A stretch of 62,328 nt of DNA, the filler included, from Chrysochromulina tobinii (Eukaryota), in NCBI GenBank assembly GCA_001275005.1. It is 5 parts of 5 records of this genome, joined end to end, with 100 filler letters (N's around TTAATTAATTAA, not from the genome) between each part and the next. Parts side by side here need not be neighbours in the genome. Positions count along the whole stretch, not along the records: positions 1 to 18,255 come from JWZX01001125.1; 4 more parts are not named here. One strand, written 5' to 3'. The position numbers were made by a program, and so were the translations under genes. Below the pieces are notes generated by a model that worked only from the letters and a program-made list of their open reading frames with translations, had not been told where the DNA came from and did no database searches. Of this stretch, positions 1 through 62,328 are shown piece after piece (within the stretch, counting starts at the first letter, position 1; each line of letters opens with the position of its first letter).

Positions 1-432
1 ATCCCCTCTCGACTCGCGCCGTACCGGCTGCTCCGCTGAGCGTGACCCGCGACACGCGAAGGGAAGGGACGCGCGCGCCGCTCCTCACACGCAGTCGGTA
101 TCAACAGTACAAGTATAATATTGACAGAATCAAAATACAGTACCGGTAAAAAGACACCGGGGGGAGCCGGGACACACACCGGTACCGTACAGAAAAAGCT
201 GCACAGTATTTCGGCTTAGGCTCAAAAAGAAAGAAAAATGTTGCGCGACTCACCCACTGATAAACCCACACGCAGAAGGGCCGAGCGTGAACAAGCGTGC
301 TGAGAGACGTGAGAGAGAGAGAGCTATCTTTAGAGCGCGGACTCGAGGGAAGAGGATAGAGGCACACCCCTCCTTGTATCTCATTGCAGGTGTACATTCG
401 TGCTCACCACGCCTCGGGATGTGAGCCGCAGC

Positions 433-2719
433 TCAGCAAGCGCTGTTTCGAGTCGCCCCTGTTCCAAAGTTCCAGCCTGCGAGAAGCGGCTTAGACCTAA
501 GTAGCCAGTGCCTGTCTCCGACGCAACTTCGAACTGTGCCATTTCGGCCGAGCCCGTCGTCCTCGACCCGCGCACGCTTCTTCTTCTTCTTCTCCTTCTT
601 CCCCTCGAGTAGCGGCGCAGCTGGACGACCGCCCCCCAAGCTTGGCACCAAGGCCGCTGCACCAAAAGTGCCATGCGATTCGATGTGAGCAGAGCCATCG
701 TTGCCCGTCGAGGTGAGAGCGCCCGCTCTGCCGACGCCGCCCTCACCGCGTCCGCCCGCCTCGCCCAGCTCAGCCGAGATCGCCGCGATCGCCGCCACGT
801 TCAATTGCTTCGTGTATCGATCAAACGCCTCGAGCTCTGCGATCGTAGCGTACACGCGCCGGTCGTAGTCGCGATGCATCTGCTCCTCCTGCTCCGGGTG
901 CGAGTGCGTCGAGCCGCCGGCGACGGGGCGCGAGAGCTTCACGTCGGCGCGGATCGTGCTATAGTCTCCCCGCAGCATCAGTAGCTGCCTCATGTAGGAG
1001 CACACGGCGGTCGCAAGGGTGAGATGGAAGCGCACCGGAGAGACAGGGACGGCTGGGCTGGGCGTGTGCGCGCTCGGCGCTCGGTGCATATGGCGAGACG
1101 ATCAAAGAAAAACAGAGGACATCTGGGAGTATGCGTGCGCACCGCTCGGCGCACGGTACGCTCGCGCTCCTCCTCAAACGTGGCCAGTGCAGCGAGGCCC
1201 CTTGCGCTCGCCTTAGGCCGTGGTTGCAAGCCAGGCACGAAGGTGAGTCGCATGCCACCCTCCTTGGCCATGTGAGGCCAGCCGCGGAGCCAAGAGAGGC
1301 AGATGGGGGCGTGCGAGCGCTCGAAATCAGCGCTCGGCGTGGGGCACATGGGTGCCGGCACAACCGCCCCGAGCTGCGCCTCGCGGTGTGTAAAGCAGGC
1401 CGTCTTGAGAGCGTCAAGCCTGCCAGCGCGGCCTAGCACGTCGAGCCACGCCTGGGTGGCTCCCTTTGCAGGCGGCGCTCGGCCGTCCTCGAGAAAGGCG
1501 AGCGCCTCGCTGAGCGCGGCGAGCACGGGCGCTTCGAAAAAGGGCGCGAACACCGGGCCGCCCTTGGCCACGAACCTGGCCACCGTCGCATCCCCGACGC
1601 GCCTGGGTGAGCAGACAGGGCAAACGGAGAAACAGTGATCATCAGTGCGAACTGGAAGACGAGAGGCGAGCGGTGAGGCGAGGCGAGGCGAGGCGAGGTG
1701 AGGCGAGGCGAAGAGGCGAGACAGCATGGGCGCATATGGATGGCAGGCTAGTGAGCTCACGTCATCAGCAAGGTGAGCTCGGCCGCCGTCTCCACCTGCA
1801 GCGCGTGCGGATCTGAAGATTTCGCGGCTGCGCTTGCCGCACGCGCGTCGACCGTCTTGGGCGGTGGGATGGCCGCGTGCGTGTGCTCTGGGTGGAACAT
1901 GGAAAGGAAGACAAAGTAGCGTGCGGTAGTCAGGCGCGAAAGGCCGCACGTGTGGGCACCTGTGGGGGGATTGCGACGGGGTCATGCATTGCATGAGCAC
2001 ATCGGATCCGCAGGCGTGAGACTGAATGATGTGTGCTGCGATCTAAAGATGATCTCGTGCGTACCATCCTTGGCGGCGGCACGATTGGGCCTTGCGCCTT
2101 CCCAATGGATGAGTGCTTGGCACCCGTGCTCGCGTGCCCAGTCGAGGGGCGACGCGCGGCCGGCGGCGAGGAGCTCGCGGCAAGCGACGTAGGCCTCGAG
2201 CATCGAGCCTGAGTCGATGTGCGCCTCGAGCCTCGAGCCTCCGGGCGGTTTCAGGATGGTGAGCGGCAGCGCCTCCACGTCCACGGGGCAGCCCCACATG
2301 CGCTGGAAGGCTGCGACGATCTTCTCGGCATGCACAATTGTTGGCCGAGCGCCGCTGACCTGAGTCTCGCCAAAGCCGCTGAGCCGCCATCCCTTCCAGC
2401 ACATGCCCTGCGGGTTGGGCCCGGCTAGCGCGCGGAAGATGGCCTTGGCCGATTCAGGCGGCAGGCACTGCTTTCGCCATTTCGAGTCGAACAGGTTGGC
2501 TATCCGCTCGAGCGCCACACCACGTCCGTATGCCAGCCCAAAGGAAAGGGAGGAGTCGGCGCGCAGCGCCGGCGGTAGCCGCGAGAGGTACGCTTGTTCG
2601 AGGCGTCCCAAGTGGTGCATGAGTACATCGGCATCGGCCGCGTCGCAGTAGCACGAGTCGAAGCTGCGATGCTTGGCAAAGCCCTCGGCGACGGCCTCCG
2701 AGACGGATGGCGAGCTCAT
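433..2719 (-). CDS. 4-exon hypothetical protein (~621 aa), possibly a divergent 2OG/Fe(II) dioxygenase (PhyH-like)
   Basis: Exons 2719-2065, 1959-1761, 1602-1143 and 984-433 join in frame via GT..AG introns (1866 nt, no internal stop). Motif LKPPGGSRLEAHID resembles the PhyH K-P...HxD motif; possible distal His in GWPH; C-terminal KKEKKKKKR NLS-like run. The family call is inference. Confidence 0.6.
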
Positions 2720-3208
2720 GCACAGGGCTGTGAAAGTCTGCAGTGAAAGTCCTCATGGATTGGGGGTGAGCAGAGACGGTCCCCCACCCCTTTCCAGCTC
2801 ACTTCGGCCGACCGAAGGCCACACACCGGCCTAAGGCAACGCACGCGTGAGCGCGTGCAATTACATCCCCCACCCCTTTCATCTAGTATTCTAGTTGGTG
2901 AGCGTCAAGTACATGTACATGTAACTTGAACTTAAACTTGAAGTCTTGATGGTAGCGCGGGGGATCGCGACATACAACGGCATGACGAACCTGTCTCGCG
3001 AAAGTCCGACGGCGCATGACGGCGCCCACAGGTCGCACATTCGACAGGAAGCGAGCACTCGCTCGAAGCTCGCCGGACAACGCTCAAAGCTTCAATCGCG
3101 TCCTCCTCGGTGTGTACAACAACGCTGGGACCGCGGCCGATAGCACGTCGCAGCACGACCTCTGCCGACACTGCCCCTTGCCCTGCTCCTCATCACCTGC
3201 TCGCAGGC

Positions 3209-4479
3209 ATGGCCTCCTCCGTGTCGGCGCAAGAGCCAGATGACGAGCGCGATTGCCTCGGAGCTATTCCTGTGCCGATGAGCGGTGGAGATAACCAATG
3301 GCTCCAATTCATGGCCAACGTGGCACCTGTGCGAGCAGCATATGCAGCCACTTTCGGTATTGTCACGACAAATTTGTCTAAGGGGGATGGCAAGATTCAT
3401 AGATCGACCATGAAGTACTGCTTGGATGCGAACCATCGAACCAAAAGGTATGCCAATTACCAAGGCCGGTAGTCTCATGCTGTGCTTGAGCCTTGGTTGC
3501 GCAGTTCGATGCTCTATCTGGGGCTCTTCGGAATGGAGGCCGGTGTGCTCACGCGTTTACCTCCTGCAGATCCTCATGCCACGCGCGAGAGTGCCATCGC
3601 CTGGTCTGATGCGCCCCACGCTTGATTGCCGCAGCGACTCGCGTATTGGCAATCAAGAAGATGGAGGAGGCAAAAGGTATCGAGAGGGACCACAAGCAGC
3701 TTCATGGAAAGGAAACGTTCATCGTGTATATGAGCGAGGAGGATAAGAAATCAAAGATCTTCAAAACGCTCGAGGAGACCGTCGAGGCCCGAGCAGAGGC
3801 GATCGGCATCCCGAGGAGGTGCGCGCGCAAGCGAACCGCTCGCTGCGGGCTAGCTGCTGAGTCCTTGTCTGCTGTGTCGGCTGTGATGTCGGCTGCTGTT
3901 TCAAATTTGTGCAGCGTGCTTGCCAAGGTCGACGCTGCCTATCGGGCAAAAGAGGAGTGGGAGCACGCCATCAAAGAGCTACACAACGAGGAGACGGTAC
4001 GGTCGGATCAGGGCGCCGAGCTTCCGGCAACCCTCCAGGTGTTCCATGACCTCCAGGCGCGTGCCAACAAGGCAAAAGCACAAAAGGAGGAGACCGACAC
4101 AACCAAGCTCCAAGAGCTCCTCACGTCTGCCAAGGTGGAGCTTGACTACATCGACAAAAAGGTGAAAGAGCTAGACGACGAGATTAAGAAGATCCCTCCG
4201 AAGATCGAGGGCCTGAAGAAGGAGAACGCCAAACTTGATTGCAACATCATCCAGCTCGCATCGTCTGACGACGAGGAGAAGATGGCCGCCGCGATGAGAG
4301 AGCGGCGGAACAACCGCGATAAGATTTCGGAGCACGAGGGAAAGAAGTTTGTTCTGAACGAGGCCATCGAGAAGTGCAAGAAGGAAAAGACGGAACTCGA
4401 AGAGACGATGAAGAGGATCGGAGAAATGATCGGAGGAGCGCTTCCATCGGCGAAAAAGCAGCGAAAAACGAAGGCTTAA
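3209..4479 (+). CDS. Spliced hypothetical protein with long C-terminal coiled coil; apparent 1-nt frameshift near 3620
   Basis: ORF 3622-4479 is K/E-rich heptad sequence ending KKQRKTKA. The upstream exon starts MASSVSAQ, with an acceptor CTGCAG at 3569. The frame DPHATRESAIAWSDAPHA joins LIAAATRV only with one extra base. Confidence 0.45.
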
Positions 4480-5370
4480 GAAGATCCTGATGAAGATCCA
4501 GATGAAGATGATTGAAACGAAGGCTCGGGGCAGGGAAGAAGCACGTGAGTTCGCTCTTCGCAACTGCACTAGCGACGCAATGGAGGTTAGGGACGCGAAC
4601 ATCAACACGCGTGCATTTGTGAACCAGGGAGACCTGGGTCGTGTAGTACACGAATCACGATTCGATACGGCGACATACGGGCCGCATCGCGCATGAACCA
4701 TGATTGTGAGGAACGCGCGAGAACCGACCAGAACCTCGGGGCGTCGGGCGTGTATGGTGTATCGAATGCGCCGGAGCGGGACGGTGCATGGAGAGTCAGC
4801 GCATGGTTGTCACATGGGACTGGAGATCAACGGAGATGGCGCCTTGATTGTTGATCGGAGAGATCTAGAAAAGTTTGTCTTACCATCTCGCGGATTCGAC
4901 AGCGAACGACACCCGCAAACCGGGTATCGAACCCCGCGCGTTTCGTCAAACCGCAATGACCAATTGTGATATGATGTGACATTTATGTGTCCCGTCCGTT
5001 CTGATAGAGTATCAGAGTATCGGGTCGACAGCCGCGCGCGACGCGGCCCGCAAGCGCAAGAGCCAAGACACCGCTGCCTCACCGGGGTCCGGCGTACATA
5101 CGGATTACATACGGATGCGATTAACACTAGCTCGGGGACCCCTGGCGCCCCTATTATCACAGCCATATACTCGATCAGCCGCCGGGCCGGGCCGCTAAGG
5201 GCCGCTTAACGCTTTACCATCTAACGAACTCGACAGAACGAGTTTAATCAATTAATAAAAATACTGTAAGGTACCGGACCCTGTTGTCATCACAGTGGAT
5301 TCAATAATACTTTCACCGGGGTCCGGGGGGCTCCGGGCGCAATAGGAATTCCTACATCTTGTATTGAGCC

Positions 5371-5530
5371 CTGTCGTGGCTGTCGTAAGGCTGTCGTCCC
5401 TGTCGAGCTGTCGAGCTGTCGAGGCTCCGTCGAGTTAACCGTCGAGGCGCTGTCGAGGCGCTGTCGGGCTGTCGAGGCCTTGCCTGTCGAGCCTGTCGAG
5501 TAGTACCCAGCTGTCGAGTAGCTGTCGAGT
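5371..5530 (+). repeat. Irregular array of CTGTCG(AG) units
   Basis: 13 CTGTCG plus 2 CCGTCG copies in 160 bp, all in the same orientation. Confidence 0.9.
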
Positions 5531-6040
5531 ACTACATGTACGTATAAATGTCCACATCTGTCGCCGCTCCCGGCGTCCCGGGGCCGGAGGACGCAGAGCG
5601 CCTTCCCGGACGAGCTGCACTCGACGACACAGAAGCAGCAGTAACCCTCCACTACGCCCACATAACGCCCACACCCCCCCGTCGAACCCCCCCGTACCAC
5701 ACTAAGTACCACACAGGTGTACCATACGCATATACCACCATACCCTAGTTGACCATACCTTCATTTATAGAACCACACCGCACTGAGACGCACTAAAACA
5801 CGCCCCCCTCCATCCCACCAATACAAACTCCAATTGGCTGGGCTATCCAGACGCCGCGTCCACGCCCAAGTAGGAGACGAGCCACACCGATTCTCCCATT
5901 GTCGCGTGTACCGTGTGAACGTTCACACTCCTTGATTTTTTATCGTTTGAAGCAAGCAGACCGTGTATGGTTTCAGAAGAATGCCGCTCCGGGAGGCGTG
6001 CTAGTAAGCTTCGCCCATTTCAGACCTCACGGGGCATAAG

Positions 6041-6191
6041 ATGGCATCGCTCGCAGATGCAAAGCAGAAGATCTTAGCAATGAAGAAGAAACGAGAAGAA
6101 GAAACGGCAGCGCAGGCAGCGGCGAAGAAGGCCACCGCACAACTCGCTGCGCCTCCTGCTGCAACGCCAGCCCCGGCCCCAGCCCCGGTCC

Positions 6192-6222
<31 letters not shown>

Positions 6223-8956
6223 ACCCATCGCCCTGAGCGACGCGCCGCCGCCGCCGAAGAAGAATGCGAAGAAGAGCGACGGCGGCCAAGCCGCATCCGC
6301 ACTGCCCGCTCCCACGCCTGCACCCGCTCCAACGCCCGTCCCCGCTCCCGCTGCGCCTTCGGCCGAGTCGGCGAAGAAAACCGCAAAGAAAGCCGCAAAG
6401 GAGGCTCCCGCTGCCGCGGCGGCGGCGGGCGCAACTCCCGCGGGCGGCGCATCGTCAAGCTCTGTCAGCGGCGCATCGACGATGTCTGCCGTTGCGGGCG
6501 ATGGCGAGTCCAAGAAGGCCAAACTCGTTCCAGCGGTGGCGCCACAGGCCGCGAAGCCTCAGACGATGGAGGAGGCTGAGGGGGAGGCGCTAGCGCCGGC
6601 ATCGAACCCGCCAGGCATCAATTGGAGCTGGCTTGAGGCCATACCACCACACAGCGACAAAAGCTACAGCCTCAAGAGCCTGTGCCAGCAGAAGGGTCTG
6701 GACGACACGGGATTAGCAAAGAAGTTGGTAGCCCGTCTCATCGAAGCAGGTGGCCCCACGCTGGAGAGTCTCCGTGAGATGTGCAAGGCTGCAGGCTTGG
6801 GCACGTCCGGCGGCAGGAAGCAACTGGCTGACCGCTTGTGGAATCAGCAGCATGCCTTCCTCGACGCTGCGAAGAGGGGCGATTTCGAGGAGGTGCGAAA
6901 GCTCCTCGAGGTCCATTCGCATCTTGTCAACGTGCAACCTGGGGGTCGCTGGTCTGCGCTGCATCAGTTCGCGCAAAAAGGTAACAAAGATGCGGTCAAG
7001 TACTTGCTTGAGAAGGGTGCGGGCACCTGCGTGGTCAACAAAGACGACGACACGCCCCGGGAGGTGACGCCCCTGGACGCCCCTGCAGTCAGGTCGATGC
7101 TTCAAGACAAGGAGGACCAGACGCTCTCGGCCATCTCAAAGGTCATCAAAAGCCATGTTCACCGTCTCGACGATCATTGCACTACTAAAAATTCGATTCG
7201 AATGGACTTGCAAGGCAGAGGGTACGTAGAGGGTACGCATTATCGCCGGCAATGGTTCAAGGATCAGATCGAACGCGAAAGGACTGATTCCCTTGACATT
7301 CTCAACTTCAAGCAGGCTGCCAAAGAGGCAGATATTCAGCTCGACGGCTCTGAGACTAAGACGAAGATCATTGAGAAGCTCGCTGGAAAGCTTGCTAAGC
7401 AAGTGGAGGAAGAGGAGGCGAAGTCTGCGGTCCCTTGGAACCTTCATGGGTTCAAGAAGCGCAGCCTCGAAAAGCTCGGTGCGGCCCGCCTAAAGGTCCT
7501 CTGCTGGGAGCGCGACCTCGACGTGAAGAAGAAGGCGCACTCCACTACCTGTATCCAACGGCTCATGGAGTGGAAGAAGAAGCCGACTTCGGAACCCACC
7601 ATAACTGAGGAGTCCATCGCGGCTGAGGAGCCCATGGAAGAGGAGTCGGACGCGGGTGACGGCGGTGAGAAAGATGATGATGATGATGGGGAGGACGCGA
7701 TCCCGCTTCCAGTCGAGCTGCGTGACAACCCGGGCCTGGTTCGAGTCCAAAAATCAAAGCTCCAAACCTACGGCAAGGAAATCTTGCGCAAGCTATGTTC
7801 CGACCGTCGCATCCCTGGAATCCGTAAGAACTGCAGCAATGTGCAAAAGATGGCGGATGCGCTCGCCCGCTGGCGTGGAACCCCAAAGGCAAAGCAGTGG
7901 GTCGAGGAGCAGGCTTCTGACGACGACGACGAGGAGGAGGAGGAGGACAAGCCGATGGATATCCCGGAAGATGATGGGTTCGCCGTCTCTGACAAAGTCT
8001 ATGTTGAAGGCGAGAGCAGGCGGGGGCAGATCATGGAGATTGGGTCTGGTGACCGGAAAGGCCAGGTTCGAGTCCGCATCCCGTTCCGTCCGTCGCAATG
8101 GGTTGATGTGGAGAAAGTCAGATATGAGACTTTCGCTGCCAAGCAAAAGGGCAACCGGGAGGCTGACTGTGAGCCTTCAGCAAAGAAGAAGAAGATGGCC
8201 CCAGAACAATCTGCCTCTTCCTCATCGGCCTTCGGTGCCAAGACCAAAGAGGCAGATTATTACTCCGCACTCAATAATGAAAATCGCGAGAAAATTATGA
8301 AGATCGTCGAAGACTATCTCAAGATGCAGCGTCTGGAGGAAGAGAATAAGCAGCTCCAGGAGGATGTAGGGGAGGCAAAAAAGTTGCTGAGAAAGGCTGG
8401 TGCCCAGATCATGAAGCTCGAGGCGCAACTCAGCGATGGCAGTGGCCTTCTGACTAAGGAGCAGTCAAAGCAGCTGAAAAAGCTGGAGGACGATAAACGG
8501 ATTCCGACAGGCTACATGGAAATCAAAGCTTACAGGAAAGCGCTTGAGGAGCGGGGCCTCCTTGAGAAGGCGGCAGGTGCGGCGCACGAGGGCCAGCATG
8601 TGTTTCATATCATTGCGGCTGCCAATGGTGGACCGGACCACACAGACAACTATCTCTTCGCGCTTGGTGGCACATTCAACATCGCAGTCGGTGCTCACCT
8701 GGACCATTTCAATTGCTTTCTCGCCGGCAAGGCGAAAGCCATGAAGGCCGTTGCGATTGCCATGCAGGCCGCAAAGGACCCTGCGCTTCATAGATGGATC
8801 AGAACACCAACAGGCAAGGACTTTCGGATCTACACCGAAGGTAAGCACAAGGGCAAAACGGGTGAAGATCTGTTCAACGACGGCCAGAAGGTTTTCCGCG
8901 CCATCCGCGACGAGGAACGCAACCGCATGAAGGCCAAGGGGTCCTCGAGCACGTGA
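6041..8956 (+). CDS. 971-aa intronless multidomain nuclear protein: Pro/Ala-rich region, SAP-like motifs, ankyrin repeats, Tudor/SH3-like barrel, coiled coil, C-terminal HNH-like nuclease
   Basis: SAP-like SLKSLCQQKGLDDTGLAKKLVARL and LESLREMCKAAGLGTSGGRKQLADRL; ankyrin FLDAAKRGDFEEVRKLL and WSALHQFAQKGNKDAVKYLLEKGA; FAVSDKVYVEG..GQI..VRV..WV; HVFHIIAAANGGPDHTDNY..TFN. Confidence 0.8.
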
Positions 8957-9019
8957 GGAAAAGTGCAACAACGCGAACACGGAACCTCTCCCTCATGCGT
9001 GCCGTCTACCACGGCGCCA

Positions 9020-9073
9020 CCACCCGGGCGCACCACACGGGCGCACCACACGGGCGCACCACACGGGCGCACC
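9020..9073 (+). repeat. Tandem 13-bp repeat CACCACACGGGCG
   Basis: About four consecutive copies just downstream of the HNH gene. Confidence 0.8.
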
Positions 9074-9722
9074 AAACGCCGGCAAGTCGGGCGAGACGGG
9101 CGAGACGGCAGCAGCGAGACGCGGCAGCGGCGAGCGGGCAGCGGCGTGAGCGGCGTGAGCGGCGCGTTGCCGCTCGGACGCCGTCCGGCGAGGAGGTGTC
9201 CGTGTCTGCAGGGGTTTCATCTTATCTGGCGTTTTGGCCCAGGGGAGCTCAAGGGGAGCTCGTACCATCGCATGTTATCTGGAGAATGCTGCGTGGGACA
9301 TCAACTACCACACATGGCTTGTCACATGGGCATATTGCCGGGCTGGGCATCTTCTGAAATGGACGCGAAAGACTCTCGTGTCAGGATCGGGGAACCGATT
9401 GGAGGAGTCAGTAGGGAGTCTCTCAGTTGGGACTCCGGCGAGCAGGCCCCGGACACGCGGCCGGGCGGGGACCCAGGCGCAGCGCTCCGCGTGGCCGTGC
9501 AGCGACCGCCCGCGGTCGCCGTCCTCGGGCCGGAACTGAACCATGCGGATGGCCGGGACAAATGCACAGAACGAAGTGACCATTAGCGCGCCGGATTGCG
9601 GATAGCTTTTGCCCTTTTCGCGTTTTACGAGAATATTAGCGCAATTTGACGAACAGCTCACGGTCACGCGCGGGACGTCACGTCGAGAGCACACGTCACG
9701 CCGCTCGCTCCTCGTGGCGACG

Positions 9723-12700
9723 TCACGTCCGCTCCTCCGCGTCGTGCACGCTCGCGAGAATCTCGGCGGCCTCGCCGAGGCCGAGCCGGAAGACGCCGTA
9801 CTCCTCCAGGCGGCGGCGCAGCGCAGCCTCGTGCTCGTGGCGGCCCTGCATCTGGCTGGGCGTCTCAGCCAGGATGGCCTCCACGAGCGCCAAGCGCGTC
9901 GGCCGAGGGAGCGCGAGCAGCTGGCAGCTCTCGTGTAGTCGGCGGAGGGCCGCTTGCGGGCGCACTGCGAGTGGCACGAAGAGCGCGGCGAGCGCACTCA
10001 CGTCGCGGAGCAGCTGGCGCGCGCCCGCCGCCGAGAAGGCCCCCCGGCGCACGAGCTGGGTGTACAGCAGCGTGTCGACCGCGGTGGCGATGGGCGGCCA
10101 GACGCGCCGTAGGGAAGCGGGCGGCAGCGCGGCGCGCAGGCCACTCAGCTCGGCGTGGAGCCTAGCGAGCGGCTCACAGAGCGAAGGGGACAGATCAAGC
10201 AGCTCGAGCGCCGCGCTGCCGCTGCCATCGGCACCGGCGTCGCTCCCGCCGCCGCTGCTCCCGCCGTCGTAGGCTGTCGGGAGCAGCAGGCGGAAGTCAC
10301 GCACACTCGCCTCGGTGAGGTAGGGGCGGCATGCGCTCACAAAGCCCGCTGTGACGGTCTCAACGACAAGCGCCTCACACTCGGCAAGCAGTGCAGCCCA
10401 TGCCTGTAAGAGTGGTGAGAGCGGCCCCGCCGCCGCCGTCGACGCGCCCTCTGTTCCCACGTCGGCCGTTGCGCTCGCGAGCGAGGCCGCAGCGCTCGCG
10501 GCGCCGGCGCGCGCCGTAGTGGTCAGCTTGTCCGCCGCCGAGCGTGCGAGGGCAGCCACGAAGGACGAGGGCGTGTGAATGTGAACGAAGGACGAGGGCG
10601 TGCAAGCCGTGCTGCCGCCGCGGCCGCCAGCCGCCGGCGACGCCAGCACTGCCCGCCGCCGATGGCGCGGCGGCGGCGGGCGCCGTGGCGGGCCCGGACG
10701 GCCCTCGGAGACTCGCGACTGGCGAGGGCGGCTCCATACTCGCGGCTGAGGCGTTGGAGACCGCTCCAGCATCGGAGCTGCCCGTGCTAGCACCGGCGGC
10801 AGCGCTGTCCTTGGCGCCCTTGTGGACGAGGGCAGCAAGCGGCGGCAATTCGTGCCAGTCATGCAGCAGGGGCGACGCATACGTGACGATGTGGGCGAGG
10901 GCGCCCACCTGCCCCCAGCTACCCACCTCCCGTGAGCCCACTCGGCACAGCTCGAGCCTCGTGTGCATCTTGGCGCCAAAGAGCTCGAGGAGCGGCACGA
11001 GCACCTTGTGCACGAACGCGCGCTGTGCGGGCTCGTCTGAGAGGAGCCGCAGGCGCTCAAGAAGCTTCTCGCAGTGTCGCATCACCACGACCGCACACGC
11101 CGGAGGGACAGTGCGCGCACCGCCCAAGCTACACCCGTCGGCCAGTCCGCCGCACGCTAGCCGGCCGGCGGCCGCGGCCTGGCCACTGCTGGCCACACGG
11201 CCGTCGCCCATGGACGCGTGCGGCCCTTCGGGTGGCGCGTCGGCGGCGCCGCCCACGCCGCCCGCCCCGCCGGCAAAGGGGTCGGCGGCGGTGGGTGGTG
11301 GGCCCGCGCGCCAGCTGCCTTCGTCTGCAGTGGCGCGCTCAAGCATAGCGCGCCCGTCCTCGCCCTCGATGCGCAGCCAGAGGTGCAGCGCCGCGGGCTC
11401 GGCTGTGAACGCGGGCAGCGCACCGCCCACCCCAAGGGGCAGCCCGAACCCGTCACGCAGCTCGCGGTCGAAGGCGGCCGCCTCGTTGAGAGCGTGGCAG
11501 AAGAGGCGAGCGTGCTGCCGCAGCGCGGGCTGCTCGCGTCGCAACTTGCTCCGGATGGCGCCGCAGATCGCGCCCGCGACGGCGCCGAAGATGCTGTGCG
11601 GGCATCGCTCGCGCAGCATCGCGCTGTAAGCCTCCGCCTCCGCGCGCGCCATCTCGGGCGGCGCGAGCGCACCATGGAGCCACGGCAGCGGCGCGAGGAG
11701 CACTGGCGGGAGCGTCTCTTGCAGCAGTGGCGTGTGCAGGCGCAGCAGGCTCGCGCAGTGCGTGAACATCCACTCGGGCTTGTCCCTTCGGTTCGTCTCG
11801 CGCCGCCCCTCGAAGTGGTATCGGAACCGGCGCAATACCGGCGTGACCAGCGCCTCAATTGCCCACAGGCCGCCGCGGTCGCCGTCGCCGTCGCCGTCGC
11901 CGCCGCGGCCGCCGCTGCCGCCGCCGCTGCCGCGGCCGCCGCTGCCGCTGCCGCTGCCGCCCGCAGCGATGGGATCGGGGCCGCGTGCCTCGCAGCAGTG
12001 CTGGAGCAGCAGCAGCTCGCCGAGCGCGGCGCGCACCTCGCCAAGGGCGGCCGAGTCCGGGCCGACGATCGTCTTCTGGAGCTCTGCTGGCCAGCCGAGG
12101 TTGCTCAGTGCCTTGGCCGCGCGCTGTCCAAAGGCGTCGCGCAGCGGCGGCTCGAGCGCACGCATGCGGGCGTCGAGGTGCTTGACCAGTGACGCGATCG
12201 CCGCGGCCGCCGCGGGAGCGTCATCGGTGGCGGATGCCGCCGCATCGTCAGAGGTTTCGACAGAGGTTGACAACAAGTTGGCCGCCATGCGCACGCTTGT
12301 GCGAAGCGCATGCAGCTGCAGCAGCGCCTGCATCGCGGGCGACTGGGCACCAAGGGGCACGGATGATGTCGTCGCCGACTGAGAGGATGGCTTCGTCTCC
12401 GCGTGGCGCTGCGTGCGCTCCACCTGCTCGACCAGCTTGTTGGCTGTCGCGAGGGTGTGGAGCACGAGCTGCGCCTCGCGCAGCCGGCGCAGCCGCGCGC
12501 GCGGCGGGCCCAAGCGGCTGGCGAGCTGCGTCGCCACGTCCAGATGCGTCTTGACCGTCTCCTCGAAGCGCGCGCGCTCCGCATCGAGTGCGCCCAGACG
12601 GATGAGCGCCGCTCCCGCTTGTTCGCTAGCCTGTGAGAGCGCCGTGGGCAGGGCGGCCTCGGCAGCGGCCAGCTGCTCCTCGAGCGCCGCCACCTGACGC

Positions 12701-12798
12701 GTGAGGTCGCGCGCAAGCGGCTCCGCGCGGGACAGACTGGCAAGGTCGTCGAAGCAGGCGAGGAGCGTGGAGGGCCCGGAGCTTACAGACGGCGACAT
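9723..12798 (-). CDS. RINT1: RINT-1/TIP20 family ER-Golgi tethering protein (frame change near 10600-10660)
   Basis: Family signature RFRYHFEGRRETNRRDKPEW (~11771-11830), N-terminal coiled coil, and C-terminal FSAAGARQLLRDV..L..LF in the 9723-11060 frame. A short intron or a frameshift links the two ORFs. Confidence 0.85.
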
Positions 12799-12951
12799 GA
12801 CGCAGAGCGCGTCGCTAGTTGCGCCGCTCCATTATGCTACGTCAATCGTAAAACTCTACGAGAGGATGTGGATGTCGATTCAAGGAAATGCCTGACGACA
12901 TTCGTCCTTCGATATGCGACTCGCTAGTTTCGCGCCAATCTGCATCGGGCA

Positions 12952-14760
12952 ATGATGGTCGGGAGCGACGGCAGCCTATTTCCCACGACTGCGGCCGTGG
13001 CAGTTGCTGTCGCGCCGGCTGCGGCCGTGCCAGTCGCTGGCGCTCAGTCTACGGCCGTACCGTGTCTGCCGCTGCAGTCGCCGTCGCAGCCCGTGGTCAC
13101 TTCCACTTTGACGTCTGTCGCCTCCCGACCACAACGTGCCTCAGCCCTGCCACCCGGAAGCTGGTGCAACCTGACGTGGCAGGGTTACTCGGCCATCGCG
13201 GCCTACTCGCGGATCGGCCAGGCGAATGGGACGCAGCATCCGCCGCCGCTTGTGGACGCGCAGCCTGTGTACGTCAACGCCTACCCTGCTGCATCCATGT
13301 CGGCAGCGGCATCCAGCCAGCTGGGCACCAAGCAGCCGGCGGCCAAGGCGCAGCGCTTTCCGAAGCGCGTGCACAAGCAGCCCTCGCAGCCGCAGATGCC
13401 GTTTGTGCGCCCGACCATCTACTCGACCGAGAACCCCGCGCCAGATGTGAACGAGGCCCACCTCTCGATCACGCATGGCGACTGCGTCGAGGGCATGAAG
13501 CTGCTCGCAAACGCGTCCGTGGACCTGGTGATCGCGGACCCTCCGTACGATATCGGCGTGGGCAAGGCGGTGTGGGACACCGTGCCGCACTATATGCAGT
13601 GGTCGCGCACATGGCTTGCCGAGGCGGTGCGTGTGCTCAAGCCAGGCGGCGCCCTGATGCTCTACGGCTCGCCAGAGCGGCTGTGGATCTGCCATCTGAA
13701 GATCATGTGCGCGGACGAGTTTGGGCTCGAGTTCAAGCAGCACATCAGCTGGGTGTACAAGCAGGGCGGCGACTCGCGCATGAACAATATGGTCAAGTAC
13801 GCGGTGCGCATGGAGCATCTCGAATGGTTCGTCAAGCCGGGCGCCGGGCACACGTTCAACCTGGACGCGGGCACCGAGGCCTACTCGGAGGCGGAGTTCA
13901 AGGAGGCGCTCGCCAAGGGCGTCGGGCGGGTCACGGCCGAATCGCTCTCGCGCGGCAAGCCGCCCAAGAACTGGTGGGACATCCCGCGCGAGAACTCGCG
14001 CTCCAAGGAGCGCGAGTATGGTTCGCACCCCTCGATGAAGCCGCTGCGCATCTGCGACCGCATCGTTGGTATCCACTCGAACGTGGGAGACACCGTGCTC
14101 GTGCCCTTTGGCGGGAGCGGCTCCGAGTGCGTGGCCGTCGGCGCCGCTGGGCGCAAGCTCGTCGCGTACGAGCAGGAGGCCGAGTACCATCGGATCATTG
14201 TTCGCCGAATGAAGGGGTGGGGACTGCTCTCAGGGCCGCCCACGCCGCCGCCGCTCGAGCCGAGTGCTGCCGCGGCAGGCGAGACGAAGGAGAGCGAGGC
14301 GGAGGAGAGCGAGGAACTCCCGCGCGCGGCTAGGCTGCTGCCTCCGACGCTGCCGATACCGCCGCCGACGGGCGCGCTGGCCGTGGCTCTCCTGGCCATT
14401 GGAGGCGCGGCTGCGATTGGGCCGCCAGCGCCTCCAGTGTCGCCCGGCCCATCGGCCTTTCCGGCGCAGCCCTTGGCGCAGCCACCGTCGGCAGTACCGG
14501 CGCACTCGCTCGCGGCGGGGTCCATACTCGCCGCCCTAACAGCCACTCAGCCGCAGCCGTTACTTCTCTCCTCGCACAAACGGCCGAGGCCGGATGAACC
14601 GCTCGGGACAGCGCTTCGACTCGGGCTACCAGTCGTGATGGCGGGCGGCTTAGCTAGCCCCATGCATGTGGCCCTGCCGCTCGCGACACCGCTCGTGACG
14701 CTCGCGACACCCGGGCCACCCGCGCCCGGTGATCCCTCGGACCGCATGCATCTCTATTGA
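12952..14760 (+). CDS. Beta-class DNA N6-adenine/N4-cytosine methyltransferase (N6_N4_Mtase) with low-complexity extensions
   Basis: ITHGDCVEGMKLLANASVDLVIADPPY (DPPY at 13537-13548), VLKPGG, HPSMKP and GDTVLVPFGGSGS (SAM motif I, ~14090-14124). Motif IV precedes motif I, which is the beta permutation. Confidence 0.92.
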   Translation: MMVGSDGSLFPTTAAVAVAVAPAAAVPVAGAQSTAVPCLPLQSPSQPVVTSTLTSVASRPQRASALPPGSWCNLTWQGYSAIAAYSRIGQANGTQHPPPLVDAQPVYVNAYPAASMSAAASSQLGTKQPAAKAQRFPKRVHKQPSQPQMPFVRPTIYSTENPAPDVNEAHLSITHGDCVEGMKLLANASVDLVIADPPYDIGVGKAVWDTVPHYMQWSRTWLAEAVRVLKPGGALMLYGSPERLWICHLKIMCADEFGLEFKQHISWVYKQGGDSRMNNMVKYAVRMEHLEWFVKPGAGHTFNLDAGTEAYSEAEFKEALAKGVGRVTAESLSRGKPPKNWWDIPRENSRSKEREYGSHPSMKPLRICDRIVGIHSNVGDTVLVPFGGSGSECVAVGAAGRKLVAYEQEAEYHRIIVRRMKGWGLLSGPPTPPPLEPSAAAAGETKESEAEESEELPRAARLLPPTLPIPPPTGALAVALLAIGGAAAIGPPAPPVSPGPSAFPAQPLAQPPSAVPAHSLAAGSILAALTATQPQPLLLSSHKRPRPDEPLGTALRLGLPVVMAGGLASPMHVALPLATPLVTLATPGPPAPGDPSDRMHLY

Positions 14761-15496
14761 CGACCGCGCGCCCATGTCGCGTCTGCGCCTCGACGTCCCC
14801 GCGCTACGCGGCCCACGCGCGTGCGTCCCGGAGCCTGTCGCATGTCATTACGTACTTGCTACTTCGCTTTCGAGTTTCGTACAGGCACGGGTGTGCAGAT
14901 GTACATTTTCTACACATGAGAGATGAGACATTCACATCGTGAGTGGTGAGGGATTCACGCGGAGCACGAGAGAGCGTCAGCGTGCTGCGTGTGGCCTGCG
15001 GCGATCAGAACGATGTAGCTCTGACGAGATTTATACGCCGCCGGTCGACGAGGTCGAGGACCTTCGACCGTCGCGCGTCGGCGGCGCTTTGTTAAATTGA
15101 AATTGCGCGCAACGGCGCACGGGTAAAAATACCGAAATTGACGTTGATTGCGCTCATCGTAGAGGCCGCACGGCCAGTCTGGCCGTCCGATGAAGGACGG
15201 ACCGCCACACGCGGTGGGCGGCGGGACTCGGCGCACTGTGCACCGATCCACTCAGACAGTGCCCCGCAGTCATGACCAGAGGTCATGGCTGCGGGACAGA
15301 TAATGCCCACGAAGTCGTCGACGCATGGTAGATGCCCAAGTCGAAGTCGGTCTGCTTCGCCACCCTCTCGCCAGACTTTGGCTTCGCCGAACATCCTCAC
15401 ATGAGCATGCCATGGACCACGGGACTCTCGCACGCGTAGCTGCCATCGTCCCACCGAAGCCGCCACTCATCGCACGGGCTAATCCCTCGCACACTG

Positions 15497-15593
15497 GACC
15501 TCGAGCGAACGACAAACATCGACAGCTAGACCTCGAGCGAACGACCAACATCGACGGCTAGACCTCGGAGCGAACGACAAACATCGACGGCTA
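15497..15593 (+). repeat. Three tandem 32-33 bp repeats GACCTCG(G)AGCGAACGACAAACATCGACRGCTA
   Basis: Units start at 15497, 15529 and 15561 and differ at only a few positions. Confidence 0.9.
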
Positions 15594-16246
15594 AAGCGCC
15601 TGGACAAAGCACCGGCTGCACAGCGCGACAGGAACCAGCAACAGGAGAAGGACACACGACAGCAAAGAGGAAGACACAGCGTTCATAGAGATGGTTCGCA
15701 ACAACGGAAGCGGCACTAGACGGCATGGAAGCACAGATCGCGAGAGCGCACGTCCATACGACGGCTAGTCGACATCTAAGAGGACGGCTAGAGGAGAGCT
15801 AAGGCCGGCTAAGGGGTTGGTCAAAGTCTCTACGAGTAAGTCTCTGCGCGCGACGCGAACACGAGGAGTGGAACCACGCGTGAGAGAGCAGGGCGAGGGG
15901 TGAGAGGGCAGGGCGAGGGGTGAGAGAGCGGAGCGAGGCATCAGCAGCACCAGGGGCGGCTGACTCACAGCGACTAAAAGAGGGCGACGAAGAAGAGGAA
16001 GGTCCCGTGTCTTTGAGAAAGAGAAGCTTTGCGAGTAGCGAGCGAGTGCGTGATCTTGGTGGAAAAGCGGAGATGGTGGATGGGAGTAGCCGACAGAGAG
16101 CGAGAAAGCGTAGTGGTGGGCAGAGATGGTGGATGGGAGTAGCCGACAGAGCGAGAGAGCGCAGTGGGGGCGTCGAGATGTGTCGTGCATCGAGTGAAGC
16201 CTGTCGTGTTGTGCGTCGAGGGTTGTGCGCCATGTCGCGAGAGAGC

Positions 16247-16316
16247 CGTGGTGCAATGCCAGTGGTGCAATGCCAGTGGTGCAGTGCCAGTGGTGCAGTG
16301 CCGGTGCAGCAGTGCC
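16247..16316 (+). repeat. 14-bp tandem repeat GTGGTGCARTGCCA
   Basis: About 4-5 degenerate copies. Confidence 0.75.
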
Positions 16317-17256
16317 AGAGATACGGGCTGTGCTATGTGGCGAGGGGCGTGGCTGCACCACCTCGATCGCGGCGTTCGTGTTCCGTAGGTGAAGCTCCTC
16401 TCGTGGTCGTTCCTAATTCCTGGCCGCAGTGGACGAGGAGACGAAGGGCGCCACCCGGACACGCCAAGGCACAGGGGCGCAGAACGCGGCGCGGGCACGG
16501 GCGCGGCTGTGCGGGCAAAGATTGGGGCGTGGCATAGCGTGGCCGGTACCACTCGACGAAGAAATATGGACTCTGCTGCTCCTCTGGTCAATTCCTCTGG
16601 TCACCTGAGACCACACGTGTGGCGGAGGAGGCGGAGGGCGCGACCAGAAGCAGCAGCAGCAGCGGCGGCGGCAGCAGCACTGGCCGATGGCAGACGACTC
16701 AGAGACCAGGCGAAGCGAAGAAACAGGCGACGGCGGGCGCAGCGGGTCGGCTGAGGCGTGTGCTTGGGAGGAGGCGGGGATGGAGGCACTGTCCTTCACT
16801 GCGAGTTGCGTGGAAGAGAGACGAATGGTCTCGAGACATGATGGTCTTTGCAGGTACACCTGACGACGCTGATTGGTGGAGGCGCGGGCGGGGCAAACCG
16901 GCAAGAACGACGGAGGCGAGGCGAGGGAGGAGCGGAGAACGAGGCGAACAGGTCGCTGGCGAAGATGCAATCGAATGGGAGCCGCAATGGGGCGAGTGGA
17001 GATTGGGCGGCGAGAAGAGGCAGTCGGAAGCAGTCGGAGGCAGTCGGAGCGCCGGGCTGCGTATCGTCAGGGCGGCCTACGCCATCGAGAAAAGCAGACC
17101 CTGAGACTGCAGGTGGGCGCCTTTTGACATTTGCTGATTCGCCTCGATTCGTTTTTCGACGTTTCTGTTTCTACCGTCTTGTTCACAGTCGTCAGTCCAC
17201 GCGCCTGGCCGCCTGAGCGGTAAAGTGAGCGAAAATGGACGAAAAATAACCGTCAC

Positions 17257-17507
17257 TTGAAAATCATAAGCCATGGTGATCGCGGATGGGGCCCAAGACT
17301 TGGCTATAGCCTTTTCTCAGGGAGGTGCTTCTGGCCTTTTAACTTCCCAGAGCTGGACCCTTCGGGAAGGGCCATTTCTGCACCCTAAGTAGGGTATTCA
17401 GTTAAAATTCGCTCTGGGAAGTTATATTTTTGAGCAGATCTCAAAAAGTTAGGAAGCTTGCCAAGTTTTGAGTTCCTGAGTCCAAGGCAGTGGCTTATGA
17501 TTTTCAA
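17257..17507. mobile_element. AT-rich non-coding element with nested inverted repeats (MITE/foldback-like)
   Basis: Perfect 17-bp IR TTGAAAATCATAAGCCA (17257-17273 / 17491-17507) and inner perfect 14-bp IR TAACTTCCCAGAGC (17340-17353 / 17411-17424). No TSD identified. Confidence 0.55.
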
Positions 17508-17771
17508 ACAGGTGAGCAGGTGTAACAGTAGCCTTGACCTCGGGCGGATATGGCTCGACCGCAGTGAATACGCCATCACACGGTCGCCCATCACGGCGCC
17601 GGGCGTCGTTGTGAGCGCCTTTTGGCATGTCCGCCCTCGAGACCACGTGGGGTTAAGTCAGACGTATGTTCGACTCACTAGGGTCTCGGATAAGGCCTCA
17701 TTGATAATGAGGTGGTCGCCCATAACGGCGCTGCGAGACTTGCAATCGCTGCGAATTGCGAGCGTGAAAAC

Positions 17772-18255
17772 ATGAAGGGCGAGGCGCTGCTGCTCTTCGC
17801 CACCGCCGCCGTCACCGCCGCCCTTCCCACCTCCTCCGTCACCGCGCCCACCACCCTCGCCACCATCGCCCTAGCCCTCGTGCTACTGCTCACCGTGCTG
17901 CACGCTGTGAGCAACATTCTCTACACATCGTGGGAAGAAAGGGCCCAGTCAGAGCTTCATGGTGCAATTAGTGCTGCTGCGCATGCTCGCCAGCGTAGCA
18001 GCCCCCCGCCACGCCTCGGCACCGGTCGTCCCGACGCGGGCGATGCAGCGCGTCGTCGTCGGTCGAAAGCACTTGCGAAATTCTCCAAGCTGCGGACCGC
18101 CGAGACCCGGGCTGCCGCAATCCGGGCCGCCCACGATGCGCTCGCCGCCGACTGCGCCGCAGCGCTAATACAGCCTCAGCAGCAAGCGTGGCGGAGCTAT
18201 TTTCATCGCAGGGCAAAGTGGCGTATCGTCCTCTTCTTCTTCATCCACGTGCTGA
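17772..18255 (+). CDS. Hypothetical protein with hydrophobic N-terminus, truncated at contig end
   Basis: MKGEALLLFATAAVTAALP...LATIALALVLLLTVLHAV stays open until the gap. Confidence 0.35.
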
Positions 18256-18355
18256 NNNNNNNNNNNNNNNNNNNNNNNNNNNNNNNNNNNNNNNNNNNNT
18301 TAATTAATTAANNNNNNNNNNNNNNNNNNNNNNNNNNNNNNNNNNNNNNNNNNNN
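18256..18355. other. Assembly linker (44 N + TTAATTAATTAA + 44 N)
   Basis: All-frame-stop 12-mer centred in an exactly 100-bp N block; identical at all four gaps. Confidence 0.98.
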
Positions 18356-18939
18356 GGCGCCTTGCGCCGCGCGTTTCGTCTAGTTTCCATTTGTACGGAC
18401 GGAGGAAGCCAAAACCATGTCGGTCGGCGAGATGAACTGTCCGCGCCGGTGGCAGCGCCCGAACGCATCATTAAATTCTGCGGCGGCTCTGGCCGCATTT
18501 GACGTTCGACATCTGTTTGATCGGTCACGCCGGTCGCCTCTGGGGTCCTGTGGTTAGTTGGACTCCGCGGGAGGCGCTGCGGGGCCTCGCTACGGAGGAC
18601 CCGTGGTCTCCAGAGACCGCGGGAACACCGAGTCTGTGCAAGATCCAAGACCCAAGAAGAAGAAGCGTCACTTATAGCCAAGGAGGGGCGAGCTTTGCGT
18701 CGCACCTCGCGGCGGCATTGAGATATGGGACCACAGCAGGAAATTCCTGGGCGGTGGCGACACGTCGTCGTGATCCCAATGCAGTGGCAGCGGCGGCGGC
18801 GGCGACGGAAGCTACCTGTGCTCGACACCGCCGTCACGCGACGGTGTCGAGTGCGTCTTTGCGTTCCCCGAGGGGGGGCGCGCCATCGGGCGCGTCAGCC
18901 TGGTGGGGAGTGATCGAGCTGCTCCACAACTGCTGACGG

Positions 18940-19420
18940 CCCTTCGCTCTGTTCATGGCAGTTCAGACCACCGAGCCCTCTCTCCTCTCCTACGCCTTTG
19001 GGTGCGTCTCGATTGCATGCTGATAGCCTCTGAGCATCTGATGGCCTCTGATGGCCTCTCTAATTGAACCCCTCATCAGAATGACCACTGCCTCTATTGC
19101 GCCCCTCATCATCAGACGGACAATTCGGGCGAGGTCGACCTTAATGAGTTTCGTGCTGCGATGAACTTCAGTGTGGTCCGAGCAGGATAGTGGTCTGCTC
19201 CTCGCCTTACTGATTGCTTGTGATGGCCTCTGATGGCCTCTGATTGCTTGCCTCCCTCATCATCAGGCTGCTCTTCGCCTCACTGATTTGCCTCCCTCAT
19301 CATCAGAATACAGAAATGCTTTTTCGCTTCATTGACACCGACGGTAGCGGTGAGATTAGTTCCAAGGAGCTCAGCAAGCTGTTGCGGAATGGCGTTCCGA
19401 TGGAGGCGGATGAGGAGAAG
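18940..19420 (+). CDS. Spliced EF-hand protein fragment (exon structure partly resolved)
   Basis: Exonic TDNSGEVDLNEFRAAM (~19115-19165) and FRFIDTDGSGEISSKELSKLL (~19320-19385), separated by CTGAT-rich introns ending CCTCATCATCAG; donor GTGAGT at 19421. Confidence 0.55.
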
Positions 19421-20097
19421 GTGAGTGCCCTCTGATGTCCCTCTGAGTGCTATCTGAGTGCCCTCAGGGGAGTGCATTCTGATGACCTCTGATGGTCCCT
19501 GATTGCCTGCCTCATCATCTCAGGCGATTACCTGCGATGACCTCGGATGACCTCGGATGGCCTCTGATTGCTTGCCTCCTCATCCCAAGCCCTCGAACCT
19601 CTTCTTCGTCGCTGGTCAGAAGCCAGAGGTCGGGATCGCTTTCGCCGCCACACTCGCCACCGCCTCCCTCGCCGCCGCCCCCTGCGCCTTTACCGCTTCT
19701 CGCCGACTTCTCCCTCATCTCCGTCACAACCAAAGTCACCACCACCGCGCCCACGCCGCCGCCACCACCATCGCCGCCGCCGCCCTCGCTGCCACCGCCA
19801 CAGAGAGTATCTGCTATGTAATGTCGTGTATCATGCCTGCGTGAGGTCGTGGTCGGGCGTGGTGTCTTGGACAAATAAGTTTCATAATGGCCTGCGATAG
19901 GGCAGAGGGTGACTCCAATTGAGGGAGACCGACCGGTAAGGATTCCCCGCGGACGAGCCGAAGCCGCGACCTCGCAGGGCATCGTAGTGGTTGAAACATG
20001 AAAGCCCCAGGGGGAGTCGTCAGTCGAACGGACTGCCAGCCCGCAGCCGCGTGGTGCTTAGACCAAACAGGATCACTCGCACACTCAACTCACCCGT

Positions 20098-20547
20098 CTA
20101 CATGCCGTCTACACACTGGCCTCTTTCTTTTTTGTTCCTCTGAAAGCTCAAGGACGCCTCCTCCGCCGTCGCGAAGCTGCCGAAGAACGACACCTTGCCC
20201 TCCTCTCTGGTCCGTCCCCTCGAATGGTACTTGCCATTTTGCCTGCGCACACCCCTGTAGCCCGTCGCATTCGAAGAGGGCACCAACTCGAGCCCCTCGG
20301 CTGCCGCGGCAGCCCTGGCCTCGTCAGCTGTGAGCGCTGCCGCTGTCTTCTTACGCTTGGGCTTGCGCTTCGGACGCTCCGATGCCGCGCCCGCCGCCGC
20401 CGCCGCCGCCGCCGTGGAGGGCGTCACCTCCATGCCCTCCTCCCCGCCCGCAGCCCTCGCCGCCTCCTCATCCGTGCGCTGCCTCGCCGCACCCGCGCCC
20501 TCATCGGCTGCCCCGATCAGCTGCGACGCTCGCTCGGATGCCGCCAT
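20098..20547 (-). CDS. Small AP2/ERF-like DNA-binding domain protein (possibly truncated)
   Basis: AAAEGLELVPSSNATGYRGVRRQNGKY...FFGSFATAEEASL fits the AP2 pattern (GYRGV...LGxFxTAEEAA); preceded by the basic RPKRKPKRKK. Confidence 0.7.
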   Translation of the reverse strand: MAASERASQLIGAADEGAGAARQRTDEEAARAAGGEEGMEVTPSTAAAAAAAGAASERPKRKPKRKKTAAALTADEARAAAAAEGLELVPSSNATGYRGVRRQNGKYHSRGRTREEGKVSFFGSFATAEEASLSFQRNKKERGQCVDGM

Positions 20548-20701
20548 GCCGCATGCCCTCCGCCTCCGCGCTGGCAGGCGAGCGCCGCAGCTGCACGCGG
20601 GGCGGCAGGAGGCTAATCCGGAAGCTTCCAAATTTAGGAAATTAGGAAATCACTTCACAGGACACGAAACAGCGATCCACACATGTTCATGCTCGCACAA
20701 T

Positions 20702-22582
20702 CTACAGATACAACTGAAATCCACCGCCCTTCACCGCATCTTGCACCGCTGTTTTCCCTGCATCTCCCAAATCATTGCTTCCAAGGGAGATCATGGTCAG
20801 GACCGCGTTGACCTTCAGCGCCTCCGCGATCGCCTTGGCACCGTCAACGCCGATGTAGTTGGCGTCCAAGTCCAAGCGGGTCAAGACCGCGTTGACCTTC
20901 AACGCCTCCGCGATCGCCTTGGCACCCTCTGGTCCGATGTTGTTGTTGTACAGAACCAGGGTGGTCACCACCGCATTGACCTTCAGCGCCTCCGCGATCG
21001 CCTTGGCACCCACGTCCCCGATCTTGTTGTCCCAGAGCCAGAGCTTGGTCAGGACCGCGTTGACCTTCAGCGCCTCCGCGATCGCCTTGGCACCGTCCAC
21101 ACCGATGTTGTTGGCCCCGAGGCTCAGCTCGGTCAAGACCGCGTTGACCTTCAGCGCCTCCGCGATCGCCTTGGCACCCTCCCCGATGCTGTTGGCTGCG
21201 AGGTACAGGGTGGTCACCACCACCATGAACTGCAGGTCAGACGCGATCAGGATGGCGTCGGCGGGTTGTAGGCCCTCCTTCGTGAAGTCGGCCACCGTCT
21301 GGTCGCGCGTCATGCCCGAGAGCATGATTCCCTTCTCCGCGCCCATCTTGGTGAGCTTCTTGGCTGACTCAACGTCGAATCTGTTCTTGAGCAAGTTGCA
21401 GCTCTTGAGCACCGACGTGGCAGGAATGAGAGAAGCGACAAGCATGGCCGCAGGCAGATGGAGCCCCCTATTGGACAAGTTGAGCACCGTGACGCTGTCC
21501 TCGCGCAGTTGCTGCACCGGAATGCCGCAAATGACTCCTGAGCCCGCACAGGCAACGGCTGCGATCGTCAGCCTCAACGGTGGCTCTTCCTCCCCTGAGA
21601 TGCAGCTGTTGAGAGCATCCTTAGCTGTACCATGTAGCAAGGACGGGCGGCGCGTGTTGCCTGCCCCGTCCTCCTCATCCAGGTCCTCGTCATCGCCAGC
21701 CCCGTTTTGCAGATCCGAGGCCCAAACAGCGGCCACGTCCACCACATAGCCGTAGCCATGGAGGCGCGCCAGCCCAGGCAGCATCCGCCCCGCTACAGCC
21801 GCGTCCCCGGGCCGGCCAGCCTCGATGAGCTGCTCCACGTCAAGGTCGGTGATCTGATCCAGACGTGTGGGTACTGGCTGCCCGTCGCGGCGGCACAGGC
21901 GCGAGCAAAGGACACGTTGCGCCAGCGCCCGCCAAGATCGAGTCACGCCCTTGAGCTCCGCCAACGTGGCCACGTCCACCAGGCCCAGAGCAGCCTCCAT
22001 GGCGTCCGCCGAGAACGAGGGCTGCTGCAGCGGCTCGGGCGGTAACGTGGAGCTGGCCGGCTGCTGCGGCGCCTCCAGAACGTCTTCCGGTACAAATGCC
22101 GGCTCGGCGTTTGGCGGCGCGTGCTCCTCCGCGCTGCCAAAGTCACCACCCGCGCCGAGCAGCGCGCCTAGTTCAGGAGAGCGCTTGCCGTTGAGTCGGG
22201 AGGCGATCGCACGCTGGATGTGCTTGAGCGCGATGGGGGCGTCGAGATAGAGGGCGTCCTCGATGAGCTGGATGAGCTGGAAGAGCGAAGGCTCGTCAGA
22301 GCTCGGCCACGTGTAGTCTGGGTCGTTCAGCTTGCACACCATCTGAAGCGTCGAGGCCATGATCGTGGGCATGGGATAGATGCCATCCAAGGCAAGCTTG
22401 CGGCAGATGGTCATGGCTTCGCCAGCGAGGCTCAGGGGCAGGGGCAGGCCGAGGGCATCATGGGGAGGGCGCCCAGCACGGCGCCCACATGAAGACGTCG
22501 GGCCGAGTGGGCGGCCATCCTGGCCGCCGCTGGCAGCGGCTGAGTGGTGCCGTTGAACATGCCAGCAGCACCAGGCAGGCAA
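20702..22582 (-). CDS. Skp1-like + F-box-like + RI/NLRC3-type LRR protein (start uncertain)
   Basis: LFQLIQLIEDALYLD...IASRLNGKRSPELGALLG..DF resembles the Skp1 C-terminal region; VDVATLAELKGVTRSWRALA is F-box-like; about six 28-aa repeats NAVLTxLxLxxNxIGxxGAKAIAEALKV. Confidence 0.8.
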   Translation of the reverse strand: MPAWCCWHVQRHHSAAASGGQDGRPLGPTSSCGRRAGRPPHDALGLPLPLSLAGEAMTICRKLALDGIYPMPTIMASTLQMVCKLNDPDYTWPSSDEPSLFQLIQLIEDALYLDAPIALKHIQRAIASRLNGKRSPELGALLGAGGDFGSAEEHAPPNAEPAFVPEDVLEAPQQPASSTLPPEPLQQPSFSADAMEAALGLVDVATLAELKGVTRSWRALAQRVLCSRLCRRDGQPVPTRLDQITDLDVEQLIEAGRPGDAAVAGRMLPGLARLHGYGYVVDVAAVWASDLQNGAGDDEDLDEEDGAGNTRRPSLLHGTAKDALNSCISGEEEPPLRLTIAAVACAGSGVICGIPVQQLREDSVTVLNLSNRGLHLPAAMLVASLIPATSVLKSCNLLKNRFDVESAKKLTKMGAEKGIMLSGMTRDQTVADFTKEGLQPADAILIASDLQFMVVVTTLYLAANSIGEGAKAIAEALKVNAVLTELSLGANNIGVDGAKAIAEALKVNAVLTKLWLWDNKIGDVGAKAIAEALKVNAVVTTLVLYNNNIGPEGAKAIAEALKVNAVLTRLDLDANYIGVDGAKAIAEALKVNAVLTMISLGSNDLGDAGKTAVQDAVKGGGFQLYL

Positions 22583-22759
22583 GCGTGAGTGTAAAAGTTA
22601 GGAGTTTCGTTTTCACGCCCCGTTTCGCTTTCACAGCCCTGTCTGTCGACCGCATGGCGCCTCGCGACGGCCCTCAGGTCGACTTGGACAAAGCTGCTCG
22701 ATGCAGGCAGAGCTGCTCGCGAGCAGCACGCCCGCGTCGGCGGCTCTCGCGGCGGCGCT

Positions 22760-23700
22760 GTGAGCGAACCCGGCAGAGCTCAAACACGATTGGCATCTCG
22801 TGGGGCCGGAGCTGACGCGCGTGGAGTTTACAAAAACCTGGTCACGCGCCATCTGGGTCAGCACGCGGAGCTCTCGCAACGGCCGCAGAACGAGCTTCTC
22901 ACCGGCACGGCGGAGCTCTATGAGGAGGCGACGGTCCTGCAAGGCGACAAGACGCGCATCTCGTGGACTGCCTTCTCGTAGGCGCTGGTCGCGGCGACGC
23001 TCGCCGCCGGTCCGCCGCCGCGCCTCGCCTCGGACGCACGCCTGGTACGCTCGCGCGTCATCGTCGACGGCAGCAACTTAATCTCGAAAGACAATCCCAA
23101 GGCCGCCATGTTCAGCAAGAAGCGCTTCGCGGAGGGTGGACTCGTGATCTCGCCTGATCTCGCGATCCATTTCCTGCTGAAGCCCAAGCCGGTCTCGCGA
23201 TTCCTCGTGTGTGAGGAGAACGCCGACAGCCCCGACTACCGGCTATCGCTCTGGACGATGAGCGGCGGCGCCGGCGAGCAAATGAGCACCCGCCTACTTA
23301 GCTGTCTGAACGTGCTGCAAGAGCGTGGTCCGCTGCCGTCGAGCGTTGCGCTCGTGCCGACGCTACGCTACCCGACTCGTGAGACCTCTATCGGGGCCAT
23401 TACCACGGGTGATTGCACCGCTGATTGCATGCTGATTGCCATGGATTGTGATTGCTGACCACCAATTACCTCCGTCATCTTCCACTGATGGCCTCCCTCA
23501 TCAGGCCTGACGATTGTCATCGGCTCGTCCACACGCGCCCTCACTCTCGTCGTCCTCTCTGCGCCGCCCGGCGGCGGACGCAACACCAAGTTCTCGTGGA
23601 TGGCGACGGCTCGTGGATGGCGACGGCATGCTCGACGTGCTGCTTTGGAACTATGGTGGTCCCAGCCGTCTGCTGCCCAATCAGATGCTCTCAGCCTGGC
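22760..23700 (+). pseudogene. Disrupted spliced ORF of unknown function
   Basis: ORFs 22760-22981 and 23108-23458 share a frame separated only by TAG at 22979-22981. A CTGAT-type intron (~23409-23504) ends CCCTCATCAG. Confidence 0.4.
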
Positions 23701-24611
23701 ACGGCACGCAGTCGCTTTGGCAACGGATGCGTCCGATGCCCCGCTACCTCCTCACGCCGCGATGACCATTTCGATATCTGCTACGAGTGTGAAGAGCACA
23801 CGGAGCTCGATGGCCACGGAAAGAGGGGCGGCAGCCAAGGTGCTGGGTCGCACCGGAAGCGAAGGTGTGCGCGGGATGTTTCGTGAACAAAGTTGGAAAT
23901 GCTGTTTGTGGGTTACGGTTAATCGATGCAAGCCGAATTTCCGCGGTTTGGGGGTCTGCGTTCCGAGATCTGTCGATGGGCACCCTGCATAGTTGTGCAT
24001 AGTCTCGCTATTACTGCGTATTACCGATGGGTTACCAATGGTAATCAAGTTGCCCCGCTGACGCGAGAGCACCCCCGTCGCCGTTACACCCCCGTCGACT
24101 ACCCTTGCAGCCGCCCTTGTTCCATGGCCAAAATCGATTGACGTGCCCTTGTCAGGCCCAAAACGCCAAAACTCGTCGAAGAAAGGCCGCGCGTGCTCGA
24201 CGCGCGGCGCCGGGGCGGTCGCCAGGCCCTACCCACCTTGGCCCGTCGGAACAGCCATCGCGCATGCCCCCAATCGCTCCCATCGTCGGCCTGGAGCCGT
24301 GTTGCATTGCCATACTGTAGACTTCCTGAAAAAGGCACGATGTTGAAGCCCTGGGGCGCCGCGATGATCAAGAACAAGAAGATGGCGGGATGATGCCCCG
24401 ACTCGGGGCTATCCAGTGGTGCCGATTGCGCCGAGATCTGCCCTCCCGATCGCTCGCGCCAGCGATGGGCACCAAAGGCGGCGGAAAGGCGACCGCCATT
24501 TTGAATCTTGACTTGACTTGACAGCCCTCGCGTTCACAGCCAAGGGCCCCGCCCGGCCAGTCGGCGCCGTCGCTCGGCAAAAATATCGAGCAGATATCGA
24601 GCAGAGATCGG

Positions 24612-24692
24612 CCGACGCCCACGTTCACGGACTCGGCCACGTCCATCTTCGTCGCCAACGACGACGGCGCTCTTAAGCGGGCGCTCTGGCTC
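24612..24692 (+). mobile_element. Possible Ty1/copia RNase H fragment at contig end
   Basis: Translates PTPTFTDSATSIFVANDDGALKRALWL, resembling the copia RNase H P-T-x-x-x-x-D-x-x-S..A motif; only 27 codons are visible. Confidence 0.3.
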
Positions 24693-24792
24693 NNNNNNNN
24701 NNNNNNNNNNNNNNNNNNNNNNNNNNNNNNNNNNNNTTAATTAATTAANNNNNNNNNNNNNNNNNNNNNNNNNNNNNNNNNNNNNNNNNNNN
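24693..24792. other. Assembly linker
   Basis: Same 100-bp N/TTAATTAATTAA/N block. Confidence 0.98.
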
Positions 24793-27126
24793 TGGTCGGA
24801 TCTCAAAGCCGCGTGCGGGGGCGAGCATCACTCGCAACGGCCTGTCGAGGCCACGCGCCAATACAACCATCGATGGCAGCATTTCCTCAAGACGTACCTA
24901 AAGGGCGACACGCCCATCGGCAAGATCGAGCGCGTGTGGTGGAGGCAGGAAGACCAAGCGCGTGGCTCGCTCCACGTTCCCCTTTCTTCGGCGGGCGGCG
25001 GTCGCTGATCCATACGGCGTATTTGCGCGCCAGCGCCGCATATTGCCGCAGGTCGCCTGGGAGGTTGCCCTTTGTGTTGCGTGCTGTTGTCGGTGAATCA
25101 TGTCTTCTATAAATCTCAGAGGTTAGCGTATCGCGTTGTGCCCTGTCCACTGTACGGTCCCACAGCGGTCGACGGGACCGATGAGTCTTGACAAACTTTC
25201 ACATGAACTTTTCGAGGGATGCATGCAAGTTTGCACCCACAGAGTAGCAGCAGCATGCGCCCTGGTACAAACCGTGCCCTGACCAGCCGCTGACTCCGCT
25301 TCAGATCACGCCGTTGTCACTGTGACAAGCCGCCGCTCTGATCTCGCGCATCATCGAGGACCTTCGCCGGACTCGTGTTCCTCTTCCTTATCCGCTTCCT
25401 CGACGACGATGTCGACCTCTCGACGAACATGAAGACAGCAGGGTGCGTGATGTAGGCTGTGTCTCGAGAGGATGCAGGATCTGTGAGAACGCCGACAGGC
25501 TGTCGGCGAGAGGACTCCGCCTCTCCCACCGCCGCATCTTTAGCCGCATCTGCCACCGTCGCCTCTGCTGCCGCCGCCGCCTCTCTGCCGCCGCCTTACC
25601 GCCGCGCCACCTCGACCGCCGACTCCGCGCGGCACTCCGCCCCCGCTGAGGGCCCAAGATGATACCAAGATGAAACCAAGATGACGCCCATGACGTCGCG
25701 CCCGCCGCGCCGGGCGCCCAGCCCGTTTGAGTCCGCGACCCCTCCGCTTCAACGCCGGACGGCTCGCCTTCAGAGGTTGATCCGTCTCTCTTCTTAACTG
25801 AGGGGAGCGGTGTTACCAAAGTAGGGCGACAGTTCGGAGGCGAAGCGGCGGCTATGGTCATATGGTGGCGGACCGAGGAGCTGGAGGCGCTGCGTCTGCA
25901 GCAGCGCAAGTGGGCGACGAAGACTGGCGCCAACATCGCGCCGTCGCGCACAAAATAACAGGGCACATCATGCTCGCGGTCAACCGACAACCCCCTTGCT
26001 TCTCGGTCAGCACAGGTCTTCGAGCTGAAGAAGATCAAGGCGACCGTGTTGAGTGTGGGAAGTCAGATTTTATTACTTGGAGGGCCGGGGTGGGGGAGGG
26101 GGGGGACGTTTTTCTCTGCACGCACACGCTCCACACAAAATCTCCACACATCTGGCGACTAGACCACTCTCAAGCTCAGCACGAGCAGGCCGAGGCGCCG
26201 CCGCCGGTCGGCACTCAGTCGAGTCGCACAGCACCGCGAGCGCGACGGTGAACGATGCGAGCGGAACCGGAGGTCGCGAAACTAAGGCGCCAAGCGCAAA
26301 TTGTGCGCACGAAACAACGAGAGCCGGACACGCGGACCGGCAGCGTGCCGCCCCCCAGCTCAGCATCCGCCGTCACAGGCATCATCGCGAATTGCATTTT
26401 TGCGTGCGCGCACCGAACGACGCGCGGCCAAGAATCGGCCGTGAACGTTCACACTTCGAGTTCACACTCTGCCAGGTTGCGCGTTCAAATCCTCGGGGTC
26501 GGGCTGAGGTCGGGCACGTCGTTCGGTCACACCCCTCCCTACCCCTATGACGACCGCTTCAACACATATCACATTTGGCTGTGACCTGTGTTTACTTACC
26601 GTACGGGGCGGGGGCGCATGCGGAGCCGGAGGGTGACACTTCGGCGCTAGCGGACGCGGCGGTGACGACTGACGTTGACGTCGAACGTTGACGTGCGTAG
26701 GACGGACGACTTCTTCTACACCGCTGTCACTGACCGGCATCACGAAGCGACACTGTTGAGTTTCACTGACGTCTGCACTCTCGCCCGCTCTGAATGGACT
26801 GGGGGGTCTGACTTGACTGACTTGCACTATTGTCCATCGGACTGTTCGACATGTGAGTGACCATGGTGAGTGACCCACACGCTCCCCCCGCCGCGCAGGG
26901 TGAGACCCATTGCAGATCGCAAGCGCACGACACTACCAGCGGCGGCGGGCATCAACCATCAGCATGCCGTGCATGGGCTCGTTGGCACGTACACGCACCA
27001 TCACGCAGCACCTACCATGCTCGCATGCTGTGATTGTCCTCCCGACTACGAGTAGACGGAAAGACGGTCCACCGTCCGAGAGCCTGCTCGGGCCCACTCG
27101 AGATCGCCCTGAGATCAGCCCGAAAT

Positions 27127-29673
27127 CTACGTGTACAACGGTGAGCCCAGTTGTGGAGACATGGGGGGAAAGGGCCGTGGTTCTCGAGTTGCTGGCACTT
27201 GCTTGGACGCGGTTGTGGTGTTGGCGCTCCGAGCACGCGCAATCCGATTGGCAATCGTGCGCAGCGTGGCTGGCGAGAGCACACTCGCCTTGAGCTGGCC
27301 GCGCGGCGCCTGAGGTTTGAGATCGAGCATCCTTTGCGAGTTCGTCTCTTGTGACTCCTCGCCACTGGACCTACCAGAGATGTGCAGGGTCGGAATGGCT
27401 GAGGCGTTCGCCGCCACAGGCGCCGGATGCGGCGCGACGGCAGCGGAGGGGGCGGTGAGGGCAGAGAAGACCCCTGCAGAGAAGACCCGCGCCTGCAGCT
27501 CCTCCTCCTCACCGTCCGAGCCACCCATCGGGCTAAAGCTCACCGTGAAGTGGATCGTGCCCTCGGGGGAGAGTGGCTGCATGAACTCGTGGCTCTGCTT
27601 CCCGTCGAGCACACTGAGGGAGACGACGCACTCACCGATCTTGTCGTCCGTTGAGTCGAACATGCCGGCATCCTTGCCCATGACGGTCACCGAGAGATTC
27701 CCACTGTACGTGAGCGCCGCGCTCGTGCGCTCGCTGATCACGATCGACTCTTCCCACCGAGGTTTGACCACACTCGAACGGACCCCCGCCTCCGTGCCGA
27801 ATTTGAAGATGACGTACGGATCACTCTTGCCGTTCATGTCCTTGGCCAGCAGTCCGCTCGCCGAGTGGAGCTTGACTGAGAGCTGTCCGAGCTTCGCCTG
27901 GGCTTCGCATGCTCGCCTTCGCATGGTAGCGGTCGCAGCGGCGGGGTAGAAGCTGTCCGCGAGGCGCCGGTAGTCGATAGCATGATCCGCACGCGGCTGG
28001 CTCCCCACTGCACGAAGCACCGACTCAATGTGGTCGTCAGGCACACCGGCCGAGCGCATCGTCGCCGTGAGCCAGCTCACAGTCACCTGCCCGCACGGCT
28101 GCGCTGGCGGCATCGTTGCCTCGCGAGGCTGGCCGGTGCCGCCCTCCAGGCGGCCCACGACGGCGCCCGAGCTTTGCTCAGGGGCGCTGACCCTGCCAGC
28201 AGCGCCGCCGCTCGCAGCCGTCTGCGCGTCGCTTTTCACAGCCGGCAGCGGCACCGCATTCCCCCACGAGGAGCTCGTGGGGGAGGCGAAGCCGGAGTCG
28301 GCCGTTTGCGAGGCGCCGGCAGAACCAGTTCCGTATTGTGACGTCGCTGCGACAGAGGAGCCCTCTGCCGACAGCACCGAGCAGTACTCCGAGGGCTCGG
28401 AGGTGGACGAGGCCTGTGGGGAGACGGCCCCATCGATGTGGCGCGTGGCGTACGGCTCCTTGACCGCCTTCGTCGCCTTGACCGCCTCAATGTCCATGAG
28501 CTCGAAGCATCTGATGAGCTCCGCGCGCGGGTCGGCCGCGTGGCACACGGAGCGCATCAGATAGGCAAACTCGCGCGCGCCGAACCATCCGCCTTCCAAG
28601 CCGACGTGCTCGGCCGCGCGAAGCACCTGCTGGTAGGTGCACCGGCGCCCCGTTGCACGCACCAGGTCGAGTGCCTCGATCGGAGACAGCTTGCCACCGA
28701 CCGTCTTGTTCGCCGCGTCGAAGAAGCGCGTGCATTCGGCGAGCGCGGTGTCGAAGGCTTCGGACGAGAAGAAGGGGCACGAGGCCAGGGCCACGACCCA
28801 GGTATGCGCGTCCGCGCCGTCGGCGGCCTGGAGCGTGAGCAGGTGTCCGCTGCCAAAGCTCAACGCAAACTCATTCCGGTAGAGCCGAGACGTGTACAGT
28901 CGGCACGGCGCCGTGTGGAACAGGGCCGAGCCGACCCCCTTTCCGCGTGAGTGATCGTGCTTGAACCTGCGCAGCGCCGAGGTCATGCGCACGCGCCAGT
29001 CGCGTGGGACAGCAGTGGCGCGCTGCCGTTCGATGGCCTCCTGCGGGTCCTCGTCAAACCAAGCGAGCTGCTTCATCGACAAGTGGACAAAGTGGCGCAC
29101 CCAACCCCGCTGCGATTCGCCGTGCGCGATCGCAAACTCCGCTCGGCCGTCGCTGACGACCTCCTTCTTGCGCAAGTAGCCCGTGAGCGCCGAATACCGG
29201 ACGGCCTCGTTGAAAGGAGCGGAAGAGCCGTCGGGGAAGAGCACGCAGTACTCGTTCCACACGACCTCTTCAAAGACTGGCGCCATGCGCCCCTCCTCGT
29301 ACTTGCCGCTTTGCTCGCGACGATGCCGCACGCGCTCGGCGTGCCCCCGACGGCGCGGGCGGGCGGGCTTCATCGACTTCATCTCGGCGTCCTCGGACGT
29401 GGGGATGCGGCTGAGCCGCAGCTCAAACTCGTTGACAGCCATTGGGAACAGAGCGCCGATATGGTCGCCCTTCCGGACCTTAACGTTGTCGACAGCGAGC
29501 AGAACGTCGCCAACGCGCACGCCGCCGTTGGCCTCGGCCGCGCAGCCCGTAAGCAAGCGCGTCACCTCATTGTTTGAGTCGAAGTGCAGGCCGAGGCCGC
29601 TCTCGGTACGCGCCAATTTGACGACGACCTCCACCGCGGGCAGCTTCATGGATCCTCGTTCATGAAAACTCAC
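27127..29673 (-). CDS. PDZ-PH-EF-hand-C2 signalling protein (848 aa)
   Basis: PDZ GLGLHF...GGVRVGDVLLAVDN; PH LTGYLRKK..WVRHFVHL..LTLQAADGADAHTWV; degenerate EF-hand pairs; C2 KLHSASGLLAKDMNGKSDPYV..PRWEE..DDKIG. Confidence 0.85.
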   Translation of the reverse strand: MSFHERGSMKLPAVEVVVKLARTESGLGLHFDSNNEVTRLLTGCAAEANGGVRVGDVLLAVDNVKVRKGDHIGALFPMAVNEFELRLSRIPTSEDAEMKSMKPARPRRRGHAERVRHRREQSGKYEEGRMAPVFEEVVWNEYCVLFPDGSSAPFNEAVRYSALTGYLRKKEVVSDGRAEFAIAHGESQRGWVRHFVHLSMKQLAWFDEDPQEAIERQRATAVPRDWRVRMTSALRRFKHDHSRGKGVGSALFHTAPCRLYTSRLYRNEFALSFGSGHLLTLQAADGADAHTWVVALASCPFFSSEAFDTALAECTRFFDAANKTVGGKLSPIEALDLVRATGRRCTYQQVLRAAEHVGLEGGWFGAREFAYLMRSVCHAADPRAELIRCFELMDIEAVKATKAVKEPYATRHIDGAVSPQASSTSEPSEYCSVLSAEGSSVAATSQYGTGSAGASQTADSGFASPTSSSWGNAVPLPAVKSDAQTAASGGAAGRVSAPEQSSGAVVGRLEGGTGQPREATMPPAQPCGQVTVSWLTATMRSAGVPDDHIESVLRAVGSQPRADHAIDYRRLADSFYPAAATATMRRRACEAQAKLGQLSVKLHSASGLLAKDMNGKSDPYVIFKFGTEAGVRSSVVKPRWEESIVISERTSAALTYSGNLSVTVMGKDAGMFDSTDDKIGECVVSLSVLDGKQSHEFMQPLSPEGTIHFTVSFSPMGGSDGEEEELQARVFSAGVFSALTAPSAAVAPHPAPVAANASAIPTLHISGRSSGEESQETNSQRMLDLKPQAPRGQLKASVLSPATLRTIANRIARARSANTTTASKQVPATREPRPFPPMSPQLGSPLYT

Positions 29674-30039
29674 GAATTCGTCAACAATTGTGAAAAGCGC
29701 GGTTAAAGAATTCGGAAGTCGGGCGAGGTCGTGGGCCGGCTTTTCCCACTCGATATGTTGGCGCTTACAAGAATTTGGGAGGAGTCTGGACTAGAAACCG
29801 GTAAAAGCTGGACAAGAACGTGTTCGGCGACCGCAGAAAAACAGGCGCTGCACTTGCCATGGGACTTCCCTCAATGGAGACAGAGCAAGCAGGAAAATGG
29901 GGCGACAAGGTGCTTGCGAGCGAGAACTTTTGCTACAGTGCATCCCTCACCTCGGCCGCGTCTTACAAACACCCTGCCGCTGCGCCGGCCACTTACAAAC
30001 ACCTTGTACTGCCACTTACAAACACCACGCCGCTGCCGC

Positions 30040-30468
30040 ATGCATGCTGCGCAGTTCAAGGTCTACTTGATGATTGAGTGTTTCGTGTGGCTGCCCGCCG
30101 CGTACATTTTCTGCTATCGCTTCCAGCCGACGGTTCGGTTCGCCAAGACTGATTCTGGCAAACGCATCGTGATTGCCGCCAGCAACTTCCTCGAGCGCAG
30201 AGCACCATCAACGCATGCCAGCCTCGCAAAGCTGGCGAACCAAGCGCAGGGCGCTCCTGCCGGGCGCGCGGCCGCGGAGTGGGCTCTGCTCAACAAGGTG
30301 GGAGATCAGCACGCGCGCCACGTGCCGGGCGCTCGTTGAAGCTTGCCCTTGTTTGCATGCCCTCAGGTGCTGGCTCCAATTGGGTTCCCGACGAAGATGT
30401 GGATTGCTCATCGGGTCGTGAAAAACTGGGATGCGAAAGCGGTGGCGGCGCAGCCGGACGCGCGGTGA
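30040..30468 (+). CDS. Small 2-exon protein (119 aa), possibly FAM210/DUF1279-like
   Basis: Exons 30040-30297 and 30367-30468 (intron GTGGGA..CCTCAG) give ...AAAEWALLNK|VLAPIGFPTKMW...; hydrophobic N-terminal segment. Confidence 0.6.
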
Positions 30469-30834
30469 TGCAGTCCCTTGTTGCCTTTGTTGCCGGGCAG
30501 GCTTGCTGCGAGGTACCGTTGCCAAAGCTGTCCACGTCCCTCAGTGAGACGTCATCGCGCTTCTCACGATGTCGACACAGGTCACCGCGGCTCACGACAC
30601 GTCGGTCGCTCGGTGGCCCTCCCGCCTCTGCCTCGCTCTGTGGTCGCAGCACTCCTTCGAGCTTAGCTGTACTGAAGCTGTTCTGCGTACAATACTAGAC
30701 TGACCCCTGTAGCGGTTGTATCAGGACGTGAACTTGAACTTGAACTTGTACTTGAAAATGGCGCTCGTCGCGACGCTTCTGCCCCCGAAACTTACCTTCA
30801 ATACCCTAGGTTGTTGGCGCCGTCGGCAGCCCTC

Positions 30835-32589
30835 ATGGACACGGAGCAGCTCACGCAGCAGTTGGACCCCGTCTTCAAGGCGCAGTGGTTATTTCGGCAG
30901 CACAAGTGGGACGACTGCATCGCGCTGTGCACCGAGCTGCTCGCTGCCAACCCTTACGACCAGGCCGTGTGGTACCTCAAGTGTCGCGCGCTCACTCTGC
31001 AGGCGTGGGTCGACGACACCGACTTTGAGGAGGAGGGCATGGCGGATTCGCTGCTCGATGAAAATGCGACCGCCACGTTGCCGCGTCCGGGCACGTCGCT
31101 CTCACGGCCGATGACGGGCACAGCGATGGGGACGCCGGGCATGCGGCCGATCTCGTCGAGTGGCCGGCCGCTCTCGGGCTACGCGCGACCAGGCACGGGC
31201 TCGGCGCGGCCGGGGACGCAGGGTGGGATCGAGAGCGCGATGCAGGGCGCGCGGCCAGGCACGTCGCGGCCTGTGACGGCGCTCGGCCGGCTAGTCCGAC
31301 TCGGCACCGCGTCGATGGTCTCCGAGGCCGGCGGCCCGTTCATCCGCGTCGAGCGGCTCGACCTCAAAAAGTACGCGGCGCGGCCCGAGCTGGCCAAGGT
31401 GCTCTTTGATTACATCCTGTACCACGACCACAACCCGCGCAAGGCGCTCGAGCTCGCCAACTACGCGACCCAGCTTGCCAATTTTGAGGACTGGTGGTGG
31501 AAGGAGCGATTGGGCAAATGCTATTACATGCTCGGGTTGCTGCGAGAGGCGGAGAAGCAGTTCGCCTCGTCGATCCGGAACCAGCCGATGGTGGTCGCGT
31601 ATCTGCAGCTCGCCAAGGTTGCGCTACGGCTCGACCAACCCAAGAATGCGCTCGACGTGTACACGAAGGCGATCGAAGCCTTCCCGGGAGATCCGGCTTG
31701 CATGCTGGGCATCGCGCGCGTGCACGAGGCGCTCAACGAGGAGACGGAGGCCATCGCCATGCACAAGATGGTGCTCGAGGCGGACCCTGCGAACGTCGAG
31801 GCGATGGCATGCCTCGCCGCGCATCACTTCTACTCGGACCAGCCTGAGCTCGCCTTGAGATTCTACCGGCGTATGCTGCAGATGGGAGTCTCGACGCCCG
31901 AGCTGTGGAATAATCTCGGCCTGTGCTGCTTCTACGCATCCCAGTATGACATGGCGCTCTCGTGCCTCGATCGCGCGCTATCGATGGCCTCGGATGACGC
32001 GATGGCGGACGTGTGGTATAACATTGGGCAGGTGGGCCGCACGACGCCCGCACGACGCCAACCCCTCCGCCGCGTGCAGCGGCGCGCGCCATCGCCACGA
32101 TGCACGGCCCACGCCTCTGATGGTGCCGTGCGCCCTGGCTGCCTGGCTGCCTGCCCCTCGCTCGCGCCTCTTCCATGCCCTTCCTCGCGCGCACCTCTCT
32201 CGCGCCTTCACCTCTCGCCTCTCGCCTCTCGCCTCCCCCACCGCCATCCACGGCAGGTGGCCATCGGCATCGGCGACCTCGGGCTCGCATACCAAGCCTT
32301 TAAGATCTCAATCTCCGTCGACGCAAACCATGCCGAGTCGTACTCCAATCTGGGTGTGCTCGAGCTGCGCAAGGGCAACATCGACGCGGCGCGCTCCAAC
32401 TTCCGCGTGGTGCAGGGCATGGCCTCGCATCTATTCGAGCCGTTCTTCAACGGCGCGCTGCTCGCCTATAAGCTCGGAGACTTCCAGGAGGCCTTCGAGC
32501 TCGCCACCAAGGCGCTGCAGCTCTGCGAAGGCCACCACGATTCGCTCGAGCTGCTCAAGCAGCTCAAGACGCACTTCGCCATGCTGTGA
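30835..32589 (+). CDS. BBS8: BBSome TPR protein BBS8/TTC8, one intron 32032-32256
   Basis: NPYDQAVWYLKCRALT, RPGTSRPVTALGRLVRLGTASM, DWWWKERLGKCYY, ELWNNLGLCCFYASQYD; splicing joins WYNIGQ|VAIGIGDL. Confidence 0.97.
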   Translation: MDTEQLTQQLDPVFKAQWLFRQHKWDDCIALCTELLAANPYDQAVWYLKCRALTLQAWVDDTDFEEEGMADSLLDENATATLPRPGTSLSRPMTGTAMGTPGMRPISSSGRPLSGYARPGTGSARPGTQGGIESAMQGARPGTSRPVTALGRLVRLGTASMVSEAGGPFIRVERLDLKKYAARPELAKVLFDYILYHDHNPRKALELANYATQLANFEDWWWKERLGKCYYMLGLLREAEKQFASSIRNQPMVVAYLQLAKVALRLDQPKNALDVYTKAIEAFPGDPACMLGIARVHEALNEETEAIAMHKMVLEADPANVEAMACLAAHHFYSDQPELALRFYRRMLQMGVSTPELWNNLGLCCFYASQYDMALSCLDRALSMASDDAMADVWYNIGQVGRTTPARRQPLRRVQRRAPSPRCTAHASDGAVRPGCLAACPSLAPLPCPSSRAPLSRLHLSPLASRLPHRHPRQVAIGIGDLGLAYQAFKISISVDANHAESYSNLGVLELRKGNIDAARSNFRVVQGMASHLFEPFFNGALLAYKLGDFQEAFELATKALQLCEGHHDSLELLKQLKTHFAML

Positions 32590-32871
32590 GGTTCGGGCGT
32601 CCTCCCAAAAGAACCGCAGGCAAGCAGCAGACGTACGGTAGATCTAGATGCGTCGTCATCGTTTCCACAGTGGACACTGTCTCGGGACATGTAGATGTAC
32701 CGAAAAGGAAATCGAAACGCGAAAACGATTGGACCGAAACGAATACGCACTTCGCTTGGTCGAACACACCGCTTGGCCGAAGACACCGCTTGGCCGAACA
32801 CATCACGAACACACAACCTCTTAGCACGCCTATCGCTTGGCCGTAGCGCGCGAACGAGGAGCGACCCATCC

Positions 32872-33573
32872 ATGGGCTTCTCGATGGACCGACGCGACTC
32901 GCGCTCGAACACGAAGCACGGCGAGGCCGCGGTAGATGCGCTTAATCGCCAGGCCGGTCGTCCTTCTGACCGTGAGACATGGGCGGACCACCACCAGCTC
33001 AGAGGCGATCAAGACCGCAAACGAGTGGCTCTTCAGCAAAAGCGCCAGGAGGCGTATGTGAGAGACGATATGTTGGCGCCTCAGACCATCCAGCAGCAGC
33101 AGGCATGGGCAGCGCAGCAGCAAGCCTACGAGCAAAGTCTGCAGGAGCATTACCACCTTGGCCAGCTTGTCACGCTCCCAAACGGTCAGAAGGTACCACT
33201 CACGATGACCATGGTGCAGGAGCACCTGCTCGAGCAGCAGCTGAAGCACCAGCACCAACAAACACCACACCCATACTACGCAGACCAGCTACAGCTCGAG
33301 CAGCAACAACGGCAGCAACAGCATCGGCTAAAGCAGCTGCAACAGCAGTCAGCTGCCCCCCTCGAACACGATATTGAGCGCAAGCGTCGCATCGACGGTG
33401 CACATCGGCAGCTGCAGCAGCAGTATGCGGAGCAGCTGTACTTGCAGCAGCAGCAGCAGCAACCGCAGCTGGCCGAACAGCCTACGGGCAGGGGTAAGAC
33501 GATGCAGCAGCAGCAGGCGATGCGCACACGGTATACGCCAACACAGCACGAGACCGATAACTTATCTTGTTAA
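32872..33573 (+). CDS. Glutamine-rich hypothetical protein
   Basis: Long open frame rich in CAG codons, ATG at 32872. Confidence 0.5.
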   Translation: MGFSMDRRDSRSNTKHGEAAVDALNRQAGRPSDRETWADHHQLRGDQDRKRVALQQKRQEAYVRDDMLAPQTIQQQQAWAAQQQAYEQSLQEHYHLGQLVTLPNGQKVPLTMTMVQEHLLEQQLKHQHQQTPHPYYADQLQLEQQQRQQQHRLKQLQQQSAAPLEHDIERKRRIDGAHRQLQQQYAEQLYLQQQQQQPQLAEQPTGRGKTMQQQQAMRTRYTPTQHETDNLSC

Positions 33574-34201
33574 ATGTTGGAAGGCCATGCCGAGGGGATG
33601 TATACTTTGGCGCTACGATGCACAAGTCCGATGTGGACACTGAGGGGATGTATACCGACCGTCGCAGAGGAGGCAGTCAACGAACGTGGCATCGTGGCAA
33701 GTATGGAAGTAAGAAGTGAAGTAAGAAGTAACTTATCGGTCTGAGGACTCCCAAGCTCAGACGATGTTAGACGATGATCGATGTGCAGCCGCTTCGGGCG
33801 GGTGAAAGTCTCCGTCAGTCTTCTGTGGGAAGTAAAAGAAAGGTAGGGCGTGATGCGTATCGACTCGTGATGGGCCCTTCTCACCTCTCGTCGCAGATCC
33901 GCGCTCCCTTCTCGGTGCGGTGGATCGGAGCTGCGGGTCCCTCTCCCTGCAGGCCGGTGGGTGCCTGCTGCCTGGGTACATGAACATGCTGCTGCTGTTC
34001 AACACAACGCGCGCACACACTCCGGACATGAACATGTATCCATCAGTGAGTGCTCAGTGGCCTCAAAGTCGAAAGTGGGTCGAGGCCTCGGTGTACGGCG
34101 TATTTCAAGCGCTTACACCAAAATCTTTCGTAATGTGTGTCTCGTCAAAATCGTCCAGGATTACGAAAAGACGGTCTGTTCTTGGCTCGCGCACAATCAC
34201 G

Positions 34202-34597
34202 ATGGAGGTCGAGGACCCACGCCCAGAGACCCCTCGCCCAAATGAGGCACCTCGTGACCTAATGGCTGCCATGATGGCCACACCAATCCGAAAACCACGG
34301 TGGTCTGGGTGGTTCTCGTCGGCACCTCCGCCTGAGAACGCAAGGCCGATGGTGCTTCCGGATGATGATACAAATGCTTCATCCAAAATCATTCCGCTCC
34401 TGCGCGAGCCGCTACGCTGTGAGCCGCTCGATGATCAGGATCGTCAGGACGAGCAGCCTACGGACAGTGACGCTTTCACCAGCACCGCTACCCGCACACG
34501 TCTCGAACTACGCAATCTGAGTAGACGCACACGCACATCGCGCGAGCAGCAAGAGCCAAGCGGTGGGTCGCCAGGTCGCGAGAAGGTGGTGGCCTGA
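34202..34597 (+). CDS. Hypothetical low-complexity protein
   Basis: ORF MEVEDPRPETPRP...; no recognisable domain. Confidence 0.3.
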   Translation: MEVEDPRPETPRPNEAPRDLMAAMMATPIRKPRWSGWFSSAPPPENARPMVLPDDDTNASSKIIPLLREPLRCEPLDDQDRQDEQPTDSDAFTSTATRTRLELRNLSRRTRTSREQQEPSGGSPGREKVVA

Positions 34598-35561
34598 GAA
34601 TACACTCAGTGCTCTGTGCTCTGTGCTCTGTGCTTCCTTGCTCTGGTTGCATGAGTGTTGTTAGTACTGACATACATAACATCGTGGAGGCGCGAGCTTT
34701 GCGAGGACATGTGCTGACAATCATGAAAAAGCCATGGAAGGGAGCGGAGGGGTGCATAGTACATAATAGAAATTTCGTACTAGGGGTCCACTGTTGACTG
34801 TACCTCGTACTTTCCCACTTCCCAACCTGGTCCCGTGGGTTACCTTCGGGTGTTGGGTACGAGTACCAGCCAAGGCTGTTGAAAGCGTTAGATCAGATTG
34901 GTGGGCTATTCATTTATTATGCTAATAACAGATAAAAGCATAAAACGCCTAATAGGTGCGGCCCGTCTCGAGCAGGAACTAGGCCCTTGGAACTAGGAAA
35001 CGATGAGGAACACCCTGAGAGTTCTTCTCTCAATTATGTACCGTACCAAGGGTTATGATCATGTTAATATTCATGTCTGGTACATGTCTGGTTTCTCGTC
35101 TCGATTTCTCGGTCCTCGCGCCGCCGGCATGGTCGCCGGACGCATCCTTTCCGGATCCGGACGTGTGCGCGGTGCGCCCGACAGGTGGTCGTGTTTTGGA
35201 CGTGCCGCTTGCCGCGGAGCAGGGCCCGCGGCGGCCGCGGAGGCCGGAGGGGCGTGAGTGCCCACGCGGTGACGCGCCCCTTTTCACAACTTTACGGCGT
35301 TCGGCTGCAGGATCGGCTCCGTGCACCAGCAAAATATGCGTAAGATCCCCAGGCCGCTCATCTTCGGTCGGGCCGAGCGGGAGTCCCCGGCCCCGTATTT
35401 GTGTGTGTGTTCCAAAATGGATGGTTTCGCGCCCCTTCACGGAGTTACTTACAGGTAAATACCGGGTACCGGTAGGTGTCTTTTTACCGGTTCGTCTTTG
35501 TGGAAGAGGGCGCCGACACACTCGACGTCGCGCTGGCTCGCCAGCTCGCAACCACATCGTG

Positions 35562-36665
35562 ATGCACCTCACAGGCATGGCCTTGGACATTGTGCAAGAG
35601 TCGCCGTGGCAAAACGCGTGGCGTCCGCCAGATTGTCAATGTTTTGCTCTTTGCGAAACCGGCGAGTTGATGAAGCTCTTTTCGCATCTGCCGCTCCTGG
35701 TGTACAATGACTCCTCTCCTTGGTTTGGCTACCTGACCCGCGTGTATCGAACAGCGGTGCCACTTCCTTTCAACTTGCGCAACCTCACCATGTTTTACCC
35801 TGGACTGCTCCCGACGAATACACACCGGTGCGAGACTTATCCCTGGTCGAAACACGGCAACGCATCTCAACTGCCTCAATGTGCAGATCAGAACTGTAGC
35901 AGCTGGCTACGTCAAACGAGTGAGGCGAACGCCGATATGCGGTACCGGCCGGGATGGGCAGCTGGGTCCGCCCACATCTGGACGCCCATCCCCAACTTCT
36001 TCGATGAAACGAAACACGGGACGTCCGCAGATGAGATGGTCCGTTCCGGTGCAGAACGCTCGCGACTGAGACTCAGCGGACGCAACCTCTTCGCTGGCTT
36101 GCAATCAGTGCGCAACCGAACCTTCTATGCAAATGACTCGTGGGTGGAAGTGATGAGGGTCGAGTCAACTGTCACACCCGAAGGCAATTTCCATGGGTAC
36201 CCTTATGGCTGCTGGTTCTGGCCTATGCCAGGATCTGGCATCTTCATCAACATCGGTAAGTCGTTGCGGGCCCAAGGCACTGGGCACGCCGTTGATGTAC
36301 TCGGGATCCCGCGGCACGATTTGTATTTTGCGAACGCGACGCGCGCGGCTGGTTTTGACTCCCTCCAAGTGCTTATGGGCCAAACAAACTTGGGCGGGCA
36401 TAAGTCGCGCTTCCACGTGCAAACTGGACATACGTTTGAGATCATCATCGCCAACGGCGCTTGCATGACCGAGACTATCTATGGTGCATGCGCTCCCATG
36501 GAACTCAGAACTGGCTGGGATGCGTCGTTACCATGCAACTGCCAGCAACGATTCGCCAATCTTGAACTGCCGAGGATCCGACTCGCGTGCTACAAGTTAT
36601 CAAACGAGGTTATTGCTCAACACGGATCTAATTGTCACACCACATGCTCAACACGGACTTGCTAA
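35562..36665 (+). CDS. Cys/Trp-rich hypothetical protein (possibly secreted); start uncertain, 3' end overlaps the repeat array
   Basis: Globular-looking sequence WVEVMR..YGCWFWPMPGSGIFINIG..GFDSLQ..GACAPMELRTGWDASLPCNC, with several N-x-S/T sequons. Confidence 0.6.
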   Translation: MHLTGMALDIVQESPWQNAWRPPDCQCFALCETGELMKLFSHLPLLVYNDSSPWFGYLTRVYRTAVPLPFNLRNLTMFYPGLLPTNTHRCETYPWSKHGNASQLPQCADQNCSSWLRQTSEANADMRYRPGWAAGSAHIWTPIPNFFDETKHGTSADEMVRSGAERSRLRLSGRNLFAGLQSVRNRTFYANDSWVEVMRVESTVTPEGNFHGYPYGCWFWPMPGSGIFINIGKSLRAQGTGHAVDVLGIPRHDLYFANATRAAGFDSLQVLMGQTNLGGHKSRFHVQTGHTFEIIIANGACMTETIYGACAPMELRTGWDASLPCNCQQRFANLELPRIRLACYKLSNEVIAQHGSNCHTTCSTRTC

Positions 36666-37077
36666 GTCCGTGTTGAGCTAAGTCCGTGTTGAGCATATTC
36701 ACAGCTCACTAAGTCCGTGTTGAGCATATGGTTTTTTTTCTCAACACGGACTTAGCAAGTGTGACTATCAATTCACAGTTGCTAAGTCCGTGTAAAGTCC
36801 GTGTTGAGCATATGTTTTTCGGTGCTCAACACGGACTTGTTGGTGTGATTGACGATCAAGTCCGTGTTGAGCATATGTTTTTCGGTGCTCAACACGGACT
36901 TGATGGTGTGAAGTCCGTGTTGAGCATATGTTTTTCTGTTGCTCAACACGGACTTTGTAAGTGTGAATCACACCCAAAACGAAAAACATTTGCTCAACAC
37001 GGACTTGTCAAGTCCGTGTTGAGCATGTTCACAGTTTACACACCGGGTTCTTTTGTGAATGAGCTCAACACGGACTT
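36615..37077. repeat. Array of ~16 copies of the 15-mer GCTCAACACGGACTT in mixed orientation, forming repeated hairpins
   Basis: About eight forward and eight reverse copies (some partial); three ~44-bp hairpin units AAGTCCGTGTTGAGCA-TATGTTTTTC..-TGCTCAACACGGACTT start at ~36795, 36858 and 36911. Confidence 0.95.
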
Positions 37078-37136
37078 ATCGGAGCGTGAATTCACAGTTG
37101 CAAATCCCGCAATCCCGTGGTTCCATCCCTGTCAGT

Positions 37137-37278
37137 CTGAGCGACGAGCGTGGAGAGGGAGCGCGGCGCAGGTCTGGCTGGCACATTTTGGTGATACGCG
37201 CAACGAGGTGGCCGCCAAGGTGGTGTCGAAAAAGGGGCTCGATAAGGACCAGATCGGATGGATCCGCGAGGAAATCGC
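37137..37278 (+). pseudogene. Protein kinase subdomain I-III fragment with frameshift, cut by the gap
   Basis: LSDERGEGA in one frame, then AQVWLAHFGDTRNEVAAKVVSKKGLDKDQIGWIREEI in another (G-loop, VAxK, helix-C Glu). Confidence 0.55.
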
Positions 37279-37378
37279 NNNNNNNNNNNNNNNNNNNNNN
37301 NNNNNNNNNNNNNNNNNNNNNNTTAATTAATTAANNNNNNNNNNNNNNNNNNNNNNNNNNNNNNNNNNNNNNNNNNNN
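37279..37378. other. Assembly linker
   Basis: Same 100-bp N/TTAATTAATTAA/N block. Confidence 0.98.
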
Positions 37379-40300
37379 CGGCCTCGTCCTGCGCCGACTG
37401 GCGCTGCGCCGCGCGCTCGGCCGCCGCCTCGGCCGCCGCCTCGGCCGCCGCCGCGCGCTCGGCCGCCGCTTCGGCCGCCGCCTCGGCCGCTACCGCCGCC
37501 TCGCAAACGCGACGCCCCTGCGCGAGGATGCGCTGAGCGGCAGCGGCGTTCGGTGAGGCCGCGGCGTCAAAGTCCAAATTAGGCAACGCGGCTTCAAAGT
37601 CCAAATTAGGCAACGCGTCGGCGGAGCGCTCCGGGGCGGGGATGGCAGAGATCAACTCGGCGCGCGCCCTTGCCGCCTCCGCCCGCGCCGCCGCCGCCTC
37701 CGCCCGCGCTGCCTTCGTCTCCGCTCGGGCTGCCTCTAATTCCGCTAATTCCACACCATCAACGGCCTTTGCCCGGCTCGCTTCTTCCCGCGCAGCCTGC
37801 AATTCAGCGTGCGCGGACTGCCATTGCAAGACCAATTCCGAGTGCGCGGATTGCAATCCCGAGTGCGCAGATTGCAATTCCGAGTAGGCAGACTTCTCCC
37901 GTTGCTCGGCGTCGACGGTGGCCCTTTCGAGCTCGGACCTCGCCACCTGCCTAATTTGGGTCACCGTCTCGAGATCGGACCTCGCCGCCTTCAGATCCGC
38001 CCTGGCGTCCTCCAACGCACCCCTGGCCACCTCAGCTTCCGCCCTGGCCGCCCTCGCCTCTGCCTGTGCCGCATGCATGGCAGCCCGGGACTCATCCACT
38101 GCTGCCTGGGCCACGCCCCTGGCCTGCGCCACCGCCGCCTCCGCCTCCGCCCTCGCCGCCTCCGCCTCCGCCCGCATCGCCTCCGCCTCCGCCCTCGCCG
38201 CCTCCGCCTCAGCTCGCGCTGTCTCAAGTATCTCAATCGCCGCTTGCCTATTTAGGAGCGCCGTCTCGAGCGCCGCCCTTCGTTCCTCGAGGGCGCGCAG
38301 CTGCACCTGATGAGGGAGACAATCAGAGGTCATCCGCCTTCCTCGAGGGCGCGCAGCTGCATCAGCTCATCGCTCGCAAAGGAGCCATCAGCGCCAATCA
38401 GCGCCAATCAGCGCCAATCAGCGCCAATCAGCGCCAATCAGCGCCAATCAGTGCCAATCAGCGCCAATCAGCGCCAATCAGTGCCAATCAGCGGCCCTCA
38501 TCAGCCCTCATCAGCCCTCATCAGCCCTCATCAGCCCTCATCAGCGCACCTCCTCCTCGCTCTGCCGCCGTTCCAAACAGGCTCGCTCCGCCGTGGCCGC
38601 CTCCAACGCCCTCTGCGTGCTCTCCAAACCAATGCGAAGCTCCGCGGACTGCTGCCGCTGCTCCGTTAATTGCTCCGTTAATTGCTCCGTCAATTGCCGC
38701 TGCTCCGTTAATTGCTCCGCGGATTGCTTGCGCTCCCGTCCCAACTCGGACCGGGCCTCGTCTAATTGTGAATGCAATTGGCCTAGTTGCGACTGGGCCA
38801 CGCCTAATTGCGAGTGCAATTGGTCGAGCTCCGCGTGCAGCTCAACACAACGCGCATCGGACAGCTTGAGACCGGTAAGGAGGTTCCGACACTCGACCTC
38901 CAACAATGCCATCGCCTCCTTTTGGGTTGCTTCTGATGAGGACAGCAATTGGAGGCCATCAGAGGCACTCAGAGGCCATCAGAGGCCATCAGAGGCCATC
39001 GGAGGCAATCAGAGGCACTCGGAGGCACTCGGAGGCCATCAGAGGCACTCGGAGGCGCTCGGAGGCCATCAGAGGCTATTGGCGGCCATCATGGGCAATC
39101 AGAGGCCATCAGCAGTTACCCGTCACGGCCGCCGCCATGCGCAGCTCGTTCTTTTCGGCCTCCGCCTCTTCCAAAGCCGCCTCCGCCGCCGCCACCGCCG
39201 CCTCCGCCTCCGCCCTCGCCGCCGCCACCGCCGCCTCCGCCTCCGCCATCGCCGCCTCTGCTGCATCTCGAGCTGCGAGCATGGCGCGTTCCGCCCCCGC
39301 CTGCGCCGCCGCCACCGCCTCATCCGCCTCTGCCTGCGCCTCCTCCACCATCGCCTCCGCCTCCGCCCTCGCCGCCTCGGTCGCCTCTCGCACTGAGGCG
39401 ACGACCGACTCGGCCTCCGCCCGCGCCGCGCCGACCTGCGCGTCCGTCTCCGCCATCATGGTCTCGATGGCGGCCTCCGCCTCCGCCTGAACCCTCGCCA
39501 CCGCCGCGTGCAGCGCCTCGTGCAGCTCAACACAGCGCGCTTCGGCGGCCTGGAGGCTCGAGTACCTGCCCAAGCAATCATTGGCGCAATCAGCGACGCA
39601 ATCAAGGACGCAATCAGGCGGCCTGGAGGCTCGAGTACCTGCCCAAGCAATCATTGGCGCAATCAGCGGCGCTCCGCCGCGGCAATCCGCTCAGCACAGC
39701 GCGCGTCAGAAGCCAATCTGAGGGTTCGATTCACACGCGCCGTGTCGAGCACTCACAGCTTTTGACACTCGAGCTCCGACGATGCCATCAGACGCAATCA
39801 GATGCAATCAGACGCAATCAGCGCCGTGTCGAGCACTCACAGTTTTCGACACTCGAGCTCCGACGATGCCATCGCATCTTGCTGCGAGGTTCGAATCTCG
39901 ATCGCCTCTCTCCGGACAGATTCCATCTCCGCCTGCGCAGATTCGATCTCCGCCTGCGCAGATTCCCTCTCTGCCCTCGCCTCCTCCACCGCCGCCTCCG
40001 CCGCCGCCCTCGCCGCCACCGCCGCCTCCGCCTCCGCCCTCGCCGCCGCCACCGCCGCCTCCGCCTCCGCCCTCGCCGCCGCCACCGCCGCCTCCGCCTC
40101 CGCCCTCGCCGCCTCCACCGCCGCCTCCGCCTCCGCCACCGCCGTCTCGTGTTCACAGAGAGCCAATCGCATGGCGGTCACGGCCGCCTGCGCCGCCCGC
40201 GACAGCGCCTGCGCCTGCGCTGCCTCCTGCTGCGCGTACGCTGCCTCCTGCTGCGCGTGCGTCGCCTCCTGCTGCGCCTGCTGCACCTGCATCTCTGCCG

Positions 40301-43300
40301 CCGCGAGCGCCGCCTCTGCCTCTTCGCGCGCCGTGCTGAGCGCCGCCTCCGCCTCGCGCCGCGTCGTCTCGAGCTCTGCCCTGTACCTGATGAGCGAGGC
40401 CATCCGAGTTGGAATCAGAGTGGCAATCAGAATCGCAATCAGAGTCGCAATCAGAGACGCAATCAGAGTCGCAATCAGCCGCAATCAGCCGCAATCAGCT
40501 CATTACTTGAGGGAGAGAGTCTCTCGCAGCTCGCGCTCGGCCATGAGCGACGCCGTACCCGACTCTCCGACGGCAAGCTCGAGGGCCGCCTGCGCCGCGG
40601 CCTCGCGCTCCGCGATCTCGTGCGCGAGGTGCGATCTCCACTCGAGCTCCGACTGCTGCCGCTGCTCCGTCAATTGCTCCGTTAATTGCTCCGTTAATTG
40701 CTGCCGCTGCTCCGTCAATTGGTGCTCGAGCCGCGAGATCGTCATCTGGAGCTCGAGCCGCGAGCTCGTCATCTCGTCGAGATCTCGCGCCGCGCGCTGC
40801 TCGCGCTCGCTCGCCCCATGACGCTCGCGCTCGAGCGCCGTCCTGAGCGCCACCGCCTCGGCGCGCGCCGTCCCGAGCGCCGCCGCGGCCTCGGTACGCG
40901 CCGTCTCGAGCGCCGCCTCGGCCTCGCGCGCCGCCGCCTCGGCGCGCGCCGTACCGAGCGCCGCCGCGGCCTCGGCTTCGTCACACTCGCGCCGCCAGCT
41001 CATCGCGAGCTCGCGCGAGTGACGAACCTTGTGTTCACACTGCGCCTCGAGGCCCCCGATCTCGGCCGCGAGCAGCGAGCTCGCGATCTGCGCCGCGGAG
41101 CTCACGGCGCCCAACTCGGCGCGCGCATCCTCGAGCTCCGCCTGCCTATGTTGGAGCGCCGTCTCGAGCGCCGCCTCCTCGAGCGCCGCCTCGGCCGCGG
41201 CGGCGGCGAGCTGCTCGGTCATCGAGCGCCGCGCCTCCTCCGCCTGCCGCAAGCGACGTCCATCAGTGGCAATCAGTGGCAATCAGTGGCAATCATCATC
41301 GAGCGCCGCGCCTCCTCCGCCTGCCGCAATCAGTGACAATCAGTGGCAATCAGTGGCAATCATCAGTGGTCATCAGGGACGCCATCTGGGGTCATCAGTG
41401 GCGCCATCAGAGGTCATCAGTGGCTCATGTCACAAGGCACGACTGCACGCTTCACATTCACACCCGCTTCACATTCACGCTTCACGTTCACACCTGCTTC
41501 AGCTGGCGCGCGCTCTGTCGCTCGGCCGCCTGCATCGCCTCCGAATGCTCGATCAACGCCTGCGCGACTGCTTCGCGCGCTTGAGCTCGCACGAGCTCCA
41601 CCTGTGGAAACGTGCAAGGGCGCCGTGGTGAGCACATGCACGCCGCTTAAACCAACGGGGCGCCGTGGCGAGCACTTGCAGCGCGCCGCTCCTCGGGCCT
41701 CGGAGGGAGGGGAGGGGAGGGGAGGGGCAAAAAGGGGGGCGTGCGCGGGAGCGCCGTCGCGAGCGCCACCTCGTCCGCGGCTCGTGACGAAACCCGCGCC
41801 GTCGCGAGCGCCGCCTCGTCCGCAGCCTGCCGTTGCGCCTGCGCGACGGCCTGGCGCGCGTGCTCGTGGGCGCTCGCGACGGCGCTCGCGAGCCTCGCCG
41901 CGTCGCGCGCCTGCGCCGCCCTCGCGCCCACGTGTGACGAAACCAGCGCCGTCTCGAGCGCGCACGCCTCGCGCGAGAGCGCGCGCAGATCGGATCTCAG
42001 CCTCGCGAGATCGTCCACGCGCTTCGACACCTCGGCCGCCGCCTCCGCCGCGGCGCCCTGGGCAGCCTGCGCTCGCGACAGCGCTGCGTTGGCAGAGGCG
42101 GTCGCGGCGGCGGCATCGGCGCTCGCTGTGGCCGCTGCAGCTCTGGCCGCCGTCGCCTCTGCCGTCGCGGCGACCCTTGCCGCCGCCTCTGCCGTCGCCT
42201 CCGCCTTCGCCTTTGCCGCCGCCTCCACCGCCGCCGCCGCCGCCTCTTCCGCCGCCGCCGCCGCCTGCCTCGCCGCCGCCGCCTCGGCAATCGACCGAGA
42301 CGCGAGTGCCTCGGCCGCCTCGCGCCGCGCCGTCTCGAGCGCGCGCTGCTCGAGCGCCGTCTCGAGCTCCGCCGCGTCCGACAGGCGCTCGGCACGGCGC
42401 GCGCTCGCCTCGGCCGCGTGCCGTTCGCGCTGAGAGGCGATCTCCGCGCGCTGAGATGCAATCTCGCGCTCGAGGCTCGCGATCCGCCTCTCGCCCGCCA
42501 CGACGCTCGCGCTCAACGCGACGCGCTCAGCTTCGGCACGACCGACGACGCCGGCGGTGCTCGCCGCGGCGGCCGCCTGCACGCGCGCCGGGGTGAGCAC
42601 CAAGCCGTCAGTTGACACTCGGATGGTCATCCGTGGTTATCAGTGGTCATCAGAGGTCATCAGTGGTCATCAGAGGTCATCAGTTGACACTCGGATGGTC
42701 ATCAGGTGGGGCCATCAGATGGTCCTCACAGGTAGGGCAATCAGATGCTCGTCATGTCGCAATCACCTGCATGGCCTTCGTGTGCTCCTCGAGCGCCGTG
42801 TTGAGCGACTCCGCCTCGCTGAGTTGCTGCGAGAGCGAGCGCACGTGCGCCATCTCGGCGCCCAGCCGCTCCTCGAGCGCCGTGTTGAGCGACTCGGCGT
42901 GCGCCATCTCGGCGCCCAGCCGCTCCTCGAGCGCCGTGTTGAGCGACTCGGCGTGCGCCATCTCGGCGCGCAGCCGCTCCTCGACTGAGCGCACGTGCCC
43001 CTCCAAGATCTCGCGCTGAGATTGCAGCTCGCGCTCGAGATTCTCGCGCTGAGATTGCAGCTCGCGCTCGAGATTCTCGAGCTCGGCAGCATGCCTCTCC
43101 TCGGCAGCTCCGAGAAGCTTCTGCTGCTCCGAGATTGCAGCTCGGAGAAGCTTTTGCTGCTCCGCCTCGGCGGCCGCCACGTCCGCCTGCCGCGTCGGGT
43201 GGCAGTCGGAAGTCATCAGTAGTCATTACGGGTAATCATGAGTCATCATGAGTCATCAGGGGTCATCAGGAGTCATCAGAGGTCATCAAGAGTCATCAGA

Positions 43301-46300
43301 GCTCATCAGTCGTCATCACCTGGCGGAGGATCTCGGCCTCTCGGGAGTCATCAGAGGTCATCAAGAGTCATCAGAGGTCATCAGTCGTCATCACCTGGCG
43401 GAGGATCTCGGCCTCTCGGGAGTCATCAGAGGTCATCAAGAGTCATCAGAGCTCATCAGTCGTCATCACCTGGCGGAGGATCTCGGCCTCTCGAAGCAGT
43501 TGGGAACGCTGCATCTCAGCCGCCGCGCGCTCATCGCTCAGCCGTTGGTGATCAGCACGGCGCTCGTCGCCCAGCTGCTGCAGCCGCTCCTCGAGGGCCA
43601 TCACCTGTGTCATCAGGCGTCATCAGGCGTCATCAGGCATCATCAGGCGTCATCAGCCGCTCCTCGAGGGCCATCACCTGTGTCATCAGGCGTCATCAGG
43701 CGAGCACTCAGGCGAGCACTCAGGCGGGCACTCAGACGCGCCCAATCAGAGGGTATGATCATTGAGAGCACTCAGGGTTTGTCAATTGGGCGCCCACTCA
43801 CCATCGACTGCTCAGTCTCGAGCTGCTCGAGCAGCGCATCTCCCCGCGCGCGCGCCGTGCTGAGCGCCTCGGCCGCGCTGGCCGCCGCCTCGTCCGCCGC
43901 GCGCTGCACGTGGGCGAGCCGCTCGGCTGCCTGGGCGGCCGCTGCCTCGTGTGCCTCCCTCTCTGCGCGCACCTGCAATGAGAGACGCAATCAGGCGCAA
44001 TCAGGCGCAATCAAGCGCAATCAGAGACGCAATCAGACGTCCTCAGTGTCCAATCCCTCAGAGTTGGTTATTGGAGACCATCGGAGCGATCAGGGCTCAT
44101 CATCATCGTTCATCATCCTCATCAGGGTTCATCATCCTCATCAGTGCTCATCCTCCTCATCAGTGCTCATCATCCTCATCAGGGCTCATCAGCCTCATCA
44201 GGGCTCATCATCCTCATCACGTACCAGGCGTTAAGCTGCCTCCTCGCTCGCAATCAGAGACGCAATCAGAGACGCAATCAGAGACGCAATCAGAGACGCA
44301 ATCACGTACCAGGCGTGAAGCTGCCTCCTCGCTCGCTTCCAATTGGCGCTCAGCCGCGTGCCTCTCCACCTGTGGGGAAGTGGATGGGCGCCGTGGTGAG
44401 CACTGGGGCGCTCAGCCGCGTGCCTCTCCGCAATCAAACGCAATCAGAGGGGCGATCAGACGCAATCAGATGCAATCAAAGGGGTTCGTCACCTGCAGTC
44501 GATGCTCGGCAGACACCTGATGGCCATGCAGCTCGACCTCCGCCGCGCGCAGCCGGCGCTGCAACGCCGCATTCTCCTCGCGCGCATCGTGCAGTTGCTC
44601 CGTGACGATCTGGGCGCGATCTCGATCCGCCGCGCCTTGCCCACGCAGCCTGGCAATCTCCTCCTCCGCCGACGCGCGCGCATCGTCACGTTCATGCCGC
44701 TGCCATCCGAGGAGTCATCAGACGTCATCAGAGGTCATCAGAGGTCATCAGTGGTAATCAGAGGTCATCAGAGGTCATCAGAGGTCATAAGTGGTCATCA
44801 GTGACGCCATCAGCGAGGCAATCAGACGCCATCTGCGAGGTTCGTCACCTGCTGCCCGAGGAGCTTGCTCAGACGCAATCACACGCCAATCAGAAGCAAT
44901 CAGACGCCATCAGTGGGGTTCGTCACCTGCTGCCCGAGGAGCTTGCTCAGACGCAATCACACACCAATCAGGCGCAATCAGACGCAATCAGCGAGGTTCG
45001 TCACCTGCTGCCCGAGGAGCTTGCTAAGACGCGCCTCGGCACGCGCCTCAGTCTCCGCCGCCGCCGCCTGTGTCAGGCTGAGCTTCTCCTGCAATTGACG
45101 AACCTGCTCGAGGAGTGCCTTCTGATGAGGGACGCAATCAGAGGCGCCATCAGAGGCGCCATCAGAGGCCATCGGCGGCCATTGACGAACCTGCGCCTGG
45201 CAGTGCTCGAGCTCGAGCTTGAGATCACAATCAGAGGCAATCAGAGGCCATTGACGAACCTGCGCCTGGCAGTGCTCGAGCTCGAGCTTGAGATCACAAT
45301 CAGAGGCAATCAGAGGCCATTGACGAACCTGCGCCTGGCAGTGCTCGAGCTCGAGCTTGAGATCACAATCAGAGGCAATCAGAGGCCATTGACGAACCTG
45401 CGCCTGGCTGTGCTCGAGCTCGAGCTTGAGATCGCGCAGCTCGCTCTGCGCCTGGGCGCTCTGCGCTTGCATCTCGTGCTGATGAGATTGCATCTCGCGC
45501 TGATGAGATTGGACCTCGAGCAGCCGCGCCTGCGCCATCGGGGCAGATGCACTCTCAGATGCACTCTCAGATGCACTCTCAGATGTAATCAGATGCACTC
45601 AGATGCACTCTCAGATGCAATCAGATGCACTCTCAGCCGCAATCAGCCGCAATCAGCTGCACTCAGATGCACTCAGGCGCGCTCAGGCGCACTCAGGCGC
45701 ACTCAGCCGCAACCGCACCTGCGCCTCGGCCGCCTGCTTCTGCACCGCGCTCAACTCGGCGCGTCGCTGCTGCGCCTCCACCTGCGCGTCCGCACGCGCC
45801 GAGTTGAGCGCGGCCGTCGCGCTCAGCGCCTGCCGGCGCGCCGCCTCGAGCGCGGCCTCGAGCTCGCGCCGCGCCGTGTTGAGCGCCTCCTCGTGCTCGC
45901 GTTTCGCGCCTTCGAGCTGACGCGCCGTGTTGAGCATCGCCTCCCTCGACGCCTCCGCCGCCTCCGCCGCGGCCGCCTCGAGCGTGCGTGTCGCACGACG
46001 GTGCTCGGCGTCGCGCTGGGTGAGGGCGAGGGAGGCGGCCGAGGCGGCCTGGTGCGCGGCCGTCGCGCGCGCCTCGGACGCCTCCAGCTCCGCCCGAAAC
46101 GCCGTCTCGAGCGCTCGCCTTTCCGAGGCGACAGCTGCCTCGGCGGAAGTCAGCCGCGCGCGCAGCCGCACGAGCTCCTCGCGCTGTGCGAGATCGAGCT
46201 CGTCCGCGGCGCGCAGCTGCGCCTCGTAGTGGTACTCGGCTTGCTGGCCGCTCGCCTGCCCGATCGCGGCCAGCTCCTCGAGATCCGCAATCTCCGGGTT

Positions 46301-46618
46301 GAGCACGCCGAGACGCTCAAGCGTGCCGCGCTCCGCGTACTCGGCGAGCGCGCTGAGCTGCAAGCGCAGCCGCTCCGCCTCGGCAGCGGCGTTCTCGGCG
46401 CGCCGCCGGTAAATGTTGGCGTGCGCGACCGCCGCGCTCACGTCGTCGTCGGCGTGGATGAGCTCCAGGGTCAGCAGCGACTGGCGCGCGCGTGAGCGGC
46501 ACTGCGCCGCCTCGGCCGCCTCGGCAAGCTGCATCGAGAGCGACTGCTCATCCTCGAGCCGCGCCGCGAGGTGCTGCTCCGCGTACGTTGTGTAGCTGGT
46601 CGGCGTCTGCATGTACAT
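37379..46618 (-). CDS. Very long Ala/Glu/Arg-rich coiled-coil protein with >12 introns, 3' end in the gap
   Basis: Successive minus-strand coiled-coil exons (AEAEAAVAAAR, EQLTEQ repeats) separated by GT-AG introns, e.g. 39119-38933 and 38549-38307. Confidence 0.8.
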
Positions 46619-46865
46619 GACCGCCTCAGCCGTACGGCCGACTCAGCCGACGACCGCCGGGGGGAAGTGGCCGGAGATGATCGATTGAAGGAGAGCACTG
46701 TTTGCGGAATGTGTGTGTGAATGTGAATGTGTCGTGTGAACGTTAACACGACAGACGCGACAACCGGTGCTACGGCACTGTTGTGTCTGTGTGACTTCTA
46801 TAACACGGGATTGCTCAGCGCAACGCGAGACTTAACAACTCCTCAGAGACATCTTCCCGGCCTGC

Positions 46866-48411
46866 TCACCTCCGGAGCACCCTCGCCACATTCGCCGGCC
46901 CACTCACAAAAGGGTGCACGCGCGAGCCGTCGCCCGCGATCATGTGCGCCAGAGCCTTGCCAACGCCTGAGCACTGCGGCATGCCATGCCCGCAAAAGCC
47001 CGCGCCCACCCAGACGCGCTCGCGCACCGCGCCCACGAGCGGCCTCTTGTCGTGCGTGAACCCGAGCACGCCCGTCCACTCCGCCTCGATTTGAATCTCG
47101 CCCAAGCGCGGGAAGCTCGCGCGCAGAAAGCGGCGCAGGTAGGCGCCCACGACGGCGCTCAGCGTGCGGTCGTCCGTGCTGCCAACGGCCGCGCCCGGCT
47201 CGAGAGCGCGCGCACCGCCGAGGCAGAGCCGATTGTCGGGACGCCTGATGAGGAGGCCCATCAGCCGCAATCATTTCGCAATCATTTCGCAATCATGTCG
47301 CAATCAAGTCGCACTCAGCGGTACTCCGCGGCATTCAGTCGCACTCAAGCGCACTCAAGCGCACCGAGTCGCAATCAAGCGCAATCTAGCGCACTCAGTC
47401 GCACTCAGTCGCAATCAGTCGCACTCAGTCGCACCGGATCATGTACAGCTCGCGAGCACCCCGCTCTGAATCAATCGACATTCCCCCCACTGGCCACACG
47501 GCGGCCGCGGGCACAGGCGCCGTCATGAGCACCTGGTTGCGCACCGGGTACAAGTGCTCGCGCAGCTCGGGCAATATCTCGGCGGCCCAGCCGTTCGTAC
47601 ATACCACGACGGCGCGCGCCGTCACGGCGCCTCGGTCCGTAACCACCACCGCAAGAGGCGCGTCGTCGTGGTCGGCCACCGCCGCCGCGTTAGCCGCCGT
47701 GCCCGCCGCCGCCGCCGCCGCCGCGACGGCGCCGCCCGCGACATCGGCAGCGTCGCCGACGCGCAGCACGCGCACGGGGGCGAACAGCGCGGCGCCCGAG
47801 GCCCGCAGCAGCGCCGCCGCCACCTTCGCAGGGTACATTTGCTTGGCGCCCGCGTAGACGGTGGCTGCCGAGAAGGCAGGCGACTGGAGATTCTCTTCGC
47901 ACTGCGCGGCGTCCCACGCGGGTGTGTCACCCCAGTCCTCCTCCTCCTTGGCGAGCTCCGGGTCGCGGTCGGTGTCGTGGTACTCGACGTCCACCTCGGG
48001 CGCGCGGCGATCGAGAGCGGCGGCCCCGCCCGAAGTCAGATCGCATTCGATGCCCTCCGCTTCGATGAAGGCCACAAGGTCCGCCACCGTGTCGCACTCG
48101 AACTCGGAGCTCGGGTTGGCCCATAGATGGCCGCCGTTGCGACCCGTCGCGCCGCCGCACAGGCAGCGTGCGTCGAGGACGATGCTGCTCCTGCCGTAGA
48201 GCTTCTGGAGCCAATACGCGGTGGCACATCCCGTCATGCCCGCGCCCACGATGAGCACGTCGGCAGTCGTGGGCAGCGCGGTCGACGCCGGTGGCGCGAG
48301 GTCCGGGGGCAAGTGTTGCAGCCACCACGAGCTCGTCGCGTCGGCGGTGATGGCCGAGGTGGGCGTGGCAACGGGGTCAAGCATGCCGGCGCGTTCACAC
48401 TTCAACTTCAT
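46866..48411 (-). CDS. FAD-dependent oxidoreductase (DAO/PuuB-like), intron 47434-47245
   Basis: DVLIVGAGMTG, GATGRNGG, VVVCTNGW; exon 2 has WTGVLGFTHDKRPLVG and GFCGHGM. Confidence 0.92.
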
Positions 48412-48701
48412 TCATTCACAGCCAATGATTAGAATTCGACACCCAAGACACCGGACCATTCACACCACACCACAACGTGACACGTCACACAAACCGCTTC
48501 ATTCCAAAGCTCGCGATGTGAAACGCATTCACGACACACCAACGCGCTCACTACACACCATTAATTTCTGTCAAGTGCACACACGGCTGAGCCAGACGTA
48601 ACGAGGACCGAGGATGGCATGCTCACACAGTCAACGGTGCCCCCTCTTGGTTCAGCGACACACGGTCACGCAGGTGTCCGAGCTCGACTGGCATGCCCAG
48701 G

Positions 48702-50467
48702 TCATGCCTCATAGCTATCGTCGCCGTGATTGCCCGGGGAAACGTACGCTCTGTCGATCCCAAGATACTTATCGACCAGTCCCAAGATCGTGTTCATGGA
48801 ATCGGGCACCGTGAGCACCGTGCCAGGATGCGGGATGGAGTTGATCTTGCAGAGGTGCTCCTGCACACGATACACCATCACCTCCGAGTCCTCATCCGTA
48901 TCTTTAGCCCACTGATCTTTGTAACCGGGTAATTTGTCCTCAAATCGGATTGGAAGCACCGGAATACCCTTCCTGATGGCCGCGTTGATCTCCTTCAAAC
49001 ACGGCTTGGACTCGAATAATGCCGCAGTCAGTACGACAACGAGCACCTTGGCTGGTGCACGTCGCGAGTTCAGGCGCAGCATGAAGACTTCCCAATCGGT
49101 ACCCGGTGGAACGTGCAGCCCGCTGAAGCATCGCACGCCGCGCTCATGGAGGAGCCCGAGAATGCCCGCCGCATAATACATGCCCGGCCCGGCGCCGTCG
49201 CAGTCCCTCCCGGAACGGCGACCCGACGCGTACGAGATCACCACCTCGGGATAGAAGTCCTGGAACTGCACGCCCTCTGGCATGAATTTCGAGAGCACTC
49301 GGCTCTTCACGGTCTGCGTCATCTGCTCGGTGATCACGCCTGGCACTGCGAAGTATTCCTGGGCATTCCAGCTGTTCGGCAGTTGCGAGCGTGAAGCGCG
49401 CCGCTCTGGCGGCGCCGACCCCGCGGCCGGTGCATCAGACCGCAATCCCCACTGATAAAGCAATTGGAAAAGGCCCGCCTTCAGACCTTCCAGCTGGGCG
49501 GCCGGCTCGAAAGCCGACTCTGCAGCGGCCTTCTCGGCGGCGGCCTTCTCGGCACGCACGGCGTCCAACTCGCGACGAAGCGCCGCCGCCTCCTCCGCCG
49601 CCGACTTCAGAAGACGGAGGTCAGCCGCCGTCCTCTCCGCGGCGGCCTTCTCCGCAGCGGCCTTCTCAGCTGCGGCCTTCTCTGCGGCCGCCTTCTCATC
49701 AGATGCCCTCTTGGCCGCTACCGCCTTCTCAGCCGCCGCCTTCTCCGCAGCGGCCTTCTCAGCTGCGGCCTTCTCAGCTGAGGCCTTCTGCGCGGCCGCC
49801 CTCTCCGCGGCGGCCTTCTCAGCTGCGGCCGCCTTCTCGTCGGCTGCCCTCTTGGCCGCCGCCGCCTTCTCGGCCGCCGCCCTCTCGGCCGCCGCCCTCT
49901 CAGCCGCCGCCCTCTCGGCCGCCGCCCTCTCGGCCGCCGCCCTCTCGGCCGCCGCCCTCTCGGCCGCCGCCCTCTCGGCCACCGCCTTCTCCGCCGCGGC
50001 CTTCTCCGCCGCGGCCTTCTCAGCGGCGGCCTTCTCAGCGGTTGAAAGCGGCGGCGTCCAAGCGGTGCACTTGAGCTGCGGCTGCACAACCCAAGCAGAG
50101 CCCGTCCACGCCTTCCATGTCTTCGCGCTCACGTCGGGCGAAGCAGCAGCTGAGTCTTCGAGGTCTAGAAAGCCCTTGGTCTCACCAAGTAGCGACTGAG
50201 GCTGCCCCTTCCACCCAGCTCCAGCGAACGCAATCCAGAGAGTCGCATCGCTCGTGTGCTGATACGCGGGCCGGTCGTTGACAAGCTTGCTGCGGTCGAG
50301 AAGGTAGGTGCCGATGTATTTGGCCGGTTCGCCAGTCAGCGAGCCGCCCTCGAGCTTGAGTCCTGGCGGCGGCAGCTTTTCACCCCCGCCGAAGAGGGAC
50401 CTGGGCGGACCTCATGCTCAGCATTGGGTTCAACCCGGAGGACTTTCGGAGGCGACGGAACTTACAT
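48702..50467 (-). CDS. N-terminal beta domain + (AAAEK/R)n helical linker + TIR domain protein (~566 aa); ATG split by intron 50465-50401
   Basis: [11 protein letters not shown]...[30 protein letters not shown]. The frame is open upstream of the tracked ORF to 50400, and AT|GTAAGT...CCCAG|G reconstitutes ATG. Confidence 0.8.
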
Positions 50468-50569
50468 CAGCGTCGAAGTTCTGAAACCGACATGAAGAAA
50501 ATAGCTCACGCCCCGCCCCAGGCGTGTCCAGCTAAAAGGTCAGCCACGAATCGTCGTGTCTTCCCCGCG

Positions 50570-51421
50570 ATGTCCGTCGTGGCGACACTCGACGATGCGT
50601 CGTGGGCGGCCTTCCTCGAATACAAGAGGCAAGTAACCTCGCCACCGACGGATGCACCGCTGCGCTTCAAGGTCGGAGACGCTGTGCGCGCGCACGTGGG
50701 CCCGAACGAGTGGGCGGCGGCGTCAGTGGTCGGCCTGTGGTGGAGGCTGCCGGCGTGGCCGCCCAGCTTCTTCGCACCCTACCAGCTTCGGCTGGAGACG
50801 GATGGCTCGCTCATATTTGCAGCGGTTGACGCCGACACCTTCGTCATTGGCGCGAGCGGTCCGCCGCCAGAGGAGAGCGCCCTCGACCACGACCCCCAGA
50901 TGACTCTCGGCTGGCCAGCGGACGTCGCAACCAGGCTCGAGTGGGAGCAAAGTGGCTACACGCCCTTGCACGTTTGTTGCATGCCGCCGGCGGGGAATGA
51001 GATCATCGCCATGGAGAGCTGCCTGCGCAGCCTCCTGCGCAGGCCACTCCAGCACCCGGATCACAACCGGAATCGTGGCGCGGAGACGCCGCTACACACG
51101 GCCATCCGATACAGCCGGCTCGAATGCGTCAAGCTGCTGCTCGCCGCCGGCGCCAACCCACGTGCGCTCAACGGCCAGATGCAGACGGCGCTGCAGATGG
51201 CCGAGTTTTCGATGGAGGCCACGGAGGCGACGTTCCCGTGGTGTGGGCCGCAGGACAAGCTCTACATTTTGCTCTTGGCAAAGCGTGTCGCCGCCGAGCT
51301 GGGCGAGGAGGATGACGATGAGGAGGAGGAATGGGTGGATGTCGAGGAAGGCGAGGCCTCCAGCTCGAGGCCCGTCAAGACCATCCGAAAGGGCAGGCTC
51401 AACAAGCGAATGGCGAGCTGA
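50570..51421 (+). CDS. SH3-like barrel (LRFKVGDAV...APYQ) + ankyrin repeat protein
   Basis: LRFKVGDAVRAHVGPNEW...APYQLRLETDGSLIFA; ankyrin GYTPLHVCC and ETPLHTAIRYSRLECVKLLLAAGANP; acidic tail. Confidence 0.8.
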   Translation: MSVVATLDDASWAAFLEYKRQVTSPPTDAPLRFKVGDAVRAHVGPNEWAAASVVGLWWRLPAWPPSFFAPYQLRLETDGSLIFAAVDADTFVIGASGPPPEESALDHDPQMTLGWPADVATRLEWEQSGYTPLHVCCMPPAGNEIIAMESCLRSLLRRPLQHPDHNRNRGAETPLHTAIRYSRLECVKLLLAAGANPRALNGQMQTALQMAEFSMEATEATFPWCGPQDKLYILLLAKRVAAELGEEDDDEEEEWVDVEEGEASSSRPVKTIRKGRLNKRMAS

Positions 51422-52079
51422 AGAGAGCATCGCCTATGCGCTCGCCATGGCGCTCGACGTCGACCGGTCGGTATAGCCTTTACGGTCGCGGGGCCGCCCT
51501 ACCGGCTAGAGCGCAGGCGTCGGTGATCTCTGTACTCTGATGTCTTCACTGTATGAGATTTTATGAGATAACACGTTTTACGTGTACAACCATCAACCTG
51601 TACGCAAAACAATGTAACAGTTCAAATTAGTTCAAAACAATGCGAACAGTTCGAATCCATGTGCGAATCGTTCCACGTTCGAAACTCACCCCCGGAATGC
51701 ACCGCGCCCGGCGGGAGCCCGGGACCCCATGCCCATCCGACACCTCGCCTGAGAGAGAAGAGACCGCGCGCGCCTCGAGCCTCGTCCTCCCAGTGCCCTC
51801 GAGGCGTCACGGACTCGGCCCTGCCACAAGGCGCCAGCTCTCTATAGTCCCTAATCGAGTTAATCGAGCTCCGCACGCAGATTCGAGACTCTGGTCTCCG
51901 AGATCGAGCGAGGTCAAAGCCATTCGAGTTTCGTCAGAGCCACTCGGGCGTCCAGCCGTTGCAGGCCGCAGTGCCACACGCGCATGTCGTCCGGCCGCGC
52001 TGTGAGCAACGGCAGATGTCCGAGATACCGCCCGAGATACCGCCCGAGATACTAACCCGAGATAATGCCCGAGATACGC

Positions 52080-53213
52080 TCAGGTCGTCAGGCCGCGCGT
52101 GAGCAACGGCGCCGCGATCGGCGAAGGACGCTGTGCTGGGCGCTGGGCGGGCCTGGCCCGGAGCCGCGCGCTCAGGACGGCGCGCTCGCCAAACCACATC
52201 GCGGCTGCCTCCTCGTTCACCGGCGCCACGTCGAACGCCGGGCGCTGCAGCAGCCCCGCGACGGCTCGCAACTGCTCCGAGACCAAAGCGACTGAGGAGC
52301 ACCGGCGAGCGAGCGCGCGGACGCTCACCTCACCTGTGGTCGCATCGACATTCGGGTGGAAGAGACCGACGGGCTGGCGCACGCGGATCCGTGGCAGCCC
52401 CTCGTGCGCCTCTGTGGGGAACTTGCCGCCCTCGTCGTCCTCGGTGCCGTGGGAGGTGCCATGGGAGGTGTCGGGCGCACTGCCATCAGCACTGCCATCC
52501 GCCGGATAGCGCATCGCGAGCTCGATCTCGAGGCCAGATACAGCCGAGCCATCGTTGGCGCAGGCGAGGCGCGCGCTCCAGCGGCTCCAGTCGCCTGGCG
52601 AGACTGGGCACGCCTGCAGCCCCTCACTCCCGCTCAGCATCAGCTGTTTGAGGCCCTCGCGCAGCCTGGCCACCGTGCACGCTGCCATGATCGGCCGGCT
52701 GGCCTTCGAGGCCTCCTCGCCGTCGACATTCGACTGGAGCCGGCGCAGCGCCGGACGACGACGCGGCGGCGATCCGTCCTTGTCGTTCTCGGCCTCACTC
52801 TCGGGCGACCACGACGAGCTCTGCGCAATTGGCGGAGGCTTCCGCATGACAGTCCTGGGCGTGAGCGGCGGTGCCGCTCCGCTGCTGCGCCGCCGGCGAG
52901 GCGTGGGCATCGCCAGGCTCCAGCGCGCGCAGACTGTGCGTTGGGCAAACGTGCGACGTGGATCACGCAGGCCATTGGCCTCGGCCGTTGTCATGCCGAA
53001 GTGCTGCGCCAGCAGCGAGGCCCACAGCCGCCCGTCGGAGAGCTGCGCAGCGCATTCCTTGGAGCACGAGGCGAGCGCAGCGAGCGCTGACGGATCGATG
53101 AGCTCGCTCAGATGAGGGGCGATGCCTCCGACCGCGAGCACGTCGAGCAGCGTGCACGGTGAGGCGTCGTCGAGCGCGAGAAGGAGCGGAGCGTCTTCTT
53201 CACCCGACGCCAT
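52080..53213 (-). CDS. F-box-like + UBC-fold (E2 variant) protein
   Basis: LIDPSALAALASCSKECAAQLSDGRLWASL is F-box-like; RLREGLKQL..WSARL..LPRIRV..FHPNVDATTGEVSV has Ser at the usual catalytic Cys position. Confidence 0.75.
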   Translation of the reverse strand: MASGEEDAPLLLALDDASPCTLLDVLAVGGIAPHLSELIDPSALAALASCSKECAAQLSDGRLWASLLAQHFGMTTAEANGLRDPRRTFAQRTVCARWSLAMPTPRRRRSSGAAPPLTPRTVMRKPPPIAQSSSWSPESEAENDKDGSPPRRRPALRRLQSNVDGEEASKASRPIMAACTVARLREGLKQLMLSGSEGLQACPVSPGDWSRWSARLACANDGSAVSGLEIELAMRYPADGSADGSAPDTSHGTSHGTEDDEGGKFPTEAHEGLPRIRVRQPVGLFHPNVDATTGEVSVRALARRCSSVALVSEQLRAVAGLLQRPAFDVAPVNEEAAAMWFGERAVLSARLRARPAQRPAQRPSPIAAPLLTRGLTT

Positions 53214-53404
53214 TTCAAACAAAGGGCCTTTCTGGGACAACTTTGCCACAGAGGCCGCGCTGGGCGCGGGGTGCCGCGCCGCGCCCAGGGAAGCTGGAAC
53301 GTTTCTTTCGCTGCAAGCGCAAAAAGGAACTTGCCATGTTTGGATCAGTTCGATTGATAATTTCGTCGCACTCGGCTCCCTCGGTCTCTCCCCTCGCGGA
53401 ACCC

Positions 53405-53986
53405 ATGGCCTTCCAAGGGCGTCGCTTTCACGACTCGATGCCGTTCGCGGACTCGTCCTCGCAGGACATGGACTTCTGGCGCCAGCGATGCGCGCTCGAG
53501 ACGCGAAGGTGCGCCACGCCCTCGCAGTACGCCGCCGGCAAGCTAGAGTCACTTCCATCGAACCCCTTCAAGGACTCGGCGGGCATGCTCTACGGGCGCG
53601 GCGTCAGCCCGCGCACGGACGCGACGCCCATGGGCAGCATCAACCCCTACCTCAGCGCGTATCGCGCCGTCGTGCCGTCGTCCCCTACGTACGCTCACGC
53701 CAATAAGTCGCCGTTCGCTCCCCAAGGGATGCCGCACGCGTACTGGCAGATCCCGCGGACGGCGCCCGGCGTCCCTATGGGCGGCCTGAATAGCACGCCC
53801 GAGGAGCGTGCTGCCCGCGGCGCCGCGCGACTGAAGTCCTATGAACCGCCGCCCACCCGCGCGCCCGTCGCCTACGAAAGGTCGCTCTTCTATGAGCAGC
53901 CGCACCAGCGCATCGCCGCGCCGATCCGGCTGGGGAAGCCTCGCGCCAGCCTCGACGCGCGCATGTATGCGTCGAGCCCGGGCTGA
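53405..53986 (+). CDS. Hypothetical Pro/Ser-rich protein, divergent from the F-box-UBC gene
   Basis: ORF MAFQGRRFHDS...DFWRQRCALETRR with GC-rich third codon positions. Confidence 0.5.
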   Translation: MAFQGRRFHDSMPFADSSSQDMDFWRQRCALETRRCATPSQYAAGKLESLPSNPFKDSAGMLYGRGVSPRTDATPMGSINPYLSAYRAVVPSSPTYAHANKSPFAPQGMPHAYWQIPRTAPGVPMGGLNSTPEERAARGAARLKSYEPPPTRAPVAYERSLFYEQPHQRIAAPIRLGKPRASLDARMYASSPG

Positions 53987-54271
53987 AGAGCACGCTCGGC
54001 GGGTGGAGGGGCGAGGGGGCGCTACGAACAACGCTTCCCATTCGTACGCGACCCCCCTCGTGGTGTATCATTGGGTTACAATGTATTGGTTAGGGGGACC
54101 CCGCCGCTCAGCGGCGGCACAGCGGCGGAACTACGCTGGACCGGATGCGCATCTCTTGAAGCAGGTGTCATCTCGCAGGTGTCCTGACATGGGGCGGCCG
54201 ATCTACGCTGGACCGGATATGCGGAATGCGCATCTCTTGAAAAGCGAGTAGGTGTCGCCCATCGTCATTGG

Positions 54272-54273
<2 letters not shown>

Positions 54274-54308
<35 letters not shown>
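54274..54308. repeat. (GA)n microsatellite at contig end
   Basis: About 17 GA units. Confidence 0.95.
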
Positions 54309-54309
<1 letters not shown>

Positions 54310-54409
54310 NNNNNNNNNNNNNNNNNNNNNNNNNNNNNNNNNNNNNNNNNNNNTTAATTAATTAANNNNNNNNNNNNNNNNNNNNNNNNNNNNNNNNNNN
54401 NNNNNNNNN
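54310..54409. other. Assembly linker
   Basis: Same 100-bp N/TTAATTAATTAA/N block. Confidence 0.98.
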
Positions 54410-55311
54410 TTGAGCGCGCGCAGCGTCGGCACGTCGGCGTCCGCAAGGGCGTCCTCGAGGGCGTCCTCGTTGACGAGCTGAGTCGAGAGCCAGCACACTG
54501 GTGGTGTGGGTGCGTCGGACGCTCGCGGTGCGGTGGCGTCGTCCTGAGTGTCTTGCGTGTACAGCGGCTCCTCCGTCGCCGCCTGCCGCTCCGCCTCGGT
54601 GGGGAAGTCGCTCACGACGCCCAGCAGCCGCCCGAGCTCCGGGCCACTCTTGCCAGCGAGGTGGCCGGTGCACAGGGTGCGCGAGAGGAGGCGGAGAAGC
54701 TCGACGTCCACGTCGAGAAAGTGCGCGCCATGCAACAGCTGCGCGAGCTGCGCGAGCGAGCACCCCTCCAGCGCCCTGCCATCCTCCGCACCGCCCTCGG
54801 CGACGCGCGAGAGCGTGCGGAGCGCAGCCGCAGGCACCAGAGTGGCGAACGCCCCGTCGGTGCCGCCTGTGTCGCTCACCCAGTTGGCGAGCGTGGCCGA
54901 TCGCGCCGCGGCCGAACGGGACCAAGCGACCTCCTCGCCCTCGGCGCTTCGCACCCTCACATCGCCGTCGTCGCCGTCGCCGCCGATGACGTCGCCGCCG
55001 CCGCTGTCACCGCCGCCGCTGACCCGACGATCCATCATGGTTCTGGAAGACCGTTCAAATCGAGAGAGCTTGGCAAACTTCACCATGACGCCTTCGAGCG
55101 CCAGGACGTCGCACTCCTGGATCCGCGACACCTCTTCCTGTCTAAGCACACGCACCGAGGAGCCACCCCGCGCAGACGCTGCCGTCTGATGTGCCCGGAT
55201 GGTTGCCGCCTCGCCAAAGCCCTTGCAGCTGTCGACCGTCATGGCCTCCCATCCATTCGCGTCGGAGGGCACGAAGATGGTTGCTCCGGGCGCATACTGT
55301 ACCTCCGCCAT
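54410..55311 (-). CDS. Skp1-like (POZ + C-terminal region) + start of F-box-like motif, preceded by a myosin-N SH3-like fragment; truncated by the gap
   Basis: VRVRSAEGEEV..AAARSATLANWV (Skp1 POZ-like); LAQLLHGAHFLDV..LAGKSGPELGRLLGVVSDF; EDALEDALADADVPTLRAL parallels ADAMEAALGLVDVATLAEL of the 20702-22582 gene. Confidence 0.7.
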
Positions 55312-55942
55312 CACCGTTTCGTGAGAAGTGAGAGCCGGGGAAGCGCGTGGCCGTCGCTGCAAGCGGGCACACAACTTTAGCGAGCGAGGCGGCCCTCTTT
55401 GCGAGCCTCAAGTCCAGAAAGCGAGCGCGCGTCTTGCAGACAGCGAGCTCAAACTTCGAGCCGCCGGGGTGAAATGCGCCCCAGCTCCTTTACAGCTGCT
55501 AGCTAGTATGTGACCAAATTACACCCGACTGTGAAATCATACGCCCTGCGAAATCTTAGAAATCACACCCCTTCAGCCCTTCTTTACCCCCTGTGAGTTT
55601 CGCCCGCGCGGCATGGCAGCGCGCGTACACCCGCCACGTCCTCTTCCCCCAAAACACAGCCTGATAACCACATGCCTCGCTCCTTCACTGCTCGCTGTCG
55701 CAGAACAAGCTCAAGCATAAGCGCCGATCAGACCAACGGTGAGGCGCTGCCGCGCGTCCCACACTGCTACGGCTGCCCCACTGCCCCACTCCCTATATAT
55801 AGATAGTTGGTGCCTTCTCGGGAACCGCAATCTCCGGCACAGAGCCGTTTCACACGTTTCACACTTTTTAGAGTTTCCTGTGCGCACTTTCACGGCTCTC
55901 TCTTCTGCCCCGACTCGCCGGCCGTCATCGTCGGGCGACGCC

Positions 55943-58900
55943 ATGCCTCCTGGTCGACTCTGGCTTGTGGTGCTGGCGATTCGCGTGCATGGTGTGCACT
56001 CTGCACCAAACCCCACGTCGGCTCTGAAAGGTGAACGCCCAACGCCTCGCGCACACGTGCTCATGCAAAGCCCCGCTTGGCCCTGCGCCGGCACCGCCCC
56101 GCCTCCGGCACTCGGAGCGTGCAGGCCGCGGGCCGAGCCCGGAGAGCAGCGACTGCTCCATGCGCCTCGACTGTCCATCTGCCATGACAGCGCGCGACGC
56201 ATCGAGGGAGCCCTCTCGCCGTGCCGCCACCCCCAAAGATGGAGTCTCCCCGCTATCCTCGCCCACGGGCTCACCTTGCCGTGCCGTGTGCGCCCGTGCG
56301 TGTGTCTCTCGTGCGCGCAGCAGCGTCTGGAGAAGGTGCTCCGCCGCTTTCGCCGCCGCCACCACCGCCGCCTCCGCCGCCTCCGCCTCCGCCTCCTCCG
56401 CCGCCGCCACCGCCGCCATCGCCACCACCCACACCCCCCTCGATCCTCTCTCCTGCATCCGAGCGATTGACGCCGCCACCGCTGCTGCCCTCCTCCTCGC
56501 CACCAACTCCTGCAGACGAGCTTCACGGAAAGCGTCGGCTATTCGTACATCTTCACTTACCGTCCAGTCGCTCACCGCCTCCGCCGCTGCCGCCCCCGCC
56601 ATCGCCGCCTTCGCCGCCTTCGCCGCCGCCGCTGCCGCCCCTGCCGCCACTGCCGCCGCCGCTGTCGCCGCCACCGCCCCTGCCGCCACTGCCGCCGCCG
56701 CTGTCGCCGCCACCGCCCCTGCCGCCGGCGCTGCCAGTGCACACGTCGGCGGAGCTGCGCAACGCGATCACCTCGGGCACGGCGAGCGCCCTCTTGCTCG
56801 ACGGCGACACGCCGTTCGTGTTTGACACCTCCATCGCCACCGCCGTTGGGCCGACGGCGCTGCTCTTCAACCGCTCGGTGGTCCTCGTGGCCCCGGTGGG
56901 CAGAGTCGCCGTGCTCGATGCAAACGCGAATGCCACCAACCCGCGGCGCGTGCTCACCATCGTCGGCGCCGGCGTCGTCGTCGAGCTGCGCGGCGTGGAG
57001 CTCACAGGCGGCTTCTCCACCGAGTGGGGCGGCGGCGCGCGCGTCGAGGCCGGGTCCGAGCTGCGGCTCGTGCAGAGCGCGGTGCGCGGCTGCGTGGTGC
57101 GCACAGCGGGGACGGTGGCCGCGAGGGGCGGCGGCGTGCTCGTGAGTAGCGGCGCGAGGCTCACGGCGCTCGGCGGCTCGCGCGTGAGCAACAACACCGC
57201 CGTCTCTGTGAACGGGTACGCGTATGGCGGCGGGCTGCAGATCGGCAAGGGCGGCACGGCCGTGCTCTCGGCGAGCGCCGTTGAAGGCAACACCGCGCGC
57301 GCCGAGGGCAGCGGCAACGCCTACGGCGGCGGCGTGTACACTGACGGCAACCTCACCGCGAGCGATGGCGCGTCCATCTCGAGCAACACCGCCGTCTCCG
57401 TGAACGGGAACGCGCAGGGCGGCGGGCTGCTCATCATCACCGGCGGCACGGTCGTGCTCTTGACGAGCGCTGTCGACGGCAACACCGCGCGCGCCGAGGG
57501 CAGCGGCGGCGCCTACGGCGGCGGCGTGCTCACCGTCGGCACCCTCATCGCGAGCGACGGCACGTCCATCTCAAACAACACCGCCGTCTCTGTGAACGGG
57601 GGAGCGATCGGCGGCGGGCTGCTCATCTACCCCGGTGGCACGGCCGTGCTCTCGGCGAGCGCTGTCGACGGCAACACCGCGCGCGCCGAGGGCAGCGGCA
57701 ACGTATACGGCGGCGGTGTGCTCACCGTCGGCGCCCTCACCGCGCGCGACGGCGCGTCCATCTCGAGCAACACCGCCGTCTCTGTGAATGGGCAGGTGCA
57801 GGGCGGCGGGCTGCAGATCAACCCCGGCGGCACGGTCGTACTCTCGGCAAGCGCCGTCGACGGCAACACCGCGCGGGCCGAGGGCAGCAGCACCGCCTAC
57901 GGTGGCGGCGTGGTCACCGGCGGCGCCCTCACCGCGCGCGACGGCGCGTCCATCTCGAGCAACGCCGCCGTCTCCGTGAACGGGCAGGTGCAGGCCGGCG
58001 GGCTGCAGATCATCAACGGCGGCACGGCCGTGCTCTCGGCGAGCGCCGTCAACGGCAACACCGCGCGTTCAGAGGGCAGCGGCATCGTCAAAGGCGGTGG
58101 CGTGTACGCCGACGGCAACCTCACCGCGCGCGATGGTGCGTCCATCTCAAGCAACACCGCAGTCTCCGTGTCTGGGTACGCGTTCAGTGGCGGGCTGCAG
58201 ATCAGCACCGGCGGCACGGTCGTGCTCTTGGCGAGCGCGGTGGACGGCAACACCGCGCGCGCCGAGGGCAGCGGCAACGCCTATGGCGGCGGCGTGGTCA
58301 CCGGCGGCGCCCTCACCGCGCGCGACGGCGCGTCCATCTCAAACAACACCGCCGTCTCCGTGAACGGGTACGCGGTGGCCGGCGGGCTGGAGATCGGCGA
58401 GGGCGGCACGGTCGTGCTCTCGGCGAGCGTCGTCGACGGCAACACCGCGCGCGCCGAGGGCAGCGGCGACGCCTACGGCGGCGGCGTGGACACCGACTAC
58501 GGCGCCCTCACCGTGCGCGACGGCACGTCAATCTCGCACAACACCGCCGTCTCCGCGAACGGTTGGGCGCATGGCGGCGGGCTGGCGATCGGCGAGGGCG
58601 GCACGGCCGTGCTCTCGGCGAGCGCCGTTGAAGGCAACACCGCGCGCGCCGAGGGCAGCGGCACCGCCTTCGGCGGCGGCGTGGACACCGACGGCGTCCT
58701 CACCGCGAGCAATGGCGCGTCCATCTCGAGCAACGCCGCCGTCTCCGTGAAGGGGGAAGCGATCGGCGGTGGGCTGCAGATTGATAGCGGCGGCACGGTC
58801 GTACTCTCGGCGAGCGCCGTCGACGGCAACACCGCGCGCGCCGAGGGCAGCGGCAACGTCTACGGCGGCGGCGTGTTTGCCACAGGCACCCTCGCCGCGA

Positions 58901-61900
58901 GCAACGGCGCGTCCATCTCAAACAACACCGCCGTCTCCGTGAACAGGTACGCGGTGGGGGGCGGCGGGCTGGCGATCGATGAGGGCGGCAAGGCCGTGCT
59001 CTCGGCGAGCGCCGTCGTCGGCAACACCGCGCGCGCCGAGGGACGCGGCGACGCCAACGGCGGCGGCGTGCTCACCTACGGCACCCTCACCGCGAGCGAC
59101 GGAGCGTCCATCTCAAACAACACCGCCGTCTCCGTGAACGGTAGGGCATATGGCGGCGGGCTGGAGATCAGCTTGGGCGGCACGGCCGTGCTCACGGCGA
59201 GCGCCGTCGACGGCAACACCGCGCGCGCCGAGGGCAGCGGCAACGCCTACGGCGGCGGCGTGTACACTGACGGCGCCCTCACCGCGAGCGACGGAGCGTC
59301 CATCTCGAGCAACACCGCCGTCTCCGTGAACGGGCAGGTGCAGGGCGGCGGGCTGCAGATCAGCACCAGCGGCACGGTCGTGCTCTTGGCGAGCGCGGTG
59401 GACGGCAACACCGCGCGGGCCGAGGGCAGCAGCACCGCCTACGGTGGCGGCGTGGTCACCGGCGGCACCCTCACCGCGAGCAACGGCGCGTCCATCGCGC
59501 ACAACACCGCCGTATCCGTGAAGGGGCAGGCGGTCGGCGGCGGGCTGGAGATCGGCAAGGGCGGCATAGTCGTGCTCTTGGCGAGCGCGGTGGACGGCAA
59601 CACCGCGCACGCCGAGGGTAACGGCAACGCCCTCGGCGGCGGTGTGGACACCTTCGGTGCCCTCACCGCGAGCGACGGCACGTTCATCTCGCACAACACC
59701 GCCGTCTCCGTGAACGGGCCCGCGTATGGCGGCGGGCTGGAGATCGGCAAGGGCGGCACGGTCGTGCTCTCGGCGAGCGCCGTCGACGGCAATACCGCGC
59801 GTTCAGAGGGCAGCGGCGACGCCTACGGCGGCGGCGTGGATACCGACTACGGCGCCCTCACCGCGCGCGACGGCACGTCTATTTCGCACAACACCGCGGT
59901 CTCCGTGAACGGGCAGGTGGAGGGCGGCGGGCTGCTGATTGGTGAGGGCGGCACGGCCGTGCTCTCGGCGAGCGCCGTCGACGGCAACACCGCGCGCGCC
60001 GAGGGACGCGGCATCGCCGGCGGCGGCGGCGTGCGCACCGACGGCGCCCTCACCGCGAGCGACGGTACGTCCATCTCGCACAACTCCGCCGTCTCCGTGA
60101 ACGGGGGAGCGATCGGTGGTGGGCTGGAGATCGGCGAGGGCGGCACGGCCGTGCTCTCGGCGAGCGCCGTCGACGGCAACACCGCGCGCGCCGAGGGCAG
60201 CGGCAACGCCCTCGGCGGCGGAGTGGTCACCAAAGGCGCCCTCACCGCGAGCGACGGCGCGTCCATCTCAAACAACACCGCCGTCTCCGTGAACGGGGGA
60301 GCGATCGGCGGCGGGCTGCAGATCAACGAGCGCGGCACGGCCGTGCTCTCGGCGAGCGCTGTCGACGGCAACACCGCGCGTGCCGAGGGTAACGGCAGCG
60401 CCTTCGGCGGCGGCGTGGACACCTTCGGCGCCCTCACCGCAAGCGACGGCACGTCCATCTCGAGCAACACCGCCGTCTCCGTGGATGGGGGCGCGCTCGG
60501 CGGCGGGCTGCAGATCCACTCCGGCGGCACGGCCGTGCTCTCGGCGAGCGCCGTCGACGGCAACACCGCGCGCGTTGAGGGCAGCGACGTCGCTGCCGTC
60601 GGCGGCGGCGTGGTCACCAAAGGCACCCTCACCGCGCGCGACGGCACGTCCATCTCGCACAACACCGCCGTCTCCCTCCAGGGTGAAGTGATCGGCGGCG
60701 GCGTCACTGCCGCTAACATTGACGACATATTCGCCTGCGCGGTCGCGCTGAACGATACCTCCGTCCTCAACAACACGGCGCGCGCCGAGCGCGGCGCGGG
60801 CGCCGACGGCGGCGGCCTCGCGACCTTTTGCAACCTGACGGCGCGCAACGCGACGATCGTCGGCAACCGAGTGTTCGCCGCCAGCGGCACCTGCCGCGGC
60901 GGTGGCCTCTTCCACGCCGGCCGCCCCGCCCTCCTCTACGGCGGCGTCATCGACGGCAACGTGGCCATCGGCCGCGTTGCGTCGGGCTCCCAGGTCCTCG
61001 ATTGGCTCTGATGACCACTGATTGGCTCTGATGACCACTGATTGGCTCTGATGACCACTGATTGGCTCTGATGACCACTGATTGGCTCTGATGACCACTG
61101 ATTGGCCGCGTTGCGTCGGGCTCGCAGGTCCTCGTCGGCGCGCCGCTCGCCTACGTGCTGCCCGCGCCCCTCGGCCGTTGGTTCGACGGCGTGCGCCAGT
61201 GCAACCGCGCCTTGTGCCCGGCAGGCATCCAAGGTGGCGAGGTGGAGTGCGCGCTGCAGCCGTGCGACTTTCACGTCTTCGGCGACGAGGTCGAGGGCCG
61301 GTGGATCACCGTCGCGCTACCGGGGCCCGCCGACGGCGATGCCTACCCGCCGCGATGCCTCCCGGGCTCATATGCCGCGGGCGCCGACCCCGAGGCCGAC
61401 CAGAGCGGCCGCACCTGCTCCGGCCTCTGCCCCGCCGGCCGCGCGTGCTTCATGCCGGGCACGATCGCACCCGGCGGCGATGCGAGCGCCCTGCCTGCAG
61501 CCCCCGCCGGCATGGCCACGGCGCTCGGCGACGCCACAGGCCGGCCGTGCGAGGCGGGCTTCTACTCCAAGGGCGGCGCCGCCGACCGTTGCCAAAAGTG
61601 CCCCTTCAACTCCACTTCGGCATTAGGCGGCTCCTCGATCGACGCCTGCTTCTGCGAGCCCGGCTTCTTCGGCGCGGCCGGGGCCTGCCGCCCCTGCCCG
61701 CCCGGCCTGGACTGCGCAGCTGGGGCGGACCCTGTGAATGTGAATGTGCTACCAGGCTCGTGGCGGCCGAGCCGACGCGCGGCAGAGGCGCACGTGTGCC
61801 CGGGTGGCAGCCTCACGTGCGCCGGTGGCTTGTCTGCGGCCAACTTCTCCCTCGACGACCCCAGCACGTGCGCCCCTGGCTTGGCGGGGCCATACTGCTC

Positions 61901-62328
61901 CGCCTGCACGGATGCACAGAGCTATCTCGATGCGAGCTCACGCACGTGCCGCACCTGCGTGCAATCCTTCTCCTTCTTCGGAGCCATCGTCGGCAGCTTG
62001 GTGGGCGTCGCCGTCGCGTGCCTCCTTCTCGCCGGCTTCATGCACGATCCCGCCCTCCCCCTTCGCGATCGCATCAAGGGAGCCTGTTCCAATGGGAAGC
62101 GCGCCGTCACTGCCTCTCTTCTGAAATTGGGGAGCCACCCGCGCATCGTCGCCCTCCGCGCCGCCTCCGACTCGATCACCCTCCTCGTCAAGGGCAAGCT
62201 CCTCCTCGGCTTCGCCCTCGTCATGGCGCAGATGGGCGATGTGTACCAGATCCGCTACCCTCCAGGCTTCCAGTCCCTCACCTCCACGCTGTTCAGCCCG
62301 CTGAGGCTGCAGCTCTTCGGGTGGATCC
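55943..62328 (+). CDS. Giant cell-surface protein: signal peptide, Pro-rich stalk, 18 x ~64-aa Pmp/beta-helix-like repeats, Cys-rich region, transmembrane region (runs off the window)
   Basis: Exons 55943-56030, 56321-60993 and 61128 to the window end join in frame. MPPGRLWLVVLAIR signal-like N-terminus; xxGNTA...GGG repeats; CSGLCPAG/CPFNS..C.C..GF Cys motifs; FFGAIVGSLVGVAVACLLLAG TM segment. Confidence 0.88.
61001..61100 (+). repeat. Five perfect 20-bp units ATTGGCTCTGATGACCACTG inside intron 60994-61127
   Basis: Exact 20-bp periodicity. Confidence 0.97.

What the first reader, a model, noticed from the sequence alone, without database searches (positions are those of the whole stretch)
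12952..14760. Bacterial restriction-modification-type beta-class DNA methyltransferase embedded in a eukaryotic gene neighbourhood
Seen: intact DPPY, HPxxKP and FxGSG motifs in beta order, no intron, long eukaryote-like disordered tails, and a head-to-head position with RINT1 (153 bp between start codons), which argues against contamination. Established: DPPY beta-class enzymes usually make N6mA; eukaryotic 6mA writers are mostly MT-A70, and a horizontally acquired N4C MTase is known in bdelloid rotifers. Inference: a domesticated non-MT-A70 epigenetic writer. Motif I reads LVPFGGSGS rather than the usual LDPFxGSGT.
Basis: partly seen in the sequence, partly recalled or inferred. Interest (0 to 1): 0.8.

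Follow-up and report, generated by a model that had tools for sequence, protein, structure and literature searches.

The report
Haptophyte-wide, virus-shared DNA methyltransferase family
This intact gene from a haptophyte alga encodes a bacterial-type DNA methyltransferase of a clade found in both haptophyte classes, whose members often carry DNA- and histone-binding domains and whose closest relatives are likely viral, so these algae likely have an undescribed, still untested way of marking their DNA.

Summary
Observation confirmed. Window 12952-14760 is one 602-aa ORF with an intact beta-class amino-methyltransferase (PF01555; best fold matches M.RsrI, CcrM, M.BceJIV), 153 nt head-to-head with RINT1. 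Its catalytic domain is identical to Chrysochromulina tobinii KOO34711.1, so it is a nuclear haptophyte gene, not contamination. It is not a one-off: it belongs to a clade (support 93/99) that includes Pavlovales, Diacronema, Emiliania and Chrysochromulina proteins. 25 of 38 clade proteins tested carry an AP2-like domain after the enzyme; a few add zf-CW, chromo or Tudor-like domains. The window's own subclade lacks them all. The nearest relatives (45-55% identity) are about 80 short stand-alone enzymes; one lies beside an intron-split terminase gene, which points to mirusviruses. True prokaryotic hits reach only 39%. The direction of virus-host transfer is unresolved. The odd motif I is shared with bacterial relatives and is not a sign of decay. 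RNA contigs from four studies cover pieces of the ORF. No activity, base or target site is shown; 6mA is inferred from DPPY. My searches found no description of the clade. Verdict: new variant of a known kind (parallel to rotifer N4CMT); interest 0.66.

The parts
12952..14760 (+). 602-aa ORF: beta-class DNA amino-methyltransferase with low-complexity tails (catalytic domain identical to Chrysochromulina tobinii KOO34711.1)
13462..14226 (+). Catalytic domain, aa 171-425 (PF01555 aa 190-417); predicted fold matches M.RsrI, CcrM, M.BceJIV
13537..13548 (+). Motif IV, DPPY (catalytic)
   Evidence: DPPY in 29 of 29 haptophyte-clade rows
13750..14013 (+). Likely target-recognition region between motif IV and motif X, strongly conserved in haptophyte and virus-like members; about 20 aa shorter in the C. 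parva-type paralogue
   Evidence: role inferred from beta-class layout
14026..14043 (+). HPSMKP motif (HPxxKP)
14101..14127 (+). Motif I variant VPFGGSGSE (SAM binding)
13126..13269 (+). Two short conserved blocks in the N-terminal tail (aa 59-84 and 97-106), kept in 4 of 4 subclade proteins; role unknown
13360..13377 (+). Basic patch before the domain, conserved in the subclade; possible nuclear localisation signal (inferred)
14578..14589 (+). KRPR in the C-terminal tail, kept in 4 of 4 subclade proteins; possible nuclear localisation signal (inferred)
12799..12951 (.). 153-nt gap between the divergent start codons; likely shared promoter (inferred)
9723..12798 (-). RINT1/TIP1 gene (eukaryotic neighbour; one extra base in the window relative to L081)

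Best explanation
The gene encodes an intact beta-class methyltransferase of a clade shared by both haptophyte classes, which likely transfers a methyl group from SAM to the exocyclic amine of adenine (6mA) at a short fixed site in nuclear DNA. Shown: intact motifs and fold, strong conservation of the domain, presence in named Pavlovophyceae and Prymnesiophyceae, reader-domain fusions in relatives, RNA contigs over the ORF. Inferred: an early haptophyte exchanged this enzyme with large DNA viruses (likely mirusviruses), fused it to an AP2-like DNA-binding domain before the two classes split, and later added histone readers (zf-CW, chromo, Tudor-like) that would steer it in chromatin. The window copy is a paralogue that lost the AP2-like domain but kept the full target-recognition region, so it would find sites by sequence alone or through a partner. 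Like other beta-class enzymes it would work as a dimer and flip the target base (established knowledge, not tested here).
For: PF01555 E 1.3e-36; model pLDDT 82, pTM 0.83; the ten best Foldseek rows are N6-adenine enzymes (M.RsrI, CcrM, M.BceJIV, M.MboIIA), 4mC enzymes come lower (rank 14 on). Domain identity to three subclade relatives is 98/93/87% against 77/49/38% (N-tail) and 81/47/34% (C-tail); 3 of 3 RNA-contig variants in the domain are synonymous. Named members: Pavlovales CCMP2436, Diacronema lutheri, Emiliania huxleyi, C. tobinii, C. parva. Clade is one side of a branch, 98 SH-aLRT in the 100-row quick tree and 93/99 in the 74-row careful tree. AP2-like profile hits 25 of 38 clade proteins, 11 of which built the profile; Pfam AP2 E 5e-4 in P0009; Atlas look-alikes are haptophyte clusters. 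zf-CW in P0035, P0037, P0177; chromo in P0035, P0177; Tudor-like in P0027, P0037. RNA contigs of 5 runs from 4 studies, two of them polyA, cover pieces of the ORF.
Against: No methylation data for any haptophyte were found and no activity was tested. DPPY does not guarantee adenine: some DPPY/F beta-class enzymes make 4mC (recalled), and identity to any characterised enzyme is about 30%, too low to predict a site. The window protein has no AP2-like, CW, chromo or Tudor domain, so the chromatin argument comes from paralogues. The haptophyte clade's bootstrap (93) is just under the starred threshold and the model had no mixture. Most clade rows are unnamed environmental proteins, called haptophyte by me from tree position and architecture. 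RNA evidence is from assembled contigs of runs chosen for holding the stretch; it shows no strand or level, and DNA carry-over is not excluded. The first 45 aa hold a moderately hydrophobic stretch, so organelle targeting is not excluded, though it is not conserved.
Confidence: 0.6

Rival explanations
1. Same gene and history, but the enzyme makes N4-methylcytosine in DNA, as the rotifer enzyme N4CMT does.
For: PF01555 holds both activities; rotifer N4CMT structures are matched at E 3e-17; the chromodomain fusion parallels N4CMT.
Against: Motif IV is DPPY in 29 of 29 haptophyte rows, whereas N4CMT and most bacterial 4mC enzymes have SPPY (PMC8885841 passage); best structural matches are 6mA enzymes.
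Confidence: 0.12
2. The enzyme was redeployed to RNA or single-stranded nucleic acid rather than chromosomal DNA.
For: Iyer et al. report repeated recruitment of such enzymes to RNA (PMC4738411 abstract and section 8); the window copy has no DNA-binding add-on.
Against: No RNA-binding domain was reported in the 36 clade proteins scanned; the fusions are AP2-like and histone-reader domains; the target-recognition region is as conserved as in the virus-like enzymes.
Confidence: 0.08
3. The window's subclade is a later, separate re-capture from a virus (a domesticated viral gene with new tails) serving virus-host conflict, not a paralogue descended from the AP2-fused host gene.
For: The subclade lacks the AP2-like domain and introns, and its sister P0320 is a short 306-aa protein seen on 26 small marine contigs of unknown nature.
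Against: It nests inside the haptophyte clade, not among the short virus-like enzymes; neighbours are ordinary eukaryotic genes with no viral hallmark among those scanned; GC3 of the domain (0.89) is like RINT1 (0.85). No P0320 relative was found in IMG/VR.
Confidence: 0.1
4. The protein is catalytically dead or a non-catalytic partner, kept for DNA binding or as half of a heterodimer.
For: Motif I lacks the usual Asp (V/I-P-F-x-G-S-G-S-E).
Against: The same motif is in 76 of 78 homology-found rows and in hundreds of prokaryotic stretches (344 confirmed relatives of 458 pattern matches, found by that pattern); DPPY, HPxxKP and the motif II Glu are intact.
Confidence: 0.07
5. Bacterial contamination or mis-assembly.
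For: Prokaryote-type enzyme without intron.
Against: Identical domain in the cultured C. tobinii genome; same locus in L081; 51- and 25-member environmental clusters; best true prokaryotic hit 39%; eukaryotic neighbours.
Confidence: 0.01

Closest known systems
Bacterial beta-class N6-adenine DNA methyltransferases M.RsrI (1EG2), CcrM (6PBD), M.BceJIV (8URK), M.MboIIA (1G60)
   Same: PF01555, motif order, DPPY, HPxxKP, fold (phmmer E 7e-28 to M.RsrI; Foldseek E 3e-20, TM about 0.73).
   Different: About 30% identity; motif I reads V/I-P-F-x-G-S-G-S-E; long low-complexity tails; nuclear eukaryotic gene; no partner nuclease; reader-domain fusions in relatives.
N4CMT of bdelloid rotifers (PMC8885841, passages read)
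   Same: Horizontally acquired PF01555 enzyme in a eukaryote; chromodomain fusion as in P0035 and P0177; 'histone-read, DNA-write' layout.
   Different: N4CMT has SPPY and makes 4mC, 22% identity in the structural alignment; this clade has DPPY, an AP2-like domain as its ancestral add-on, and virus-like nearest relatives. The window copy has no chromodomain.
Eukaryotic N6A-MTase clades of Iyer, Zhang and Aravind 2016 (PMC4738411; sections 8 and 14, passages, supplement searches)
   Same: Prokaryote-derived amino-methyltransferases fused to chromatin domains; haptophyte-restricted clades are listed.
   Different: Their permuted clades are MT-A70, an S-motif PPR-fused clade and a Naegleria clade; their haptophyte clade 6 is unpermuted and FHA-fused. 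EMIHUDRAFT_205290 and four family motifs are absent from the supplement text and none of the 38 'haptophyceae' places lists it.
AMT1/MT-A70 6mA writers (bioRxiv 10.1101/2024.10.28.620566; section 5 and passages)
   Same: Permuted amino-methyltransferase fold; presumed nuclear 6mA output.
   Different: MT-A70 structures match only at E 2e-6, 12-17% identity; separate origin. No haptophyte name occurs in that preprint's main text.
Haptophyte-Florenciella DAM clade (bioRxiv 10.64898/2026.05.21.726589; section 5 and passages)
   Same: A prokaryote-type adenine methyltransferase in five Prymnesiophyceae.
   Different: That screen concerns the DAM domain with an Asn-Pro-Pro triplet, not DPPY beta-class PF01555; its sequences are in closed supplements, so overlap was not tested directly.

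Membership tests
Beta-class DNA amino-methyltransferase (PF01555) | PF01555 above the curated cut-off | tested here: met
   127 bits vs 26.7
Beta-class DNA amino-methyltransferase (PF01555) | Motif IV before target-recognition region before motif I | tested here: met
   DPPY aa 196, HPSMKP aa 359, motif I aa 384
Beta-class DNA amino-methyltransferase (PF01555) | Fold of M.RsrI / M.MboIIA type | tested here: met
Beta-class DNA amino-methyltransferase (PF01555) | SAM-dependent methylation of DNA | not testable with these tools
   needs assay or long-read modification calls
Type II restriction-modification system | Adjacent restriction endonuclease gene | tested here: not met
   Neighbours are RINT1 and a stretch without a long ORF
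MT-A70 / AMT1 | MT-A70 profile and DPPW motif | tested here: not met
   No MT-A70 hit at E 0.1; motif is DPPY
Rotifer-type N4CMT | SPPY motif | tested here: not met
   DPPY in 29 of 29 clade rows
Rotifer-type N4CMT | C-terminal chromodomain | tested here: not met
   Absent from the window protein; present in relatives P0035 and P0177
Iyer 2016 group-1 clade 6 (haptophyte) | Unpermuted catalytic domain with N-terminal FHA | tested here: not met
   Permuted order, no FHA in 36 proteins scanned
Haptophyte clade defined here | Falls inside the branch holding Pavlovales, Diacronema, Emiliania and Chrysochromulina proteins | tested here: met
Haptophyte clade defined here | AP2-like domain after the enzyme | tested here: not met
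   Absent in P0001, P0003, P0004, P0005; present in 25 of 38 clade proteins
Mirusvirus gene (for the short relatives) | On a contig with a terminase gene broken by spliceosomal introns | tested here: inconclusive
   Met for 1 of 5 short-member loci held (L160/L253); the other four are ORFan-rich or short pieces with no hallmark found
PCNA-motif DPPY methyltransferase of marine protists (earlier finding e1-7185947) | PIP-box-like motif | tested here: not met
   0 of 28 clade proteins match the pattern

The most novel reading that the evidence does not exclude
Haptophytes have their own chromatin-guided 6mA system, independent of MT-A70, taken from nucleus-replicating mirusviruses before the two haptophyte classes split. 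The family then divided labour: paralogues with AP2-like, zf-CW, chromo and Tudor-like domains (some with a shortened target-recognition region) read DNA and histone marks, while reader-less copies such as this one keep full sequence specificity, possibly as heterodimers. Host and virus would then methylate the same motif, making the mark a currency of virus-host conflict as well as of gene regulation.
Probability: 0.25. Interest if true: 0.87.

Novelty: new variant of a known kind. Interest (0 to 1): 0.66.

Why it matters
Robust eukaryotic 6mA has so far been tied to MT-A70/AMT1, and only a few bacterial amino-methyltransferases are known to have entered eukaryotic chromatin (rotifer and liverwort 4mC enzymes, a fungal 6mA enzyme; passage of PMC12344493). 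An old, phylum-wide case in haptophytes, major ocean primary producers, would add an independent origin of a DNA mark with its own reader domains. It is directly testable: named cultured species carry it, and existing long-read data can be re-called for 6mA and 4mC. The link to mirusvirus-like genomes would also give a host clue for those viruses and a case of virus-host exchange of epigenetic machinery.

Tried and rejected
No whole genome is held for the window, so paralogue number and RINT1 synteny in other species were not tested. Single-protein scans of IMG/VR with P0033, P0182, P0320 and an L083 neighbour found no relative; weak negatives. The profile search for much longer proteins (1457-4160 aa) found none of 4119 candidates; lengths between about 1050 and 1457 aa were covered only. 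GenBank phages gave at most 34% identity. Pfam named 4 of 33 and PHROGs 3 of 15 neighbour ORFs of the short relatives, none a viral hallmark; the terminase exon alone had no PDB match. The AU test did not reject the 30 short enzymes as one clade sister to the haptophytes (p 0.33), so 'haptophytes nested within viruses' is not shown. PADLOC found no nuclease model in 5 of 5 downstream ORFs of bacterial relatives, so those tandem-methyltransferase loci are not proven restriction systems. My intended silent control for the RNA runs (15135-17143) turned out to be covered by a spliced transcript; the uncovered 12690-12950 gap is only a weak control. Thirteen clade proteins lack the AP2-like hit; several are short or look cut by introns or frameshifts (inference), so only the four of the window's subclade are taken as true losses. 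No complex prediction was run: beta-class dimers would pass by likeness to solved structures. A review whose PMC id I recalled was not held. Earlier-findings look-ups by sequence and by place returned nothing.

Full report
Observation. The window holds one ORF at 12952-14760 (+), 602 aa. Pfam PF01555 covers aa 190-417 at E 1.3e-36 and the best NCBIfam model is an adenine-specific DNA methyltransferase (E 3.5e-33, below its cut-off). DPPY, HPSMKP and VPFGGSGSE lie in beta order at aa 196, 359 and 384. RINT1 begins 153 nt upstream on the other strand. Other window genes scanned are eukaryote-type (PDZ-C2, TPR, LRR, ankyrin). An AlphaFold2 model of aa 150-428 (pLDDT 82, pTM 0.83) matches M.RsrI, CcrM, M.BceJIV and M.MboIIA best, rotifer N4CMT from rank 14, MT-A70 proteins only from rank 47.

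Organism and reality of the gene. The catalytic domain is 100% identical over 258 aa to Chrysochromulina tobinii KOO34711.1, which NCBI names only 'DNA adenine methyltransferase'. The protein belongs to a 51-member cluster, with a 25-member sister cluster. Against three subclade relatives the domain keeps 98, 93 and 87% identity while the tails fall to 34-81%. RNA contigs from 5 runs of 4 studies, two of them polyA libraries of one study, cover pieces of the ORF, including the first ATG; 3 of 3 variants in the domain are synonymous. These are assembled contigs from runs selected for holding the stretch, so they show presence, not strand or level. The NCBI model implies an intron at 14217-14469; one contig runs through the donor unspliced and no joint was seen in the gene.

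The family. A search with the domain returned 177 proteins of 331-1054 aa; 36 of the 120 listed form a top tier (164-651 bits, 46-100% identity) and the next scores 122 bits. Named members are Pavlovales sp. CCMP2436, Diacronema lutheri, Emiliania huxleyi (EMIHUDRAFT_205290), C. tobinii and a C. parva paralogue. The rest are unnamed, and I label them haptophyte from tree position and architecture. They form one side of a branch in both trees (29 of 100 rows, SH-aLRT 98; 25 of 74 rows, 93/99; LG+G4, two broken translations left out, the second set thinned by me), with Pavlovales and Diacronema in one 100/100 subclade. That pattern fits inheritance from the haptophyte common ancestor (inference). 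A profile built from 11 members finds a conserved domain right after the enzyme in 25 of 38 clade proteins, in both classes; Pfam AP2 (E 5e-4 and 0.01, below cut-off), a plant AP2 structure (E 0.5) and haptophyte clusters in the Atlas mark it as AP2-like. zf-CW occurs in P0035, P0037 and P0177, a chromodomain in P0035 and P0177, Tudor-like domains in P0027 and P0037. That these domains read methylated histones is recalled knowledge. The window protein and its three nearest relatives have none of them; they keep two short N-terminal blocks, a basic patch and a KRPR motif. The C. parva-type paralogue has the add-on domains but a target-recognition region about 20 aa shorter (6 proteins). Whether both paralogues sit in one genome was not tested.

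Nearest relatives. About 80 of the 120 proteins listed by a profile search are short stand-alone enzymes of about 250-330 aa, 42-56% identical to the window domain. With the haptophyte proteins they form a 100/99 clade. Five loci of such enzymes were obtained (L080, L082, L083, L091, L160; the metagenome scan covered 12 of 64 parts). They are gene-dense and mostly without Pfam or PHROG matches; L083 and L091 share three neighbours. L160 comes from a bin labelled Opitutaceae, but about 3 kb from its methyltransferase lies an exon with a Walker A-type motif between GT..AG introns whose IMG/VR relatives are terminase-like (Terminase_6N, E 2e-4 and 1e-3, just under the cut-off), and the bin holds 10 such matches. 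Intron-rich terminases are a mirusvirus trait (PMC12768974, passages). So at least one, and likely many, of the short enzymes are mirusviral (inference from 1 of 5 loci). IMG/VR gave no close member (best 33% among 80 kept of 379), and true prokaryotic genomes at most 39% (80 kept of 344). The AU test does not reject the short enzymes as a single sister clade (p 0.33), so the direction of transfer is open.

Motif I. V/I-P-F-x-G-S-G-[ST]-E occurs in 76 of 78 rows found by homology and in the prokaryotic relatives, which were selected by that pattern. In those genomes the gene usually follows a second methyltransferase (19 of 20 loci inspected have an upstream ORF, PF01555 in 9 of 9 scanned). 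The variant is therefore an old subfamily trait, not decay; no characterised enzyme with it was identified here.

Mechanism. Most likely a nuclear, SAM-dependent, sequence-specific DNA adenine methyltransferase (0.6); rivals are 4mC (0.12), a separate viral re-capture (0.10), RNA (0.08) and an inactive partner (0.07). Shown: sequence, fold prediction, conservation, distribution, fusions, RNA presence. Inferred: activity, base, nuclear location, chromatin guidance, viral donor.

Comparison and novelty. It works like M.RsrI/CcrM-type enzymes and, at family level, like rotifer N4CMT (PMC8885841, passages), but fails the defining tests for N4CMT, MT-A70 and the haptophyte FHA clade. Iyer et al. 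2016 list three permuted eukaryotic clades, none of this kind, and their supplement text lacks the Emiliania member and the family motifs. The AMT1 survey names no haptophyte in its main text; the 2026 DAM preprint concerns an NPP-type domain. Two mirusvirus papers do not mention methyltransferases in their main text, and 10 supplement files of one lack PF01555 (one file unreadable). Ten library searches showed no paper on this clade; subscription journals and bioRxiv supplements were not visible and could hold a mention. One earlier AI note describes a separate protist DPPY family with a PCNA motif, which 0 of 28 proteins here carry.

Verdict. A real, ordinary-looking enzyme whose interest lies in its family: an old haptophyte clade of bacterial-type methyltransferases with chromatin-reader fusions and virus-like nearest kin, apparently undescribed and easy to test. 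New variant of a known kind; interest 0.66, held down by the lack of any activity data, the absence of reader domains in this copy and the rotifer precedent.

Noticed in passing
window 15135-17143 (minus strand): A spliced transcript (intron 15844-15968, GT..AG on the minus strand) with high contig depth in two RNA runs and no ATG ORF above 93 aa in either unjoined piece; a candidate long non-coding RNA or repeat-derived transcript directly downstream of the methyltransferase.
   Followed up: partly
window 9723-12798: RINT1 has one extra base in the window relative to L081, splitting a 1024-aa ORF in two; likely an assembly error or allele.
   Followed up: yes
window 6041-8956: 971-aa ORF with ankyrin repeats, a weak SAP hit and, by eye, an HNH-like C-terminus; GC3 0.68, lower than neighbours. 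Possibly of mobile origin.
   Followed up: no
G001 (L160, L244-L253): A GTDB bin labelled Opitutaceae holds 10 matches to a mirusvirus-type terminase over several contigs, so it likely contains misbinned eukaryotic-virus DNA.
   Followed up: partly
L161-L191, around 3900-8600: Bacterial relatives with the PFxGSGSE motif occur as tandem methyltransferase pairs beside ORFs with no PADLOC match, several carrying a 4Fe-4S domain; a possible unannotated restriction system.
   Followed up: partly
proteins P0010 and P0030: Both have an insertion within the conserved QGGD motif that reads like a retained in-frame intron, one in a haptophyte-clade protein and one in a short virus-like protein, apparently one codon apart; DNA not available.
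   Followed up: no
protein P0047: A distant PF01555 enzyme with an N-terminal chromodomain (33% identity, outside this clade's top tier), possibly another independent eukaryotic capture.
   Followed up: no

Follow-up and report, generated by a model that had tools for sequence, protein, structure and literature searches.

Duplications around a shared filler at intron junctions of Chrysochromulina tobinii, and their possible part in intron birth and growth

For most introns gained recently the source is not known, and surveys now give the credit to transposons. Non-LTR elements insert with long duplications of varying size and with 5' ends that vary; polymerase theta or synthesis-dependent MMEJ leaves microhomology at both junctions and templated inserts, copied in some events from local templates. 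To our knowledge, polymerase-theta templated insertion is not a routine source of introns. In Daphnia pulex, intron gain by repair of staggered double-strand breaks is described in the accessible part of the source, with repeats of 4-12 bp in 33 cases among 90 new introns (PMC4202315). Non-LTR elements make up about 5% of classified introners, and the published screen, which covered 8,716 genomes, gives 0 introner families for C. tobinii in its supplement file 7 (available parts of PMC12130899).

C. tobinii is an alga kept in culture and is probably haploid (available text of PMC4580454). The window, that is the whole stretch of DNA analysed, comprised 62,328 nt of assembly GCA_001275005.1, and its positions 37,379-54,309 (JWZX01001129.1) contain the host gene. 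The gene model with outermost splice sites had 2032 codons and 0 stops. Judged by composition, the product would be Ala/Glu/Arg-rich and coiled-coil-like, and a Pfam scan of three of its exons gave 0 families above the cut-off. Junction copies of 20-75 bp had been noted in the introns of this gene between 38283 and 45430. All listed echoes were present, with coordinates confirmed by sequence comparison (Table 1); the copies are real, but their exon portion is 19-36 nt only and the longer figures count filler too. An exact match of at least 15 nt to the adjoining 40 exon bases was found in 9 of 14 introns (9 of 13 inside 38283..45430), against 0 of 182 mismatched intron-exon pairs of the same gene, and at this length there were 0/14 matches to exon bases 41-80 and likewise 0/14 for inverted copies. 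In intron 4 the first copy looks as if it had been split after GTG by later filler.

Table 1. Host gene, echo-bearing introns and the duplication outside the original range (positions in the window)
Feature	Positions	Strand	Repeated parts	Basis
Host gene, coiled-coil-like	37379..46618	(-)	15 exons, 14 GT-AG introns; contig end reached at 37379	
Intron 2, donor-side array	45122..45397	(-)	exon end with its donor in 4 copies at period 69 (45190-45397); one change common to 3 inner copies	gene model, sequence comparison
Intron 3, donor-side array	44700..45004	(-)	3 copies, period 78 (44848/44926/45004)	gene model, RNA joint
Intron 4, echo of next exon's start	44370..44492	(-)	23-nt copy, 44345-44367 = 44407-44429, period 62, then 37-nt acceptor-bearing insert	RNA joints, DNA contigs
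Intron 5, donor-side echo	43973..44309	(-)	36 nt, 1 mismatch, 44216-44251 = 44301-44336, period 85; 49-nt filler insert	gene model
Intron 6, acceptor-side echo	43605..43801	(-)	49 nt incl. acceptor, 43581-43629 = 43654-43702, period 73	gene model
Intron 7, donor-side array	43187..43469	(-)	3 copies, period 75 (43319/43394/43469); plain tandem duplication without insert	gene model, RNA joint
Intron 8, intronic duplication	42577..42766	(-)	24 nt, 42608-42631 = 42680-42703, + 48-nt filler; all intronic, without exon sequence	sequence comparison
Intron 10, acceptor-side echo	41244..41493	(-)	34 nt, 41219-41252 = 41296-41329, period 77; 43-nt filler insert	gene model
Intron 12, donor-side and acceptor-side echoes	39566..39840	(-)	donor: 53 nt, 2 mismatches, 39737-39789 = 39821-39873, period 84; acceptor: 52 nt, 39544-39595 = 39617-39668, period 73	gene model
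Intron 14, echo of next exon's start	38307..38549	(-)	23-nt copy, 0 mismatches, 38283-38305 = 38339-38361, period 56, then 32-nt acceptor-bearing insert	gene model
Duplication holding CAG|GT	60970..61134	(+)	31 nt around 103 nt filler	outside noted range

Contigs of 469 nt from two DNA runs (X1, X4), of possibly the same strain, covered 44275-44743 with 0 differing letters; the 44345/44407 pair stands unchanged in these DNA data, so here it is no artefact of assembly. Among the contigs listed none spans the 69-, 75- or 78-nt arrays, whose copy numbers are those of the assembly. RNA contig joints showed use of the outermost splice sites in three introns: intron 3 (44699>45005, 305 nt, run X13) and intron 7 (43185>43469, 283 nt, run X13), both with the outermost donor copy, and intron 4 (44366>44490, 123 nt, runs X13, X15, X16 and X17). 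For intron 2 one RNA piece ends at 45388, which is not in itself proof of donor choice. In the first RNA comparison filler from other loci was dominant, and 15 of 79 joints were listed. Of the donor-side periods, 69, 75, 78 and 84 can be divided by three and 85 cannot; alternative in-frame donors were ruled out for the 75- and 78-nt units by in-frame stops within them, whereas the 69-nt unit has no such stop.

The survey covered 141 related loci, with exons inferred from motifs, not RNA. None of them covers the coiled-coil gene, so comparison between orthologues concerns other genes. Copies of the next exon's first 40 nt lay upstream, by an exact match of at least 15 nt, at 78 of 204 acceptors, against 3/204 for exon nt 41-80, 0 for inverted copies and a mean of 4.6 for shuffled sequence. 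The footprint was present in 82 of 185 sampled acceptors (about 44%), a sample drawn by acceptor motif and so biased toward type A (below). Of 71 echo cases, 47 had their first copy directly after plain sequence, starting GT (36) or GC (5). The common unit was about 55 nt of CTGAT filler flanked on both sides by a duplicated stretch of about 25 nt; the duplicated exon part in these loci was variable (13-60 nt, median 23). Introns are related to one another by degenerate filler, with a median longest shared string of 9 nt, and the 20-nt acceptor motif is estimated to occur in about 3100 DNA stretches. Two scans of viral contigs gave 3 loci without filler, which were dropped, and 0 loci. Period medians were 80.5-83 across all three classes; such a narrow period is no obvious prediction of break repair and counts against it.

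These classes are three geometries that form introns when GT and AG come from duplicate and filler. In type A the duplicate begins GT/GC and the insert finishes in the acceptor CCCTCATCAG; in type B the duplicate finishes in AG and the donor arises at the start of the insert; in type C AG|GT lies inside the duplicate. Among 53 strict events with plain flanks, in which the unit is the whole intron, 41 allowed clean GT/GC-AG removal (A 23, B 9, C 9) and 12 did not. With GT-AG alone, 37 clean removals compared with 4 on the opposite strand. The clean removals are split over the three types, therefore the insert ends are not fixed; 18 of the 41 are of types B or C, without the acceptor end. The original idea of a process focused on splice junctions found no support in that form, since the same unit lies wholly inside intron 8 and between the plain flanks of the 53 strict events.

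As for the creation of introns, one locus (L042) has a 79-nt intron where its orthologue (L071) has an unbroken frame. This intron, whose splicing is predicted from the reading frame, is composed of a 51-nt insert plus a duplicate of 28 nt, or of 30 nt if the shared AG is counted. In the sequence examined, filler is absent next to the empty site. It is the one clear cross-locus empty site among 445 events tested, and could be a precise intron loss in L071 instead of a gain in L042. On reading, a second cross-locus candidate (L065/L134) had no presence/absence difference. Within the window, the predicted intron 60994-61127 would use the donor in copy 1 and the acceptor in copy 2 of the 31-nt duplication; its removal opens a frame, and the unspliced frames have 6-7 stops. 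Both cases agree with the claim that the process creates introns.

Filler-compatible bases at the junctions averaged 2.65 on the right (n=52 of 85) and 2.48 on the left (n=50 of 85), and 3.28 at the left junction of type A (n=18 of 35). Permutation nulls were 1.4-2.1, none reaching the observed value, and simulation gave 1.5-1.6 (P printed as 0.0000). This excess agrees with the templated synthesis that had been proposed, and therefore template-switch repair is favoured over a cut-and-paste introner. Inserts adjoining older filler had 15-22% of 10-mers in common with it, against 2-3% when shuffled, which fits the proposed enlargement of introns from local filler; later homogenisation could also give this sharing. 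Across 113 acceptors in 43 loci, assumed to be one strain, neighbouring introns had no excess likeness overall relative to introns of other contigs (P 0.14-0.94), so the template of a new intron is usually not local. Filler polarity was 798 sense against 9 antisense units, and 27 against 0 for inserts beside filler. Such near-strict sense polarity is expected of an RNA template and counts against repair; DNA repair must invoke selection against AG-rich antisense filler to account for it.

We lean toward the view that each echo is host sequence of about 15-50 nt, directly duplicated around a short CTGAT-rich filler and left when microhomology-guided template switching repairs a staggered DNA break. 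Filling in a break, or a pair of nicks, with an offset of about 25 nt would duplicate the stretch; the free end would use 2-5 nt of microhomology to prime on filler within an existing intron and copy about 50 nt, and the copied end would rejoin by a second microhomology. Selection would then retain only spliceable products, namely types A, B and C. An event inside an exon would give a new intron, and one beside an existing splice site a longer intron with an echo, and it is likely that duplication plus filler, probably through error-prone DNA repair, is a source of new introns as well as of growth in old ones. The 60-90 nt unit may then be multiplied into arrays of 3-4 copies when its two copies slip or exchange unequally. 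The clustering at junctions probably reflects survival of events, not targeting. Echoes would lie at junctions where the duplicate forms the junction, or where an event survives only if splicing removes its extra copy.

The main rival, which we regard as unlikely, is target-primed reverse transcription: at a nick, filler of an intron or pre-mRNA would be copied by a reverse transcriptase working in trans, a retroposing introner without fixed ends. It would explain the strict polarity, and the duplications found here, long and of varying size, together with the varying 5' ends, resemble non-LTR insertions. Type A inserts stop exactly at the last base of the intron, with two acceptor families (introns 4 and 14), and non-LTR elements are already among classified introners (accessible parts of PMC12130899). 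Types B and C, however, are without a fixed 3' end, so a fixed 3' end or tail is not found on all inserts; no poly(A) tail was seen on inserts, both junctions carry microhomology, and frames of at least 150 aa in the 141 loci and the window gave 0 RT-like motifs, a weak point with one simple motif and a small portion of the genome. Improbable, in our judgement, is that an unstable intron minisatellite gave rise to the echoes by ordinary slippage or unequal exchange, with duplications retained only where they did no harm and unconnected to intron birth. The insert-free 75-nt array, the change shared by the inner 69-nt copies and the similarity of inserts to adjacent filler agree with it, but it explains neither the 47 introns that open with a duplicate right after plain sequence nor L042/L071 with its filler-free empty site, and it fits the later amplification step only.

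A further candidate is a MITE-like introner of the cut-and-paste kind, with a transposase that reads its short terminal hairpin. One filler unit has the acceptor CCCTCATCAG as its reverse complement, intron 14 has one 10-nt inverted match, and introners occur in marine Chrysochromulina genomes, one family with a 4-bp duplication (available text of PMC9860276). But the duplicated exon part is long and variable, against 3-9 bp in the accessible text of PMC9860276, insert ends and lengths vary, and the folding of four insert ends did not go beyond shuffles (z -1.71 to 0.06). Neither a short fixed duplication of 3-9 bp nor conserved termini or inverted repeats on all copies, which mark DNA-transposon introners, were found. 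This explanation is very improbable and by duplication lengths largely refuted. Mis-assembly of low-complexity introns is more improbable still. The assemblies are from short reads and the longer arrays are unspanned among the contigs listed, yet the DNA contigs agree across one echo pair, RNA joints excise exactly the predicted lengths and the pattern recurs in separately assembled loci; copies diverge by point changes of 1.4-2.4%, as the original prediction had argued from mismatches.

In C. tobinii roughly four of ten sampled introns still carry an intact footprint of intron birth, which takes three geometries, and at least one site differs between close relatives, so repair and retroposition can be tested directly against each other in this alga. 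If the likely reading is true, it offers testable intron birth without a conventional transposon, and it suggests that screens based on end-to-end intron similarity undercount ongoing gain. A wider proposal, on balance doubtful, is a transposon-less, self-propagating intron system, in which intron templates, possibly RNA, would be patched into staggered breaks of ~25 nt by host repair or a borrowed reverse transcriptase. Each new intron would be a further template, and thousands would have been so formed and missed by introner screens.

Compared with known systems, the likeness to polymerase-theta/MMEJ insertions lies in microhomology at both junctions, in templated inserts and, for some events, in local templates. 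The literature on haptophytes, covered mainly through open-access papers, gave no description of the pattern, and a prior description may exist. The process had been put forward as possibly undescribed, which is right in part: staggered-break and tandem-duplication gains are published, though either their repeats are 4-12 bp long or they have no filler that propagates. As in Daphnia pulex (accessible part of PMC4202315), the new intron is an insertion between direct repeats of the adjoining exon, which stand at the intron ends, and later staggered events bring internal repeats and lengthen young introns. Unlike there, where most inserts are without known source, one recognisable filler is common across loci, and the duplicate is about 25 nt with its footprint at nearly half of the sampled acceptors. 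Type C, as at 60970-61134, would resemble tandem genomic duplication of an AGGT exon segment (available text of PMC3443670) in having both splice sites from the copies, but here filler separates the copies, and in types A and B one site is drawn from the insert side. Published introners have duplications of 3-9 bp and recognisable ends (accessible parts of PMC9860276), whereas the duplications here are long and variable with no fixed ends. Presence/absence between close relatives, at one site where splicing is predicted from the frame, accords with introners in the broad sense. Numerous related introns per genome are shared with the Symbiodinium/Polarella introners, and as in these one splice site is carried and the other comes from the duplicate (available parts of bioRxiv 10.1101/2020.10.14.339549; PMC9860276).

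Echoes, that is, copies of the adjoining exon end or splice site within an intron, are real and systematic in the coiled-coil-like gene. All echoes listed in the original prediction were found in the sequence together with three additional ones, and 9 of the 14 introns carried an exact copy of at least 15 nt from the 40 adjoining exon bases (cross pairs, 0/182). DNA contigs of two runs, which may be the same strain, matched 44275-44743 with zero differences, and the longer arrays were spanned by no contig listed.

Read from 46618, with the outermost copy taken at each repeated splice site, the gene model gave 2032 stop-free codons after removal of 14 GT-AG introns. Three introns were exactly matched by RNA contigs, and one of these joints was also present in a separate RNA alignment. 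RNA also told which donor copy is used, because the outermost donor was spliced in both confirmed introns having three donor copies. Placement of the remaining 11 introns came from motifs and reading frame; the intron 9 donor is the least certain. Phase 0 was seen in 11 of the 14 introns. The 69-nt donor unit of intron 2 is open in the frame of the gene, so an inner donor, if used, would add 23 residues per copy. A single change was common to the three inner 69-nt copies, and arrays of 3-4 copies probably arose by later slippage or unequal exchange. Because the window consists of five contigs with artificial linkers, adjacency across the linkers is not genomic. If the pieces have one origin, the 100% identity of a protein encoded on a neighbouring piece (30835-32031) identifies the source as the haptophyte C. 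tobinii or a strain very close to it.

Features of the window discussed in the text
Feature	Position	Description
Linkers between contigs	18256-18355, 24693-24792, 37279-37378, 54310-54409	N44-TTAATTAATTAA-N44
Piece with host gene	37379-54309
Host gene	37379-46618	minus strand
RNA-matched intron	43185>43469	283 nt; three donor copies
RNA-matched intron	44366>44490	123 nt; joint also in 3/4 runs of separate RNA alignment
RNA-matched intron	44699>45005	305 nt; three donor copies
Intron 2	45122-45397	69-nt donor unit
Further filler introns, other genes	19000-19600, 23400-23505, 47246-47434
Predicted newborn intron, type C, unrelated gene	60970-61134	filler insertion within 31-nt duplication holding CAG|GT
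Second acceptor family (GTGCTCACCACGGCGCCC...CAG)	41602-41680, 44370-44406	one copy within long duplication, as in main family; one itself doubled, 43 nt apart
TPR ciliary protein gene (TTC8/BBS8-like by source names), neighbouring piece	30835-32590	filler absent from introns; product (30835-32031) 100% identical to named C. tobinii protein
Intergenic array, possibly a foldback element	36647-37077	single 14-mer, 7 forward and 7 reverse copies
Coding repeat rich in Gly/Ala/Asn	57000-58400	period 192 nt

One metagenome scan with a 20-nt acceptor motif as query gave 141 distinct loci (789 kb, from an estimated 3100 stretches), which we assumed to be Chrysochromulina-like on the basis of the filler, a CTGAT-rich intron repeat, in common. 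One of them (L021:14000-16050) has a long array of period 126 nt, coding in appearance. After duplicate removal, 78 of 204 terminal acceptors had an exact upstream copy of at least 15 nt of exon nt 1-40, against a mean of 4.6 in shuffled pairs and 3 each for exon nt 41-80 and 81-120. Three later exon windows gave 7-10 upstream copies (shuffled means 3.8-5.7), and inverted copies of nt 1-40 were 0 among the 204. When 19 acceptors with residual filler were excluded, the echo was present in 71 of 185; in 47 of these 71, plain sequence directly precedes the first copy, starting with GT (36) or GC (5). Median lengths were 23 nt (13-60) for the copied exon portion and 55 nt for the insert. With divergence tolerated, 82/185 acceptors had a match anchored on GT/GC in which 15 or more of 22 bases agreed (shuffles, 3.3).

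Searching without the motif for direct repeats around filler, we identified 187 clean events. Of the 89 events in the loose, plain-flanked set, 52 could be spliced out cleanly on the strand of the filler, and 22 on the opposite one. The strict set (n=53; duplicate at least 18 nt, clear strand) had 41 events cleanly removed as GT/GC-AG and 12 without clean removal; with GT-AG alone there were 37 against 4 on the opposite strand. In type A (23 strict events, towards which sampling was biased), the duplicate supplied the donor and the insert the acceptor; in type B (9) the duplicate supplied the acceptor, and in type C (9) it supplied both sites.

Two loci, L042 and L071, share about 97% identity. 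L042 has a 79-nt insertion, composed of a perfect 28-nt duplicate with GT at its start plus 51 nt of filler with the acceptor at its end, where L071 has an unbroken frame (region with weak PPR similarity, under the Pfam cut-off). The perfect repeat suggests recent gain in L042, the alternative being precise loss in L071. It was the only presence/absence site among 445 events, and few loci had orthologues.

The process had been described as focused on splice junctions, and this part was not supported as worded: the duplication and filler unit was also found wholly within intron 8 and as entire new introns. Mid-exon events either create a junction themselves or disappear, while those adjoining a junction persist only with the extra copy spliced out, so junction clustering is explicable without targeting; targeting itself is possible.

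We lean towards microhomology-guided templated repair, which would insert filler, with selection then retaining spliceable products. Filler-compatible bases exceeded expectation at both junctions, scored for events with the insert end in the filler library (52/85, 50/85 and 18/35). At the left junction of type A, some 25 nt away from the donor, the excess is unlikely to reflect splice selection. For inserts adjoining older filler, resemblance to it was about 7-8 times the shuffled level. Neighbouring introns were no more similar to each other in the overall test. Unusual 38-60 nt 3' ends were common to nearby intron pairs in three loci (L141, minus strand, 320/522; L048, 7745/10613; L057, 2592/5288; counted on the acceptor strand), which suggests occasional local copying, though the overall test was non-significant. 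The period was near 80 nt in all classes. The main rival, RNA-templated insertion by reverse transcriptase, fits the sense polarity of the filler (798 sense against 9 antisense) and the type A inserts, which finish at the last base of an intron; we consider it rather unlikely. Both were weighed by the general hallmarks of templated-repair and reverse-transcriptase pathways.

Our literature search, largely without subscription papers, found no account of this duplication and filler pattern in haptophytes, and an earlier account is possible. Staggered-break repeats in Daphnia neointrons measure 4-12 bp (PMC4202315). The reviewed mechanisms of intron gain include tandem duplication of segments with AGGT (PMC3443670), and introners take splice sites from 3-9 bp duplications (PMC9860276; PMC11282704; dinoflagellate preprint bioRxiv 10.1101/2020.10.14.339549). 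Chrysochromulina tobinii was in the genome list of the 2022 introner survey (PMC9860276), whose entries place introners in marine Chrysochromulina MAGs; a 2025 table (PMC12130899) gives C. tobinii 0 introner families. Rather than being a MITE-type introner, the C. tobinii pattern resembles intron gain by break repair in how it works, and is an unusual long-duplication variant of it with propagating filler.

Follow-up and report, generated by a model that had tools for sequence, protein, structure and literature searches.

A likely break-repair-type intron gain in Chrysochromulina tobinii with a long exon duplication and a repeat-array filler

Described routes of intron gain and the Chrysochromulina locus

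The origin of the DNA of new introns is a long-standing question, and passages of PMC4202315 state that the source of most new introns is still unexplained. The same passages describe break-repair gains in Daphnia pulex (treated also in parts of PMC3443670) that are polymorphic for presence and absence within the species, with an insertion flanked by direct repeats, and young introns that were lengthened by later internal duplications; the repeats catalogued within these neointrons measure 4-17 bases. In the tandem genomic duplication model, as given in passages of PMC3443670 and PMC4974935, a segment is duplicated head to tail, the donor is taken from copy 1 and the acceptor from copy 2, and the coding sequence is unchanged; the potato tandem duplication crosses, in the part of its description used here, an existing intron-exon boundary. 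Introners, such as family 5 of Chrysochromulina sp. (passages of PMC9860276), recruit a target duplication as splice sites, and in the class 14 Introner of Polarella both splice sites come from an AGGH duplication (part of bioRxiv 10.1101/2020.10.14.339549); the portions of these sources considered describe duplications of 3-9 bp, multi-copy families and often inverted ends. According to passages of PMC12130899, families with homology from simple repeats or satellites were dropped from an Introner survey, so satellite-driven cases would be filtered out. A report of the build described below was not found for haptophytes in the literature as judged by titles and the beginnings of abstracts, with subscription papers and supplements outside that scope.

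The window, that is, the whole stretch of DNA analysed (62,328 nucleotides), carries near its end the following features of one gene, all on the plus strand.

56188..60993, plus strand: upstream open frame (start set stop-to-stop) with a proline-rich part and an extended run of ~64-aa Gly/Asn-rich repeats
60970..61000, plus strand: first copy of the 31-bp segment; its AG at 60992-93 closes the exon, and its GT at 60994 is the predicted donor
60994..61127, plus strand: predicted GT-AG intron of 134 nt that falls between codons; the final CTGAT adenine, at 61101, is 27 nt from its end
61001..61103, plus strand: inserted array of five 20-bp units plus ATT, two CTGAT decamers per unit
61104..61134, plus strand: second copy of the segment; it holds the predicted AG acceptor (61126-27), followed by the 7 bases with which the next exon begins
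61128..62328, continuing past the window end, plus strand: downstream exon, a Cys-rich region followed by hydrophobic segments

The sequence-only reading had described here a 31-bp repeat with one mismatch around five perfect 20-mers carrying CTGAT, and this was confirmed. The two copies agree at 30 of 31 positions, C60990 versus G61124 being the sole mismatch, and the 103-nt filler between them consists of five perfect 20-mers followed by ATT; no 31-nt repeat with at most one mismatch arose in 30 base shuffles of 60700-61700. The insert is pure array without a unique body, and no inverted ends were found on it. Excision of 60994-61127 fuses the ORF at 56188-61011 (1607 aa) with that at 61095-62327 (411 aa) to give ..GRVASGSQ/VLVGAPLAY.., again as claimed, though any direct repeat would do the same: because removing one period of such a repeat returns the original sequence, the restored frame is a consequence of the duplication and says nothing independent about splicing. 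Between 61000 and 61127 there is no AG other than that at 61126-27, and the 134-nt segment, if retained, brings 4-6 stops into each reading frame. CTRAY is the branch-point consensus, which the last CTGAT of the array presumably fits.

Comparison with the described systems indicated that the target shares with the Daphnia gains the within-species presence/absence polymorphism, the flanking direct repeats and the later internal lengthening, and differs from them in that its repeat is 31 bp long, supplies both predicted splice sites and surrounds a filler with a likely source in the same gene. As in the tandem duplication model, copy 1 gives the predicted donor, copy 2 the predicted acceptor and the coding sequence would be unchanged, but the copies do not lie head to tail, and the filler, 103 of the 134 nt, would supply length and branch-like sites. 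The AGGT-duplication route cited by the sequence-only reading stands as far as both predicted splice sites derive from the copies, and does not stand as a pure tandem duplication, since those 103 nt are non-exonic. The target is not an Introner by the length of its duplication or by its ends, with 31 bp, a pure array and no inverted ends against the Introner features given above. It is likely a break-repair-type intron gain with new features, namely the long repeat, the array filler and a named candidate donor. At this locus an allele lacking the insert can be set beside filled alleles at several stages, a candidate donor lies within 1.9 kb, and there are cultured-type assemblies on both sides.

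Alleles of the target site and the sister intron

An exact search for the 31-mer in metagenome data returned ten loci (L001-L010), which are read as alleles because each contig carries a single 31-mer site and the downstream DNA, where alignable, agrees at 95-99% across loci. Five of them (L002, L006, L007, L009 and L010) are empty, with one 31-mer copy and no array, so that the single-copy site which the earlier reading proposed to look for is present; the other five (L001, L003, L004, L005 and L008) are filled. Filled alleles carry 2, 3 or 5 units and up to four copies of the 31-bp segment (1, 2 or 4 across all alleles), with 0-1 mismatch between copies: L001 and L005 have three units each, L003 has four copies separated by 2, 2 and 3 units, L004, whose sequence is cut off, has two copies or more, and L008 is identical to the window and possibly not independent of it. 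The mismatch position is C in all five empty loci and G in every filled second copy, and filled first copies have C (the window type) or G. The same two junctions recur in all filled alleles, which points to one origin. An ordinary-intron remnant at the target site was found in none of the ten loci. The empty loci have one upstream haplotype (0 of 340 differences among them, 30-56 versus the filled loci), which occurs in none of the filled loci. At the protein level 25 proteins were examined; 16 do not cover the target site, seven are ORF calls that end in SQVLDWL-stop (filled) and two, P0002 and P0023, belong to other haplotypes and read through the site.

The product of the host gene is a large repeat protein that is Cys-rich in one part and also has hydrophobic segments; Pfam gave sub-threshold matches only, including a weak Ephrin_rec_like match in the downstream exon. 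The DNA is present in mixed-culture and freshwater sequencing runs, and together with the 90% clustering of a nearby protein with one from Chrysochromulina parva this places the host among the freshwater haptophytes of the C. parva/tobinii group. The number of ~64-aa repeats varies among L001-L010, the segment preceding the target intron differs at 30-63 of 340 bases between haplotypes, and one allele class is only 71% identical around the target site, with both protein ends common to other alleles. The gene looks like one for a surface protein under diversifying selection.

A second intron of the same gene carries the same array.

L008 5038-5179, ~1.9 kb downstream of the target and past the window end: sister intron, with the exon end duplicated around the same array

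The sister intron is found also in L001, L002, L003, L006, L007 and L010. The target insert and the sister intron of L008 have an exact 30-mer in common, the best match of the insert elsewhere in the window being 17 nt, and the unit CTGATTGGCT was found in none of the 219 other CTGAT decamers of the window. Since the sister array occurs in all seven loci that reach that point (in one with a mismatch) and the target is filled in three of the seven, the sister intron is the likelier donor; a more distant donor is possible, as the 30-mer count is limited to the window, the chief weakness of this assignment, and the RNA runs contain many similar arrays from other genes. At the target junctions the array unit and the exon share GGC on the right; that they have just a single G in common on the left counts against the template-switch reading. 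Microhomology-mediated template switching, or templated insertion, is marked by short shared junction bases, a nearby template, duplications and short inversions; the junction features here are similar, and the outcome at the target is, by prediction, a spliceable intron. The staggered break or template switch suggested from the sequence alone fits these junctions. The accompanying statement that no recognisable transposon is involved agrees with the absence of inverted ends, but the filler is not anonymous, as it matches the downstream intron array of the same gene, and CTGAT decamer arrays are the usual filler of introns in this genome.

Analysis of the sister intron revealed that in L001 the duplication measures 33-34 bp and lies across the donor of an ordinary intron, copy 2 continuing into a surviving 3' part. 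This 3' part is precisely missing in L002, L003, L006 and L008, which indicates that the same process also remodels old introns. The sister intron of L003 and L008 has an extra 69-bp duplication on the acceptor side, its donor is GT or GC depending on the allele, and its last CTGAT adenine is ~28 nt from the acceptor. The first 11 nt of the sister insert repeat its own end in inverted orientation (L008 5042-5052 and 5078-5088), and these arms are either a fold-back or tiny inverted repeats. The likeness of the two duplicated segments was considered as a guide to pairing and set aside: it beats 28 of 28 other 27-mers ending in AGG(T/C), yet 1097 of 5000 middle shuffles match its score.

In the ancestral-type allele, a single copy of the segment holds AG/GT. 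DNA synthesis would have switched from the exon to the array lying 1.9 kb downstream, taken up one to two of its units and returned to the exon at a point 31 bases further back, via the GGC common to array unit and exon. Selection would then have kept the event, with copy 1 turned into the donor, copy 2 into the acceptor and a CTGAT, the last of the array, at a distance of 27 nt from it, while slippage and unequal crossing-over would have changed the number of units and copies and would also recreate empty alleles. To this reading, an array copied from the next repeat-filled intron by a repair template switch and a whole insert that is likely spliced as a new GT-AG intron, we assign a probability of about 0.5. 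That the target is a real, spliced and recently gained intron, whatever the route, we consider quite probable.

The sister intron also bears on a different origin, in which target and sister would be two insertions of one mobile repeat (a truncated retro-type element or a tiny Introner) with target duplications of ~30 bp. Both duplications are alike in length (31 bp, and 33-34 bp in L001) and have AG/G at nearly the same offset, both introns rejoin at CTGATT/GGC, the inverted 11-nt arms bracket the sister insert, and long variable duplications with very short truncated insertions are known from Chlamydomonas LINEs and Penelope-like elements, according to passages of PMC9977147. The target insert, however, has neither inverted ends nor a unique body, the other arrays of the window differ in unit and match different neighbours, and selection for a working distance from branch to acceptor would give a similar AG offset as well; we regard a mobile repeat as rather unlikely.

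Splicing, polarity and age of the insert

Template-switch copying as proposed above includes splicing of the insert, for which the earlier reading had looked to junction reads at 60994-61127. Six distinct RNA runs were used, all as contigs, which break at the 31-mer repeats, and a contig bridging 60993-61128 was found in none of them. The only contigs that cross into the target array are two unspliced forms with a depth of 2-2.7. Immediately upstream of the target site the poly(A) run is without cover, and the downstream exon does have RNA contig cover; uncovered parts carry no information on splicing. An ordinary intron of the host gene is skipped at GT..AG in two of four runs (X16, depth 105.7; X19, depth 7.25). 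In X19 this contig is also free of the sister intron (142 nt); the X19 allele is untyped, and the sister-intron acceptor used may be an ordinary and not a copy-derived one. Runs X14 and X15 retain introns, including the sister intron. A loose contig end of X16 at L008 5040 was considered as a spliced sister junction and not counted, as it fits an unspliced inner copy too. The ordinary GT-AG intron at L008 4549-4689 contains a ~30-bp internal repeat whose number varies between haplotypes.

The missing bridge in all six runs, together with the low-depth unspliced contigs, would also be expected if the insert were inefficiently spliced and the filled alleles were null or encoded a truncated secreted protein ending in DWL-stop. 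The usual donor consensus is GTRAG, from which the donor GTCCTC is far removed. Against this, the contigs break at 31-mer repeats, the poly(A) run leaves the region just upstream uncovered, and X14 and X15 retain other introns too; filled alleles are moreover common and occur on many haplotypes. The downstream exon (1389 nt) has no stop or indel in any of the five haplotypes compared, and pairs of filled alleles differ there at 20-30 synonymous and 23-28 non-synonymous codons (365 and 1024 sites), giving a pN/pS of ~0.3-0.4, although this purifying selection could come in part from recombination with empty alleles. On balance inefficient splicing appears improbable.

To establish polarity, eight proteins were blasted; five align straight across the site and three were uninformative. 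The relatives that read through have identities of 71% around the site (P0067/P0068), 40% (P0069/P0087) and 38% (P0005), so the target intron is a gain, and an ancient intron position shared with distant relatives, the reverse case named by the sequence-only reading, is contradicted. These relatives appear to be genomic ORF calls, judging from ends that go out of frame where later introns lie. A tree built from 105 residues of the flank upstream was tried for polarity and rejected: the states change three times, as with shuffled labels, and two of ten branches are well supported. Empty and filled states are intermixed in it, with weak support.

Filled L003 and L001 differ from the window at 43 and 60 of 1194 positions (3.6-5%), while empty L002 and L006 are closer to it, with 24-28 of 1194 differences. 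As a polymorphism the target intron is common and occurs on no fewer than three DNA haplotypes, so that "newly born" is too strong, and the perfection of the array reflects a recent change in unit number (2, 3, 5). Some or all of the close empty alleles may be collapses and hence derived, and recombination together with collapse between the repeats can explain the mixing of empty and filled states. Of the description of the intron as newly born, the gain is therefore upheld and the freshness is not.

The nesting of close empty alleles among filled ones by distance would also agree with an older intron that gained junction duplications and lost its original parts, as the sister did, the empty alleles being secondary collapses; the L001 sister, with its duplication across an ordinary donor and a 3' part missing in four other alleles, provides a precedent. 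But in both copies the AG is followed by 7 coding bases of the next exon, so that this route would take two duplications plus two exact deletions, none of the ten loci has a remnant allele, and divergent alleles as well as relatives read through the site, all of which makes an older remodelled intron still less probable than inefficient splicing. Least probable by far is a duplication or an empty allele created by the assembler. Short-read assemblers can loop or collapse tandem repeats, and L008 may not be independent of the window, yet the filled junctions recur in other assemblies with different flanks (L001/L005, L003/L004) and in the seven ORF calls, and the empty loci have their own upstream haplotype and C where filled second copies have G, which clears the concern about misassembly raised earlier.

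CTGAT arrays and similar events elsewhere in the window

CTGAT arrays occupy many predicted introns of the window in sense orientation, with decamer and 12-mer arrays at 19020-19570 (plus strand) and 38200-47430 (minus strand), and a CTGAT spacing of 10 nt dominates (87 cases on the minus and 14 on the plus strand). Introns of Emiliania huxleyi are reportedly rich in 10-11-bp repeats. These repeats are not mentioned in passages of PMC2784329, and passages of PMC4580454 give about one intron per gene and contain no mention of intron repeats. The array pattern gave no matches in viral and prokaryote collections, a result of little weight.

A scan of the window for repeats adjoining arrays returned 14 rows: the target, eight duplications (one listed twice) and four array-internal repeats that were set aside. 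The scan for junction-spanning repeats suggested earlier, here on the window, yielded eight more cases, all in one neighbouring gene. All eight have a non-array part and lie in one coiled-coil-like gene (39617-45435, minus strand); they measure 24-53 bp, are present in 2-4 copies with periods of 69-85 bp, and each extends across a predicted splice junction, like the potato duplication. From their sequences, six of them resemble tandem duplications that extend into an array next to them, and two look like insertions, which are of the same build as the target.

44216..44336, minus strand: duplication of 36 bp spanning a predicted donor; between the copies, a 12-mer CTGAT array that differs from the adjacent DNA
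39737..39873, minus strand: duplication of 53 bp spanning a predicted donor; between the copies, a CTGAT array of 31 nt that differs from the adjacent DNA

The fillers of these events (at 44336 and 39873) have 24-nt exact matches elsewhere in the same gene. The inner copies of the neighbouring-gene duplications would form AG/GT sites, and stepwise splicing could be possible. The remaining arrays of the window have different units that match different neighbours; within the 62 kb, target and sister are two matching arrays in one gene, with none elsewhere.

The occurrence of the same build at ~10 junctions in two genes suggests a process and not an accident. Tentatively, Chrysochromulina might possess a genome-wide, transposase-free intron generator in which branch-point-like decamer arrays copy themselves nearby with duplications of 30-50 bp. 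If so, landings on AG/GT would make introns, landings at old junctions would remodel or replace them, and collapse would remove introns again, in an ongoing cycle of gain and loss that Introner surveys would filter out as satellite.

Several predicted introns end in a common non-array motif (GTGCTCACC.CGGCGC; 44363-44405, 41602-41640 and 42577-42603, minus strand) and several begin with GTGACGAACC or its near reverse complement; these are possibly another intron family. Four 100-base scaffold gaps (18256-18355, 24693-24792, 37279-37378 and 54310-54409), each with 12 bases between two stretches of N (where read, a PacI-like palindrome), are assembly padding and not biology. A ubiquitin-conjugating-domain protein is encoded at 52080-53213 on the minus strand, with PF00179 on its homologues and a 90% cluster that includes a Chrysochromulina parva protein.
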